A DNA stretch of 64,000 nucleotides from Mobula hypostoma. Its lineage: Eukaryota. Below are positions 1 through 64,000 of the stretch, in pieces (position 1 is the first letter of the stretch; every line of letters begins with the position of its first letter). The notes beneath the pieces were generated by a model, which had not been told where the DNA came from, searched no databases, and worked only from the letters and a program-made list of their open reading frames with translations. The position numbers were made by a program, and so were the translations under genes. Location of the stretch: assembly GCF_963921235.1 (NCBI RefSeq), contig NC_086097.1, positions 7,564,001 to 7,628,000 on the forward strand, given 5' to 3'.

Positions 1-92
1 AGGTCGGTGAGACTAGGTGAGAGTAAGCATTCGGCACAGACTAGAAGGGCCGAGATGGCCTGTTTCCACGCTGTAATTGTTATATGGTTATA
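1..92 (+). mobile_element. CR1 3' terminus (runs off the window start)
   Basis: Matches 36760-36850. Confidence 0.75.
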
Positions 93-647
93 TTTCAAAA
101 AGGGAGCAAAATAAATAGTGAGGTAGTGTACATGGGTTTATTGTTCTTTCAGAAATCTGGTGGCAGAGGGGAAGAAGCTGTTCCTAAAATGTTGAATGTG
201 TGTCTCCAGGCATCTGTACCTTCTCTTTGATGGTAGCAATCAGAAGAGGGCATGGCTTGGGTGATGAGGGTCTTTAACGGTGGATGTCACCATTTTGAGA
301 CATCACCTATGGAAGGTATCTTCCATGATGGAGCTGGCTGTGCTTACAACTTCCTGCAGTTTTTTCTAATCCTGTGCAATGGCCCCTCCATACCGAATGA
401 TGATGCAACCAGTTAGACTGCTCTGCATGGACTTGTGAACTGTCGGGTGATGTAAGCTACCTTTGTAGATCCAAATTAAGTGAGACAAATTCAGTAAGTG
501 TCTTCTGAGCTCCACCCAAACTACGGTTCCCTTATAAAATCCCTCATAATTTAGATATCACCATAGTTCCTAGAACATTCAGAAAGTCGTCAGTTGGTTA
601 CATACGGACTTCCATAAAGATACCCTCACATTTTCTATTCTTTTTAG

Positions 648-1050
648 GAAAATGCTGGAATTATTTAGCAGTTCAGGCTATATCTATGGAGAAACAAAGA
701 AAGATAATGTTTCCAGTTAACATACAAACATGGTGAAGGAACTCAGCAGGTCAGGCTATATCTATGGAATGGAACAAAGAACTGATCATTAGAGTTGAGA
801 TTCTAGATTTCTAGTATCTGCAGAAGCTCTTGTATTTATAATATTTCAGGTTGATAGCTCTTTATCAGAAAAAAGAAATCTGGAGAATGCTCAATTTGAA
901 CTGTTAACTCTCTCCAGAAATCACAAACATGAGAAAATCTGCAGATGCTGGAAATTATGAAGGTTCTCGGCCCAGAACGTCGACTGTTTACTCTTTTCCA
1001 TAGATGCTGCCTGGCCTGCTGAGTTCCCCCAACGTTTTGTGTGTATCTCT
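648..1050. mobile_element. Cluster of nested, decayed Penelope pLTR pieces
   Basis: Repeated gaactcagcaggtcaggc / atctgcagatgctggaaa / ggcccagaacgtcgactg...gatgctgcctggcctgctgagttc. Confidence 0.55.
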
Positions 1051-1389
1051 CTAAAAATACTGTCTAACCTACTGTACACCCAGCATTCCATGGATAATTA
1101 ATAGGCCAGATTCTGCTCCCATATGGTCTTATTTCTTGTTTTTATTTCATATTACCAACAACAAAGTACATATTTATTTAAAGATGCAGCACATAGCAGG
1201 CCCTTTTATCCCAACAAACCACACCACCCAGCAATCCACCTGTTTTAAACCTGGCCTAGTCGTAGGCCAATTTCCAGTGACCAATTACCAACTAATCAGT
1301 AAATCATTTCCCTTTTCTGTATACACTTGTCTTAAATGCATCCCTGCTTATTCCTTATTTATTTGCAGCTGTGTACATACATCTATTGA

Positions 1390-2000
1390 TACTTCTGGAC
1401 ACATCTTCAGTGATGTTCCTGGAATCATCGGGTGTTTCGAGTCTTTCAACATCATACAACCTCCTCCAGGTGACCCAGCCGGGGCTGATCAGACCCCAGC
1501 TTGTGTCCAGATGGCTAGCTACTTATGACTCCATGGCTCCCCTTTTTTGAGCCACAGCCATCTTGAGGCCCTCTCTGCCGGATCGGTGGTACTGTGGATG
1601 GCTCTCCTCTTCCTCTCCCCCTCGATGCCCAAAATTCTGAAGGCTCTAACTAAGGAACGGGCTGCAAATTCCCTACAACCAGCCTCCACTGGGAGACACC
1701 TCGCTCTCCAACCAGCCTGCTGACAGTTGCTGACCAGTCCTGCGTACTTGGAGAGCTTCCTTTCAAAGGCCTCTTCCAAGTGATCTTCCCATGGGACTGT
1801 CAGCTCCAGCAGCACCACTTGCTTAGTAGACTCAGACACTAGGACAATGTTTGGTCGCAGGGTGGTGGCTGTGATATGGTTGGGGAACTTCAGCTGCCCT
1901 TCGAGGTCCACCAACAGCTGCCAGTCTCTTGCAGAGGTCAGAATACCTGCAGATGTTCTTTTGGCAGGTATTGGCTGCTCCCCAGCTCTGACAAAGGTCA
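1390..2000 (-). mobile_element. HERO-like (R2 group) non-LTR retrotransposon 3' fragment with restriction-like endonuclease domain
   Basis: ORF 1519..2076: TTLRPNIVL...LLELTVPWE...ERKLSKY...PVEAGCR...ASRWLW, a PD-(D/E)xK-type RLE with the catalytic PD read as PN; 3' UTR follows. Confidence 0.8.
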
Positions 2001-3133
2001 TCCTGAAACAAGGAAGCAGACAGGAGTTAATTCCACTATTGGGTTTAGCAGATTGCATTCTGGGAAGAATATTCATGATTAAGTGAGTATTAACAACAAT
2101 CCAGAAGCCATATTACTGATATATTTAATTAACTCAACAGACCTGATACACTTAATTAAATGTAATTAAATTCCCCAGGTGCAACATGGAACCTTAAACT
2201 CACATCGCTTAATGAATGATCCACATATCTGGGACCTGATCCAATAACTCAAACACTCAACCAATATTAACATAACTATTCTATGTACTATGGTGTGTCA
2301 CATCTGCATTGCCATTTGGCTGTAACTCGATTTGAATTTTGACTTGGATCTACTGGTGACCATAAATGAAACATCTTCACTTCAAATGTCTTCGCAAGTC
2401 CCTTCAAGACATTAAAGGCTTCTTTCAGGCCAATTTTTCTTTTTCTGAAGCAAACGATCCCAGCTGTTTCAGTCTTAATGACATCTACATTTTTTTCACA
2501 GTGTCATTGTAAATTTTACTTGTTTTTACACTGCTTCTATGTTCTATTTGCAACAGAGTATAAATCTGTGCAGTGTAGTTTGATACATGTTTAACAACAT
2601 AGGGTTTGTGTAACACTATTACAGCTTGGGGCAGTGGAGTTCAGAGTTTAATTCCGGCCCCATCAGTCAGGAGTTTGTACTTCCTCCCCTGAGCATGTGG
2701 GCTTTCTCGAGGTGCTCTGTTTTCTCTCAAAAGTCCAACGACATATCAGTTAGTAGGTTAATTGGTCATCGTAGATTGTCCTGTGATAGATGAGTTGCTG
2801 GGTGATGCAGCTCGTTAGACCGGAAGGGGTCTAAATTAATTAGTTAATTAATTAACTAATCCTCCGACCAGCATTCCTGACACTGAGTATGTGTTCTTCT
2901 TTGCTTCATTAAATGCATGCTCTGAATTTTCCACAGTATTCATCTACATGAGATATATTGGTGCAACTAAACTGCTTACATTTCCCTCAGCTCTTGCGCT
3001 ACAGTTATGTTCTTCACTGTGGAATGACATGCAACTTCCCCAGGGCCATTTTATGGTTTCAAGTTGCTGGCAGGAATGAAAGGGATAAACAGAGCATTTT
3101 AAAATCGGGAAACTGTAACTCGTGGATCACCAT

Positions 3134-3438
3134 GGGGCAGCGCAGTAGCATTAGTGGTTAGCACAATGCTTCACAGTACCACCAGTCCGGGTTCAATCCC
3201 CATCATTGGCTCTAAGGAGTTTGTACGTTCTCCACTTGACCGCATGGGTCTCCTCCAGGTTCTCTGGTTTCCTTCCACAGTCCAAAGACGTACCTGTTGT
3301 TGGGCTAATTAACCATTGTATATTGTCCAGTGATTAGGCGAGGATTAAATCAGAGGGATTACTGGGCAGCACGTCCCGAAGGGCCAGAGGAGAATATTTC
3401 CTGCTCTATCTCAACAAATAAATAAATAAATAAATAAA
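3134..3438 (+). mobile_element. tRNA-derived SINE (HE1/V-SINE-like), full length
   Basis: A box tagcattagtgg, B box ggttcaatcc, conserved core ggagtttgtacgttctcc...ccacagtccaaagacgtac, (taaa)n tail. Confidence 0.8.
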
Positions 3439-5104
3439 TCATTGATTAGAACTCAGGTTCCAGCAGCTAAAATCCACATTAATTTCTCAGAGTACTGTGT
3501 GCATTGTGTCCCAAATTTGGTGTTGGCTTAACTTCTGGTGGGAAGAAAAATATACAAATAGAACACAAATCCTCAAGGAGAGATATGCAGGTTAACCGAG
3601 TAAAAACAAGAAAATGGCGGACCGAATATGAGAAGTGTGAGGTTCTTCAGTTTAATGGAAGGACAGAAAACCAAAGTGTTATTTTATAAATGCAACAATA
3701 TTAAATATTAGTATTCATAGAGAGATAGAGTGAAGGTCCAACAAGGAATTAAAAATGTAATGAAGAATTGACATGTATTGCAAAAGTACAAGTATAAGCC
3801 TTAGTAAGACCACACCAGGAATATAATGTATAGATTTGATATACTTATTTAAGGTAAGATATATTAGCCTTGGAGGCAGTGCAATTAGATTCATTGCTTT
3901 CATTCCTGAGGTGGGAATATCATATTATATTAAATTAGATTAGACAAGCTTTATCTGTCACATGTACATTGAAACATACAATGAGACGTGTCTCTTGTGT
4001 TGGGGTTGTGCTGGGTCAGCCTGTATCACCACACTTCCAGTACCAACATAGCATGCTTACCATCAGAATCAGTTTTAATATCCCCAGCATATGTTGTGAA
4101 ATGTGTTGTTTTTGCAGCAGCATTACATTGTATTACATTAAAATAAAAACTGTGATTTACAATCAGTACAAATATACATAAAACAGTTAAATTAAATAAG
4201 TAGTGCAAATGAAGCAGTCAGGTCGTGTTCATGGGTTCAATGCCCATTCAGAAATCTGATGGTGGAGGGGAAGAAGCTTTTCCTGAATCATTGAGTGTGT
4301 GTCTTCAGGCTCCTGTACCTCCTCCCTGATGGCAACAATGAGAACAAGGCATGTCCTGGGTGATGGGAGTCCTTAATGACAGATGCAGCCTTTTTGGGGC
4401 AACCTGGATGCTGTGGAGGTTAGTGCAAATGATGCACCAGACTGAGTTCACAACCTTCTGCAGGTTCTTCTGATCCTGTGCAGCTTACCAACCCCTATTA
4501 ACCTGTACGTCCTTGGAATGTGGGGGAAAATGGAGCACCTGGAAAATGTACACAGTCCTTACAGACAGTAGCTATGTGATGAAAAGATGGAAAAATATAG
4601 ATCTCTGAACTCTGGAGTGGAGAGGAAGGAGAGTGATCTCACTGAAACATAAGATGCTCATGGGATTTGACAGGATAGATTGTCTGAGGATGTTTCTCCC
4701 GTGGGGAAAATTGAGAACAAGCAGGAATGTTCTTGGAATAAAAGAGCTGGTTACTCAAGACTGAGATGAGAAGTAATTTCTTCTCTCAGGGCGGTAAACC
4801 TGAATAAGAGTGATTTTGCAGAATGCCGTAAATGTACATATATTATTGTACATGTGTATACTGTCTGAGAACCTCAAACAAAAAGACAGTGAAACTACAC
4901 AAGGAAAATATTTAAGAGCAATGTTTAGAATCACAATGTGTCACTAATTCATTTAGGCTAACTAATCACATTGATCATTCTTCAACCTAGGCCATAATTA
5001 GCATCAGGTTGATATCAAGAATCTGGCCCTGGTCCATCCACTCATCCCAATATGTTTAGGATTTTGAATGTTGAACATCCAGACAGCAGGTTTCATGAAG
5101 AGGA

Positions 5105-5655
5105 TGAAGGACTCTGTTGGCCATGGATGCTGTGTCTGAGCTGTCATATGCAACCAGGGCAGTACGATATGGAGAGCAAGCTGTTGCCCGTGCATCAGGC
5201 TCCCTCTCTATGCAGCTGATGACTCCAAAGCAACAGCAAAGACCAAAATAGTTTGACACGCCCAGCGTCACAGGAGCTGCCAGTCAACATTGAACTCAAT
5301 GTTGGACTGCTGTAGAGACTCCACCTCTGGATTTTCCCTCAGGGTTTACTCCTGAAGCCTTCCCCATGTGTGGGTATAGTTTCAGATCAGAGTTTTCCCT
5401 CTTCTAGATGAGCTGCCAACTGTGGCTGATGAGCTGCATCTGCCCAAAGCCATCTGTTTTAAGGCAATAGTAATCTGCCTTTGCCTCTTCTCCTGTCAGT
5501 AGAAATGGTTCCGTTGGGCTTAGTAGCTACGCCACACATGAAGGCCAGGAGCTGGACTTGATTGTCAGAGGCTATTTAAAACACACACCATTGGGAACAT
5601 TTAATAGATAGTAGGAACTTATCCACACTCCCGCCCCCGGCTGTAACAACATTAA
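5105..5655 (-). mobile_element. Family A copy
   Basis: Aligns end to end with 12088-12632 and 56368-56872. Confidence 0.65.
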
Positions 5656-5837
5656 GGATCCAAATGTTACATAATTGTCCTAAGAAAATGCTAATACGGA
5701 TATTGTAAGTATAATGAATACCTACAAGTAGATGAAGAATGGTGAAGATAGTATGATAGGTGCAAAACTTTCCATGATTCAGATTACATTATTCAGTAAG
5801 TGTAACATAATGAAGTGGACGAATTTTGACATACAAA

Positions 5838-6395
5838 TCATAGAACCACAGAACCTTGCAGTACAGACACAGGTACTTCAGCCCATCTTATCTGTACCGA
5901 ACCATTTAAAGTGCCTACTCCGATCAAACTGCACCAGGACCAGAGCCCTCCATATCCCTAACATCCATGTACCTATCGAAAATTCTCTTAAATGTTAAAA
6001 TCAAGCTCGCATGCACAACCTGTGCTGTCAGCTCATTCCACACTGTCACGACCCTCTAAATAAAGAAGTTTCCCCTCATGTTCCTCTTAAGCTTTTCAAT
6101 TTTCACCCTTAACCCATGACCTCCAGTTGTAGTCCTACCCAACCTCAGTGGAAAAAGCCTGCTTGCATCTACCCTATCTATACCCCTCATAAGTTTGTAT
6201 ACCTCTAACAAATCTGCCCTCAGTTTTCTACATTACAAGGAATAAATCCTAACCTATTCAGTCTTTCCTTATAATCCAGGTCCTCCAGTCCCAGCAACAT
6301 CCTTATAAATTTTCTGTATACTCTTTCAACCTTCTTTACATCTTCTCTATAGGTGGGTGACCAAAGCTTCACACAATACTCCAAATTAGGCCTCA
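5838..6395 (-). mobile_element. CR1 3' fragment
   Basis: RPNLEYCVKLWSP...ERLNRLG; catagaac tail. Confidence 0.8.
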
Positions 6396-6714
6396 GAAAC
6401 AATATCAGAATATAAAGCCTTTCTATCATAGATATTATAGTTTTCCCACTTTTAAGGGTCATCAGAAAAGCTCACAAAGTAGTTAGATACAAAGTTCAAA
6501 GTAAATTTATTATCAAAGTGCATATATGTCAACATATACAACCCTGAGATTCATTTTCTTGCAGGCATATTCATTAAATGCAAAGAAGCACTATAGAATC
6601 TATGAAAATTCACACACAAGATAAACAAAGAACAATGTGCAAAAGATAACAAACTGCTTGTGGCTGTGGGACTCTTTTTCTGGGGTTTTTGCTATTTGAT
6701 GTTTAATATCCGAA

Positions 6715-7506
6715 TCAAAATCAGAATCAGGATGAGGTTTATTATCACCGGCATGTGACGTGAAATTTGTTAACTTTGCAGCAGCAGTTCAATGCAATAC
6801 ATAATCGAGCAGAGAGACAAAAAAAAATTAAATTAAACATAATAAATAAACAAGTATATCAATTATGTATATTGAATAGATTATTAAAAACGTGCAAAAA
6901 CAGAAATACTGTATATTAAAAAGATGAGGTAGTGTCCAAAGCTTCAAAGTCCATTCAGGAATCGGATGGCAGAGGGGAAGAAACTGTTTCTGAATCACTG
7001 AGTGTGTGCCTTCAGGTCAGAGTGCCTTCAGTATCTTCCAGTCCTGTACAGTAGCCCCCTCCATACCAGACAGTGATGCAGCCTGTCAGAATGCTTTCCA
7101 CGGTATGGCTATAGCAGTTTTTGAGTGTATTTGTTGACATGCCAAATTGTTTCAAACTTCTAATAAAGTATAGCCACTGTTTTGCTTTCTTTATGACTAC
7201 ATCAATGTGTTGGGACCAGGTTAGATCCTCAGAGATCTTTACATCCAGGAACTTGAAGGAGACCGCTCTCTCTGCTTCCGATCTCTCTTTGAGGATTGGT
7301 ATGTGTTCTTTCGTCTTACCCTTCCTGACGTCCACCATCAGCTCTTTCGTCTTACTGACGTTGAGTGCCAGGTTGTTGCTGTGGCACCATTCCACTAGTT
7401 GGCATATCTCACTCCTGTGTGCCCTCTCGTCACCAGCTGAGATTCTGCCAACAATGGTTGTATCACCAGCAAATCTGTAGATGGTATTTGAGCTATGCCT
7501 AGCCAC
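6715..7506 (-). mobile_element. Rex1/Babar-type LINE 3' fragment
   Basis: FAGDTTIVGRI...WCHSNNLALNVSKTKELMVD...ESILTGCITVWYG; 3' UTR with (attctg)n tail. Confidence 0.8.
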
Positions 7507-8244
7507 ACAAATTTTCCCACGATTAGTCTCAGATTAAATCAGGGGGTTGCTGGCAGAGCAGACTGAAGGGCCAGAAGGCCTGATCTGTGTATATCTCAAT
7601 AAATTAAAATAAATACTTCATCATTTCCCGTCAGTGACCTTATGTACAGACACTTCAGTTCCTACTGTCACTTTATGGACATACAATCAATCTATGTATC
7701 CCATGTATTTATATTTACCATGTTTTTTTATTATTGTGTTCTTTATCTAATTGTGGTTTTTTTGTGCTAAATCAGATTTGGAGTAGCAATTATTTTGTTC
7801 TATTTTACTCTTGCGTACTGGAAATGACATTAAACAATGCTGCATTTTGAAATATTACCTCTGATTCTCTTTCCACCAATGGTCCCTGACCAGCTGAGTG
7901 TTTCCACCATCTTCTGTTTGCACTTTGGGAAATTTGCGGCTTTCTTCGATGCTGCTCAATTGACATCATTCCTCAATTGATGTCGAAAAGTTTGCCCAGA
8001 AGATGACAGAAGAGGGTCAAGCAGCAAAATATTCAGTGACTCCAGAGATGTATGCTACGCACATAACCAGTATAGATTTCCACACTCGACACAAGCATTG
8101 ACAATAAAGTTATAAAGGTCAAAGGGAATTTAAAAATTAATGAATCAATTAACCTTGTAAATTTGCATATGTCGTCAACAGTTTCATTTCTGATAGAGAC
8201 AGAAACAATGGAGTATCAGTAACTAAATGATATTATTTCGCATT

Positions 8245-8710
8245 TTAAGTTTTTGAGGATGAACATCACCGAGGAGCTCTCGTGGTCCATCAACACAACC
8301 TCGATAGCAGGGAAGCTACAACAGTGACTATACTACCTGAGGTACATAAGGAGAGCTAATCTGCCTCAAAAATCATTGTCCAACTTTTATCGATGTTCAA
8401 TAGAGTGCATACTGATAAACAGAATGACAGTGTGGCACTCCAGCTGAAGCAAGACAGATCACAAAGCACTCCAGGGGCAACTAGGATGGCTCAGCACAAC
8501 ATTGGAACTCAACTTCCGGTCTTGGAGACAACCTACAACTCTCGATGCCTGCGGCACACATGTAACATTATTGAAGACCCATTCCATCCAGACACAGTCT
8601 GTTTAATCTTCTGCCATCTAGTAGGAGATACAGAAACATTTTAGCCAAGACAGTAAGATAGAAAAACAGCTTCTTCCTGTGGGCTGTTGTGCAGCTGAAT
8701 AATGCTACAC
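8245..8710 (+). mobile_element. Decayed Rex1/Babar-type fragment
   Basis: FKFLRMNITEELSWS; NIIEDPFHP; NSFF motifs. Confidence 0.6.
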
Positions 8711-9439
8711 CCCGGCTTGCCAATGGCCTTTGAATTTTATGGCCTATCAAAGTCACTTGTTGCATGTAAATATGGGAATTTAAAAAAAATTAAACCATAC
8801 CGCATATATTGTAAATATCTGTTTTGCACGGACTGGAGTAGCACCACAATCTCATTGTCTTGGACAATGAGAATAAGGAAAATTCTGTTCCATCATATTC
8901 CATTCATACTCAAGTTTACAGTTCTTCATTGACTAAAACAAATGCAGTTTTAGAGCCTTTTAAGTTTGCCACATATTACTCTGCACATTTTCCCCACACG
9001 TTAGTAAAATAGAGGAGCAGTTACATTACCTTCAGAGCGTCTTGGTTTACTACCCCAGAGAGCAGTGAAGGCTGGGTCATTGTGGACTGAGGCTGAAGCA
9101 GACAGCTCTTGGTGTTTACGGGGAAAGCAAGGTTATAAGATCACACAGTGGGGAGGAGTTGAGTCCAGAGATCAAATCAACTATGATCTTGTTGAATGAT
9201 AAAGCAGGTTCAAGGAATAACTTAGTCAAATCCTGCATTAAAACAAAACATTCTTATCTGGAAAACTGAGAAAAGAATCTTGAAAGGGGGGAAGTATCTG
9301 TTCATTAAATTGTGGAGTCATACAGTAGATTCATTCAACATGGAAATAGTACCTTCAGATCTCTGAGTCTGCACCAACTATCATGCTCCTGTTTGTATAA
9401 ATCCTTCACTAATCTCATTTCATTCTCCCCACATTCCAT

Positions 9440-9770
9440 AAGAACCTAAGACCACAGGAGCAGAATTAGGCCATTTAGCCCATCAAACCTGCTCTGCCAT
9501 TTGATAATGGTTGATTAATTATCCCTCTCAACCCAATTCTCCTGCCATTCCCCATGTAACCTTTGATGCACTGACTAATCAAGAATCTATCAATCTCTGC
9601 TTTAACTATAATCACTTGGTCTCCACAGCCATCTGTGGCAGTGAATTCTATGGATTCATCACCTTATGGTGAAAGAAATTCCTCCTGATCTCTTTTTAAA
9701 TGGATGTCCTTATATTCTGAGGCTGTGTCCAAGACAGGAAACATCCTTTCCACGTTAACTCTGTCTAAGA
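9440..9770 (-). mobile_element. CR1 3' UTR fragment
   Basis: Aligns with 22905-23260. Confidence 0.7.
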
Positions 9771-10079
9771 ATTTCCCACCAATTCCTCCCGATTCTTGCA
9801 GTTACTAGGAGAGTTTCACAATGATCAAGTAACCTATAAAATCTGCACAACCTTATGATGATGATTGCATTGTGCACAGCAAACTCCACTGGTAGCAATA
9901 TCATCAAAGACAGTATTATTGCAGCACAGCTGAAAGGGCCACTGCCTCGCCGGTCCGGAGACCAGGGTTCAACTCTGTGCTCTGATGCTGTCTTAGTTTG
10001 CGTGTTCTCTTTGTGTGTGTCTCAGTTTCTTCCTGGTCCTCCAGTACCCTCCCATATTCCAGGCTGGTAGGTTATATAA

Positions 10080-10475
10080 ACAAGAGATTATGCAGATACT
10101 GGAAATTGAGAGTAACTCACGCAAAATGCTGCAAGAAGTCAGCAGTTCAGGCAGCATCAATGAAAATAAATAAACAGTCAACATTTTGGGCCGAGACTCT
10201 TCTTCGGGACTGGAAAGGAAAGGAGAAGAAGCCAGAGTAAGAAGGAAGTGGAAGGGAAAGGAGTACAACCTGAAAGGTGACAGGGAAAGCCAGGAGGGTG
10301 GGGGAAGGGCTGGTGAAGCAAGAAGCTGGGAGGTGATAGGTGGGAAAGGTAAAGGGCAGAAGAAGCAGGAATCTGACAGGAGAGAAGACTGGACCAGGGA
10401 ACAAAGGGAAGGAGGAGTGGCACTGGGGGAGGTGAGGAGGAGAAGAGGTAAGAGTGGGGCCAGAGTTAGGAACTG
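10080..10475 (-). mobile_element. Penelope-like element 3' UTR/pLTR fragment
   Basis: Aligns with 28970-29330 (purine-rich block plus pLTR end); hammerhead core decayed. Confidence 0.7.
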
Positions 10476-10519
10476 AAGAAGAGCGGGGGGGGGGGAACCC
10501 TACTCCTAGTCCTCAGTCT

Positions 10520-11520
10520 AAGTACATCACTGTGTTAGACTTCCTAACTAACAGACCTCAGGTACACAGCTGCTCCATTATCCTCAACATGGATGCTTCC
10601 TGGGGCCGTGCGCTGAGCCCTTTTGCTGTGCATTCTTTTCACACATGTCTGCACAGCTGAACACATTGTCAAGTTCGCCGACGACACTACAGTGCCCTAG
10701 CATGAGGAGTCAGCCTAAAGAGAGGAAGTGGAAGAGGTCGAGACCTGATGCAGTCAAATATCCTCTTTCTTAATGTCAACACATGTCTATTGACCAGAAA
10801 AACTCTGACCTCTGACACTCCTCTTTACATCGGCAGCACAGCACTGAAAACTGCAAGAAGTTTCAAACTCTCATGGTCCCAAAGCACATTCTACACAGTC
10901 AAGCAAGCTCCCAAATAGTTTTACTTTCTGAGGAGGCTGAGGAGAGCTGGAATTTGCATTTCTATACTCCCGTCATTCTACAGAAGCACAGTCGAGAACA
11001 TCTGGACTTGATGCATCACTGCATGCGCATGGAAAGTGCACGGCTACGAACAAGAAGGCTCCACAATAGGTGGTCAGCCTGCCCAAAGCATCACAGGTAA
11101 TAGCCTATCTGTAATCAAGGACTTATGTACAAAAAGGTGCCAGAAAAGGGCCGGTAACGTCATAAAGGATCCCATGCACCCTGCTCCTCCCACCCCACCC
11201 CGATCAGGGAGGAGGCTACATAGCATCAGACTCTACAACAGTTACTTTCCCCAAGCAGTATGGCAGATCACACACTCCATCCATAACCACCACTCCTTTA
11301 TTATTTTCCATCAGTCACCTTATGTACAGCTTAATGTCACTTTATGGACATACAATCAATCTCTGTATATAAGCTATCTTATGTATTTATATTTATTGAG
11401 TTTTTTATTATTGTGTTCTTTCTGTTTTTTTGGGTTGTATCAAATCCGGAGTCACAATTATTTTGTCCTCCTTTACACTTGTGTTTTGGAAATGACATTA
11501 AACGATCTTGAACTGAATTG
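10520..11520 (+). mobile_element. Decayed Rex1/Babar-type LINE 3' fragment
   Basis: LDFLTNRPQV; KFADDT at ~10670; IKDPMHPA...RLYNSYFPQAV; 3' UTR. Confidence 0.7.
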
Positions 11521-12087
11521 AGTGAACAATGAACGCAGAATGCTACAGCATAGTACAGGCCCTTCAGCCCACGATGTTGTGCTGGCCTTCTGACCTACTC
11601 TACGATCAACCTAACCTTTCCCTCCCACAAAGCACTTCACTTTTCTATCATCCAAGTGCCCATTTCTTAAATGTCACAATGTGTCTGCCTCTGTCACCAC
11701 CTCTGATGTTCCATGCACATACTATTCTCCATGTAAAAAAACACATCTGACAGCCCTAAACTTTCCTCCAATCACCTTAAAATTAGGCCCCTCAAATTAG
11801 CTATCAGTTAAGGAGAGAAAATTGACACTATTTTATCCTATTCACACTGGCAAACTCATACTGGAATCTTGAAGCATTAAATTCCAAAGAGAACTTTCTC
11901 TACTACAGGGACTCCTACAAGAAAATGCCTTAGGTCTCTTTCACTCTGTCTAAACAGTTTTACTAAAGTTGACTTTTCTATTTTCCCAGACCATTTTCAC
12001 CGCTGTGAGGCATGGAAGGCTGTTACATCTTGAAATCAGACCAGACCTTTACTCACAAAACCCTTTATAATAATGGAAGGTGTGTTA

Positions 12088-12632
12088 TGACCGGGGGTGA
12101 TAGTGGAGATAAGCTCCTACTTGCTATTAAATGCTCCTCAATGGCGAGTGCCACAAATAGCCTCTGACAACCAAATCCAGCTGCTGGTCGGCACGAGCAG
12201 CTCAGCTATTAAGCCCCGGCGGAAACATTTCTACTGACTGAAGGGGCAAAGGTGGCTTACTGGCACCTATCGCTTTGGGTACATGAGGCTCATCAGCTGT
12301 GGTTAGCAAATCATCCAGGAAAAGGAAAACTCTGATCTCAAACCTCCACTGCCTTGTGGCTATACCCACTCATAGGGAAGGCTTCAGAAGTAAACCCTGA
12401 GGAAAAATCCGGAGCTGGACTCCCTAACGCAGGATGGTAACCCCTGCGATGCCACTGGTAGCAAGATATGTTGGTCTCTGCTGTTCCTTTGGATTAATCA
12501 GCTGTATGGGGAGGGAGAGCTTACTCCTTGGGCAACAGCTTGCTCCCTATATTCTACTGCCCTGGCTTGCATGTCACGCAGATAGCTCGGACAAAACATC
12601 CATGTTCATCTCTGACCAATGGAGGACCTCAG
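12088..12632 (+). mobile_element. Non-autonomous retroposon family A (RTE-associated, non-coding)
   Basis: Copies at 5105-5655(-), 26030-26315(-), 56368-56872(-), 38095-38190(-); ggaaaactctgatctcaaacc / gaggaaaaatccggagctgga resemble RTE 5' regions. Confidence 0.6.
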
Positions 12633-13439
12633 GAGAGAGGGGCAGATTCTCCTACTACACCAGTTAGCTAGGGTTGATTGGAAAAATACAGACTATTTTC
12701 TTCCAAGTCAAATAGAGCCATGTATGGACACTTTGAAGCAATTTACTTTTGAAAATATCGTGGCCTCATGCAGGGCTGTGACTCATTTATATACTGGCAA
12801 AAGGTACAGACAAAAATGTGGAGTACAACATTTCAAAGTATTATACAACAACATACATTGAAATATAATGCACAACACATGGTAGAAATGAATGTAAAGT
12901 TCAATGAGTCGCCTTCTATTATTTTTTTCTTTTACTGATCCAGACACAGAAAGAAACCATGACTGGCAAGAGTTCAGACAATGTCCATTGCAGCCTTTTT
13001 CGGCACAGAGGGTTTAGGTAACACCAGAAGTTAAGGAAGAGAGTGAGGAAGGGGAAGAGATATATGAGTAGACAGAAATGGGGAAATGGCAGCAAAATCT
13101 TTGCAATTATGCAGGGCAGGAGCCAGAAATAAGAATGGAAGGTTTTCATGGATTGAAATCTGACTAACAAGGCTTTACCTCCTAGGTGACTGGGAATCAG
13201 AATCAAGTTTTAATATCACTGGCATATGTTGTGAGATTTGTTGTTTTGCAGCAACAGTATATTGCAATACATAATAATAAAATACAATAAATTACAGTAA
13301 GAAATATATATCATGATTAAACTAAATACGTAGTAGTGCATAAAGAGAGCAAAAAATTAGTGAGGGATGGATTCATTGTCCATTCAGAAATGTGAGGGCA
13401 GAGGGGAAGAAGCTGTACATGAAAAAAAATCTGTTGTAC

Positions 13440-13954
13440 AGAAGAGGAGAGCTGTCGTCATTGGAGACTCTATAGTCAAGGGAGCAGACAGGAGGTTTTG
13501 TGGACGTGAGAAGGACACCCGCATGGTTTGTTGCCTCCCGGGTGCCAGGGTCCGGGACGTCTCTGACCGGGTGCACGACATCCTGGTACGAGAGGGAAAG
13601 CAACCAGAAGTCGTGATATATGTTGGGACCAACGACATAGGCAGGAAAAGGGATGAGGTCCTGAAGTGTGAGTTTCGGGAATTAGGCAGAAGGCTGAAGA
13701 ACAGGACCTCAAGGGTGATGTCCTCAGGATTGCTGCTAGTGCTACGTGACAGAGATAGTAAAAATTGGAGGAGATGGCAGTTGGATGCGTGGCTGAGGAG
13801 TTGGTGCAGGGAGCAGGGTTTTAGATTTTTAGATCATTGGGATCTCTTCTGGGGAAGGTGGGACCTGTACAGATTGGATGTGTTGCACCTGAACTCGAGG
13901 GGGAGCAATATCCTTGCAGGTAGGTTTGATAGCATGGTTCAGGGGGGGGTTTAA
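13440..13954 (+). pseudogene. CR1 ORF1 C-terminal SGNH/GDSL esterase-like domain (5' truncated)
   Basis: Motifs VIGDSIV, CCLPGARV, VGTND, D-x-LHLN. The first ~24 aa of the listed ORF 13367..13954 come from the flanking Rex-type 3' UTR. Confidence 0.85.
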
Positions 13955-16763
13955 ACTAATTTGTGAGGGGGATGGGACCCAGAGCGATAGAGCAGTGAAA
14001 GAAGTGCATGGAGTAAAGCCAGATCTAACATACAGAGAGGCTTTGAGGAAAGAGAAGCAGAATAAACGGTGTAAAGACAGTAAGGTAGAAGGGCTGAAAT
14101 GTGTGTACCTCAATGCAAGAAGCATCAGGAACAAAGGTGATGAACTGAGAGCTTGGATACATACATGGAATTATGATGTAGTGGCCATTACAGAGACTTG
14201 GCTGGCACCAGGGCAGGAATGGATTCTCAATATTCCTGGATTTCAGTGCTTTAAAAGGGATAGGGAGGGCGGAAAAAGGGGAGGAGGGGTGGCATTACTG
14301 GTCAGGGATACTATTACAGCTACAGAAAGGGTGGGTAATGTAGCAGGATCCTCTTTTGAGTCAGTATGGGTGGAAGTCAGGAACAGGAAGGGAGCAGTTC
14401 CTCTACTGGGGGTATTCTATAGGCCCCCTGGTAGCTGCAGAGATACAGAGGAGCAGATTGGGAGGCAGATTTTGGAAAGGTGCAAAAATAACAAGGTTGT
14501 TATCGTGGGTGACTTTAACTTCCCTAATATTGATTGGCACCTGATTAGTTCCAAGGGTTTAGATGGGGCAGAATTTGTTAAGTGTGTCCAGGATGGATTC
14601 CTGTCACAGTATGTGGATAGGCCGACCAGGGGGAATGCCATGCTAGATCTAGTACTAGGTAATGAACCGGGTCAGGTCACAGATCTCTCAGTGGATGAGC
14701 ATCTGGGGGACAGTGACCACCGCTCCCTGGCCTTTATAATTATCATGGAAAATGATAGAATCAAAGAGGACAGGAACATTTTTAATTGGGGAAAGGCAAA
14801 TTATGAGGCTATAAGGCTAGAACTTGCAGGTGTGAATTGGGATGATGTTTTTGCAGGGAAATGTACTATGGACATGTGGTCGATGTTTAGAGATCTCTTG
14901 CGGGATGTAAGGGATAAATTTGTCCCGGTGAGAAAGATAAAGAATGGTAGGGTGAAGGAACCATGGGTGACAAGTGAGGTAGAAAATCTAGTCAGGTTGA
15001 AGAAGGCAGCATACATGAGGTTTAGGAAGCAAGGATCAGATGGGTCTATTGAGGAATATAGGGTAGCAAGAAAGGAGCTTAAGAAGGGGCTGAGAAGAGC
15101 AAGAAAGGGGCATGAGAAGGCCTTGGCGAGTAGGGTAAAGGAAAACCCCAAGGCATTCTTCAATTATGTGAAGAAAAAAAGGATGACAGGAATGAAGGTA
15201 GGACCGATTAGAGATAAAGGTGGGAAGATGTACCTGGAGGCTGTGGAAGTGAGCGAGGTCCTCAATGAATACTTCTCTTCAGTATTCACCAATGTGAGGG
15301 AACTTGATGATGGTGAGGACAATATGAGTGAGGTTGATGTTCTGGAGCATGTTGATATTAAGGGAGAGGAGGTGTTGGAGTTGTTAAAATATACTAGGAC
15401 ATATAAGTCCCCGGGGCCTGACGGAATATTCCCCAGGCTGCTCCACGAGGCGAGAGAAGAGAGTGCTGAGCCTCTGGTTAGGATCTTTATGTCCTCGTTG
15501 TCCACGGGAATGGTACCGAAGGATTGGAAGGAGGCGAATGTTGTCCCCTTGTTCAAAAAAGGTAGTAGGGATAGTCCGGGTAATTATAGACCAGTGAGCC
15601 TTATGTGTGTGGTGGGAAAGCTATTGGAAAAGATTCTTAGAGATAGGATGTATAGGCATTTAGAGAATCATGGTCTGATCAGGGACAGTCAGCATGGCTT
15701 TGTGAAGGGCAGATCGTGTTTAACAAGCCTGATAGAGTTCTTTGAGGAGGTGACTAGGCATATAGATGAGGGTAGTGCAGTGGATGTGATCTATATGGAT
15801 TTTAGTAAGGCATTTGACAAGGTTCCACACGGTAGGCTTATTCAGAAAGTTAGAAGGCATGGGATCCAGGGAAGTTTGGCCAGGTGGATTCAGAATTGGC
15901 TTGCCTGCAGAAGGCAGAGGGTGGTGGTGGAAGGAGTACATTCAGATTGGAGGATTGTGACTAGTGGTATCCCACAAGGATCTGTTCTGGGACCTCTACT
16001 TTTCGTGATTTTCATTAACGTCCTGGATATGGGGGTAGAAGGGTGGGTTGGCAAGTTTGCAGATGACACAAAGGTTGGTGGTGTTGTAGATAGTGTAGAG
16101 GATTGTCAAAGATTGCAGAGAGACATTGATAGGATGCAGAAGTGGGCTGAGAAGTGGCAGATGGAGTTCAACCCGGAGAAGTGTGAGGTGGTACACTTTG
16201 GAAGGACAAACTCCAAGGCAGAGTACAAAGTAAATGGCAGGATATCTGGTAGTATGGAGGAGCAGAGGGATCGCGGGGTACATGTCCACAGATCCCTGAA
16301 AGTTGCCTCACAGGTGGATAGGGTAGTTAAGAAAGCTTATGGGGTGTTAGCTTTCATAGGTCGAGGGATAGAGTTTAAGAGTTGCGATGTAATGATGCAG
16401 CTCTATAAAACTCTGGTTAGGCCACACTTGGAGCACTGTGTCCAGTTCTGGTCACCTCACTATAGGAAGGATGTGGAAGCATTGGAAATGGTACAGAGGA
16501 GATTTACCAGGATGCTGCTTGGTTTAGAAAGTATGCATTATGATCAGAGATTAAGGGAGCTGGGGCTTTACTCTTTGGAGAGAAGGAGGATGAGAGGAGA
16601 CATGATAGAAGTGTACAAGATAATAAGAGGAATAGATAGAGTGGATAGTCAGCGCCTCTTCCCCAGGGCACCACTGCTCAATACAAGGGGACGTGGCTTT
16701 AAGGTAAGGGGTAGGAAGGTTTTTTACTCAGAGAGTGGTTGGTGCGTGGAATGCACTGCCTGA
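13914..16763 (+). CDS. CR1 ORF2: apurinic-like endonuclease plus reverse transcriptase, C-terminus frameshifted
   Basis: APE motifs YLNARSI, ITETWL, YRPP, GDFN, LDLVL, SDH; RT motifs PGPDG, YRPVSL, QHGF, DFSKAFD, PQGSVLGP, FADD. A ~20 nt deletion near 16715 (compare 27550-27600) moves FFTQRVV out of frame. Confidence 0.9.
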   Translation: MQVGLIAWFRGGFKLICEGDGTQSDRAVKEVHGVKPDLTYREALRKEKQNKRCKDSKVEGLKCVYLNARSIRNKGDELRAWIHTWNYDVVAITETWLAPGQEWILNIPGFQCFKRDREGGKRGGGVALLVRDTITATERVGNVAGSSFESVWVEVRNRKGAVPLLGVFYRPPGSCRDTEEQIGRQILERCKNNKVVIVGDFNFPNIDWHLISSKGLDGAEFVKCVQDGFLSQYVDRPTRGNAMLDLVLGNEPGQVTDLSVDEHLGDSDHRSLAFIIIMENDRIKEDRNIFNWGKANYEAIRLELAGVNWDDVFAGKCTMDMWSMFRDLLRDVRDKFVPVRKIKNGRVKEPWVTSEVENLVRLKKAAYMRFRKQGSDGSIEEYRVARKELKKGLRRARKGHEKALASRVKENPKAFFNYVKKKRMTGMKVGPIRDKGGKMYLEAVEVSEVLNEYFSSVFTNVRELDDGEDNMSEVDVLEHVDIKGEEVLELLKYTRTYKSPGPDGIFPRLLHEAREESAEPLVRIFMSSLSTGMVPKDWKEANVVPLFKKGSRDSPGNYRPVSLMCVVGKLLEKILRDRMYRHLENHGLIRDSQHGFVKGRSCLTSLIEFFEEVTRHIDEGSAVDVIYMDFSKAFDKVPHGRLIQKVRRHGIQGSLARWIQNWLACRRQRVVVEGVHSDWRIVTSGIPQGSVLGPLLFVIFINVLDMGVEGWVGKFADDTKVGGVVDSVEDCQRLQRDIDRMQKWAEKWQMEFNPEKCEVVHFGRTNSKAEYKVNGRISGSMEEQRDRGVHVHRSLKVASQVDRVVKKAYGVLAFIGRGIEFKSCDVMMQLYKTLVRPHLEHCVQFWSPHYRKDVEALEMVQRRFTRMLLGLESMHYDQRLRELGLYSLERRRMRGDMIEVYKIIRGIDRVDSQRLFPRAPLLNTRGRGFKVRGRKVFYSESGWCVECTA

Positions 16764-19335
16764 GTCAGTGGTGGAGGCAGATACACTAGCGAAGTTTAAG
16801 AGACTACTAGACAGGTATATGGAGGAATCTAAGGTGGGGGCTTATATGGGAGGCAGGGTTTGAGGGTCGGCACAACATTGTGTGCCGAAAGGCCTGTACT
16901 GTGCTGTACTATTCTATGTTCTATGTTCTATGTATTGCCGCTTATCTGCGCCATCTTCTAACTCAACAGCTGAAACAAAAAATGGCAGATGCTGGAAGCC
17001 CGAAACAAAAGCACAGGGTGCTGGAAATGCTCAGCTTCTCTTGGGGGAGAAACAAAGTTGGTCCTTCAGATCAAGAACCCTTCCTCAAAACTGAAACAGC
17101 AAGCAGATGAATGTATTTTAAGTTGAAGAGATGAAGTGGAGGGACAGAGGGACAAGCATTGTCGAAATAACAATTGTTTTCATAGAGAAAGTTTGAAAAA
17201 TGATAGAAGCAAGTTGAAACGTAACAAATTGAAACAGAGGTCAAGGGTCAAGAATTAACTTTATTCACCACATATATTTACATATATTTTGAAATTGCTG
17301 TAGTGTGTCAGTCAGAATGCGACACGCAACAAAAATCTGAGTACCAGCTCTAAATCTTCTGCACAGTACTGTACATACACATATATATGTACATATATTC
17401 AGTATGGATATAAAATTAAATCAAATAAGTACTGCAAAAAGAAAGCAAAAGAAAAAAAAATTGTGAGGTACTGTTCATGTGTTCATTGTCCATTCAGAAA
17501 TCTGATGGTGGAGGGAAAGAAGCTGTTCCCAAAACATTTGAGTGTGTCTTCAGGCTCCTGTATCTCCTCCTTGATAGTAACAATGAGAAAGGGGCACTTT
17601 CTGGTTGATGGTGGTCCATAATGATAGATGTAACCTTTCTGAGGTATTGCCTTTTGAAGGTGTCCTTTTGTGTCTTGCTTTGAGAAGAACTCACTTTAGT
17701 CTTCAAGGATATCCATGAGCTTTTAGGCACCTGTTGCTTTAATTCTGTCCCATTCCCACTCAGTCCTCTCTGTCAGTGACCTTTTGTATTGCTCTAATAG
17801 TATCCAATGTTAGCTCAAGGAACAGCATCTCATCTTTCACAATATCAAGGATCAAGAATCATCTTTGTCTGCCCTATGCATTTACATGTATTGGGAATTT
17901 GCTGTGGTGTGTCGACGTGACATACACCAAAAAAAAAACAACATTCAACATTTATAAAGAATTTAAAAAAAAATAAAGTCGGAGGTTTGAAGTACAGATG
18001 CGGAAATAATGTGCATAAATACATAAACACTAGCATATATTTACAATGTAAACAACATTATTAAAAGTAGCTCAAAGTGCTTACAGTGCAGTGGGTGGGG
18101 TAGCTAGAATGGTTGGTCATATTAACTGCTTGCAGGAAAAAAAACATTTAAGTTGGTGTGGAATTCTTGTTTTAATAGCCTTACAGCACTTTCCAGAAGG
18201 TCTTACAGTATTTTCCAGAAGGGAGTTTTTGGAAAAGGCAGTTTGCAGGGTGGGTCATTCCACAATGATTTTCCCTGCTCTGAACACATCAAGTACTGCA
18301 GTGATGGTAGATGGCAGCCAGTGACTTTTTCTGCTGACTTGATAGTTTACTACAGTTTTCGTATATTGAGAGAGAATGCTGCACCAAACCAGACAGTAAT
18401 GGCTGATGTGAGAATGACAGTATGGAATTGCACCAGTATGTTCTGAAGCAGTGGACTTTTAACAATTGCCTCAAAAAGTACGTGCTCTCCAAGCCTTTTT
18501 GTTAATGAAGAAGATACGTTAGTTTTCAATCTTGGTCTGTCCTGTGTTTCTGTAATATCACACCGGAGGAATACTGTATCATTTCTTAATGCATGCATTA
18601 CTAAATGACAATAAAAGAGGACAGCGCATCCTCATAATCTAATCTAATCTAATATGGCTCTCCCACATGAGGTCCTGTGAAATAATGACTCCCAGGAACA
18701 TAAATATTAAAACATATTTCTTGAAACCCTCAGTATTTAAACAAGAGTTTAACAATTTCAGGTAAACACCCCTTCCACATTTTTGTTTGTTTATTAACAT
18801 ATGTAGCAGCATTGATGTTTCAATGGTCACTTTGGTCTGATTCTACTTTTTTATTTATTGATATCATTATCATTTTATCACTTTATCACTTTATCATTTT
18901 CTGTCAGAACCACCTCATATACAGAAGTTCCTATGCCTAATGTTAGTTTATGGACATACAATCAATCTATGTATTAAGCTATCTTATGCATTTATATTTA
19001 TTGTGTTTTTTTTAGTATTGTGTTCTTTATCTTACTGTTTTTTTGTGTAGCAACAGAGCTGGAGTAACAATTAATTCATTCTCCTTGACACTTGTGTACT
19101 GGAAATGACATTAAATATTAAACAATCTTGAATCTTGAATCTGGAATCATGTACAACTGAGGCATATACAGTACCTCCAGGTCAATTAATAATATTTGCT
19201 TTATCACCAGGTGCCAGAAAAGGGTCAGTAACATCATGAAGGATCCCACCCACCCTGCTCATGGACTGTTTGTCCCTCTCCCATCAGGGAGGAGATGACG
19301 TAGCATCCACGCCACGACCACCAGACTCAAAAATA

Positions 19336-19480
19336 CAAAACAATCTGCAGATTCCGGAAATCCAAGGCAACACGCACTACATGCTGGAGGAACGCAGCAG
19401 GCCAGGCAGCATCTATGGAAAAGAGTAGTCAATGTTTCAGGTCAAGACCCTCCGTCAGGACTCAAAAGATTCAAAAATTA
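19336..19480 (-). mobile_element. Single-arm Penelope pLTR insertion inside a Rex-type fragment
   Basis: Same pLTR sequence; flanked by the 13-bp direct repeat agactcaaaaata at 19323-19335 and 19481-19493. Confidence 0.65.
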
Positions 19481-19639
19481 AGACTCAAAAATAGTTACTT
19501 TCCCCAAGCAGTAAGGCTGATCAACACCTCCACCAACTAACACATCCCTCACACACATCCAACCACCACTATTTTATCATTTCCTGTCAGAGTCACTTCA
19601 CGGACAATCACTCCTGTGCCTAGCATCACTTTATTGAAT

Positions 19640-19902
19640 GATTGAGATATAGCACAAAATAAGCCCTTCGAGTCACACCACCCAACAATCCCCCGATGTA
19701 AACCTAGCCTAATCAGAGGACAATTTACAATGACCAATTAACCTACCGACTGCTGTGCCATTGGACTGCAGGAGGAAACTGGAGCACCTGGAGGAAACCC
19801 ATGAGGTCACACGGAGAACGTACAGACTCCTCTCAGGCAGTGGCGGGAAATGAACCTGGATTGCTGATACTATAAAGAATTGTGTTAATCACTATGCTAT
19901 TG
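19640..19902 (-). mobile_element. tRNA-derived SINE (HE1/V-SINE-like)
   Basis: Reverse complement of the 3134 family; partial copies at ~2605-2830(+), 9920-10075(+), 40320-40700(-), 47970-48220(-), 50140-50310(-), 50770-50950(+). Confidence 0.75.
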
Positions 19903-22119
19903 TCTGACACAGAATCAATCTTTATGTATAAGCAATCTTATGTATTTATATTAATTGTGCTTTATTTTAGTATTGTGTTTTTATTTGTGCCGCATCCGAT
20001 CTGGTGAAACAATTATTTCATTCTTCTTTACATTAGTGTATTGGAAGTGGCATTAAACAATCTTGAATCTTGTGAAGAGAACTGTAAAATCAATAGATAG
20101 TGTGAATCTCGAGGGAAATGATGATAAAATGGAACAACTTGCACACAAACTGCTACCAAAAGGCTAAAAATGATACAGGAAGTTAGCCAGACCACACAGC
20201 AAGCGGTCTAATCAAAAGGAGCATGTACTAGAAGCTAAGAGAAACAAGAGCACTTTTCTCTATCCCACAAGGGAAACACATCGAACATCTGTCCAAGTTG
20301 ACAGGATGTTTTCAAGTGAGCCACACATGCATATCTAGTGTTGCACTGCCCCAGAGTAGACCACATGTCAACACTGGACAATATACACCAGTTAAGATAT
20401 ATCAAGTCCACCTTATTTTCAAAATGCCTACAACCTAAATCAGAGGGCTACCCTGCATCAACAACAGAAACTGCTCCAGGCATGAATTCTCTCAAGAGCT
20501 TTTATAAAGTTCACAAATTAAATATATCTGTGATTCATTCAGGTTACATTGCAATGGCAGAAATGAAGCATGTATGCTTCAACTTAAAGTTCGAATTAAA
20601 TTTATGATTAAAGTACATATGTGTAACTATATACAAAGCTGAGATTCATTTTCCTACAGGCATTGGCAGTAAACACAATAGAATCAATGAAAGACTGCGT
20701 ATAACAAGACGGACAAGCAACCAGTGTGCAAAAGACAACAAAATGTGAAAATACAAAAAGAAAAATCATAATAATGATAAATAATTAAATAAGCAAGTGA
20801 TTTTGAGAATACAAGATGAAAAGTCCTTGAAAGTGAGTCCATAGGTTGTGGAAACAGTTCAGTGATGGGTTGAGTGAAGTCATCCTCTTCTGGTACAAGA
20901 GACTGATGGCTGAGGGGTAATAATAGTTCCTGAACCTGGTGGTGGGGGTCCTGAAGCTCCTTCTTGATTCAGCAGCGAGAAGAGGGCACGGCCTCTGTAA
21001 ACTTAAGTTTCCAGATTAATCCATTAAACTGAAAATTGACCTAACAATTGTTTTTATAGCTTCAACCCCATGCATTCAATTAAGTCATCTTAGCTTTTAT
21101 TTTACAATTGCTAGTCAATTTTTTCCATATCCAATCTCTCCCATTCTCACATAGGTCATTGCAAGCTGGTTATAAAACACACCAGGGTTGAAATTCATTC
21201 TGCTACAGAAATATTAAAAGTGTAATTTACAATGAAACTCTGATAATCAGCTTATTGACCATTTGGAAGTTCTTATGGTTTGGCATCTGCTTTGTCATGA
21301 GTTGTTAAAATTTCCATTCACTCAGGCTCCAGTTCCTGTATTCCCCATCTACTCACTGGGAGCTCAGTTTCTGCACTCCTCATCCATGCACTCGTGATTG
21401 GTATTGTCTGTCCAGGGCCACGGGGCTTTTTTTTGCCAAGCTCAGCTTTCTAGCATAGCAGCTGAAACTTGTAGAGAACACAGACTTGTTTTTAATTAAG
21501 TTAAATGTCCAACCAATATTCTTTGTTCTGCTTCTTCCCGTAAATGGAGGCCAGATATCAGTTCTTAATGCAGATAGCTAACAATAAGCATTCTGAAGTT
21601 AAAAAGTCAGCTTTGCAAGCGAACAGTATTGTCTGCAGAGCACAGGGTGCTGGGCTACTGGCCTACGCATGGGGTTGGTTGCAGTGTAAAATAATGGGTT
21701 TTGTTAACTGGCCTGTTTCAAACCAGACAACACTAGCTAAGGTATTTAGTCGAAAGAAGCTTACAGACCAGATTGATACTACCACTTAGCACATCAGATA
21801 GCTAATATATTAATCGTTGAAAGTCAGCCTACACAGCATTAACTGTGGGTTTTTGGGAACTCTGTCCCCAGAAGCTTTTAGACCACTTTTGTAAAAAAAG
21901 GTATCTGAAAAAAATATTACACATGTAAAGCTATTCAAGAGACAACAAAAAAAAACAGTATAACTGTAAGAGAGCAGTCAGGCTTGTTAGGAATGGGCAA
22001 GGAACAGGAAGAAGAATGGCAGAAAGACAGGGTGACTAGAATTCGTTCCTGTGCCTTTGATTAATGTGACAAATGATTTGTTCACCTGCAATGAATTGGT
22101 AATTTTTCTCAAGATTATA

Positions 22120-22452
22120 CACGATACTGAGGTACATCCTCGGGTGTGCTGGGCCACATCATCAGTGAGGTCATCAGATGTTCCGGGTCTTTCAGCTTCA
22201 GACACTCTCATCCAAGCGACCCAGCCAGGGTTGATCAGATACCTCTTGATCCTCAGCCATCTGGATGCTCACTCAGCAGCCTCTGTGACAGTCCCGATGG
22301 CTCTATTCTTTGCAACCCTCATATTGCCAAGGAGAGAACAGGTTCTGCAGAGTGAGCAGCCAACAAAACTTCTACACCCATCCTCTTACTCCGCCTCGTG
22401 TTCTCCAGCCCTGCCTCTGGCACTCCTCTACCAGCTCCGAGTATTTTGTTTT
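22120..22452 (-). mobile_element. Second, older HERO-like RLE 3' fragment
   Basis: Minus strand reads KYSELVEECQRQGWRT...GCRSFVG...AIGTVTEAAE*ASRWL; 3' UTR aligns with 1390-1520. Confidence 0.7.
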
Positions 22453-22904
22453 CTTACACTCAAACACCTTTGCAATATGGTCTTCCCAAACAACTATTAA
22501 TTGTCAATTATACTTGTTGTTTGGAAATCCTTTGTGTTTTAGAAATCATTAGTTATTTGGAAACCTTAGAGAAGATAGAAATCCAGTGTGTTTTATCTGG
22601 ATTTTATTTGGATTTGGATTTAAATGTGTATCACTAAACTACTTTACTACTTTGCTAGCTGGAAGTATCTTCTCCTTTATGGGGGGGCGGGGGGTGGAGT
22701 GGGTATTGGCTGCTAAACTTGCCATGGAGGATAAACAGGGAAATTAGTTAGCCTTTACATGATGGTTATCTCTATGGCTCTGAGGCTATGAAGACTGCCC
22801 CAGCTGCTGTGCTCTGTGCGTGCGAATATGATGAACTAATAAGCTATACTTTGGGCCTATTCCAGGCTGTTCTGGGGTTTAGATCTCAGAAATCGATTTT
22901 AGAC

Positions 22905-23700
22905 CTTAAGGCCATAAGACATAGGAGCAAAATTAGGCCATCTGGCCCATCGAGTCTGCTCTGCCATTCAATCATGGCCACATGTTTTTTTTTATCTCCT
23001 CCTCAACCTCAGTTCACGGCCTTCTCCTCATAACCTTTGATGCCTTGTCCAATCAAGAATCTATCAATCTCTGCCTTAAGTACACCCAACAACCTGGCCT
23101 CCACAGTTGCATGTGGCAACAAATTCTACAAATTCACCACCCTTTGGCTAAAGAAATTTCTCCGCATCTCTGTTTTGAAAGAGCACACCTCTATCCTGAG
23201 GCTGTGCCCTCTTGTCCTAGACTCTCCCACCATGGGAAACATTCTTTCCACATCTAATCAGTCTAGGCCCTTCAACATTTGAAAGGTTTCAATGAGATCT
23301 CCCCTCATCCTTCTGAATTCCAGCAAGTACAGCCCCAGAGCCATCAAATGTTCCTTGTATGATAACCCTTTCATTCCTGGAATCATCCTTGGGAATCTCC
23401 TCTGAACCCTCTCCAATGCCAGCACATCTTTTCTAAGATGAGGAGCCCAAAACTGTTCACAATACTCAAGGTGAGACCTCACCAGTGCCTTATAAAGCCT
23501 CAGCATCACATCCTTGCTCTTGTATTCTAGACCTCTTGAAATGAATACTAACATGGCATTTGCCTTCCTCACCACCAACTCAACCTGCAAGTTAACCTTC
23601 AGGGTGTTCTGCACAAGAACTCCCAAGTTCCTCTGCATCTCAGCTTCCTGGATTTTCTCCCCGTTTAGAAAATAGTCTGCACATTAATTTCTACTACCAA
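22905..23700 (-). mobile_element. CR1 3' fragment
   Basis: ORF 23258..23638 KANAML...HLEYCEQFWAP; cataagac tail. Confidence 0.88.
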
Positions 23701-24239
23701 ATTTTGGTTCGGAATGCTGCTGTTTACTTCAATTATTTGCATGATTTTTTTATTTACATGATTTATTATCGAATGTTGGTCTTTTATTTTCACTTTTATT
23801 CTTTTTTTTCTTTAATTGGGTTTCTTTTTTTGTGGCTACCTGTGATCAAGCAAATCTCAAGGTTGCATAATTTATACATTCTTTGATAATAAATTACCTT
23901 GAATCAGAATCTTGAATCTTTGAAGAGTAGGTGGCAAAAGTATAAACTCCATTTAGTGAGGGTACCAACAGCTATCTACTTCACATAGGGCTTAAGGTCT
24001 TCATTTGAGTTTGGAACTTCGCCGTCAGCAAACCCAACCCTATCACACACTGATGCCTGTGTTCTGATTCTCCCCATCCACTTACTGGGGCATCAGTTCC
24101 TGGTGTTTTCCATCTACTTGCTGGGGCCTCAGTTCTTTTGCTTGTTGTCCACTCATTGGGACCCCAGTTTCTGCACTCCCTTCGAGCTCAACTTTTGATT
24201 GCGTTCTCTTAATTCTTACTGGATTTGCTGATATGTTAC

Positions 24240-24662
24240 AGAGTAACTGCTCTCCCCAAACAGATCCTTTATACCCAGTTGAAGAAACATCGGTGAGCCC
24301 CTGGGGAGAAAAGAAAATGCTTCAAAGATAACACCAAGATCAGCCTGAAGGAATTCAACATTACATCTAAAAACTGGAAAGACATTGCACTCAACAGAGA
24401 AAATCTGTTCAAGTAGGAACTATGCTAGACGAGAGCGACCTCCGCTGAACCGCAGGTAACAAGTGGCAGCTGCAAAAGCAGTGACAGGACAAAGAAAAGA
24501 GCCAACACTAACCACAGCCACCAGTTATTCTTGCCCCTTCTGCACCAGAATACAATCCCCAATTGGCCTCTACAGCCACCTGAGGACCCACGAATAGACA
24601 ACCTCTTTGGAGAACTTCATACTTGACCTGAATGATTGCACTACTATTACTATTACTACTAG
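24240..24662 (+). mobile_element. RTE-clade LINE 3' fragment
   Basis: LPKQILYTQL...CFKDNTKISLK...WKDIALNR and a terminal C2H2-like CPFCTR...IGLYSHLRTH; (tac/tat)n tail. Confidence 0.7.
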
Positions 24663-24696
24663 TGTAACATCTTTTAATGAAACAATTAAATGTATT

Positions 24697-25826
24697 ATAG
24701 AAACATAGAAACATAGAAAATAGGTGCAGGAGTAGGCCATTCGGCCCTTCGAGCCTGCACCACCATTTATTATGATCATGGCTGATCATCCAACTCAGAA
24801 CCCCGCCCCAGCCTTCCCTCCATACCCCCTGACCCCTGTAGCCACAAGGGCCATATCTAACTCCCTCTTAAACATAGCCAATGAACTGGCCTCAACAGTT
24901 TGCTGTGGCAGAGAATTCCACAGATTCACCACTCTCTGTGTGAAGAAGTTTTTCCTAATCTCGGTCCTAAAAGGCTTCCCCTCTATCCTCAAACTGTGGC
25001 CCCTCGTTCTGGACTTCCCCAACATCGGGAACAATCTTCCTGCATCTAGCCTGTCCAATCCCTTTAGGATCTTATACGTTTCAATCAGATCCCCCCCTCA
25101 ATCTTCTAAATTCCAACGAGTACAAGCCCAGTTCATCCAGTCTTTCTTCATATGAAAGTCCTGCCATCCCAGAAATCAATCTGGTGAACCTTCTTTGTAC
25201 TCCCTCTATGGCAAAGATGTCTTTCCTCAGATTAGGGGACCAAAACTGCACACAATACTCCAGGTGTGGTCTCACCAAGGCCTTGTACAACTGCAGTAGT
25301 ACCTCCCTGCTCCTGTACTCGAATCCTCTCGCTATAAATGCCAGCATACCATTTGCCTTTTTCACCGCCTGCTGTACCTGCATGCCCACTTTCAATGACT
25401 GGTGTATAATGACACCCAGGTCTCGTTGCACCTCCCCTTTTCCTAATCGGCCACCATTCAGATAATAATCTGTTTTCCTATTTTTGCCACCAAAGTGGAT
25501 AACTTCACATTTATCCACATTAAATTGCATCTGCCATGAGTTTGCCCACTCACCCAACCTATCCAAGTCACCCTGCATCCTCTTAGCATCCTCCTCACTG
25601 CTAACACTGCCACCCAGCTTCGTGTCATCCGCAAACTTGGAGATGCTGCATTTAATTCCCTCATCCAAGTCATTAATATATATTGTAAACAACTGGGGTC
25701 CCAGCACTGAGCCTTGCGGTACCCCACTAGTCACCGCCTGCCATTCTGAAAAGGTCCCGTTTATTCCCACTCTTTGCTTCCTGTCTGCTAACCAATTCTC
25801 CACCCACACCAATACCTTACCCCCAA
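24697..25826 (-). mobile_element. Young CR1 3' fragment (RT C-half plus 3' UTR)
   Basis: PQGSVLGP, FADD, RPHLEYCVQFW, FFTQRVV; one frameshift in the C-run at ~25091; (catagaaa)n tail. Confidence 0.92.
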
Positions 25827-27094
25827 ACACCAATACCTTACTTATGGTCTTAAAAACATTGTCAGATCCAGCACCAAGGTCCTGAAAGTTAACAGTTTTA
25901 CTTTGATAACAGTCAGTTCCTTTGAAGTTAATTGAACTCTGAAATTTGGTGCTATGTTGCAAACAAGCAAGTTTATTGCAACAAGTTGAGGACTAATGTT
26001 GTTCCATCATTTGCTAAATTAGTGGTGAATTGAGGCCCCTGCATTGGTTGGGGTCGCCCGTGGATGTAGTGTCCTAGCTGGCTATGCGATGTGCAAGCCT
26101 GGGCAGTACAATATGGACAGTAAGGTGTTGCACATATGGCGGGATCCTATCTCTCCATGCTGCTGATGAATCTAAAGGAACGGCAGAGACCAATACAGAT
26201 TGGCACCGGCAGCATTGCAGGAGTTGTCACTCAGCATTGAGCTCAATGTAGAACTGCCTTAGGAACTCCAGCTCTGGATTTTTCCTCTGGGTGTACTCCC
26301 AAAACCTTCCCCATTAGATGAATACAAATACAATATTCATGTATTTGCTTTAATTTCCGTGCTGGCACATTCAACATTAATCTAAATGCATGTTTCAATT
26401 AAATCGGTTGTTTCCCTTGTATGCTTTAATTCCCACTCCTGACTTTTATGAATAATTCCAGCATGTTTTCTAATTAGATCCCGTGGTTAATTTGCATCTT
26501 TTTTGAACCTCTGCAAATGCTGCTTTTGGAAAGTTTGGCTGTTGCTACTTTTGCGACTTTACCATACTGCCGGATCGTGCACCATTTTTTTGCAACCAGA
26601 TGTTCTTATTAGAAAAACAAGAGAAAGTAGGTTAAGAGATTTTTACTCAAGCAATGTTGCCACTCTTCAATTTAGCAAATACGTTAGGAAACAAGCAAGT
26701 TGCTCTGTCTTTGTTAAGTTCACAAAGATTTCTACAAGGGATATTATTCATCTGTCAGCCCTCGAGTTTTTAGCAATAAGTTTATCAACAAATTTCAGGC
26801 AGACTTGCAGATCCTGAACAAAATACAGTCAAAGGATTCTTTAGCAAATTAATTGGTTATGCATAAAATCTAGAAGAAAGAAAACTGAAATTAAAACAAG
26901 GAAATATTGCTGTCCTACAAAACTTTGTAGAATTATAGAATTACTAAGCCACAAAAAAGGCTATTTAGCCCATCAAGATTGTGCCAGTACCTAATGTAAC
27001 ATCCCCTTAGCACCATTACCCTATGCGTTCCCTACAGTCCTAAAAGATTTTTTCTCTCATGTGCCTTTAAGTTCCCGACTGAAAGATAAGACCC

Positions 27095-27830
27095 TTAACA
27101 ATGTTGCTGTGCAGATAGATCTTGGGGTCCAAGTTCATAGCTCCATGAAAATTCCTACTCAGGTCGATAGGGTAGTTAAGTAGCCTTATGGAATGCTTCC
27201 CTTTATTAGTCAGGAGTTCAAAAGTCAAGAGGTTATATTGCAACTTCATAGAACTCTGGTTAGGCCTCATCTGGAGCATTGTATACAGTTTTGGATGCCC
27301 CACTATAGGAAAGATGTTGAGGCTTTGAAGAGGGTATAGACGAGGTTTACCTGAATGCTGCCTGGTTTAGAGGGCACGTGCTTTCGAGAGAGGCTGGAAA
27401 AGCTTGGGTTGCTTTCTTTGTAGCCGTAGAGGCCGAGGGGAGATCTGATAGAGGTTTGGAAGATTATGAGAGGCATAGATGATTAACCAGGGAGCATCTT
27501 TGTCCAATGACAGAATGTCTAAAAGCAGAGGTCATACATTGAAGTTGAGAAGGGGTAGGTTCAAAAGTGATATGAGGAATACATTTTTTACTCAGAGAGT
27601 GGTGGATGCCTGGATTGCTCTGCCTGGTTTGGTGATAGAGGCAAATACATTAGAGGCTTTTCGGAGACATTTGGATAGGTACATTAATGTGAGGAAGATG
27701 AGGGATATTGACATGGTGTAGGTGGGAAGGACTAGTGTTTAGGTTTTTTAAAATTTACTTCTTAGCTGGTTCTGCACAACATTGTAGGCCACAATGCTTG
27801 TTCCTGTACTATACTGTTCTATGTTCTGTA
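27095..27830 (+). mobile_element. CR1 3' fragment
   Basis: RGHTLKL...FFTQRVVDAW; ttctatgttct tail. Confidence 0.82.
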
Positions 27831-28184
27831 TGATTATTTTCACTGTATTTAAGGCAGAGAGTTGCAGGAGATATAGCTTTAGATGCATAATATTATTCTC
27901 CTCATATCCCTTCTATCAACTGTCCAAAACTTTAAAACTGCAGAGAGTTGAAAACTCAGTCAGCTTCATCATAGGCACTAGCCTCCATAGTATCTGGAGT
28001 ATCTTCAAGGAATGGTGCCTGAAAAATACTATTATGTATTGCATTGTACAACTGCCACAAAGTCAACAAATTTCACGACATATGCCAGTGATATTAAACC
28101 TGAATCTGATTCTTAAATAATGGTAATGGAAACAGCTTCCCATATTTACCCAATCTAAGAGTCCTAATTTTATACGAAATGGAG

Positions 28185-28390
28185 ACACAAGAGATTTCAG
28201 ATGCTGGATTCCAGAGAAACAAATAATCTGCTGGAAAAACTTAATAGGTTAAGCAGTATCTGTGGGAGCACAGGAACTGTTGACACCTTGGGTCAAAATC
28301 CTATGTAAGACCAAAATGTTGACAATTCTTTTCCTCTCACAGATGCTGCTTGACCTGCTGAGTTCCTCCAGAAGATTGCTTGTTGCTCAT
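28185..28390. mobile_element. Penelope-derived fold-back insertion (divergent subfamily)
   Basis: aatctgctggaaaaact...gcagtatctgtggga mirrored by tctcacagatgctgcttgacctgctgagttcctccagaagatt. Confidence 0.6.
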
Positions 28391-28491
28391 GACTTTTTGG
28401 GCCACAATAACATCTACTTTTTTCACCCTAGGTATGACCAAATCTTGGTCATATGCCAACCAATTAATTATTAATTAGAGCGATTCATTTT

Positions 28492-28836
28492 AGGTGGTGG
28501 AGTGGTGATATATCTCTACCAAAGGAGGAGTGAGGAGCTGCAACTCACCCTTGGGCAAGTTGTCGTATCCTCTTAGCCCCCCAGTCAGGGTCACGTGAAG
28601 ACATGGGAGCTGGTGTTCTATGGTCGTATGAGCAGCTGGTGCATATCACAAGTCCTGGTTATGCGACCACTGATGCCAGGCAGCCAAACTCGGAAGAGTA
28701 TTCATACTGGCAGGGATCTCCCACCTTGTAAAGGACACTGCTCAGAAGAAGGCAATGCCAAACCACTTGTGTAGAAAAAATTTCCAAGGACAGTCATCGT
28801 CTTGGAAAGACCATCATTACCCACATCATATGATTG
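28492..28836 (+). mobile_element. Non-autonomous retroposon family B (RTE/BovB-like 3' motif)
   Basis: Copies at 49336-49695 and 61860-62216; share cagggtcacatgaag, gcgaccactgatgccaggcag, gaaggcaatg(g)caaaccact. Confidence 0.6.
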
Positions 28837-28968
28837 AATGTTTGAAGGCAAAATCCTTACAGAAATAGTGTCTCAATCAACCTGCTTTCTAACCACCAAG
28901 ACTCTTTCTGACCTATTCTTGGATCCTTCCCCTTCCAAATTTTTACTCTATTTGCTCTGACAGGATTA

Positions 28969-29640
28969 ACACACACAACATGCTGGAGGAACTCAGGAAG
29001 TCAGGCAACATTTATGGAAATGAATAAACAGTTGATGTTTCGGGCTGAGACCTTTCATCAGGACTGTCTTATGGTCTTATGGACTGGAAAGGAAGGGGGA
29101 AAACACAGAAATGAAGGGCAGGGGAAGGGGAAGGAGCATAGCTGGAAGGTGATAGGTGAAGCCATGTGGTTGGGAAAGTGAAAGGACTGGAGAGGAATGC
29201 ATCTGATTGGAAAGGAGAGCAGACCATAGGAGAAAGGGAAGGAGGAGGGGCACCCAGGGGAGGTGATCGACAGGCGAGAAGAGTTGAGAGGCCAGAGTGG
29301 GGAATAGAAGAAGAGGGGAAGGGGAGAGAATCTTTTTTAACTGGAAGGAGAAATCGATATTCATGCCATCAGGTTGGAGGCTACCCAGATGGAATATAAG
29401 GTACTGCTGCTCCACCCTGAGGATGGCCTCTTTTGGCACAAAAGGAATGTGAGAAAAAGAATGAGAATTGGAATTAAAATGTTTGGTTACAAGGAATTTC
29501 ACCTTTTGGCAGATGGAGTGGAGGTGCTTGACAAAGCAGTCCCCCAACTTACGACGGGTCTCACCAATGGAGAGCAGCCCACATAGGGAGCATTGGGACA
29601 CATAGACAACCCAAGCAGATTCACAGGTAAAGCGTTGCCT
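28969..29640 (-). mobile_element. Penelope-like element 3' part: GIY-YIG endonuclease remnant plus pLTR with hammerhead motif
   Basis: ORF 29077..29661 VVYVSQCSLCGLLSIGETRRKLGDCFVKHL...KHFNS; pyrimidine-rich 3' UTR; minus strand agtc-CTGATGA...GAAA-C-ATC at ~29030-29065. Confidence 0.8.
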
Positions 29641-29789
29641 CCATCCCACCTTCCAGGTCATGCTCTATTCTCATCTCTACCATCAGGTAGGAGACAGAGG
29701 AAACCTGTGACTGGTCCCACAACACCAGGTTCAGGAACACCTATTACCCTACAACCCTCAGACTCCTGAACCAGTGTTCATACACCACA

Positions 29790-30580
29790 ACTAGTGTGGG
29801 GAAGTGTTTGAACATACATTTCGGTAGAAAGGATAAAAGCTAGGGTTTTTTTTTTCTAAACAGCTAGAAAATTCAAAGATCAAAGGTGCAAAGCAAAAAA
29901 ACTTGGGAGTCCTTGTGCAGGATCTCCTAAAGGTTAACTTGCAGGTTGAGTCAGTGATGAGGAAAGCAAATGCAATATTAGCATTCATTTCGAGAGGACT
30001 AGAATATAAGAGCAAGGATGAAATGCTGAGGCTTTATAAGGCATTGGGCAGGTTGTACTTGGAGTATTGTCAGCAGTTTTGGGCCCCTTATTGATGAAAA
30101 GATGTGCTGGCCTTGGAGAGGGTCCAGAAGAGGTTCACGAGAATTATTCCAGGAATGAAAAGGTTAATATATGAGGCATGTTTGATGGCACTGGGCCTAT
30201 ACTTGCCATTTTTTGGAGAAGGATCTCCTATTGAATTGGATCCTATTGAATACTGAAAGGCCTAGATGGAGTGGATGCGGGCAGAGGGGACAGCCTCAGA
30301 ATTGGGGCATGTCCATTTAGAGCAGACATGAGGATCTTTCTCAGTCAGATAGTGATGAATCTGTGGAATTCATTGCCACAGATGTTTGTGAAGGCCAAGT
30401 CAATGAATATATTTAAAGTGGAGGTTGACGGGCTCTTGATTAGTCAGAGTATCAAGTGTTATGGGGAGAAAGCAGGAAAATTGGATTGAGAAGAATAATA
30501 AATCAGCCATAATAGAATGGCAGAGTAGCCTTGATAGGAGGAAGAATGGCCTAATTTGGCTCCTAAGTCTTATGGTCTAA
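29790..30580 (+). mobile_element. CR1 3' fragment
   Basis: KANAILAFISRG...LEYCQQFWAPY; tcttatggtct tail. Confidence 0.82.
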
Positions 30581-30649
30581 ACTACAGAAATGAGGTCCAG
30601 AGACTTCATCCCTGGTAGAGGAAAGGTTTTTGCTTAGAAGATGTATGAA

Positions 30650-30862
30650 GTTGTGCAGAGAAGGCTGCACATACTTGGAAGCTGCAGGTCCCATAAAGCG
30701 GAAGAGAGGCTGGCCAAAGAATACTTAGCATTCTGACATTGAAGTTGACATCAAGAAGGTGGGCTACACCTGGGGACAACTGGAAAGACTGGCCCATGAC
30801 AGAGGACTCCAGCGAGTTGATTTTGGTGGCCATGCCCTAGAATGGTGTTGGGCTTAACTAAT
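30650..30862 (+). mobile_element. RTE-clade LINE 3' fragment (different family)
   Basis: KRGWPKNT...DIKKVGYTWGQLERLAHDRG. Confidence 0.6.
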
Positions 30863-31134
30863 TATATCTCTTCCCTTTACAAATCTGTCACTTTGATTGA
30901 CCTAATATTTTGTCAGTGCCTATTTCTGGCTGACTGTATTTCAGTTAATAACATTTTCCTGTGTACAAACATTAGATGCTAGGAAGTTGTTGCTGTTGAA
31001 AGACCGATTATCTGATTCATGATTCTGCATATAAAAAGTACTTCACACAAGGTTTCCCAGCCTGTTTATATAAATAAACACAGAGGAATCCAGGCAGTAT
31101 CATTTTAACAAGACCTTTCAAGAATAGAATACCT

Positions 31135-31385
31135 ACTAAGTAGCTTCTGAAGTTCTGACTTCCCCACCTACCCAGTCAACATTAAGTTCTCAATCAAAAC
31201 CATTTAAAAGCAATTAACTGGTCGTTTTCTCAGCACCAGTTTTGAGACCTTGCTACAGGCAAGTTGGCTGCTGTGTCTGGCTAGGAAGCAGTAACGGCTG
31301 TAATTCAGAAGTAAATCAAAAGGTAATTCATTGCCTCTAAAGTACCTGGGGATTCCCTGTGGCTGTAAAACATGCAAATATGAGC
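31135..31385 (+). mobile_element. Ancient Deu-domain SINE remnant (AmnSINE1/SacSINE1-like)
   Basis: aattaactggtcgtt...accttgct...aagttggctgctgtgt...caaaaggtaattcattgcctctaaagtacctgggga follows the remembered DeuSINE 3' consensus. Confidence 0.5.
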
Positions 31386-31926
31386 AGGTTACGTCTTTCA
31401 CCTGCTGTCAGAGTGCTTTGTGTGCAAGAGGAAACAGTGCAGGGAGCATATTTAATTTATTTAATTTGACAAGGTCTCCAATGGACTGGGAGCATGATGG
31501 CTCTGTACTTAGGAAAGCAGGTTTCTAATTTCAAGCTTCACATCTGCACGGAAACCGAACTGGAAGCCATCTTTACTGAAACAATTGCACTGGAAAAGAG
31601 TGTAGCCATTTTATTTTACTTTCTCAAATTCACTTGAGGTGTCTGCCAGCATCTACATGGGACAGAATTTCAAATAAAATAAAACCTTTCATCTCAATTT
31701 CTTCAAATACTTTCAATCATTAAATGGGAGCCAAATTGCCCTTTTGATTTGCTGCCTGTTTATGAGGTATAAGATTCTTAAACCAGTCATCTAATTCATG
31801 TATTTAAACAATTAAAGAAGTCTTATTGTGCTTATAAATGTTAATTACTATGCCAGTACTGAATAAATACATAATTACTAAATAGAAGGGTTGTCTCATT
31901 TCTATTGATAGCCCTCAAGTGTTGTA

Positions 31927-32127
31927 GCTCTTCAAAACAGAAAATTTTCTTCTATTTAAAATCTCTTTTTTTCTGGTATGAAGTGTTTATTATGACCTGA
32001 TCGAACATGTTAATACTACATCTTTTTACCTACGATTGCTCTTCAAAACAGAAAGTTTTTTTTCTATTTAGAATACTTTTATTCCAAGCATGAAGTATTT
32101 ACCATGATCTGATCAAACAAGTTAATG
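31927..32127. repeat. Diverged tandem duplication, 111-bp period
   Basis: gctcttcaaaacagaaa...ttctattta...atgaagt.ttta...tga.ctgatc.aaca.gttaat occurs twice (31927, 32038). Confidence 0.8.
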
Positions 32128-32894
32128 TAATTCTGTTACCTTAGATGTGTTTCAGAGAGTTTCAAATCTTCAAAACAAAGCTGGAAACAGATTCCAAAAG
32201 ATGAAATCCCAAAAGCAATGTGATATCAACACAAAGTGAGATAAAAGGTGGCATCCTAGTGCATCTCACTGGATCAATATGTTTCAGATACAGTATCTAA
32301 CAATACAAAGGATATTAAGGCAATCCTCAAATTCAAAGTTGCTTGCAATGGTATTCTCATAAGGTAAGCACCAAAGATAAGGCAATAGCAGAGAAGCATT
32401 TTACGCTCATCAGTATTATGTGATTGAAAATTGACTTTTCCCATGAGTTAATCAAAATAGTAACCGCTTCAAGGAAATGTGAAACACTCAGAAAGCTTGG
32501 CTGGGTATTTCCCAACAGAATTTAATGGGATAGCATTATTCTCCATGACACAATTGTCTTGGGGGTATTGCGGTTGACTTGGACAATTTTGACGGAACAG
32601 CACCCATTTTTGATCAAGTACTACTTGACTCCTGAAATTCTGACCTTAAATCTTAAAACTTAAATCTTTGCCTTCTCATGTAAAACTAAACCTTCTTTTC
32701 AAACAATCCCCCAGTCACCAGTTGGCTTGTAACTTTTTCCCAATTTCCCTGCCTCTCTTTCTGCTTCTGCCCTTCAATCACAGAGGCCCAACAATAACAT
32801 TCAAAGTATAAAAGTCCTTATTTCCCACATTAACATAGTACTGTTAAAGCAAGCAAAGCACCTGATGAATTACTACACCTATGGTATTCTGAAG

Positions 32895-33079
32895 CAGTGG
32901 TCCCCAACCACCGGGCCGTGAGGAAACAATATGACTTGGCAATATGAATCCATATGAGTCAGCTGCACATTTCCTCATTCCCTGTCACGCCCACTGTTGA
33001 ACTTGAACGCACGCGAGGTCCGCAAGAATATTGTCAATATTAAACCGGTCCGTGGTGCACAAAAGGTTGGGGACCCCTG
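32895..33079. mobile_element. hAT (Charlie-like) MITE
   Basis: TIRs cagtggtccccaacc / ggttggggacccctg; 8-bp flanks ttctgaag / ttcaaaag (6 of 8 match). Confidence 0.8.
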
Positions 33080-33206
33080 TTCAAAAGGACTCTGTAAGGT
33101 GCTCTTGAAATTTTAGGTAATTGCTGTGTTGGTGATAATGGAGAACAGTGCCTTTAGTAGATAATTGCATGATATAATAGCACATTTCCATTTTATTCGC
33201 ACATTT

Positions 33207-33893
33207 AAGGTGGCACGACGCAACTCACAGCAGCCACTCTGGTGGTGGGTGATGCCTGCTATTTGTCAAGTAGGATGCCGTGCCCAATCCTGATTTGATG
33301 GAGATGGACGTGAGAGCACGGAGGAACATCAGATGAAACTTCTGAAATAACTGCTTCGCTGCTGCTGCTAGTGTGTGGTCCAGAATCTCTGGAGGAGAAG
33401 GGCCGAGTCCTCGGCTTTGCTTGTTGCTTGGTGGCCAGGGCAGGGTCGAAGCGCTCAGCAGAGGATGGTGCTCGGAGAGGCTGTGTCAGAGGGGTTGGTC
33501 GGAGGCTTGAAGTTTTCGGACGGACTCAGAGTCCACTGCGGTCGGGTGCTTCCAATAGTGCTGCATCGGCAAGTTAGCAGCGCTTGGAGGTTCATGGCAG
33601 GGAGAGTTCCTCCCTTCTGCCGCCTGTGTGAGATGATGAGTCTATTGGGACTTTGAGACTTTCTTTTACCGTGCCCATGGTCTGCTCTTTATCAAATTAT
33701 GGTATTGCTTTGCACTGTTGTAACTATATATTATAATTATGTGGTTTTGTCAGTTTTAGTCTTGGTTTGTCCTGTGTTTTCTTGTGATATCATTCTGGAG
33801 GAATGTTGTATCATTTTTTAATACATGCATCTTTAAATGACAATAAACGAGGACTGAGTGTCCTCATAATCTAATCTAATAATCTAATCTAAT
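33207..33893 (+). mobile_element. Non-coding retroposon family C with (ATCTA)n tail
   Basis: Collinear copy at 52554-53199; 3' fragment at ~18520-18655; aataaa then cctcat(aatct)n. Confidence 0.75.
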
Positions 33894-34067
33894 ATTCTCT
33901 GCTCATGGACTGTTTGTCCCACTCCCATTAGGAAGGAAGCTACATAGTATCCACACCAGGACCAACAGACTGAAAAACAGTTACTTTCCCCAAGCAGGAA
34001 GACTGATTAACACCTCGATCTACTAATCCATCATTCCACATCCCCAACCATCACTACTTCATCATTT

Positions 34068-35930
34068 CCATAAGACCATAAGATTTTGGAGCAGAATTAG
34101 GCCAGTTGGCCCATCACGTCTTTCTGCCATTTCATCATGGCTGATCCAATTTTCCTCTCAGTCCCAATCTCCTGCTTTCTCCCCACATAACTTCATGCCT
34201 GACCAATAAGAATCTATCAAAATCTGCCTTAAACATATAAAAAGACCTGGCCTCCAAAGCTGCCCATGGCAATGAATTCCACAGATTCACCACCCTCCTT
34301 ATCTCTATTCTAAAAGGACCCCCCTCTGCTTTGTGGCTGTGTCCTCTGGTCTTAGACTTTCCCACCATAGGAAACATTATCTCCACATCAAATCTATCAA
34401 AGCCTTTCACTATTCAATGAGGTCATCACTGATTCTTCCGAATTCTAGTGAATACAGGCCACGAGCCATCAAATGCTCTTCATATGAACCATCTCCAATT
34501 TCAACATATCCTTTCTAAGATAAGGGGACCAAAACTGCTCACAATACTCCAAGTGAGAATTCACCAGAGCTTTATAAAGTTTCAAAACTACATCCTTGGT
34601 TTTAAGTTCTCATCCTCTTAAAATGAATGGTAACATTGCATTTGCCTTCCTCAGCACAGACATAATCTGCGAATTAACCTTTAAGGAACGCTGCACAACG
34701 ACTCCCAAATCTCTTGGCACTTCAGTGATTTTTGTACTTTCTCTCCATTCAGAAAATAGTCAACCCTTTCATTTCTTCCACCAAAGTGAATGACCATACA
34801 CTTCCCAGCACTCTTATTCCATTTGCCATTTCTTTGCCCTTTTTCCTAATCTGCCTTAGTCCTCCTGTAACCTTTCTACTCCAAACTATCTGCCCCTCCA
34901 CCTATTTTCATAACGCCTGCAGACTTTGCAACAAAGCCATCAATTCCATCATCCAAATCATTGATATATAACGTAAAAGTATCAGCCCCAACACTAACCG
35001 CTGTGGAACTCCACTAGTCACAAGCAGACAGTCAGAAAAGTCTCTCTTTATTTGCCTCCTATTATTTACCACTATTTGACTCCTGCCAATCAGCCACTGC
35101 TTTATGCATGCTAGGATCTTTCCTGTAATACCATGTACTTGCAGTTTGTTAAGCAGCCTCATGTGTGTCATCTTGTCAAAGGCCTTCTGAAAATCCAAGT
35201 ACACAACATCAACAAATTCTCAATTGTCTATCCTGCTTGTTATTTCTTCAGTGAATTCCAACAGATTTGTCAGGCAATCTGTTGAGGAAACCATACTGAT
35301 TACGGCTCTGACACCTCATCGTTAATAGTTAACTCCAACATCTTCCCAACCACTGAGGTCAGACAAACTGGCCTATAGTTTCCTTTTTTCTGCTTCTCTC
35401 TTCTTGGAGAGTGGAGTGATATTTGCAACTTTCCAGTCTTCCGGAATCATTCCAGATTCTACTCCCCTCTTTCAGAACTCTACAGTGCACAACATCTGAA
35501 CCAGGTGACTTATCTCCCTTCAGACTTTTCAGTTTCCAAGGAACATACTGTATCTAGTTATGGTAACATCACACACTTCCCTGACTCATGGAACTTCCAC
35601 CGTATAGCTAGTATCTTCCATAATGCAGACTGATACTAAATACTTATTCAGTTCATCTGCCATTTTGTTGTCCCCCATTAATAACTCTTCAGCATCGTTG
35701 TCAATGGTCCAATATCCACTCTCACCTCTTTTACACTTCATAGATCTGTGGCAACTTTTGGTATCCTCTTTCATATTATTGAATCGCTTACTTTCGTACT
35801 CCATCTTTATCTTTTTAATGACTTTATTAGCTGCCTTCTGTTGGCTTTAAAAGCTTCCCAGTCCTCTAACTTCCCAATTTTTTGTTCTATTATATACACT
35901 CTATTTGGTTTTTATGTTGGCTTTGACTTC
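34068..35930 (-). mobile_element. Decayed CR1 ORF2 fragment (~1.9 kb)
   Basis: YLDFQKAFDK, VTSGVPQ, RVVNLWNSLP in broken frames; cataagac tail. Confidence 0.82.
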
Positions 35931-36139
35931 CTCTCAGACTCCTTATATACAGACATTCTTGTGCCTAGTGTCACTTAGTGGACATGCAATCAATCTATGT
36001 ACAGTATATAAGCTATCTTGTGTATTTATATTTATTGTTTTTATTATGTTCTTTAGTCTACTGAGTTTTTTGTGCTGTATCAGATCTATTTTGATCTTAT
36101 TCACACTTATTCAAGTTCAAGTTTATTGTCATTGGACTG

Positions 36140-36850
36140 TACCTTGAAGAATGCAGTAGAACAGAGGGATCTAGGAATAATGGTGCATAGTTCCCTGAAG
36201 GTGGAATCCCATGTAGATAGGGTGGTGAAGAAAGCTTTTGGTTTGCTGGCCTTTATTAATCAGAGTATTGAGTATAGGAGTTGGGATGTAATGTTGAAAT
36301 TGTATAAGGCATTGGTAAGGCCAAATTTCGAGTATTGTCACCGAATTATAGGAAAGATGTCAATAGAATTGAGAGAGTACAGAGGAGATTTACTAAAATG
36401 TTGCCTGGGTTTCATCTCCTAAGTTACAGAGAAAGGTTGAACAAGTTAGGTCTTCATTCTTTGGAGCGTAGAAGAGGACTTGATAGAGGTACTTAAAATT
36501 ATGAGGGGGATAGATAGAGTTGACGTGGATAGGCTTTTTCCATTGAGAGTGTGGGAGATTCAAACAAGAGAAAATCAGTTGAGAGTTAAAGGGCAAAAGT
36601 TTAGGGGTAACATGAGGGGGAACTTCTTTACTCAGAGTGGTAACTGTGTGGAACGAGCTTCCAGCAGATGTGGTCGAGGCAGGTTTGATGTTGTCATTTA
36701 AAGTTAAATTGGATAGCTATATAGATGGGAAAGGAATGGAGGGTTATAGGCTGAGTGCAGGTCGGTGGGACTAGGTGAGAGTAAGAGTCCGGCACAGACT
36801 AGAAGGGCCGAGATGGCCTGTTTCTGTTCTGTAATTGTTATATGGTGTAT
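36140..36850 (+). mobile_element. CR1 3' fragment (same subfamily as the tail at 1-92)
   Basis: QRDLG...LVRPNFEYC; 3' end ggcacagactagaagggccgagatggcctgtttc shared with 1-92. Confidence 0.85.
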
Positions 36851-38364
36851 ATATATATTCACAACTGGATGAAACAATGTTCCTCCGGTCCACCGTGCAT
36901 CTACAAAACATATGTCATGCACAGCGGCTAAAACAAAATATTACCACAAATAAGTTAATAAAATATAATTTAAAGTGCATCTCAATCAGGCAGCACAGGT
37001 AAACAATAAACAGTAAATAGCTCACTGTCCGAGTGACAAAACCTTCGTGGCAGGGTATTCATTAGCCTGAAGAAAGAAACTGTTATCCAGTCTGGCAGTT
37101 CTAGTCCTGATGCTCCTGTACCTCCTTTCTGATGGTAGAGAGTCAAAGAGATTGTAGGATGGGTGGTAGGGATCCTCAACAATACTTTGAGCACTTTCAT
37201 GGACTGGAAATGATACTAAACAATCTTGAACCTAGATTATGGAATATACTGCTTCAGAAGTTTAGTTCCATTTATGCATTGTTACAGTATCTGAAACATA
37301 TTGATCCAGTCAAAACATCAGATGCATTAACTTGCCAGATTTTATTTCACTTTGCATTGATACCATCTTTGGAAAACTCTTTTGAGGATCTAAAACTCTC
37401 TGAATCCCAAGGTAAAAGAAAATTATTTTATCATGTTTGCTCAGGCCATGGTAGATATTTCATGCCTGGAACAAACAAAAGTTAAGTAGAAAAGAAAAAC
37501 TAAAACTTATGTCTTGAAGAGCTGCAACAATATTTGAGATCTATTACTGGATATCCACCACTTCTTATATGTAGTGGCTATGAATTTATTTAGTACAGAC
37601 AAAGTAATTAATATTTATAAATATGAATCAGAATCAGGTTTAATATAACTGGCAAATGTCATGAAATTTGTTGTTTTGTAGCAGCAGTACGTTGCAATAC
37701 ATCATGATAAAAAGCTAAGTTACAATAAGAAATAGCTATATTTAAAAAAATAGTGCAATAGAGGGCAAATAAAGAAATATTGAGGTTATGTTCAAAGGTT
37801 CAGTATCTATTTAGAAACCTAATGGTGGAGGGGAAGAAGCTGTTCCTGAATCATTGAGTATATGCCTTCAGGTACAATGATAGTATCAATGGAAAGAGGA
37901 CCTGTCTGGGTGGTGAGGGCCTTACTGATGGAGACAATCTGGTTTTAGTACTGAATACCTAGTGAATTTCATGACTGAACTACAGAAAATAATGCAATAT
38001 TACATGTTTTGTCAGATCCAGATTTATTTGTCAGTGTACATCAAAACATACTGTGAAATGTGCCATTTGCACTAACAACCAACACACCCATCTTAAGGCA
38101 CCAATAACCTGCCTTTGCCAATTTTCCTGTCAGTAGAAATGGTTCCATCAGGATTAGTAGCTAAGCCGCACATGAAGGACAGGAGCCTAACCTAACCTAA
38201 ACCCTGAACTTACGCCTAACTCCCTGTGCTGTCCTCAAAATTAATTATTTTGTGCATGAAACTTTGGGATTAAAATGATTTTAAACTGAAATAATTGTCC
38301 CTATTTTGTGAGGTTTTTCAATAATTACCTTAATAAGGGATATTTAGTATTTACTTACAGCTTG

Positions 38365-38830
38365 TTTTGTCTGCTGGCTTTTAGGGCAACAATGAAGGTC
38401 TGTCTGTCCTTGGCCATCTTCTCTATTGTTCCCAGGTGTAGTTCAATTTTTTTCTGTGGTGTTCAGGACTTCCTTCATCATGCCAGTGGCTTCCTTCAGA
38501 AGCTTTCTCTCGATTTTTACTATTATCAGTCATGCAAGTCCTCGGTGGAGACCAGGAATACCATTACACTCAGATTTAGAAGGATTCTTCATTGCTGTTT
38601 CTGTATCAATTTCATTTTTCACCAGTCAGGATTGTTAGCCCTGAGCTGAACCACAGAACCTTCAGGACCTGTGGACCACTGTTAGTTTGGTCTCTACCCT
38701 TTGATCCGTTTGGCATGCTTGACCCTACCATGCCAAAGCATGAAGTGCTGAAACCAGCCAGTGTAGCTCTCTGGGTTATTGAGACCCACAAGCCTCCAAG
38801 CTACGACAAAGTCGTGGTCCTCCTGGAGGA
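38365..38830 (-). mobile_element. Probable bipartite RTE-derived non-autonomous element
   Basis: RTE-like terminal sequence joined to a 5' UTR-like block; single copy in the window. Confidence 0.4.
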
Positions 38831-39259
38831 TATTTAATAGTTTTAAAATAATAATCCCTTGTGTGAAGGACAATGAATCAAAAGCTCAAATTTAAGATTA
38901 CAGAGAACTGCAAATATCAAGGCAGATATCAGGAAGGTTCAGAGAATTGATGGAGTGTATGATAGGCCCAAAGATTCAATGTTTAACTGGAAGAAACTGT
39001 GACTCGTTCAGGACTAAACTTTGAAGTCAAAGTAAAAATTTAATTCATTGTCATACATTCATGGATACATAGGTACAATAAAAGCCTATTTGCAGAAAGC
39101 ATCACAAGCCCATAGGATCAGATACAAACATTCCCAAGACAAATATAAATTAGACACAAATTATAGATGATTTTTACGAGAAAGAACACAAAGTCCATTG
39201 TAAATCATAGTTGTCAAAGCAGTCATACCGTTTCTATATTGAGATAGTGATGAGGGTTA

Positions 39260-39956
39260 AACATACATAGAAAACATAGAAAATAGGTGCAGGAGTAGGC
39301 CATTCGGCCCTTCGAGCCTGCACCGCCATTTATTATGATCATGGCTGATCATCCAACTCAGAACCCAGCCTTCCCTCCATACCCCCTGACCCCTGTAGCC
39401 ACAAGGGCCATATCTAACTTCCTTTTAAACATAGCTAATGAACTGGCCTCAACAGTTTGCTGTGGCAGAGAATTCCACAGATTCACCACTCTCTGTGTGA
39501 AGAAGTTTTTCCTAACCTCGGTCCTAAAAGGCTTCCCCTCTATCCTCAAACTGTGACCCCTCGTTCTAGACCTCCCCAACATCGGGAACAATCTTCCTGC
39601 ATCTAGCCTGTCCAATCCCTTTAGGATCTTATACGTTTCAATCAGATCCCCCCTCAATCTTCTAAATTCCAACGAGTACAAGCCCAGTTCATCCAGTCTT
39701 TCTTCATATGAAAGACCTGCCATCCCAGGAATCAATCTGGTGAACCTTCTTTGTACTCCCTCTATGGCAAAGATGTCTTTCCTCAGATTAGGGGACCAAA
39801 ACTGCACACAATACTCCAGGTGTGGTCTCACCAAGGCCTTGTACAACTGCAGTAGTACCTCCCTGCTCCTGTACTCGAATCCTCTCGCTATAAATGCCAG
39901 CATACCGTTCGCCTTTTTCACCGCCTGCTGTACCTGCATGCCCACTTTCAATGACT
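39260..39956 (-). mobile_element. Young CR1 3' fragment, near-identical to 24697-25400
   Basis: Uninterrupted ORF to the stop codon; inserted into a Rex-type 3' UTR. Confidence 0.92.
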
Positions 39957-40359
39957 GTTGTACTGGTTGGTTCAAGAACCAAACAATTGAAGGAAAGTAA
40001 CTGTTCTTGAACCTGGTGGTGTCAGACTTCAGGTTTCTGTACCTCAAGCCCAATGATAGCTGTGAGAAGATCGCATGGCCCAGATGCTGGGCATTTCCAA
40101 GAAGCTTCTTGAGAATAGGCGAGAGTGAAAAGGTTGTGAGAGATTAGTGAGGAAGAGATCTGAAATTTCAGGTAATCTGATGCCCAGTAATTGCACAATT
40201 TATCTAAAGAACTGTTTGTAGATGAAAGAAAAGAAGAGAGCATAGGATAAGTTCCATCAAGTCATTTCCATCATTTGATCATGCCTGATTTATTATTCCC
40301 CTCAACACTAGTCTCTTTCTTTTATTTATTTATTGAGATACCGTGCAGAATAAACCATT

Positions 40360-40592
40360 GCAACACACATCAAAGTTGCTGGTGAACGCAGCAGGCCAAG
40401 CAGCATCTCTAGGAAGAGGTACAATTGACGTTTTGGTCTGAGACCCTTCGTCAGGACTAACGGACGAAGGGTCTCGGCCCGAAACGTCGACTGTACCTCT
40501 TCCTAGAGATGCTGCCTGGCCTGCTGCATTCACCAGCAACTTTGATGTGTGTTGCTTGAATTTCCAGCATCTGCAGAATTCCTTGTGTTTGC
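40360..40592. mobile_element. Penelope-derived fold-back insertion
   Basis: ~95-bp inverted arms; 13-bp TSD agaa(t/c)aaaccatt at 40347-40359 and 40593-40605; interrupts a tRNA-SINE tail. Confidence 0.85.
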
Positions 40593-41289
40593 AGAACAAA
40601 CCATTCCAGCCTTTCGAGCTGTACTGCCCAGCAATCACCAAATTTAACCCTAGCCTAATCATGGGACAATTTACAATGTCCAATTAACCTACCAACCGAT
40701 ACGGACTTGATGTCCTTACTAATCAAGACCCAATCTATCTCCTTTTTTGACATACCCAATGACTTGACCTCCACAGCCATCCATGGCAATGAATTCCATG
40801 AATTCATCACCATCTGGGCTGAAGAGAAACATTTGCCCATTCAATAAACTGAATAATCTCCCTGACAGGCAAATATGCACTAATGTGCATCCCCTAATGT
40901 ATCAATATACTACATTTTTTGGCACTCTTTCCTGGGCAAGTGAACATTATTCAGAAGTATGATCCACCTCTTTTTGTTTTTGAGAGTTAATATCTGTTTT
41001 AATTGCAGCTTCTCCACTAAATGCTTCAAGATAAATCAATGCAGTTCTATTCAGTTATTCCTTCTAATTTTCATTCTGCCAAATTGAAAAAGAGAAAGTC
41101 TTTGAGGTCCTTGCATTCGCAGCAGTCCTTTATCACTTATTAGAACACCAGATCTATCATCCACACATGCAAGACATTCTCTTTGTCATCCCTTGTTTTT
41201 GTGTTCATCTTTTATAATGAATCCTTCCTCATAAAATCATTATTATCATCTACACTACAAAATTCCTATGGGTTTTGACAAGTCGATGT

Positions 41290-42700
41290 TATGATGAAGG
41301 AGAAGGTGCCTGGTAAGCGGAAAAGTTTGAAGGTAAATAAATCACTTGGACCAGATGGACTACATCCCAGGGCTCTGAAAGATGTGGCTGAAGAGATTGG
41401 GGATGCATTAGTAATAATCTTTCAAAAATTATTAGATTCCGGAATGGTTCCAGAGGACTGGAAAATTACTAGTATCACTCCACTTTTTAAGAAGGAAGAG
41501 AGGCAAAAGACAGGAAATTATAGACCAATTAGCCCGACATCAGTGGTGCGTAAGATGTTGGAGCCTATTATTAAGGAGAAGGTTTTGGGGTACTTGATAA
41601 AATAGGCTGTAGTCAGCATTGTTTCTTTCAGGGGAAATTTTGCATGACAAATATGTTGGAATTAATTGAGGAAATAACTAGCAGGATGGACAAGGGAGAA
41701 CTGGTGGATATTGTGTACATGGATTTTTGGAAGGCCGTACACAAAGCGCCACACATGAGGCTGCTTAACAAGATAAAGGCCATGGTATTACAACAGCGAT
41801 ACAACATGAACAGAGGATTAGCTGACTGGCAGGAGGCAACGAATAGGAATAAAAGTGGTCTTCTCTGGTTGGCTGCTGATGACAGTGTTGTGACGGCTTC
41901 AATAATTTGGATGTCTGAATTGATAACTTTGTGGTCAAATTTGAGGATAATACAAAGATAGGTGGAGGGTCAGGTAGTGTTAAGGAAACAGAGTCTACGG
42001 AAGGACTTTGGCATAGACTATTTTCTAAACGTGGATAAAATTCAGAAATCAGAGGTGCAAAGGGACTTGGGAGTTCTTATGCAGGATTCTCTAAAGGTTA
42101 ACATGCAATTTGAGTTACTGGGTTGAAGTCAAATGCAATGATAACATTGATTTTGGTGGGATTTGAATATAAAAACAAGAATGTATTGCTGAAGCTTGAG
42201 AAGGCATTTGTCAGACTGTAATTGGATTATTTCCAGCCCCTTATCTAAGAAAAGATGTGCTGGCATTGGAGAAGGTTCAGAGAAAGTTTGTGAGAATGAT
42301 TCTGGGCATGAAGGATTTAATGAATGAGGAGCATTTGAATGTTCTGGGTCTGTACTTGGTGGGGTGTAGAAGAACCAATGGGGATCTTATTGAAACCCTT
42401 GTGGATGTGCAGAGGGTGCTTCTTATAGTGGAGGAGACTAGGACCAGAGGGCACAAATTCAGACATCCACTTAAAACAGAGAGATGAGGAGGAATTTCTT
42501 TAGCCAGAGGGTCGGGCATCTGTTTGGATATATTTAAGGCAGAAGATGATAGATTCTTGATTAGTCATAGCATAAAGGGATATGGGGAGAAGGCAGTAGA
42601 TTGGGGCTGAGAGGAAAAATAGATCAGCCACGATGAAATGGCAAAGCAGACTCGATGGGCCAAATGGCCTAATTCTGTTCCGATATATTATGGTCTTACT
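41290..42700 (+). mobile_element. Decayed CR1 ORF2 fragment
   Basis: KSLGPDGLHPR, NYRPIS, YMDFWKA; CR1 3' UTR. Confidence 0.82.
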
Positions 42701-42736
42701 GTGGCATAGACCACCGACAACAACTCGGCAGAATCC

Positions 42737-43130
42737 CCTAACCTGCTGAGTTCCTCTAGCATTTTATGTATGTTGCTCTGGATTTCCAGAACCCCTTGTG
42801 TTTATAACATAAAATGCTAGAGGAACTCAGCAGGTTAGGCAGTACCCATGGAGGGGAATATTCAACGTTTCAGGCCAAGACTCTTCATCTGGACTGGAAA
42901 GGAAGGGGGAAGATGGAAGAATAAAAAAGTGGGGGAGGGAAGGAGGACTAGCTCGAAGGTCCTACTTCTCAGGTAAACTGCAAGTTATTTTATTCATTGT
43001 AAACCCAAATTTGGTTAAGACGTGATGGGCAGGTAAGGAGAAAAGGAGACAGAGAGCCAGGAATGGGGAATAGTGAAGGAGACGGGTGGCAGCAATTATC
43101 AGAAGCTTGAGAAAAATCAACATTCATGCC
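42737..43130 (-). mobile_element. Penelope-like 3' UTR fragment with a tail-to-tail inverted pLTR piece
   Basis: Similar to 28970-29370; perfect 33-bp inverted repeat 42737-42769 / 42807-42839. Confidence 0.7.
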
Positions 43131-44390
43131 TGACAAACCTACTGAAATTCTTTGAGGAAATTACAGGCAGGGTAGACAAAGGAGATGCAGTAGACGTGGT
43201 GTACTTGGGTTTTCAGAATGCATTTGACAAGGTTTTGCACATGAGGCTGCTTAGAAGATAAGAGCACTTGGAACTACAGGGGAGTTACTAACATGGGTGG
43301 AGCATTGGCTGATCAGCAGAAAACAAGAGAATGGGAATACAGTGATCCTATTCCGGCTGACTGCTGGTTACCAGTGGAGTTCCACAGGGGTCGGTGTTGG
43401 GACAACTGCTTTTTATGATGTATGTCAATGATTTGGACTATGGTATTAATGGATTTGTAGCTAAATTTGTTGATGATACAAAGATAGTTTGAGGAGCGGG
43501 AAGTGTTGAGGAAACAGACAGCCTGAAGAGAGACTTAGCTAGTTTGGGGGAATGGGCAAGGAAGTGGCAAATGAAATACAATGTTGGAAAGTGTATGGTC
43601 ATGCACTTTGGTGGAAGAAATAAATAGACAGACTATTATTTAGATGGGGAGAGAATTCAAAATGCAGAGATGGAAAGGGAGCTAGCAGTCCTTGTGCAGG
43701 ATACCCTAAAGGTTAACCTCCAGTTTGAGTCGGTTGTGAAGAAGGCAACTACAATGTGGCATTCACTTCTAGAGGTATAGAATATAAGAGCAGGGATGTG
43801 ATGTTGAGGCTCTGTAAGGCACTTATGAGACCACTCTTGGAGTACTGTGTGCGGTTTGGGGCTCCTTATTTTAGAAAGGATATATTGACATTGGAGAGGG
43901 GTCAGAGAAGATTCACAAGAATGATTCCAAGATTGAAAGGGTTACCATATGAGGAACATCTGGCATCTCTTGGGCTGTATTCCTTGGAGTTCAGGAGAAT
44001 GAGGGTGGATCTCATAGAAACATTTCAATTGTTAGAAGGCTTGAACAGATTAGATATGGCTATGATAGGGGATTCTAAGACAAGGGGGTACGACTTCAGG
44101 ATTGAAGGACGTCCATTTAGAACAGAGATACAGAGAAATTACTTTAGTCAGAGGGTGGTAAATCTGTGGAATTCGTTGCCACGAGCAGCTGTGGAGACCA
44201 AGTCACTGGGTGTATTTAAGGCAGAGAAAGATAGGTTCTTGATTAGCCAGGGCAGCAAAAGGTATGGGGAGAAGGCAGAGGAGTAGGGATGACTGGAAGA
44301 ATTGGATCAGCCCATGATTGAATGGCGGAGCAGACTTAATGGGTTGAATGGCCTTCTTCTGCTCCTATATCTTATGATCTTATGGTCTAA
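43122..44390 (+). mobile_element. CR1 ORF2 3' fragment
   Basis: SCLTNLLKFFEE...AFDKV; ORF 43756..44286; tcttatg tail. Confidence 0.85.
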
Positions 44391-44897
44391 CTGTTGGGTG
44401 GCTACGCGGATGGAATGAAAGGTGTTTCTCCTCCAACCTGAATGTGGCCTCACCCAGGCAGTGAAAGTCAATGAATAGAACAAGTTGGAATTCAAAATAA
44501 GATTTTATTCAGTTAAACTACACCAGTCTCAAAACTCAACTTAAACTCAGACTCTCAGAATGAAGTTAAATGGTTTACCCCAGAACAATTAAGTCCTTGA
44601 CAGGGATAGTGACCCATCAGTCAGTATCCGCCTGGGGCTGGTTTCAGTTGACCACTAGCTTCTGACTGTTTTGGCTCACTGTAACAATTTGATTCATAGC
44701 AATACTTGGATTGTAAAATTTTCTGATGTGGTTGCTTTTCGATGTTGTTATTAATTCATTCTTACCAGTGGCATGATTAGTCTTGCATGAACTCATGGAG
44801 AGAGGTGGCAGTGTACTCTGCAAGTACTTTACCATCACAAAGGCATAGCAGCTATGGAAAACAAGTGTTGGCATTTGCCACAGTACAGAAAGAAGTA

Positions 44898-45630
44898 AAA
44901 ACTGAGATGCAAGGGGACTGGGGAGTCCTTGTGCAGGATTCTCTGAAGGTTAATTTGCAGGTTAAGTCTGTGGTGAGGAACACAAATGCAATGCTAGCAT
45001 TCATTTCAATTGGGCTGGAATATGAAAACAAGGAGGTAATGTTGAAACTTTATAAAGCTCTGGTGAGGCCTCACTTGGAGTATTGTGAGCAGGTTTGGGC
45101 CCTTGATCTTAGAACGGATGTGCTGAAACTGGAGAGGGTTCAAAGGAGGTTCACAAAAATGATTCCAGGATTGAATGGCTTGTCACATGAAGGGCTTCTG
45201 ATGGCTCTTGGCCCGTATTCACTAGAATTCCGAAGAAATGAGTGGTGACCTCATTGAAACCTACTGAATGGTGAAAAGCCTTGACGGAGTGGTTGTGGAG
45301 AGGATGTTTCCTATAGTGGGAGAGTCCAAGACCAGAGGACACAGCCTCAGAAAGACAGGTGTCTTTTGAGAATGGAAATGAGGAGGAATTTCTTTAGTCA
45401 GAGGACGGTGAATCTGTGGGATTCTTTGCCACAGGTAGTTGTGGAGGCCAGGTCTTTATATATATTCAAAGCAGAAGTTGACAGATTCTTTATTGATTCT
45501 GGCATAAAGGGATATGGGGAGAAGGCAGGAGATTGGAGTTGACAGGAAAATTATATCAGCCATTATGAAATGGTAGAACAGACTCGATAGGCCAAATGGC
45601 CTAATTCTGCTCCTACATCTTATGGCCTTA
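44898..45630 (+). mobile_element. CR1 3' fragment
   Basis: LVRPHLEYCEQVWA; tcttatgg tail. Confidence 0.83.
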
Positions 45631-46159
45631 AGTAAGTTAAGTTTTTCATCTGTCTCTCTCCCTGTCCCATGATGCTTCTGGAGGATGGTACTGGAGTCTT
45701 GGGTCTTGGGCAAGGTTTAATCAGTTTGTGATTGGACTCTGCAGTTCATGTTATGATGGGTTTCTGGTTACTCCTTTTTGTTGCTATTTTGTAGGAACGG
45801 ACTGGCTCTATGGCCTGTAGTCAACAAATGATGCAATGTTGGATTAAATTGAACTGAGCTGAACTGTATATTCCAAGCTGTTTTGATGACTTGTGGTTTG
45901 ATATTTTATTTTCTGTGTTTTTTGCTCATTTTTTGATGTTGTTTGTGTGATTTGTTCTTTTCATATTGGGGGATTTTGATGTTTTTATTTGAATGGGTTC
46001 CATGGTTTCTTTGTTTGGTGGCTGTGGGAAGACAAATCTCAGAGTGTATACTGCATACATACTTTGGCAATAAATGTACTTCGAAAGTTTGAATCGTTTC
46101 TGCAGGTTGAGTTATTGATTATAATACTATTTAGCATGATTCAAAGACAATATTCATAG

Positions 46160-46800
46160 TCATAGAGTCATAGAAAAGTACAGCAGACACAGGTCCTTTG
46201 GCCCATCTAGTCTATACTGAATCATTTAAACTACCTACTCCCGTCGACCTGCCTTGGGGACCATAGCTCTCTATACTCCTACCATCCACGAACCTATCCA
46301 AACCTCTTTTAGATATATTTCCTGATATCACTGCAGCTTACATTAGTTTAAAGCAAGTTCAGCTAAAAATGGAGCTTTTTAAAAAAACTCAATAGGTTAT
46401 GCCTTTTATTCCTTGGAACGTAGAACACTGGAGATTTGATGGAGATATACAATATTATGAGTGGTATAGATAGGGTAAATTCAAACAGACTTTTTCGACT
46501 GAAGTTGATGGGACTACAACTAGAGGTAATGGGTTAAGGCTGAAAGGTGAAAAGTTTAAGTGGAACATAAGGGGAAACCCTTTCACTCAGAGGGTCGTGA
46601 GAGTGAGGAACAGGTTGCCAGAAAAGCTGGTGCATGCAAGCTTGATTTTCAACATTTAAGAGAGGTTTGGATAGGTATAAATATGGTACGGGTATGGAGG
46701 GCAATGGTCCCCAATGCAGATCAATGGCAGTAGGCAGTTTAAATGATTCCGCAAGGCCTAGATGGGTGAAAGGCCCTGTTTTTGTGCTGTACATTTCCAT
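46160..46800. mobile_element. Two CR1 3' ends of one subfamily in opposite orientation (46160-46310 minus; 46390-46800 plus)
   Basis: catagaaaagtacagca...catttaaact mirrored by agtttaaatga...tgtgctgtac. Confidence 0.7.
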
Positions 46801-47689
46801 GAAAAGCTTGGAGAGATGATGACAGTCAGTGAGCATCTCCAAAATCTTTCCTGAATCAGAAAGTGGAACAACTGATAAAAGTCTTTTCACCTGGATGCTT
46901 CAGAAATCAATAGCAGAAAGCTTTTATGATTTTTTATTAATGATACATAAATATATTTAAGATGATAAAATCATGAAGTTGGTGCATAGCTTACCCAGTT
47001 TTGTTCTTTTCATTAATTTTTTCTGCCTTTTTCTTCCCATTCCATCAATGCTTCATTAGCCGATTGTCAATCTTTTTACTTGTAGTTCTTTGTTCGCTGT
47101 GATTCAGTGCGTAAAACTTCTGCATCAGAAGGCTCTAAGTTCAAGTCCCATTCAAGTGACATGAGCACAAACATCTGGGCTGATATTTCAGAGTAATTCT
47201 GAATGTTGTTTTCTTTCTTTTCATTGTTGGCATGATTTGTTTTTTTTGTGCGCATTGGGTCTTTGATAGTCTTTTTTAATTGGTAATATTGGATTTCTCT
47301 GTTTTGTGGCTGCCTTTAAGGAGACAAATCTTAAGGTTGTATGTAGTATAGATTCTTTGATAATAAATGTACTTTGAACTAATAAGAGAACGCTTTGCCA
47401 TCTTGCAGATAAGTTATTGAACGGAGACCCCTAATAACTTTCTCAGATAGACATGAAGAGGATATCAGGAGCTTTGTGAAGTTCAAATTCAAGTTCAAGT
47501 TTCTTGTTGTTCCAATTATATACATGTTATCGACAAATTTAAAAAAAAAATGTTCCTCTGGGCCAAGGTGCACCACATAGTACATATAATTCACACACAA
47601 CACATAAAGTAATATTCCAACAAATAAATTTATAAAATAATGTGCATTTACAACACACGATAAAAAGCTGGAATTCAATTGTAAACAAG

Positions 47690-47912
47690 GTGGGAGAGCA
47701 GAAACCTGAATGGACGAGGACTAACGAATCAGGAAGGACGGACAAGGAGGGTATAAATACAACGAGACTAGATATGCCCAGCATCATTCCTGAAAAAGAT
47801 GGCAGAGTTTGTCATGAAAAACATCAGTTTTAATCGACACCTGTTCCCAGCTTGATGTCCGAAACAGGTTTATTCATCATATATACCGGGAAAGCACTAG
47901 ATCTATTTTCTG
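47690..47912 (+). mobile_element. Solo Penelope-type pLTR of a third family
   Basis: gggtataaatac TATA-like box, then cctgaaaaa-gatggcagagtttgtcat-gaaaacatc, a decayed hammerhead with an intact stem II. Confidence 0.5.
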
Positions 47913-48711
47913 TAAATCACTTACGAAACGCCAATAGTATTGAGACCTGGGTGGGGGCAGTAGTCTCAGGGAATAGGAATAGGCTTTCCAGCACCTCGAG
48001 CCACGCCACCCAACAGCCCCCAATTTAACCTTACCCTAAACACGGGTCAACTTACGATGACCAATTAACCTACTAACTGGTATGGCTTTGGACTGTGGGA
48101 GGAAACTGGAACACCCAGAAAAAAATTACGCTTTCCATGGAGAGAACATACAAACTCCTCACAGATGATGCTGGACTTGAACTCTGAAATCCAATGCCCT
48201 GAGTTTTAATTGCATTGTGATATAAAAGGTATCATAGACATATATGTTTTCTTTGAATATTTCTAAAGTTTTTGAAGAAAATGTACTTTATCTTTTCAAC
48301 AAGCACCAAATACATTGTTTGATGGCAAGAAGGCCCCTCCTGATTAAATCCTTTGCACATAGTAGGAGACTCACCACAATAAGACAATATCCTCAATGTG
48401 GCTATAGTGGGAATTGAACTGTCATCCACCTCATTCTGGACTGCATGTTTGTCAAAATAAAGGTTGAAAGGATATTTTTGATTTTTTATTGAGGTTCACC
48501 CCAAGGAGCTGTACAGCACAAGGTTTTGTGCTCTGAGGGCTGTTCCCAGGGACACACACTGAAACAAATGTCATCATATGCTCGAAGATCATTAAATTAG
48601 TAAAAGATGCATTTTGAACCATCAAAACCTTGATGGCCTTCCAATAAAAGGAAATGTTCACAATGGATAGTTCAAGACTGCTTGTTGAGAAACACAAATG
48701 AATCTCAGTAC

Positions 48712-48900
48712 ACTCACGAGATTCTTCAAATGCTGGAAACATACAAAATGCTGGAGGAACTCAACAGGACAGGCAGCATCTATGGAAAGAAATAGACAGC
48801 CAATGCATCAGGACTCTGAAGAACGATCTCAATGAAGAGTCTCAGCCTGAAATGTTCCATAGATGCTGCCTGAATTTGAGTTGCTCCAGGCCTTTTGCAT
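48712..48900. mobile_element. Penelope-derived fold-back insertion (decayed)
   Basis: aaaatgctggaggaactc...gcagcatctatggaa mirrored by ttccatagatgctgcc...ctccagg. Confidence 0.6.
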
Positions 48901-50987
48901 ATGAAATGTAGTGTAGACACCTCTAAGGCTCTCAGGGGAAAGGCTGTGGTTTAAACCTTTCTCTAGGCACCTAGGAGCTGGAACGTTTTAAAAAGCCTTT
49001 AGACTTTTCACTCAAGTAAAGCTGATGTCTTGTTGAGGTAATATAAAGCTTTTAAGCAAAGGGAAAGGTCAAAGTCAAAGTTGAATTTATTGTCAGGTGC
49101 CGTGGTATATGTACATGTGTGCACAGGTGCAATGAAAAACTTGCTTGCAGCAGCATCACAACAGCGTAGCATTATACAAGAAGCACTTATAAAAAAAACA
49201 CAAATTAAACACAATTTTTACAGGAAAGAAAATAATTCTGCCATCAGCTCTGTTAAGTGACAATGAACCAATGAACACTGTCTCACTATTTTTGCTCTCT
49301 TTTTCCACGACTTATTTAATTTTTAATATATTTCTTGGGGTGGTGGGGTGGAGAAATTTCTCTACCAAAGGATGTGTAAGGCTCCTCCGCTAGACTGCAC
49401 CCTTAGACAAGGTGTAGCAACTGCTGAGCACCCCACCCCACCCTGAACAGGGTCACATGAAGCCACAGGAGCAGATGGTGGATGATCATTTGAGCAGTTG
49501 CTGCATATCACAACTACTGGCTATGCGACCACGGATGCCAGGCAGACAGTCTCTGAAGGGTATTGATCATGGCTGGGGTCACCCGCCTTGTAAAGACACT
49601 GCCCAGAAGAGGGAAATGACAAACCATTCTGTAGAAAAATTTGCCAAGGTGAGACCATGATCACCAACACCATACGACACAACACATAATGATGAAAATG
49701 TGCTTCCTACTGTAATTTGTAGAATACTTTTATGCATTGCACTGTCCCGCTGCTGCAAAACAACAAATTTCATGATATATACCATTGACAATCAGTCTGA
49801 TTCTGATTCTGAGTTAAACAATTAAAGCAAATAAAGAAGTCATTTGCAAAGTGATAAAAGTGGTTGTAGTTTTGCTCAACTCTAGTGATTAAGGTTGTGC
49901 CAGTCGGTTGAAGAACCAAATGGTTGAAGGGAAGTAGCTGTTCTCAAAACTGGTGTTGTGGGACTTCAGGTTTTTATACCTCTGGCGTGATGGTGGCTAC
50001 AAGATGATAGTATGGCCCAGGATGGTGGGGATTTTGATGAGGCAGTGCTTCTGGTAGGAACTACAGATAGTGAGAAGAGATGTAATCTTCTTACATTCCT
50101 GCACATTTGAATATATATTTTATTCTGAATGGTGACATTTTTATTTTACTTCAGTGCGGAGTAGGTCCTTCCGGGTTTTGTGCAGAGCCGCCCCAGCAAC
50201 CCCTGACAAACCTGCTTTACCCTAACCTAATCACAGGACAACTTACACTGACCAATTAACCTAACATTACATCTTTGGGCTGTGGGAGGAAACAGGAGCA
50301 AGCTGTATGTTCATAATATCGTAACACCCCAGACTGTAGCGGTTAGCAGAATGCTATTACAACTCAGGGCATTGGAGTTTGTGGTTCAATTGCCATCTTG
50401 GTTGGTATGGATGAGTAGTTCCAAAAATTATCTTATAAGAGTCTGTGAAGAATTCAGAATGGCTCACGTCACCGGCTCTAAGTGCAAAGTATGAAAGAAA
50501 GATAATTGAGTTTTGATGAAGGGTCTTTGAACTGTGGTCAAATTTGCCCAGTTCATCACTGGCACCAGCCTACCTGGCATTAGGGACATATATACAGAAA
50601 AGGGCCAGTAACATCATGAAGGATCCCACCCACCCTGCTCGTGGACTGTTTGCTTCAATCCCATAAGGGAGGAAGCTGCATAGTATCCACACCAGGACTA
50701 CCAGATTTAAAAACAGTTATGTTCCCCAAGCTGATCAACATTGCCTCCCACTAACCTACCACTTCAAACCTCTGTGGGGTTCTTCTGGGTCCTCTGGTTT
50801 CCTCCCATAGTCCAAAGACACACTGGTTAGTACTTTGATTGGTCTTTGTAAATTTTCCTGTGATTATGCTAGAGTTGAATTCAGGGGTTGCTGGGCTATG
50901 TGACCCAAAGGGCTGGAAGGGTTTGTACCACACTGTATCACAATAATTAAAAATCTATGAATGAAGTAAATTTAAAAAAAACTACTT

Positions 50988-52395
50988 CCATACGACCATA
51001 AGACCATAAGATATAGGAGCAGAAGTAGGTTATTTAGCCCATTGAGTCTGCTCCAGCATTCAATCATGGGTTGATCCAATTCTTCCAGTCATCCACATTC
51101 CTCTGCTTTCTCCCCATACCCTTTGATACCTTAACTAATCAAGAACCTATCTATCTCTGCCTTAAATACACCCAATGACTTGGCCTCCACAGCCACTTGT
51201 GGCAACAAATTCCACAGATTTACCACCTTCTGACTAAAGTAATTTCTCTGAATCTCAGCTCTAAATGGACGTCCTTCAATCCTGAAGTCATGCCCTCTTG
51301 TCCTAGACTCCCCTATCATTGGAAATAACTTGGCCATATCTAATCGGTTCAGGCCTTTTAACATTCCAAATGTTTCAATGAGATCTCCCCTCATCCTCCT
51401 GAACTCCAGGGAATACAGCCCAAGAGCTGCCAAACATTCCTCATATGGTAACCCTTTCATTCCTGGAATCATTCTCGTGAATCTTCTTTGAACCCTCTCC
51501 AATGTCAATATATCCCTTCTGAAATAAGGAGCCCAAAATTGCACAGAATACACCAAGTGTGATCTCATGAGTGCCTTATAGAGCCTCAACATCACATCCC
51601 TGCTCTTATATTCTATACCTCTAGAAATGAATGCCAACATTCCATTTGCCTTCTTCACAACCAGGTCCCTTTGCATCTCTGCATTTTAATTCTCTCCCCA
51701 TCTAAATAATAGTCTGCCCGTTTATTTCTTCCACCAAAGTGCATGACTATGCACTTTCCAACTTTGTATTTCATTTGCCTCTTCTTTGTCCATTCCCTAA
51801 ACTATCTAATTCTCTCTGCAGACTCTCTGTTTCCTCAACACTACCCATTCCTTCACCTAACTTTGTATCACCGGCAAATGTAGTCACAAATCCATTAATC
51901 CCACAGTCCAAATCATTGACAGTCATCGTAAAAAGCAGAGGTCCAAACATTGGCCCCTGTGGAAAATCACTGGTAACCGGTAGCCAGCTAGAATAGGATC
52001 CCTTTATTCCCACTCTGTTTTCTGCCAATCAGCCAATGCTCCACCCACGCTAGTAACTTCCCTGTAATTCCATGGGCTCTTATCTTCCTAAGCAGCCTCA
52101 TGTGTGGCACCTTGTCAAAGGCCTTCTGAAAATCCAACTACACCACATCTACTGTATCTTTGTCTACTCTGCTTGTAATTTCCTAAAAAAAAGTTGCAGT
52201 AGTTTGGACAGGCAAGATCTTCCTTGCAGGAAACCATGCTGGCTTTGGCCTTTCTTGTCATACGCCTCCAGGTACTGCCTAACCTCATCCCCAACAATCG
52301 ATTTCAACAACTTCCCAACCACTGATGTCAGGCTAACAGGTCTATTGTTTCCTTCCTGTTGCCTCCTACCCTTCTTAACTAGTAGAATAACATTT
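50988..52395 (-). mobile_element. CR1 ORF2 3' fragment
   Basis: ORFs 52164..52442, 51771..52028 and 51131..51676 are consecutive RT pieces; cataagac tail. Confidence 0.87.
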
Positions 52396-52553
52396 CCTGT
52401 TAATATTATTAAATATCCAAACAACTGTTGACATATATTCATTGTCTAATTCAAATCCATCTACTTATCCAACTGAAGTGGTCTGCCAAGCAACAAATCA
52501 TTTCTGACAACTCAGTTAAGGCAAATTTCAGGAAAGTTCAGGAGTAGGAGGAA

Positions 52554-53199
52554 AAGATGGTGTTGTGACGCAGCTTGCAGCAGCCACTCCAGTGATGATA
52601 TCTGTTATCTGTCAAGTAGGGTGCTGTGCACAATCCTGGAGACAGACATGAGAGCACAGAGGAACATCTGGTGAAACTTCTGAAATGCCTGCTTTGCTGC
52701 CACTGCTACTGTGTGATCCAGAATCTCCGGAGGGGAAGGCTCCAAGTCCTTGGCTTTGCTTGTTGCTCGGTAGCCGGGGTGAGGTCGAAGCGTTCGGCAG
52801 AGATGGTGCTCAGTGCTCGGTGTCGGAGGGCTGGTCGGAGGTTCGAAGTTCTCGGACGGACTCAGAGTCGGCTGTGGCCGGGTGCTTCCAATGCATTGGC
52901 AAATTTGCAGTGCTTGGAGGTTCACGGCAGGGAGAGTTTCTCCCTTCTGCCGTCTGCGTGAGATGATGAGGCTATCGGGACTTGAGACTTTTTTTTACCG
53001 TGCCCATGGTCTGCTCTTTATCAAATTACGGGATTGCTTTGCACTGTTGTAACTATATGTTATAATTATGTGGTTTTGTCAGTTTTAGTTTTGGTTTGTC
53101 CTGTATTTCTGTGATATCTTTCTGGAGGAACATTGTATCATTTTTTAATGCATGCATTTCTAATTGACAATAAACAAGGGCTGTGTCCTCATAATCTAA
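52554..53199 (+). mobile_element. Family C copy
   Basis: Starts aagatgg; aligns end to end with 33207-33893. Confidence 0.75.
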
Positions 53200-53271
53200 A
53201 AAATCTTAAAAAAAAGTTCTTTCTTTAATCTTCAATCCACTCTTATTTTTTTGCAGACAGTATTATATTGT

Positions 53272-53372
53272 ACACTCACAAAATGCTGGAGGAACACAGC
53301 AGGTCAGGTAGCATCTGTTGAAATGAATAAACATTTGGTGTTTCAGGCCAAGGCCCTACATCAGGACTGGAC
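53272..53372 (-). mobile_element. Single-arm Penelope pLTR fragment
   Basis: cacaaaatgctggaggaacacagcaggtcagg...tttcaggccaaggccctacatcaggact. Confidence 0.6.
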
Positions 53373-53464
53373 TGTATTGTATTTTTCTTTAATGAGGACT
53401 TTATTGTTCATGAGATTTTAGTACTGGGTCATTAACAAATTCTCCAATGCCTCATCCCTATCCA

Positions 53465-54040
53465 TTCTTACATTGCTTACGCTGTGGTAATAGACTGCAT
53501 CATGACCTGCTATGGAAACACCAAATCCTTTGAATGAAAAGGTCCTACAAAGGTTAGTGAATTTGGCCTAGTACATCATGGTTAAAACCCTTCTGACCAT
53601 TGAGCACACCTACATGAAACACTGCTATTGGAAAGCAGCATCCATCAACAGAGATCCCCACTACCCAGGACATATTCTCTTGTAGCTGCTACCATCAGGC
53701 AGAAGGTACAAGAGCTTTAGGATTCCCACCACCAGGTTCAAAGACTACCCCTCAACCATCAGGTTCTTGAACACTTGCCCCATCATTGAAATGTTCCTAC
53801 AACCAATGATCTCACATTAAGGACTCATTATTTCATTATCTCATGCTCTCAGTATTAAATGTCATTTATTTATATTTGCATTTGCACAGTTTGTTGTCTC
53901 CTGCATTCTGGTTGATCTTTCATTGATCCTGTCATAGTTACCATTCTAGAGATTTGCTGAGTATGCTCAGAAGCAAATTAATCTCAGGGTTGTATATGGT
54001 GATATATAGGTACTTTGATAATAAATTTACCTTGAACTTT
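53465..54040 (+). mobile_element. Rex1/Babar-type 3' end
   Basis: aaagcagcatccatc...ccatcaggcagaaggtaca...accaccaggttca and aataaatttaccttgaact tail. Short copies of the same UTR occur at ~95-430, 4070-4490, 13195-13416, 17340-17670, 20580-20990 and 37625-37930. Confidence 0.65.
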
Positions 54041-54045
54041 ATCTT

Positions 54046-54048
<3 letters not shown>

Positions 54049-54087
<39 letters not shown>
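54049..54087. repeat. (GT)n microsatellite
   Basis: Uninterrupted GT run of ~38 bp. Confidence 0.95.
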
Positions 54088-54092
<5 letters not shown>

Positions 54093-55534
54093 CTATAGGC
54101 AAGGAGGCAAGGAAATGACCATCAATGGTATTAAAAACCTTTCTGATCCATAAAAGTGACAGCTACTATCTGTCGTTGATGTTCTTTTCCACATCTACAC
54201 CAATGCACTGGCGATGCAGAATGAAAGAAGCAGAGGGGGCCGCAGGGTCTGTTGGGGAATAAAAAAAAATGAAAACAATGAGCCCAGGATTGAGGGTAAG
54301 TGCAATAATGCAAAATAAATTCAAATGCTCCACAAAGAGCTTTCCTTTCACAATACATCTGTAAAATAAGAACTATTGACAAAGTTCCAGGTCTCAGATT
54401 TTATTTTGTTCTGACCAGGTTCCAATCTGTCACACTGAAGACTTATTTCTTTAAATGTGCACCTCGGCCGATTTCACAAACACAAACAGATGCCTGACTT
54501 TGAGATTTGATTCCTCACTTCTGATTAGCATCTCAGGAAGAAAACTGGAAACGGAGCGAGAACAAGACTCCATTAAGGCAGTAATAGCACTGAAAGTGAA
54601 GCCTGGAGCTGAGAATATGGAGGTTAACCTTTTTACAACAGCGTTGATTTGCCCATTTCTTTTTAAATAGAGAAAGCCATTTGAAGTAGAAGTTGTTTGT
54701 CAATGTGCTGAGTACCAAGTACACTAATATCCTATAGCCATTTTAAGCCTTTTATCGTCTATTCATGTGGCAATGGTTTCCAGCCTCTGCCTTGTCAAAC
54801 AGGTAGCCATCAACAAAAAGCTTTTCAGTATTTCAAGACAAAATGATTCTGTGGATTGCATAGTAAATTTTGTTCTACTCATGAAAATATCCAAGGCTTA
54901 ATCGCCTTTATAATGTAAATTGTACATAAGGAGACAGTACAAAAAGCTTATTGTTTTTTATGATCCATCACAGGTGATATTTAGTTGCACACAAGAATTC
55001 TTTGTCTCTTTTTGTTAATAGAATAACATTATTTTTGAAGAATTAAAGCTGTTTGCAGACTGCCAAACACATGTTAGCAGCACTCTTAGATAAAAGAAAG
55101 TCAAGGAAGATTGAAATGCAATTGCTCAGCTTATCAAAGCTTCCATTCAGAAACAGAAAGGAAAAAGTTATGATTATCCAGACGGTCTTTATTAGTGAAG
55201 TTAAATCTTTTTCCCAGTCGTCATCTGCCTAAACCCACAGGGGCTGCACATTCTTAACATATCTCTGCAAAGTGTTTGATAAGAGTTGATTCATCAATCA
55301 GAAAAGACACAAATGGATCGAAGAACACAAGCCTGGGGTATGTTTTTCCTCTTGATGCATGTCAACTGCCCCCATTCTGTCAAAGCAAAGGTCAAGGTAA
55401 CCTTGACATCTGGGGAAACTTGTGTTATTAAAGATTATAAGTTTCTTCATTTCTTTTTGAGGCTGTGAAAGATTGGTCAATATCGTACATCAGTTTGAGA
55501 AAATCATTGCGCTAGGGAAAGGGCATGCAATAAG

Positions 55535-56365
55535 AAAGGACTTGGACAGATCAGGAGACTGGACAAAAAATGGCAGATGGAATACAGTGTTGGGAAGTGT
55601 ATGGTCATGTACTTTTGCAGAAGAAATGGAAAGGTTGATTATTTTCTAAAAAGGGAAAATGCAAAAAACTGAGACACAAAGGGATTTGTGAGACCTTGTG
55701 CACAATTCCCTAAAGGTTAATTTGCAGGTTGAGTCAGTGGTGAGGAAGGCAAATGCAATGTTAGCATTTATTTCAAGGGGACTAGAATATAAAAGCAAGA
55801 ATGTAATGTTGAGAATTTATAAAGCACTGGTGAGGCCTCACTTGGAGTATCGTGAGCAGGTTTGAGCCCCTTATCTTTGAAAGGATGTGCTGAAACTAGA
55901 GAGGGTTCAAAGGAGTTTCAGAAAAATGATTCCAGGACTGAATGGCTTGTCATATGAAGAGTATTTGATGGCTCAGGGCCTGTATTCAGTAGAATTCAGA
56001 AGAATGAGGCGTGACCTCATTGAAACCTATCGAATGGTGAAAGGCCTTGATAGAGTAGACGTGGAGAGGATTTTTCCTATCGTGGAGGACACAACCTCAG
56101 AATAGAGGAGCATCCTTTTAGAATAGAGATGAGGAGGAATTTCTTTAGCCAGAGGGTGGTGAATCTGAGGAATTCTTTGCCACAGGCAGCTGTGGAGGCT
56201 AAGTCCTTATATATATTTAAGGCAGAGATTGACAGATTCTTGATTGGTCAGGGCATGAAGGGATACAGGGAGAAGGCAGAAGATTGGAGCTGAGAGGAAA
56301 ATTGGATCAGCCATGATGAAATGGCGGAGATGACTCGATGGGCCAAATTCCTAATTCTGGTCTTG
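55535..56365 (+). mobile_element. CR1 3' fragment
   Basis: LERVQRSF...DLIETYRMVKGLDRVD; CR1 3' UTR. Confidence 0.83.
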
Positions 56366-56367
56366 AT

Positions 56368-56872
56368 CTAATCGATGTTGCATCCTGGCTGTCTAGATAC
56401 ACAAGCCTGGGCAGTATGATATGGAGAGCAAGCTGTTGCCCATGTAACATGCTCCGCCTCTCCACGCGTCTGATGAACCCAAAGGAAAGGCGGAGTCTAA
56501 TACAGTTTGGTACCAGCAGCATTGAAGAAGTTGCCAGTCAGTGTTCAACTCAATGTAGCTCTGCCTTAGGGACACCAGCTCCGGATTTTTTCCTCGTAGT
56601 TTACTTCCGGAGCCTTCTCCGTGAGTGGGTACAGCTGCAAGGCAGCAGAGGTTTGAGATCAGAGTTTTCCTTCTCCTAGATGAGCTGCCAACCACGGCTG
56701 TCGAGCCCCTTCTGCCCAAAGCAATTGTTATTAAGGCACCAGTAACCCTCCTTTGCCCTTTCTCCTGTCAGTAGAAACAGATCCACTGGGCTCAATAACT
56801 GAGCCATACATGGAGGTCTGGAGCTGGATTTGGATGTCAGAGGCTATTTAAGGTGTATGCCATTGGGAGGAT
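56368..56872 (-). mobile_element. Family A copy
   Basis: Aligns with 5105-5655. Confidence 0.65.
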
Positions 56873-56924
56873 TTCACCAAGATTGCACAGACAATTTTCT
56901 GTGAATCAACTGGCTATAAGTATA

Positions 56925-57172
56925 AACACAGGATATTTCGCAGATGCTGGAAATCCAAAGTAACACACACAAAAAGCTCGAGAAACCCAGCAGGTCGGTC
57001 AGCATCTATAGAAATGAATAAACCATCAATGTTTTGGCCAAGACCCTTCATTAGGACCTGACGACATTGCAGAGAGTCCTGATGAAGGGTCCCGGGCTGA
57101 AACGTCAACTGTTTCCTCCCCCTCCAAAATGCTGCCTGACCAGCTTAGTTCCTTCAGCATTTTGTGTATGTG
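56925..57172. mobile_element. Penelope-derived fold-back insertion (older)
   Basis: Diverged inverted arms; plus arm agtc-CTGATGA-agggtcccgggct-GAAA-C-GTC. Confidence 0.7.
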
Positions 57173-57699
57173 ACTTAAGTGTGCAAATCATGGTGGAATG
57201 CTGTTTAATTAGGACATTGCCCAGGTAGTGCGGATAAGGAAAATTTCCAATACGTAGCACTTGATTCTCAAATTCATTTATCGGCCAAGATGGGTAGTCA
57301 ATCGTCAAGCGCACTCCAGTGTATCACCAGAACAATATGAGAAATGAGTGAATCATTGAATGAATTCTTAGTTTCCACTGTTAGGAACAACATTTTCTAA
57401 AATATTATAGAAGCAATGTATTCTGGAATATACTGTATGAATAATATAATCAAAAAGCAAAGAATTGTCCACCACTCCCCCATCACTACATTTACCAACT
57501 GAATATCAGACAGTTACCACCATGTATTTTGGTATTATATAGGAGTAATTGAATATACTGAGCCTTAAGGTAGAGTGAATCCATTGTCTCTATTCCTCTG
57601 AATTCTTATACCAAATTTACAGAGCTCCTGCTCCTCTTGAAGTTTTAAGTCACAGTCTTATGTCTTTTTATTGTGTGTCTTTGGTCCTTGAATTACATG

Positions 57700-58230
57700 G
57701 GACATTTTGCAAATTGATGTTTGTTGTGGTGTTTGCCGAGCTGGCAATTAGCTTGCAGACGTTTAATTGCCAGTGGAGGTGACATTCTCCGTGTACAGTT
57801 TTTGTTATATTTCTCTGCGAGTGCTCGTGTTTATATAGGCCCCCTGATTGGCTACCCTTTCAGTTCATCTTTGAATTCCGTTGGCTCGCGATTCTTTGGC
57901 TCTTCAGGGTTCATAGATGGTGCCTATTTCTATGTTTGTTTACGGATTTATCAGGAGAGAACCATGCTTCTAAAAATTCTTGTGCTTGCTTCGTGTTTGC
58001 CTATGGCAGAACCTCCACAAATGACCAAACTGCTCGATATTCTCAACTTTCAAATCTAGTAGCACTGCAGAATTCCAAATCTGAAGGACAGCACTGCAGA
58101 ATTCTATCACTTTAACTGTCCTGATGAAAGTATCTATTTGTCTGTATGTTGTCAAGTTCTAATCCCAGAAAGAAAACTGTCACATTTTCTATCCCACCCA
58201 TTTTGGCTGCATCGAAAACCATCACAAATG
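57700..58230 (-). mobile_element. Second Penelope family: GIY-YIG C-terminus plus pLTR
   Basis: Minus strand AQEFLEAWFS...VNKH motif; pLTR with decayed hammerhead (gagaatgtcacctccactggcaattaaacgtctgc). Confidence 0.6.
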
Positions 58231-61065
58231 CAATAGACCAGAGTTCTAGTGCTCTTTACAGCACAGTCCTGAAGGTAATATAACCACAGCCAGAGATTAT
58301 TGGTTAGAAAGTTAAAGTCCTACTGTGAAGAATGAATGGGAGTGAGATGAGAGGGATATTGTACTCAATTATCTGTTCGTACAGACTGTCGTCAGTGTTA
58401 TTGATCATCACTACAACCCTGATCACAATCTTTTCCCTGCCCTTAATCACTGTTGGATATCCAGCTGCAGAGGTTAATAGATTCTGGTGAAGGAATTAAG
58501 GGTTACAGGGAGAAGGTACTATAATGGGGATGATGTCCTTAATGATGGACTTCTGCACTGAGAAATAGGCTTCTCCCTTCTCCTTGAGGGACGTGCAACT
58601 TGTCAGATGGGATGCCGAGAGCCAGCAACTTTTCTTAAAAGACACCAATTCAATTCTGCGGGGGATACAGAAAACTCTTCCTCTTGAGTTTTTCAACCCT
58701 ATGAATAGAACTCACCTCCAAGCTAAAATCTAGGACATTATATTTACTTTTTATGGACACATACATGCTTATGCACTTCAGCACTTATTTGCACGATTGT
58801 TGTTTTAATATTGAAATACATTTTACATTTTTTTGCAACACCATCATTATTAAGTTCATACTGAAGCATAGCATGAAGCTGAACAAATTGTCAAATCAGG
58901 AGTAAAGATAACATTAGCTTAATAACACGATAAGATGCCGTTTAGTTCCCAAAATAATCTAGCTACTTGTACCTGAGATCACAAAGGCTACAGCATGAAA
59001 TTGCAGACTGTCCTACATACAAAGGAATCTCAGAAGAGAAAGAAAAAAAATTTAAAAAAAACACCGGGATATTCTACTTGTGATATTACTTTTAATTTCA
59101 AAATGGCTTTCATGATCAATTTATGATTTTACAGAAGATGATTATGCTATTGCTGCATGCATTCGACATTGCATAAGTACCCTCGAAAGCTGCAGTTTTT
59201 CTGTTGGGTATACAGGTTACAGAAATACTCAAGTCAAACATTAGAATAAAAGTTCAAAGTAAATTTTATTATCAAAGTCCATATATGTCACCATATACAA
59301 TCCCGAGATTCAGTTTCTTGTGGGCATACTCAGCAAATCTATTGAATAAAGTTTCAAAGTACATTTAATAACAGGGAGTATGTATCCAGTACACAGCCTT
59401 GTCCTCTTCACAGACACCCACGAAATAAAGAAACCCTGCAGAATGACAGAAAAACTTGAAGGCCCAAAAGCCTCACTCCCTTTACACAAGCAGCAGCAAA
59501 AAGCATCGAACCCTCCACTCCACCCCACACACGCCATCTGAATCACCATCCAAGCAGCAGCAGAAGCCTTAGAGAGTCAATGATCCCAAATCCATCAAAT
59601 TACAGTCCACAACCCAGCACTTCAGAATCTCAGACAGACTCTTTGTCCTGTGAGGGAGAGAGAAGTAAAGAGGTCACTCTTGCAACAATAAGAGCGGAGA
59701 CCAGCAACTTGCTGTTCTGATGTTAAGATCTTCCAAGTCGCTTTTCCAAGTCCCCCACCACCCCCCTGCACTGTCCTAAGGACCAGCAGGCTCTCTTTCT
59801 CAATTAAAAGTGTATTAACTATAACAGAATCAATAAAAGATCAATCAGAGTGCAGAAGACCTTAAACTGTGCAACTCCAATGATAAATACATAGCTATAA
59901 ATAATGCGGACATGAGATAACAAGATAGAGAAGTTCAAGTGAGATCATTGGCTGTGGGAAGATCTCAGTGGATGGGCAAGTGAGTTACCCCTTTTGTTCA
60001 AGAGCATGGAAGTTGTGGGGTAGTAATTCTACAATCACTGGTAACTATTCGTGGATTAGTAAGCCATTCTTCTGAATCTTATCAAGTACAAGATACAGCA
60101 GCAGCCTATTGAGTTTGCTCTACCATTCAGTCACGCCTTATATTTCCCTCAACCTCATTGCCCTCCCTTTTCCATGTAACCCTTACCCACCTCACCAATT
60201 AAAAACCTTTCAAGCTCTGCCTTAAATACACCCAATGACTTGGCCACCACAGCCTTCCCTGGATCCACCACCCTCTGGCTAATGAAATTCCTCCTTAATT
60301 CAGATTTAAATGAACATTCCTCATTGTGAGGCTCTCCTACTAATGGAAACATCTTCTCAATGTCTACTGTATCCAGGCTTTTTAATATCCTGTAGGTTTC
60401 AGAGATGCCCCACTTATCCTTCTGAATTTCATTGAAAACAGGCCCAAAGCTATCATGTCTGATATGTTAATCATAGATCTATAGAAAAGTACAGCACAGA
60501 AACAGGCCTTTCAGCCCATCTAGTTACTGCTAAACCATTTAAACTGCCTGTTCCCATTGACTTGCACTCAGACCATAGCCCTTCACACCCCTACCATCCA
60601 TGTGCCTATCCAAACTTCTCTAAAAAATTGAAATCAAAGTCACATCCTCCACTTACACAGGCAGCTCATTCCACACTTTCACAAATCTCTGAGTGAAGAA
60701 GTTTTCCCTCATGTTCTCCTTAAACATTTCACATTTTACCCTTAACTTATGACCTCTAGTTGTGGTCTCTCCCAATCTCAGTGGAAAAAGCCTGCTTGAA
60801 TTGACCCTTATCTGTCCAACTCATAACTGTGTATACCTCTACCCAATCTCCTCTCATTTTTCTATGTTCCAAGGAATAAAGTCATAACCTTTTCAACCTT
60901 TCCTTATAACTCGGGTCCTCCAGACCCAGCAACGGCTTTGCAAATTTTCTCTGTACTCCGTCAACCATGTTTACATCTCTCCTGTAGGTAGGTGACCTAA
61001 GCTGCACACATTACTCCAGATAAGGCCTCACCAATGTCTTCTACGTCTTCAACATAACATCCCAT

Positions 61066-61185
61066 CCCTTACTCACTCTTCCTTCAGTTAGTCCTGAAGA
61101 AGGGTCTCGGTCTGAAACGTCGACTGCACCTCTTCCTATAGATGCTGCTTGGACTGCTGCGTTCACCAGCAACTTTGGTGTATGT
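61066..61185 (+). mobile_element. Single-arm Penelope pLTR insertion inside a CR1
   Basis: Splits CR1 sequence aacataacatccca|tcctgtactc; closely matches the arms at 40360 and 63315. Confidence 0.75.
61090..61125 (+). ncRNA. Minimal type I hammerhead ribozyme motif (Penelope-associated)
   Basis: Stem I AGTC/GACT; core CTGAAGA; stem II AGG-gtctcgg-TCT; GAAA; palindromic ACGT in place of stem III; GTC cleavage triplet. Confidence 0.65.
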
Positions 61186-63414
61186 TTCCTGTACTCGATA
61201 CTTTGATTTATGAAGGCCAATGTTCCATAAGCTTTTTCTTAATGACCCTATCTACCCGTGATGCCACTTTCAAGGAATTATGGACCTGTATTCCCAGATC
61301 TCTCCATTCAACTGCTCTCCTCAGTACCTTACCGTTCACTTTTCAATTCTAAGGATCATTCTTATGAAGCTTCTCTGGAACCTCTCATGAGTCAGCACAT
61401 CTTTTCAGATTCAGGTTGACTATCATTGAGATAGGTCATGAAATTAGTTTTTTCAGCAACAGTACAGTGCAATGCACAAAAATGAATAAATATAACCTGC
61501 CGGTCTCAGTATCAAGTTCCTCATATACCGTACGTGATGTAAAATGGATGGAATGGGCAGATGTACTATGGACCAGAGGGCCTCAGAGGTGCTATACTAA
61601 TGACAGAGAGAGGATTTATTAGGGTGCATTTCATTGGCTTTGTATCTGTACTCGGCACAATGACAATAAAATTGAATCTAATCTCATCTAATTTTTGTGC
61701 GTGTCATATAAGAGCACAATAACTTGAGATTCTTAAGGTAGCAATTAGGGTAGTGAAGTGCAGGTCGATGAGTGTAGGCAGTTTAAATGGATTGACACAG
61801 ACTAGATGGGCCAAAAGGCCTGTTTCTGTGCTGTACTTTTCTGTGACTCTGTACGACTCTGCCAAAGGAGGTATAAGGCACTTCTTCACTCCGCTAATTT
61901 GCAGGTCACCCTCGAGCAAGATGTAGCACCTGCTTAGCGCTCCACCCCCCCCCCACTGATCAGGGTCACATGAAGTCATGGGATCAAGTGGTGGATGGTC
62001 TTATGAGTAGCTGATGAACATCATAAATTCTGGTCTTGCGACCACTGACGCCAGGCAGACAATCTCTGAAGAGTATTGATAATGGTTGGGTCACCTGTCT
62101 TGTAAAAACACTGCCCAGATGAAAGCAATGGAAAACCACTTCTAGAGAAAAATTTTCCTAGAATAATCATGACCATGATTGCCCATGTCATATGACACAG
62201 CACAAAATGATGATGACGGGTAATATATTCTCAGGGGTGTATGAGGTATCCAGAGAGGTGTGGCACGTCTGGTGAAGGGGCTTGTTGTGTCCATTCCAGG
62301 GAATCTTCACTCATCTTTGGACTTCACCAGACACTTATCTCTCACCTATGGTTCCAAGTAGCTGTCTGCATGTGATCGCAGTACACTGGGTGCATCGCTT
62401 CCACAGGCGGGTTAAATCAGGTGAGATAGTCGGCAGGGGCCTGATAACCTGGTTAGATAGGGTCATGGAGCCTAGCATATGAAGCCTGATGAGCTAGGTA
62501 AATGAGATGTACAGTGTGGACCAATGGCCACAAAGTGGGTTCTGCAACCCCTCGTGGAGAATGAAAGGTGTGAAGGTGCAACTAAGGAAGGCCCAACTGT
62601 AATGACCTCTTGAACCAGTGGACCCAGACTTCTGAGGTTGAGAGAGTGGAACTGCCCATCGCAACAGTGTTTTTCATTTAAAAACTCTCGCACAGGTTTC
62701 CTGTCAGGCAACCTTTCAATATACGCTTTACAAAGAAAAAGAGGAAATAAAGTGTCCTGAAAGACGATAAAAGATTCATTTGTCCTCAACATGTGTGTCC
62801 GAGGAAGATTTGCTTCAGCCGCAGGGCTACATTAGTTTTTCTCATTGCTCTATTTGCTGCCCTCTCCCTCTGCTTTGTAATTGTTTATTAGCAATCTCAC
62901 AGACTGTGCCCAGAGTACATTGCAACAGCCCATTTAACTGTCTCATCTTTCCAAAGGCAGCTAATTTCTGCTACTGATGCTGGAAAGTAGTGTAATGGAG
63001 AGTCTGTATTACTTGCAGAAATGTAACACTCTGTAATCTGAGCATGCAGGCTGTTTGATAGATAACCGTAGAGATGGTAACCTGTAGAACATGCTTAAAA
63101 GTGGAAAACTCAATCTTTCTATGTTTACTAATGTCAGCTCAGTTCACAGAGTTGGCGAAGGCAATGATAGTTTTTACAGGAACTCAATTTTGTTGAAAGC
63201 CCAATTTGAGATTGAGACCAAATGACAATAGGGCTAAAAGACATAGGAACAAAATTAGGCCATTTGTTCTGTTCTGCCACTCCACCATGGCTAACTTATC
63301 AACCCTCTAAACCCGCAAACATCAGGAATTCTGCAGATGCTGGAAATTCAAGCAACACACATAAAAGTTGCTGGTGAACGCAGCAGGCAAGGCAGCATCT
63401 CTAGGAAGAGGCGC

Positions 63415-63449
63415 AGTCGACGTTTCAGGCTGAGACCCTTCGTCAGGAC
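63415..63449 (-). ncRNA. Minimal type I hammerhead ribozyme motif, intact core
   Basis: Minus strand gtc-CTGACGA-AGGgtctcagCCT-GAAA-C-GTC-gac. Confidence 0.65.
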
Positions 63450-63458
63450 CCTGACGTG

Positions 63459-63494
63459 AGTCCTGACGGAGGGTCTCGGCCTGAAACGTCGACT
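63459..63494 (+). ncRNA. Minimal hammerhead motif with a core substitution
   Basis: agtc-CTGACGG(A9>G)-AGGgtctcggCCT-GAAA-C-GTC-gact. Confidence 0.5.
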
Positions 63495-64000
63495 GCACCT
63501 CTTCCTAGAGATGCTGCCTTGCCTGCTGCGTTCACCAGCAACTTTTATGTGTGTAACCCTCTAAACCCATCCTCTTTCCATCTTCCTGTAACCTTTGATG
63601 CCCTGACTAATGAAGAACTAATCATCCTCCTCTTTAAATATATCCAATGGCTTGGCCTTCATTGCCATCTGTTGCAATGAATTTCCTAGATTTACCACCC
63701 TCTGGCTAAAGAAATTTCTCTTCACCTCTGTTCTAGATGGACGTTCCTCTATTCTGAGGCTGTGCTGTCTGGTTCTAGACTCTCCCACTACAGGAAATAT
63801 CCTCTCCACATCCACTCTGTCTAGGCCTCTGGACCCCACCATGCCACTGGATCTGGGAGGGGATGTCAAGAGGGTGGGTCTGGACCTGTGCAACCCCCTA
63901 CTCACCTAAAATCCATTCACACACACGCTGTTCCTTTCTGAGGAGTGGGGTATCCTACCTATCAAACCCCACTAACTGACTGAAAGGAACCAACATCATC

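Follow-up and report, generated by a model that had tools for sequence, protein, structure and literature searches.

Known Two-Armed Insertions of Penelope-Like Elements

Inverted copies truncated at the 5' end, a one-sided tail of 30-40 bp and palindromes at the junction are already known for Penelope-like elements (PLEs). Among other retroelements, LINE-1 employs twin priming, in which cDNA synthesis begins on the second target strand as well and an inverted 5' part ends up within one flank duplication; the segments combined in this way are neighboring, non-overlapping parts of one RNA. For PLEs, the available portions of PMC3846280 report inverted pLTRs with a one-sided 31-bp tail and a partner shorter by 37 bp, as well as palindromes at the junction, and a one-sided tail of 30-40 bp is also reported in those of PMC8557442; in these portions of the two papers, the tail is termed 'optional' or 'often' one-sided. 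Both target strands can be cut and extended by a PLE protein, which initiates synthesis at two sites with the tail lying between them (PMC11167929).

A Fold-Back Insertion and Related Copies in the Window

The window, that is, the entire 64,000-nucleotide stretch of Mobula hypostoma DNA analyzed here, contains at 63315-63554 a 240-bp insert that consists of a head-to-head pair of 3'-terminal PLE fragments (Table 1; element positions are numbered from the G of GTCC, which is +1). The inverted repeat comprises two arms of 95 nt (63355-63449 and 63460-63554) that are 97% complementary and are separated by a gap of 10 nt; outward, the left arm outreaches the right one by 40 nt. The five palindromes named in the original prediction are real. 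The copy at 63315, which was confirmed by inverted-repeat detection and by reading, and the one at 40360 are clean; in the copy at 56924, both arms were recovered by BLAST, and in those at 28185 and 48712, one arm was found by BLAST and the other by eye. Likewise borne out are the target duplications claimed for two of these copies, which surround 63315-63554 and 40360-40590, and the arm said to be about 40 nt short, given that the 63315 copy has its 40-nt tail on the left arm only. Additionally, a tail-to-tail abutment is present at 42740-42943.

Table 1. Fold-back and single copies of the Penelope-like element in the window
Feature	Position	Strand	Description	Basis
Target-site duplication, left copy	63301..63314	+	14 bp, AACCCTCTAAACCC; identical string at 63555-63568	
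Tail-bearing arm	63315..63449	-	antisense on the + strand; element +1 to about +136	direct reading, inverted-repeat detection, BLAST
Tail within tail-bearing arm	63315-63354	-	40 nt	sequence reading
Minimal hammerhead-like core	63419..63446	-	boxes intact: CTGACGA, 13 nt, GAAA, CG, TC	descriptor match
Central junction filler	63450..63459	.	10 nt, CCTGACGTGA; peculiar to the 63315 copy	sequence reading, comparison of copies
Tail-less arm	63460..63554	+	element +1 to +95; stops at the internal end (…ATGTGTGT)	reading, inverted-repeat detection, BLAST
Hammerhead-like motif, altered	63463..63490	+	first box CTGACGG (G for conserved A9)	reading; descriptor does not match
Target-site duplication, right copy	63555..63568	+	AACCCTCTAAACCC	sequence reading
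Second clean fold-back	40360..40590	.	same young subfamily as the 63315 copy; arms 93 nt, 92% complementary	BLAST and reading
Tail-less (left) and tailed (right) arm of 40360 copy	40360-40452 and 40463-40590			BLAST and reading
Flank repeat of 40360 copy	40345-40359 and 40591-40605		GCAGAAYAAACCATT	reading
Older fold-back	56924..57171	.	tailed antisense arm 56924-57057, junction 12 nt, tail-less arm 57070-57171	both arms found by BLAST
Old, decayed fold-back	48712..48900	.	tailed antisense arm 48719-48812; right arm with internal deletion	BLAST (tailed arm); right arm by eye
Old fold-back	28185..28396	.	left arm tailed; right arm 28314-28396	left arm by eye; right arm by BLAST
Fold-back with tailed arm reduced to the tail	924..1044	.	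924-956 antisense; tail-less arm 959-1044 (+9 to +95)	
Single 5'-truncated copy, older subfamily	28968..29641	-	GIY-YIG-like coding remnant, 3' untranslated region, hammerhead-like motif, internal (tail-less) end	
Single tail-less copy	61064..61191	+	5' truncation 26 nt upstream of the motif	BLAST, descriptor
Single tailed copy	19325..19462	-	5' truncation exactly at GTCC; about 20 nt of filler precedes the flank repeat	

The single copy at 28968-29641 has a 3' end to which the arms are homologous and an upstream part that translates into a GIY-YIG-like sequence, in agreement with the Penelope origin originally proposed for them; the GIY-YIG nature of this remnant was recognized by comparing its translation, by eye, with that of the long copies. 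In the latter, a 380-aa open stretch containing YIDD and a GVIYCV...LYIGET (GIY-YIG) stretch lies directly upstream of the arms. The Pfam GIY-YIG model matches the long-copy frame with E=0.0024 and 18.6 bits, which is under the curated cut-off of 22.6, and RVT_1 shows no match on a 296-aa piece of the reading frame; in the nearest Atlas clusters, GIY-YIG and RVT_1 are found in 13-23% of the members. The source is most probably an abundant PLE, putatively of the endonuclease type.

The palindromic body and the flank duplications are also features of miniature inverted-repeat (fold-back) DNA transposons, and one of these could merely resemble Penelope, but this reading has next to no probability. 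The ends of the unit are unequal by about 40 nt, its center differs from copy to copy, and the sequence of the arms follows that of the 3' end of a reverse-transcriptase/GIY-YIG element in collinear fashion, running outward to that end. Furthermore, a duplication of 13-14 bp with a broad length range is unlike those of cut-and-paste families.

Genome-Wide Abundance, Tails and Target Duplications

Short fold-backs are represented in the 3.48-Gb genome by at least 11,061 head-to-head pairs, counted as pairs of exact 16-mer anchors with an inner-anchor spacing of 0-120 nt. All 40 of the 40 scored genome matches span the whole 240 bp, with an identity of 89-100%. Separately, contigs from four public sequencing runs, none of which is catalogued as RNA, were found to break at the repeats; no contig crosses the insert at 63315-63554, and neither an empty site nor a transcript was seen in them.

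In an unselected set of 50 fold-backs (L061-L110), an exact flank repeat of at least 8 nt (median 13.5) surrounds 46 copies, compared with 9 of 500 in a control with mismatched flanks. The duplicated target is 68% A+T, and T is preferred two bases beyond each inferred nick (26/46 on either side). Every one of the 50 pairs combines one tailed with one tail-less arm (49 by the cut-off, plus L102, in which the tailed arm ends at +124), so that the predicted arrangement, with one arm running to the 3' end of the element and the other stopping about 40 nt short, holds throughout this set. The same is true of 7/7 longer or asymmetric pairs, which brings the total to 57/57. The tail is about 37-40 nt long, and among single copies, 9 are tailed and 11 are tail-less. 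The tail-less arms end mostly at +95 to +97, as the tail-less single copies do, but 12 of the 50 stop before +90 (range +27 to +106); the tail-less end is therefore more variable than would be expected of a fixed start site. The possibility that tail-less single copies conceal a small inverted tail piece, comparable to the one at 924-956, was considered and rejected given that in L051 the copy is directly adjoined by a clean flank repeat.

Two independent, adjoining insertions, or a later rearrangement of a single copy at the DNA level such as a replication template switch, could in principle yield the same arrangement; cleavage by PLE nucleases within or close to their own sequence has been reported (PMC11167929), and the tail-to-tail abutment in the window fits with insertions of this kind. 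Such an origin is nevertheless highly improbable considering that a single flank duplication encloses both arms in 46/50 copies, that the one-tail rule is strict (57/57) and that the two arms have a haplotype in common (see below). Moreover, among 100 arms with exact anchors, neighbors within 1 kb were head-to-head in 8 cases, as opposed to 0 tail-to-tail and 1 tandem.

Central Junctions and Arm Extents

The original prediction offered two readings of the palindromes, namely extreme products of 5' truncation and inversion or a self-propagating, non-autonomous element in which the Penelope machinery copies the whole transcript of a master palindrome; the comparison of central junctions had been set beforehand as the test of the latter. 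The junctions turned out not to be common among the copies: 37 distinct ones are found among the 50 unselected fold-backs, and with respect to type, 26 contain filler, 16 show overlap and 8 are blunt. Among the 24 filler-free junctions, 16 have an overlap, compared with about 44% expected by a rough estimate, which is weak evidence for the use of microhomology. Zero-spacer perfect palindromes also occur, as judged by eye. The fold-back point is not tied to the CTGANGA box, at or near which it had originally been placed; the distribution of junction positions consists of exact 16-mer counts and thus depends on the conservation of the anchors, of which the one at +51 is also present in older subfamilies.

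Propagation from a master palindrome would account for the fact that the copies number in the thousands yet hardly vary in size and design, and for the few junction types that recur (5, 4 and 3 times among the 50). The recurrent junctions, however, are spread over at least 4-5 subfamily haplotypes and, as read from the alignments, occur in both orientations relative to the tail. In addition, many arms run for variable lengths into genuine upstream sequence of the element, beyond what a shorter master palindrome could supply, and the lengths of the arms are continuously graded, beginning with copies that start within the arms and extending through hundreds of bases to copies that reach the GIY-YIG reading frame. 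In favor of copying of a palindrome as a unit, one pair only, L106 and L107, has a complex 27-nt junction in common while the flank duplications differ; but a distance of 10 kb separates these two copies, and in L107 the arms disagree with each other at three linked sites, which fits local gene conversion. Self-propagation is thus very unlikely. Conversely, the alternative of truncation and inversion products is upheld, in that the arms grade into longer PLE copies and a one-sided tail is found in every pair. The palindromes are thus rebuilt at each insertion rather than inherited: most units (46/50) have an exact flank duplication, all 50 obey the one-tail rule, the junctions differ, and the same junction is found on different haplotypes.

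Haplotypes of the Two Arms

The two arms of a copy agree at the subfamily sites in 47/49, 47/50, 44/48 and 45/47 pairs, whereas random pairing would give approximately 19-36; a similarity-selected set of 29 shows a similar trend. These allele counts do not confirm the first impression from the alignment that the arms often carry different subfamily alleles, as if two templates were involved. Outside the diagnostic sites, divergence is 2.21% within a copy and 1.96% between copies of the same haplotype, so that the arms of one copy are no closer to each other than to arms of the same haplotype in other copies, and gene conversion between the arms is not supported as the source of the concordance. 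Arm divergence differs between subfamilies (1.0% vs 4.1%), which indicates that the subfamilies are of different ages; therefore, succession in time inflates the concordance of the arms. In 3 of the 50 copies (L076, L098 and L107), the arms disagree at two or three diagnostic sites. Derivation of both arms from one RNA is compatible with these counts but is not proven by them.

The presence of the same variant in both arms, together with the palindromes at the junctions, could also be explained by snap-back of a single cDNA, which would be primed at the tailed end and then self-prime, the new strand being captured by the other target end. Self-priming has been proposed for PLE inverted repeats in the available part of PMC3846280, and if the second target end captured the new strand, the scatter of the ends of the tail-less arms (+27 to +106) would be accounted for. 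This mechanism, however, predicts that the tailed arm is always at least as long as the tail-less one. In the actual copies, the tailed arm reaches further in the 5' direction in 18 cases, the tail-less arm in 19 (including 11/25 filler-free junctions), and the two are equal in 13, that is, there is no polarity. Furthermore, most tail-less arms stop at the internal site at which tail-less single copies also stop, and in the zero-spacer palindromes a hairpin loop could not be accommodated. Snap-back of a single cDNA is accordingly unlikely, albeit less so than the other alternatives to two-armed priming.

The Hammerhead-Like Motif

Each arm carries a putative minimal, dimer-type hammerhead-like motif which, judging by the sequence, is the element's own pLTR motif, passively carried. 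A fixed-spacing descriptor of the hammerhead core has 5 matches in the window compared with 0.11 expected from shuffles, and 4 of the 5 are in arms of the fold-back family; the remaining one, at 6438-6465, is outside any arm, lacks the flanking helix I and was dismissed as a chance match. The prediction that the motif is present on each strand applies to the family design only, because several single arms lack an intact motif. It does not apply copy by copy: the + strand of the 63315 copy has CTGACGG, the arm beginning at 40463 is devoid of CTGA, and the arm at 28314-28396 starts inside the motif (+25). Among 25 unselected arms, 8 retain all three core boxes, the others being decayed, and in all 25 an A directly follows the first box (an unpaired base between 9 and 10.1). 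Undecayed arms have the palindromic CG at 15.2-16.2. The conserved G10.1-C11.1 pair is absent from the young subfamily, which has G-U at this position (…GGCCT GAAA); older subfamilies have C at the helix II closing position (…GGCCC GAAA). The change from G-C to G-U falls at a CpG.

Rfam yielded no matches at the gathering score in the entire window, none to a hammerhead among the 5 matches with E up to 10 in 63250-63650, and no hammerhead in positions 1470-1600 of the long copy L053. The matches that were obtained, to miRNA-precursor and other models, were considered spurious as such models fit any long hairpin. In a transcript of the palindrome, the motif would be locked in a hairpin of roughly 100 bp, for which the predicted folding energy is about -205 kcal/mol compared with -7.6 for hammerhead-type pairing; the anticipated masking of the ribozyme by its antisense arm follows from this predicted folding.

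Proposed Origin and Mechanism

Taken together, these observations make it probable that the palindromes are dead-on-arrival, two-armed, truncated insertions of the PLE 3' end that are remade each time and have no function of their own. One staggered break of the target accounts for the 13-14-bp duplication around the whole unit. The PLE nuclease would nick both target strands, and each 3'-OH would prime reverse transcription, one primer starting at the internal site and its counterpart on the 3' tail that remains, with a single RNA, or RNAs from one source, usually serving as template for both. Both cDNAs would end early, mostly inside the hammerhead-like region or a short way upstream of it, and their 3' ends would then be joined through template jumping or end joining, leaving a blunt joint, an overlap of 1-3 nt or a short templated filler.

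This scheme can be tentatively extended to a rule for every two-armed Penelope insertion, although the extension is rather more doubtful than not: the first cDNA would start at the internal site, the second strand would start on the tail, and joining would occur at the self-complementary hammerhead helices. The start of the first cDNA would leave a single-stranded 3' tail as the sole place for the second strand to start, hence one tail per unit, and identical cDNAs would be preferentially joined where the template is self-complementary, making the ribozyme region the favored fold-back zone. Should the rule hold, 10^4 or more loci with perfect hairpins of roughly 100 bp could supply small-RNA silencing of the family.

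In practical terms, the fold-backs are best masked as expected retroelement debris and should not be annotated as a ribozyme gene, as a hairpin of the miRNA type or as a family in its own right; assemblies can break at them, and they yield false matches to miRNA precursors. Their value is that of a natural experiment, with tens of thousands of independent two-armed events in one genome that constrain the mechanism of Penelope integration through the strict one-tail rule, the arms of the same variant, the lack of polarity in arm length and the 13-14-bp stagger with a symmetric nick-site preference.

Comparison With Known Systems

In LINE-1 twin priming, the inverted segments do not overlap, whereas both arms of the fold-backs overlap (+1 to +95) and begin close to the RNA's 3' end, resulting in a true palindrome. 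The non-LTR retrozymes, as presented in the available portions of 10.64898/2026.07.22.740005 and PMC7229834, are similar to the fold-backs in being pLTR-derived, hammerhead-bearing and non-autonomous. They are, however, head-to-tail arrays with circular RNA that are thought to propagate, whereas the fold-backs are inverted, remade each time and would mask the ribozyme; the arms analyzed here include one tandem neighbor within 1 kb among 100, and the available part of the preprint 10.64898/2026.07.22.740005 makes no mention of inverted or palindromic forms.

The minimal PLE hammerheads (Cervera and de la Pena 2014, PMC4209133) and the motif in the arms have in common the boxes CUGANGA and GAAA, one additional base that follows A9 and is unpaired, C at position 17, a short helix I of 5 pairs, and a palindromic CG at 15.2-16.2 in the absence of a helix III hairpin. 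The differences are in helix II, where the closing pair is G-U in the young subfamily as opposed to the conserved G-C and there are 4 pairs compared with 6-8 in the published examples. No Rfam hammerhead model matched in the regions searched.

The activity of the green anole PAc in vitro (Frangieh et al. 2024, PMC11167929) parallels the proposed origin of the fold-backs in several respects: both target strands are cleaved and extended, two adjacent reverse-transcription start sites bound the tail, the target is AT-rich, and the hammerhead, which lies roughly 100 nt upstream of both these sites, is dispensable for insertion. The main text of that paper, in its available part, does not describe a joined two-armed product. 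The genomic pairs always contain one arm of each kind, and this strict rule is not predicted by the in vitro work because no difference in start-site use between the strands was seen there.

The closest similarity is with canonical endonuclease PLE units, as far as these are covered by the available literature. Both consist of inverted, head-to-head 3' fragments with a flank duplication around the unit, have the tail on one arm and a partner that is about 37-40 nt shorter, show palindromes or microhomology at the junction, and contain a hammerhead motif in the repeat. The fold-backs described here stand apart in that the one-tail rule is strict rather than 'optional' or followed 'often', as worded in the available portions of PMC3846280 and PMC8557442, that both arms are cut to about 95-135 nt so that only two 3' modules are left, and that very many copies, at least the 11,061 short pairs, are present in a single genome.

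Fold-backs and their source element

The fold-back at 63315 is a 240-bp near-palindrome, each arm of which matches the 3'-terminal part of a Penelope-like element (PLE); only one arm, hereafter the tailed arm, continues outward. A BLAST comparison of this unit with the window places related arms at 924, 10078, 19344, 28968, 40360, 42807, 48714, 53271, 56924, 61087 and 63316 (see the table below). The palindromes reported in the original prediction are thus correct, given the inverted arms and flank repeat read at 63315 and the further fold-backs located.

Coordinates of fold-backs, single arms and other features in the window
Feature	Position	Remarks
63315 unit, arms	63355-63449 and 63460-63554	95 nt, 97% complementary, 10 nt between
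63315 unit, outward continuation of left arm	63315-63354	40 bases beyond right-arm length
63315 unit, flank repeat AACCCTCTAAACCC	63301-63314 and 63555-63568	read on either side of insert
Clean fold-back	40360-40590	arms 93 nt, 92% complementary
Fold-back	56924-57171	
Old fold-back	48712-48900	one arm recognised by eye only
Old fold-back	28185-28396	one arm recognised by eye only
Fold-back	924-1044	tailed arm reduced to tail alone
Single arm	19325-19462	
Single arm	61064-61191	
Single arm	53271-53368	
Single arm	42807-42943	
Single arm	10078-10340	
Single arm	28968-29641	older relative, layout same as source element
Hammerhead core descriptor matches inside arms	29034-29061; 57079-57106; 61094-61121; 63419-63446	
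Tail-to-tail abutment of two PLE fragments	42740-42943	sense 3' fragment with tail (42740-42806, 66 nt) directly joins tail-less end of antisense arm
Unrelated inverted repeat	46184-46314 / 46654-46784	arms 131 nt, 78% complementary, 339 nt between
Second unrelated inverted repeat	727-778 / 987-1038	

In the tail-to-tail abutment, the tail forms a loop between inverted copies of +62 to +95 (positions are counted from the G of GTCC in the arm, negative values being upstream), because the tailed sense fragment abuts the tail-less antisense end; this arrangement could have arisen when a new fragment inserted next to the terminus of an older copy, or by self-priming at an RNA 3' end. Summed contig depth over all four public runs indicates that the flanks of the 63315 unit (63220-63267 and 63580-63800) are other high-copy repeats, with single-copy behaviour near the unit only at about 63100-63219. 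The composition profile shows a strongly positive GC skew (+0.29) at 12001-16000, where G+C also reaches its window-wide maximum (0.454).

In the 3.48-Gb assembly containing the window, a 33-nt motif made up of the 15 nt upstream of the arm and the 18 nt with which the arm begins has 82,154 occurrences at up to 2 mismatches, and a 33-nt motif within the arm has 152,777 at up to 3. Among the first 30 places of the arm-start motif, most copies have a long upstream continuation: a pyrimidine-rich untranslated stretch and, before it, an open frame that ends ~330 nt before the arm and contains the stretch GVIYCV…LYIGET as well as the reverse-transcriptase motif YIDD. Pfam GIY-YIG scores this frame at E=0.0024 (18.6 bits, under the 22.6-bit cut-off), RVT_1 has no Pfam match on a 296-aa fragment of it, and the closest clusters in the ESM Atlas consist of proteins from eukaryotes with HTH_animal, GIY-YIG and RVT_1 domains. 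Together with the structural signs of the insertion unit, the frame motifs, the sub-threshold GIY-YIG score and the Atlas matches point to an endonuclease-type PLE as the source, and the arms are its final 95 or roughly 135 nt. At one genome locus (L058, 29-1210), the Penelope frame is continuous upstream with a portion of another reverse transcriptase, of LINE-like type, in the same frame; this copy may be chimeric or nested.

Junctions are formed anew in each copy

All 40 genome matches scored, out of 3,711 first-look candidates, span the 240-bp unit end to end at 89-100% identity, so that the fold-back design is very common. An alignment of 29 of them has conserved arms and ends, differing flanks and a centre that varies in sequence and length (0-22 nt). 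An unselected set was drawn with a pattern that requires only the 16 innermost nt of each arm, at most 30 nt apart; this pattern has 1,254 places in the genome, of which the 50 that come first in genome order were used. In this set, 37 of 50 junctions are distinct; 26 carry filler of 1-19 nt, often short re-copies of adjacent arm sequence, 16 an overlap of 1-3 nt, and 8 are blunt. Many arms run 1-23 nt into genuine upstream element sequence, which is not obtainable from a shorter master palindrome. For the junction types that recur 5, 4 and 3 times, the copies represent at least 4-5 subfamily haplotypes, and in our reading the tail lies on either side of them; they are thus recurrent products, not lineages. 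A self-propagating ribozyme-hairpin family, one of two readings initially offered for these palindromes, is incompatible with a unique junction in every copy, which is essentially what the distinct junctions and the multiple haplotypes of the recurrent types amount to.

As an exception, two fold-backs 10 kb apart (L106 and L107, contig C1, ~111.30 and 111.31 Mb) have an identical complex 27-nt junction and unlike flank repeats. In L107, three linked sites distinguish the two arms, one of which carries another subfamily haplotype there. The short distance and the linked differences suggest local gene conversion; the shared junction may reflect this or local re-copying.

The two arms of a copy agree at polymorphic sites in 47/49, 47/50, 44/48 and 45/47 copies, with 19-36 expected by random pairing (22/29 to 29/29 in the 29 copies selected by similarity), a concordance that is inflated by the succession of subfamilies in time, their arm divergence of 1.0% versus about 4% indicating unequal ages. 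When the diagnostic sites are set aside, the two arms of a copy (2.21% difference) are no closer to each other than arms taken from different copies of one haplotype (1.96%), and in 3 of the 50 copies the arms differ at two or three diagnostic sites.

Ends, target repeats and mechanism

Exact flank strings of at least 8 nt are present in 46 of the 50 copies (median 13.5), compared to 9 of 500 control flanks paired across different loci (maximum 8), and their lengths concentrate at 13-14 nt (30/46). The duplicated target is 68% A+T, with T preferred two bases outside the inferred nick on each side (26/46 each). In the oriented targets, G is preferred immediately after the duplication on the tail-less side (22/46), and the nick-site preference is nearly symmetric, with 13-14 bp spacing.

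Exactly one arm is tailed in 50/50 fold-backs and none has two tails (a cut at position 125 gives 49; L102, a fold-back whose tailed arm ends at 124, was added). Tailed arms end at +124 to +137 (mode 133), and tail-less arms mostly at +95 to +97 (20/50; full range +27 to +106). The same rule holds in 7/7 longer or asymmetric pairs from other loci, in one of which the tail-less arm ends at -8. Thus, the ends are unlike in 57/57 pairs, where independent draws would make about half alike. Single copies in the same sample are tailed in 9 cases and tail-less, ending at +95 to +105, in 11.

These fold-backs show that each unit is one insertion event: priming at either end of a staggered break of 13-14 bp produced two arms that run inward, one from a tailed and one from a tail-less start, and the junction between them was formed de novo. 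A PLE protein cuts and extends both strands, and reverse transcription begins at two neighbouring internal sites, which delimit the tail (PMC11167929). In the proposed mechanism, the two 3'-OH ends at the break would use a single RNA, or RNAs from one source, as template; one end would prime at the internal site and the other on the tail left single-stranded by the first, which would account for the always-unlike ends; both cDNAs would then stop early and be joined via template jumping or end joining. A putative hairpin is predicted at the internal end of the 3' module. In a rotifer element, the inverted pLTR falls 37 bp short of the length of its tailed counterpart, and palindromes at the junction were interpreted as self-priming (PMC3846280). 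Here, simple snap-back of a single cDNA is disfavoured: the tail-less ends coincide with those of single copies, and arm length lacks polarity, the 5' extent being greater for the tailed arm in 18 copies, greater for the tail-less arm in 19 and equal in 13 (10, 11 and 4, respectively, among the 25 filler-free junctions).

Position of the fold-back point

Head-to-head pairs of exact 16-mers at +51 to +66 number 300, 1,819, 4,582 and 4,360 at spacings of 0-30, 31-60, 61-90 and 91-120 nt (11,061 in all; at 100 nt both arms start at GTCC), counts that are rough because the anchors are unequally conserved, the +51 anchor being common to older subfamilies. With other anchors, 1,254 pairs are joined within 30 nt upstream of GTCC and 497 in the next upstream window. 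Among 100 exact +1-anchor arms, all from the initial 3.45 Mb of a single contig, neighbours less than 1 kb apart are head-to-head in 8 cases (18-767 nt apart), tandem in 1 and tail-to-tail in 0, with more head-to-head pairs at 1.7-6.5 kb. The junction is favoured inside and just upstream of the hammerhead-like region and is not fixed there; placing the fold-back at or near the CTGANGA core fairly describes the mode, but the spread of spacings leaves no fixed point. Perfectly symmetric junctions (12 of 150 listed places, by eye) have a self-complementary di- or tetranucleotide at their midpoint (TA, AT, CG and GC within CTAG, GATC, ACGT, TGCA, GTAC and AGCT), as expected if two identical cDNA ends pair together.

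The hammerhead-like motif

In arm sense, the motif consists of a helix I strand (…AGUC), CUGACGA, an extra A, GGGU-CUCG-GCCU (4 pairs), GAAA, CG, UC and GACUG, which forms 5 pairs with the helix I strand. Rfam hammerhead models give no match at gathering score in the window, and none at E<=10 on 63250-63650 or on 1470-1600 of the genome locus L053. A fixed-spacing core descriptor has 5 matches in the window versus 0.11 expected, and all three core boxes are intact in 8 of 25 unselected arms. The motif claimed for each strand at 63315 has an intact core on one strand only, since the plus-strand arm reads CTGACGG. The palindrome transcript is predicted to form a hairpin of ~100 bp (-205.9 and -204.0 kcal/mol, one value per strand), and hammerhead-type pairing of a single arm is predicted at -7.6 kcal/mol.

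Such PLE motifs are reported to have low in vitro activity (PMC4209133), and the hammerhead of an anole element is protein-assisted and dispensable for in vitro insertion (PMC11167929).

Two microRNA models of Rfam, MIR1144 and mir-1237, score the palindrome (63378-63533) with E-values between 1e-6 and 5e-3, short of their gathering scores; fold-back palindromes probably give rise to false miRNA calls in this genome.

Comparison with known systems

In the literature searched, neither the strict one-tail rule nor a census of junctions at genome scale was found described, and older Penelope-structure papers may contain them; the value of these results is modest and lies chiefly in the constraints placed on the Penelope integration mechanism. 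The arm motif resembles the minimal dimer-type hammerheads of metazoan PLEs (PMC4209133) in the unpaired base after A9, the palindromic 15.2-16.2, the short helix I and the absence of a helix III hairpin, but differs in the young subfamily, where the helix II closing pair is G-U; older subfamilies have the canonical C. In older related subfamilies the first box can be non-canonical, for example CTGCTGA or CTGCCAA, with the conserved A6 replaced (L050 2845-2939, L073 16-209 and pair listings), which suggests that some lineages spread although their hammerhead core was not intact.

PLE insertions typically have inverted 5'-truncated copies and a one-sided tail (PMC8557442), and the fold-back is this known insertion unit cut down to its two 3' modules. 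A MITE was rejected as an identification, as was a retrozyme, whose units are tandem whereas those of the fold-backs are inverted. A LINE-type twin-priming inversion was likewise rejected, because the arms of the fold-backs overlap fully.
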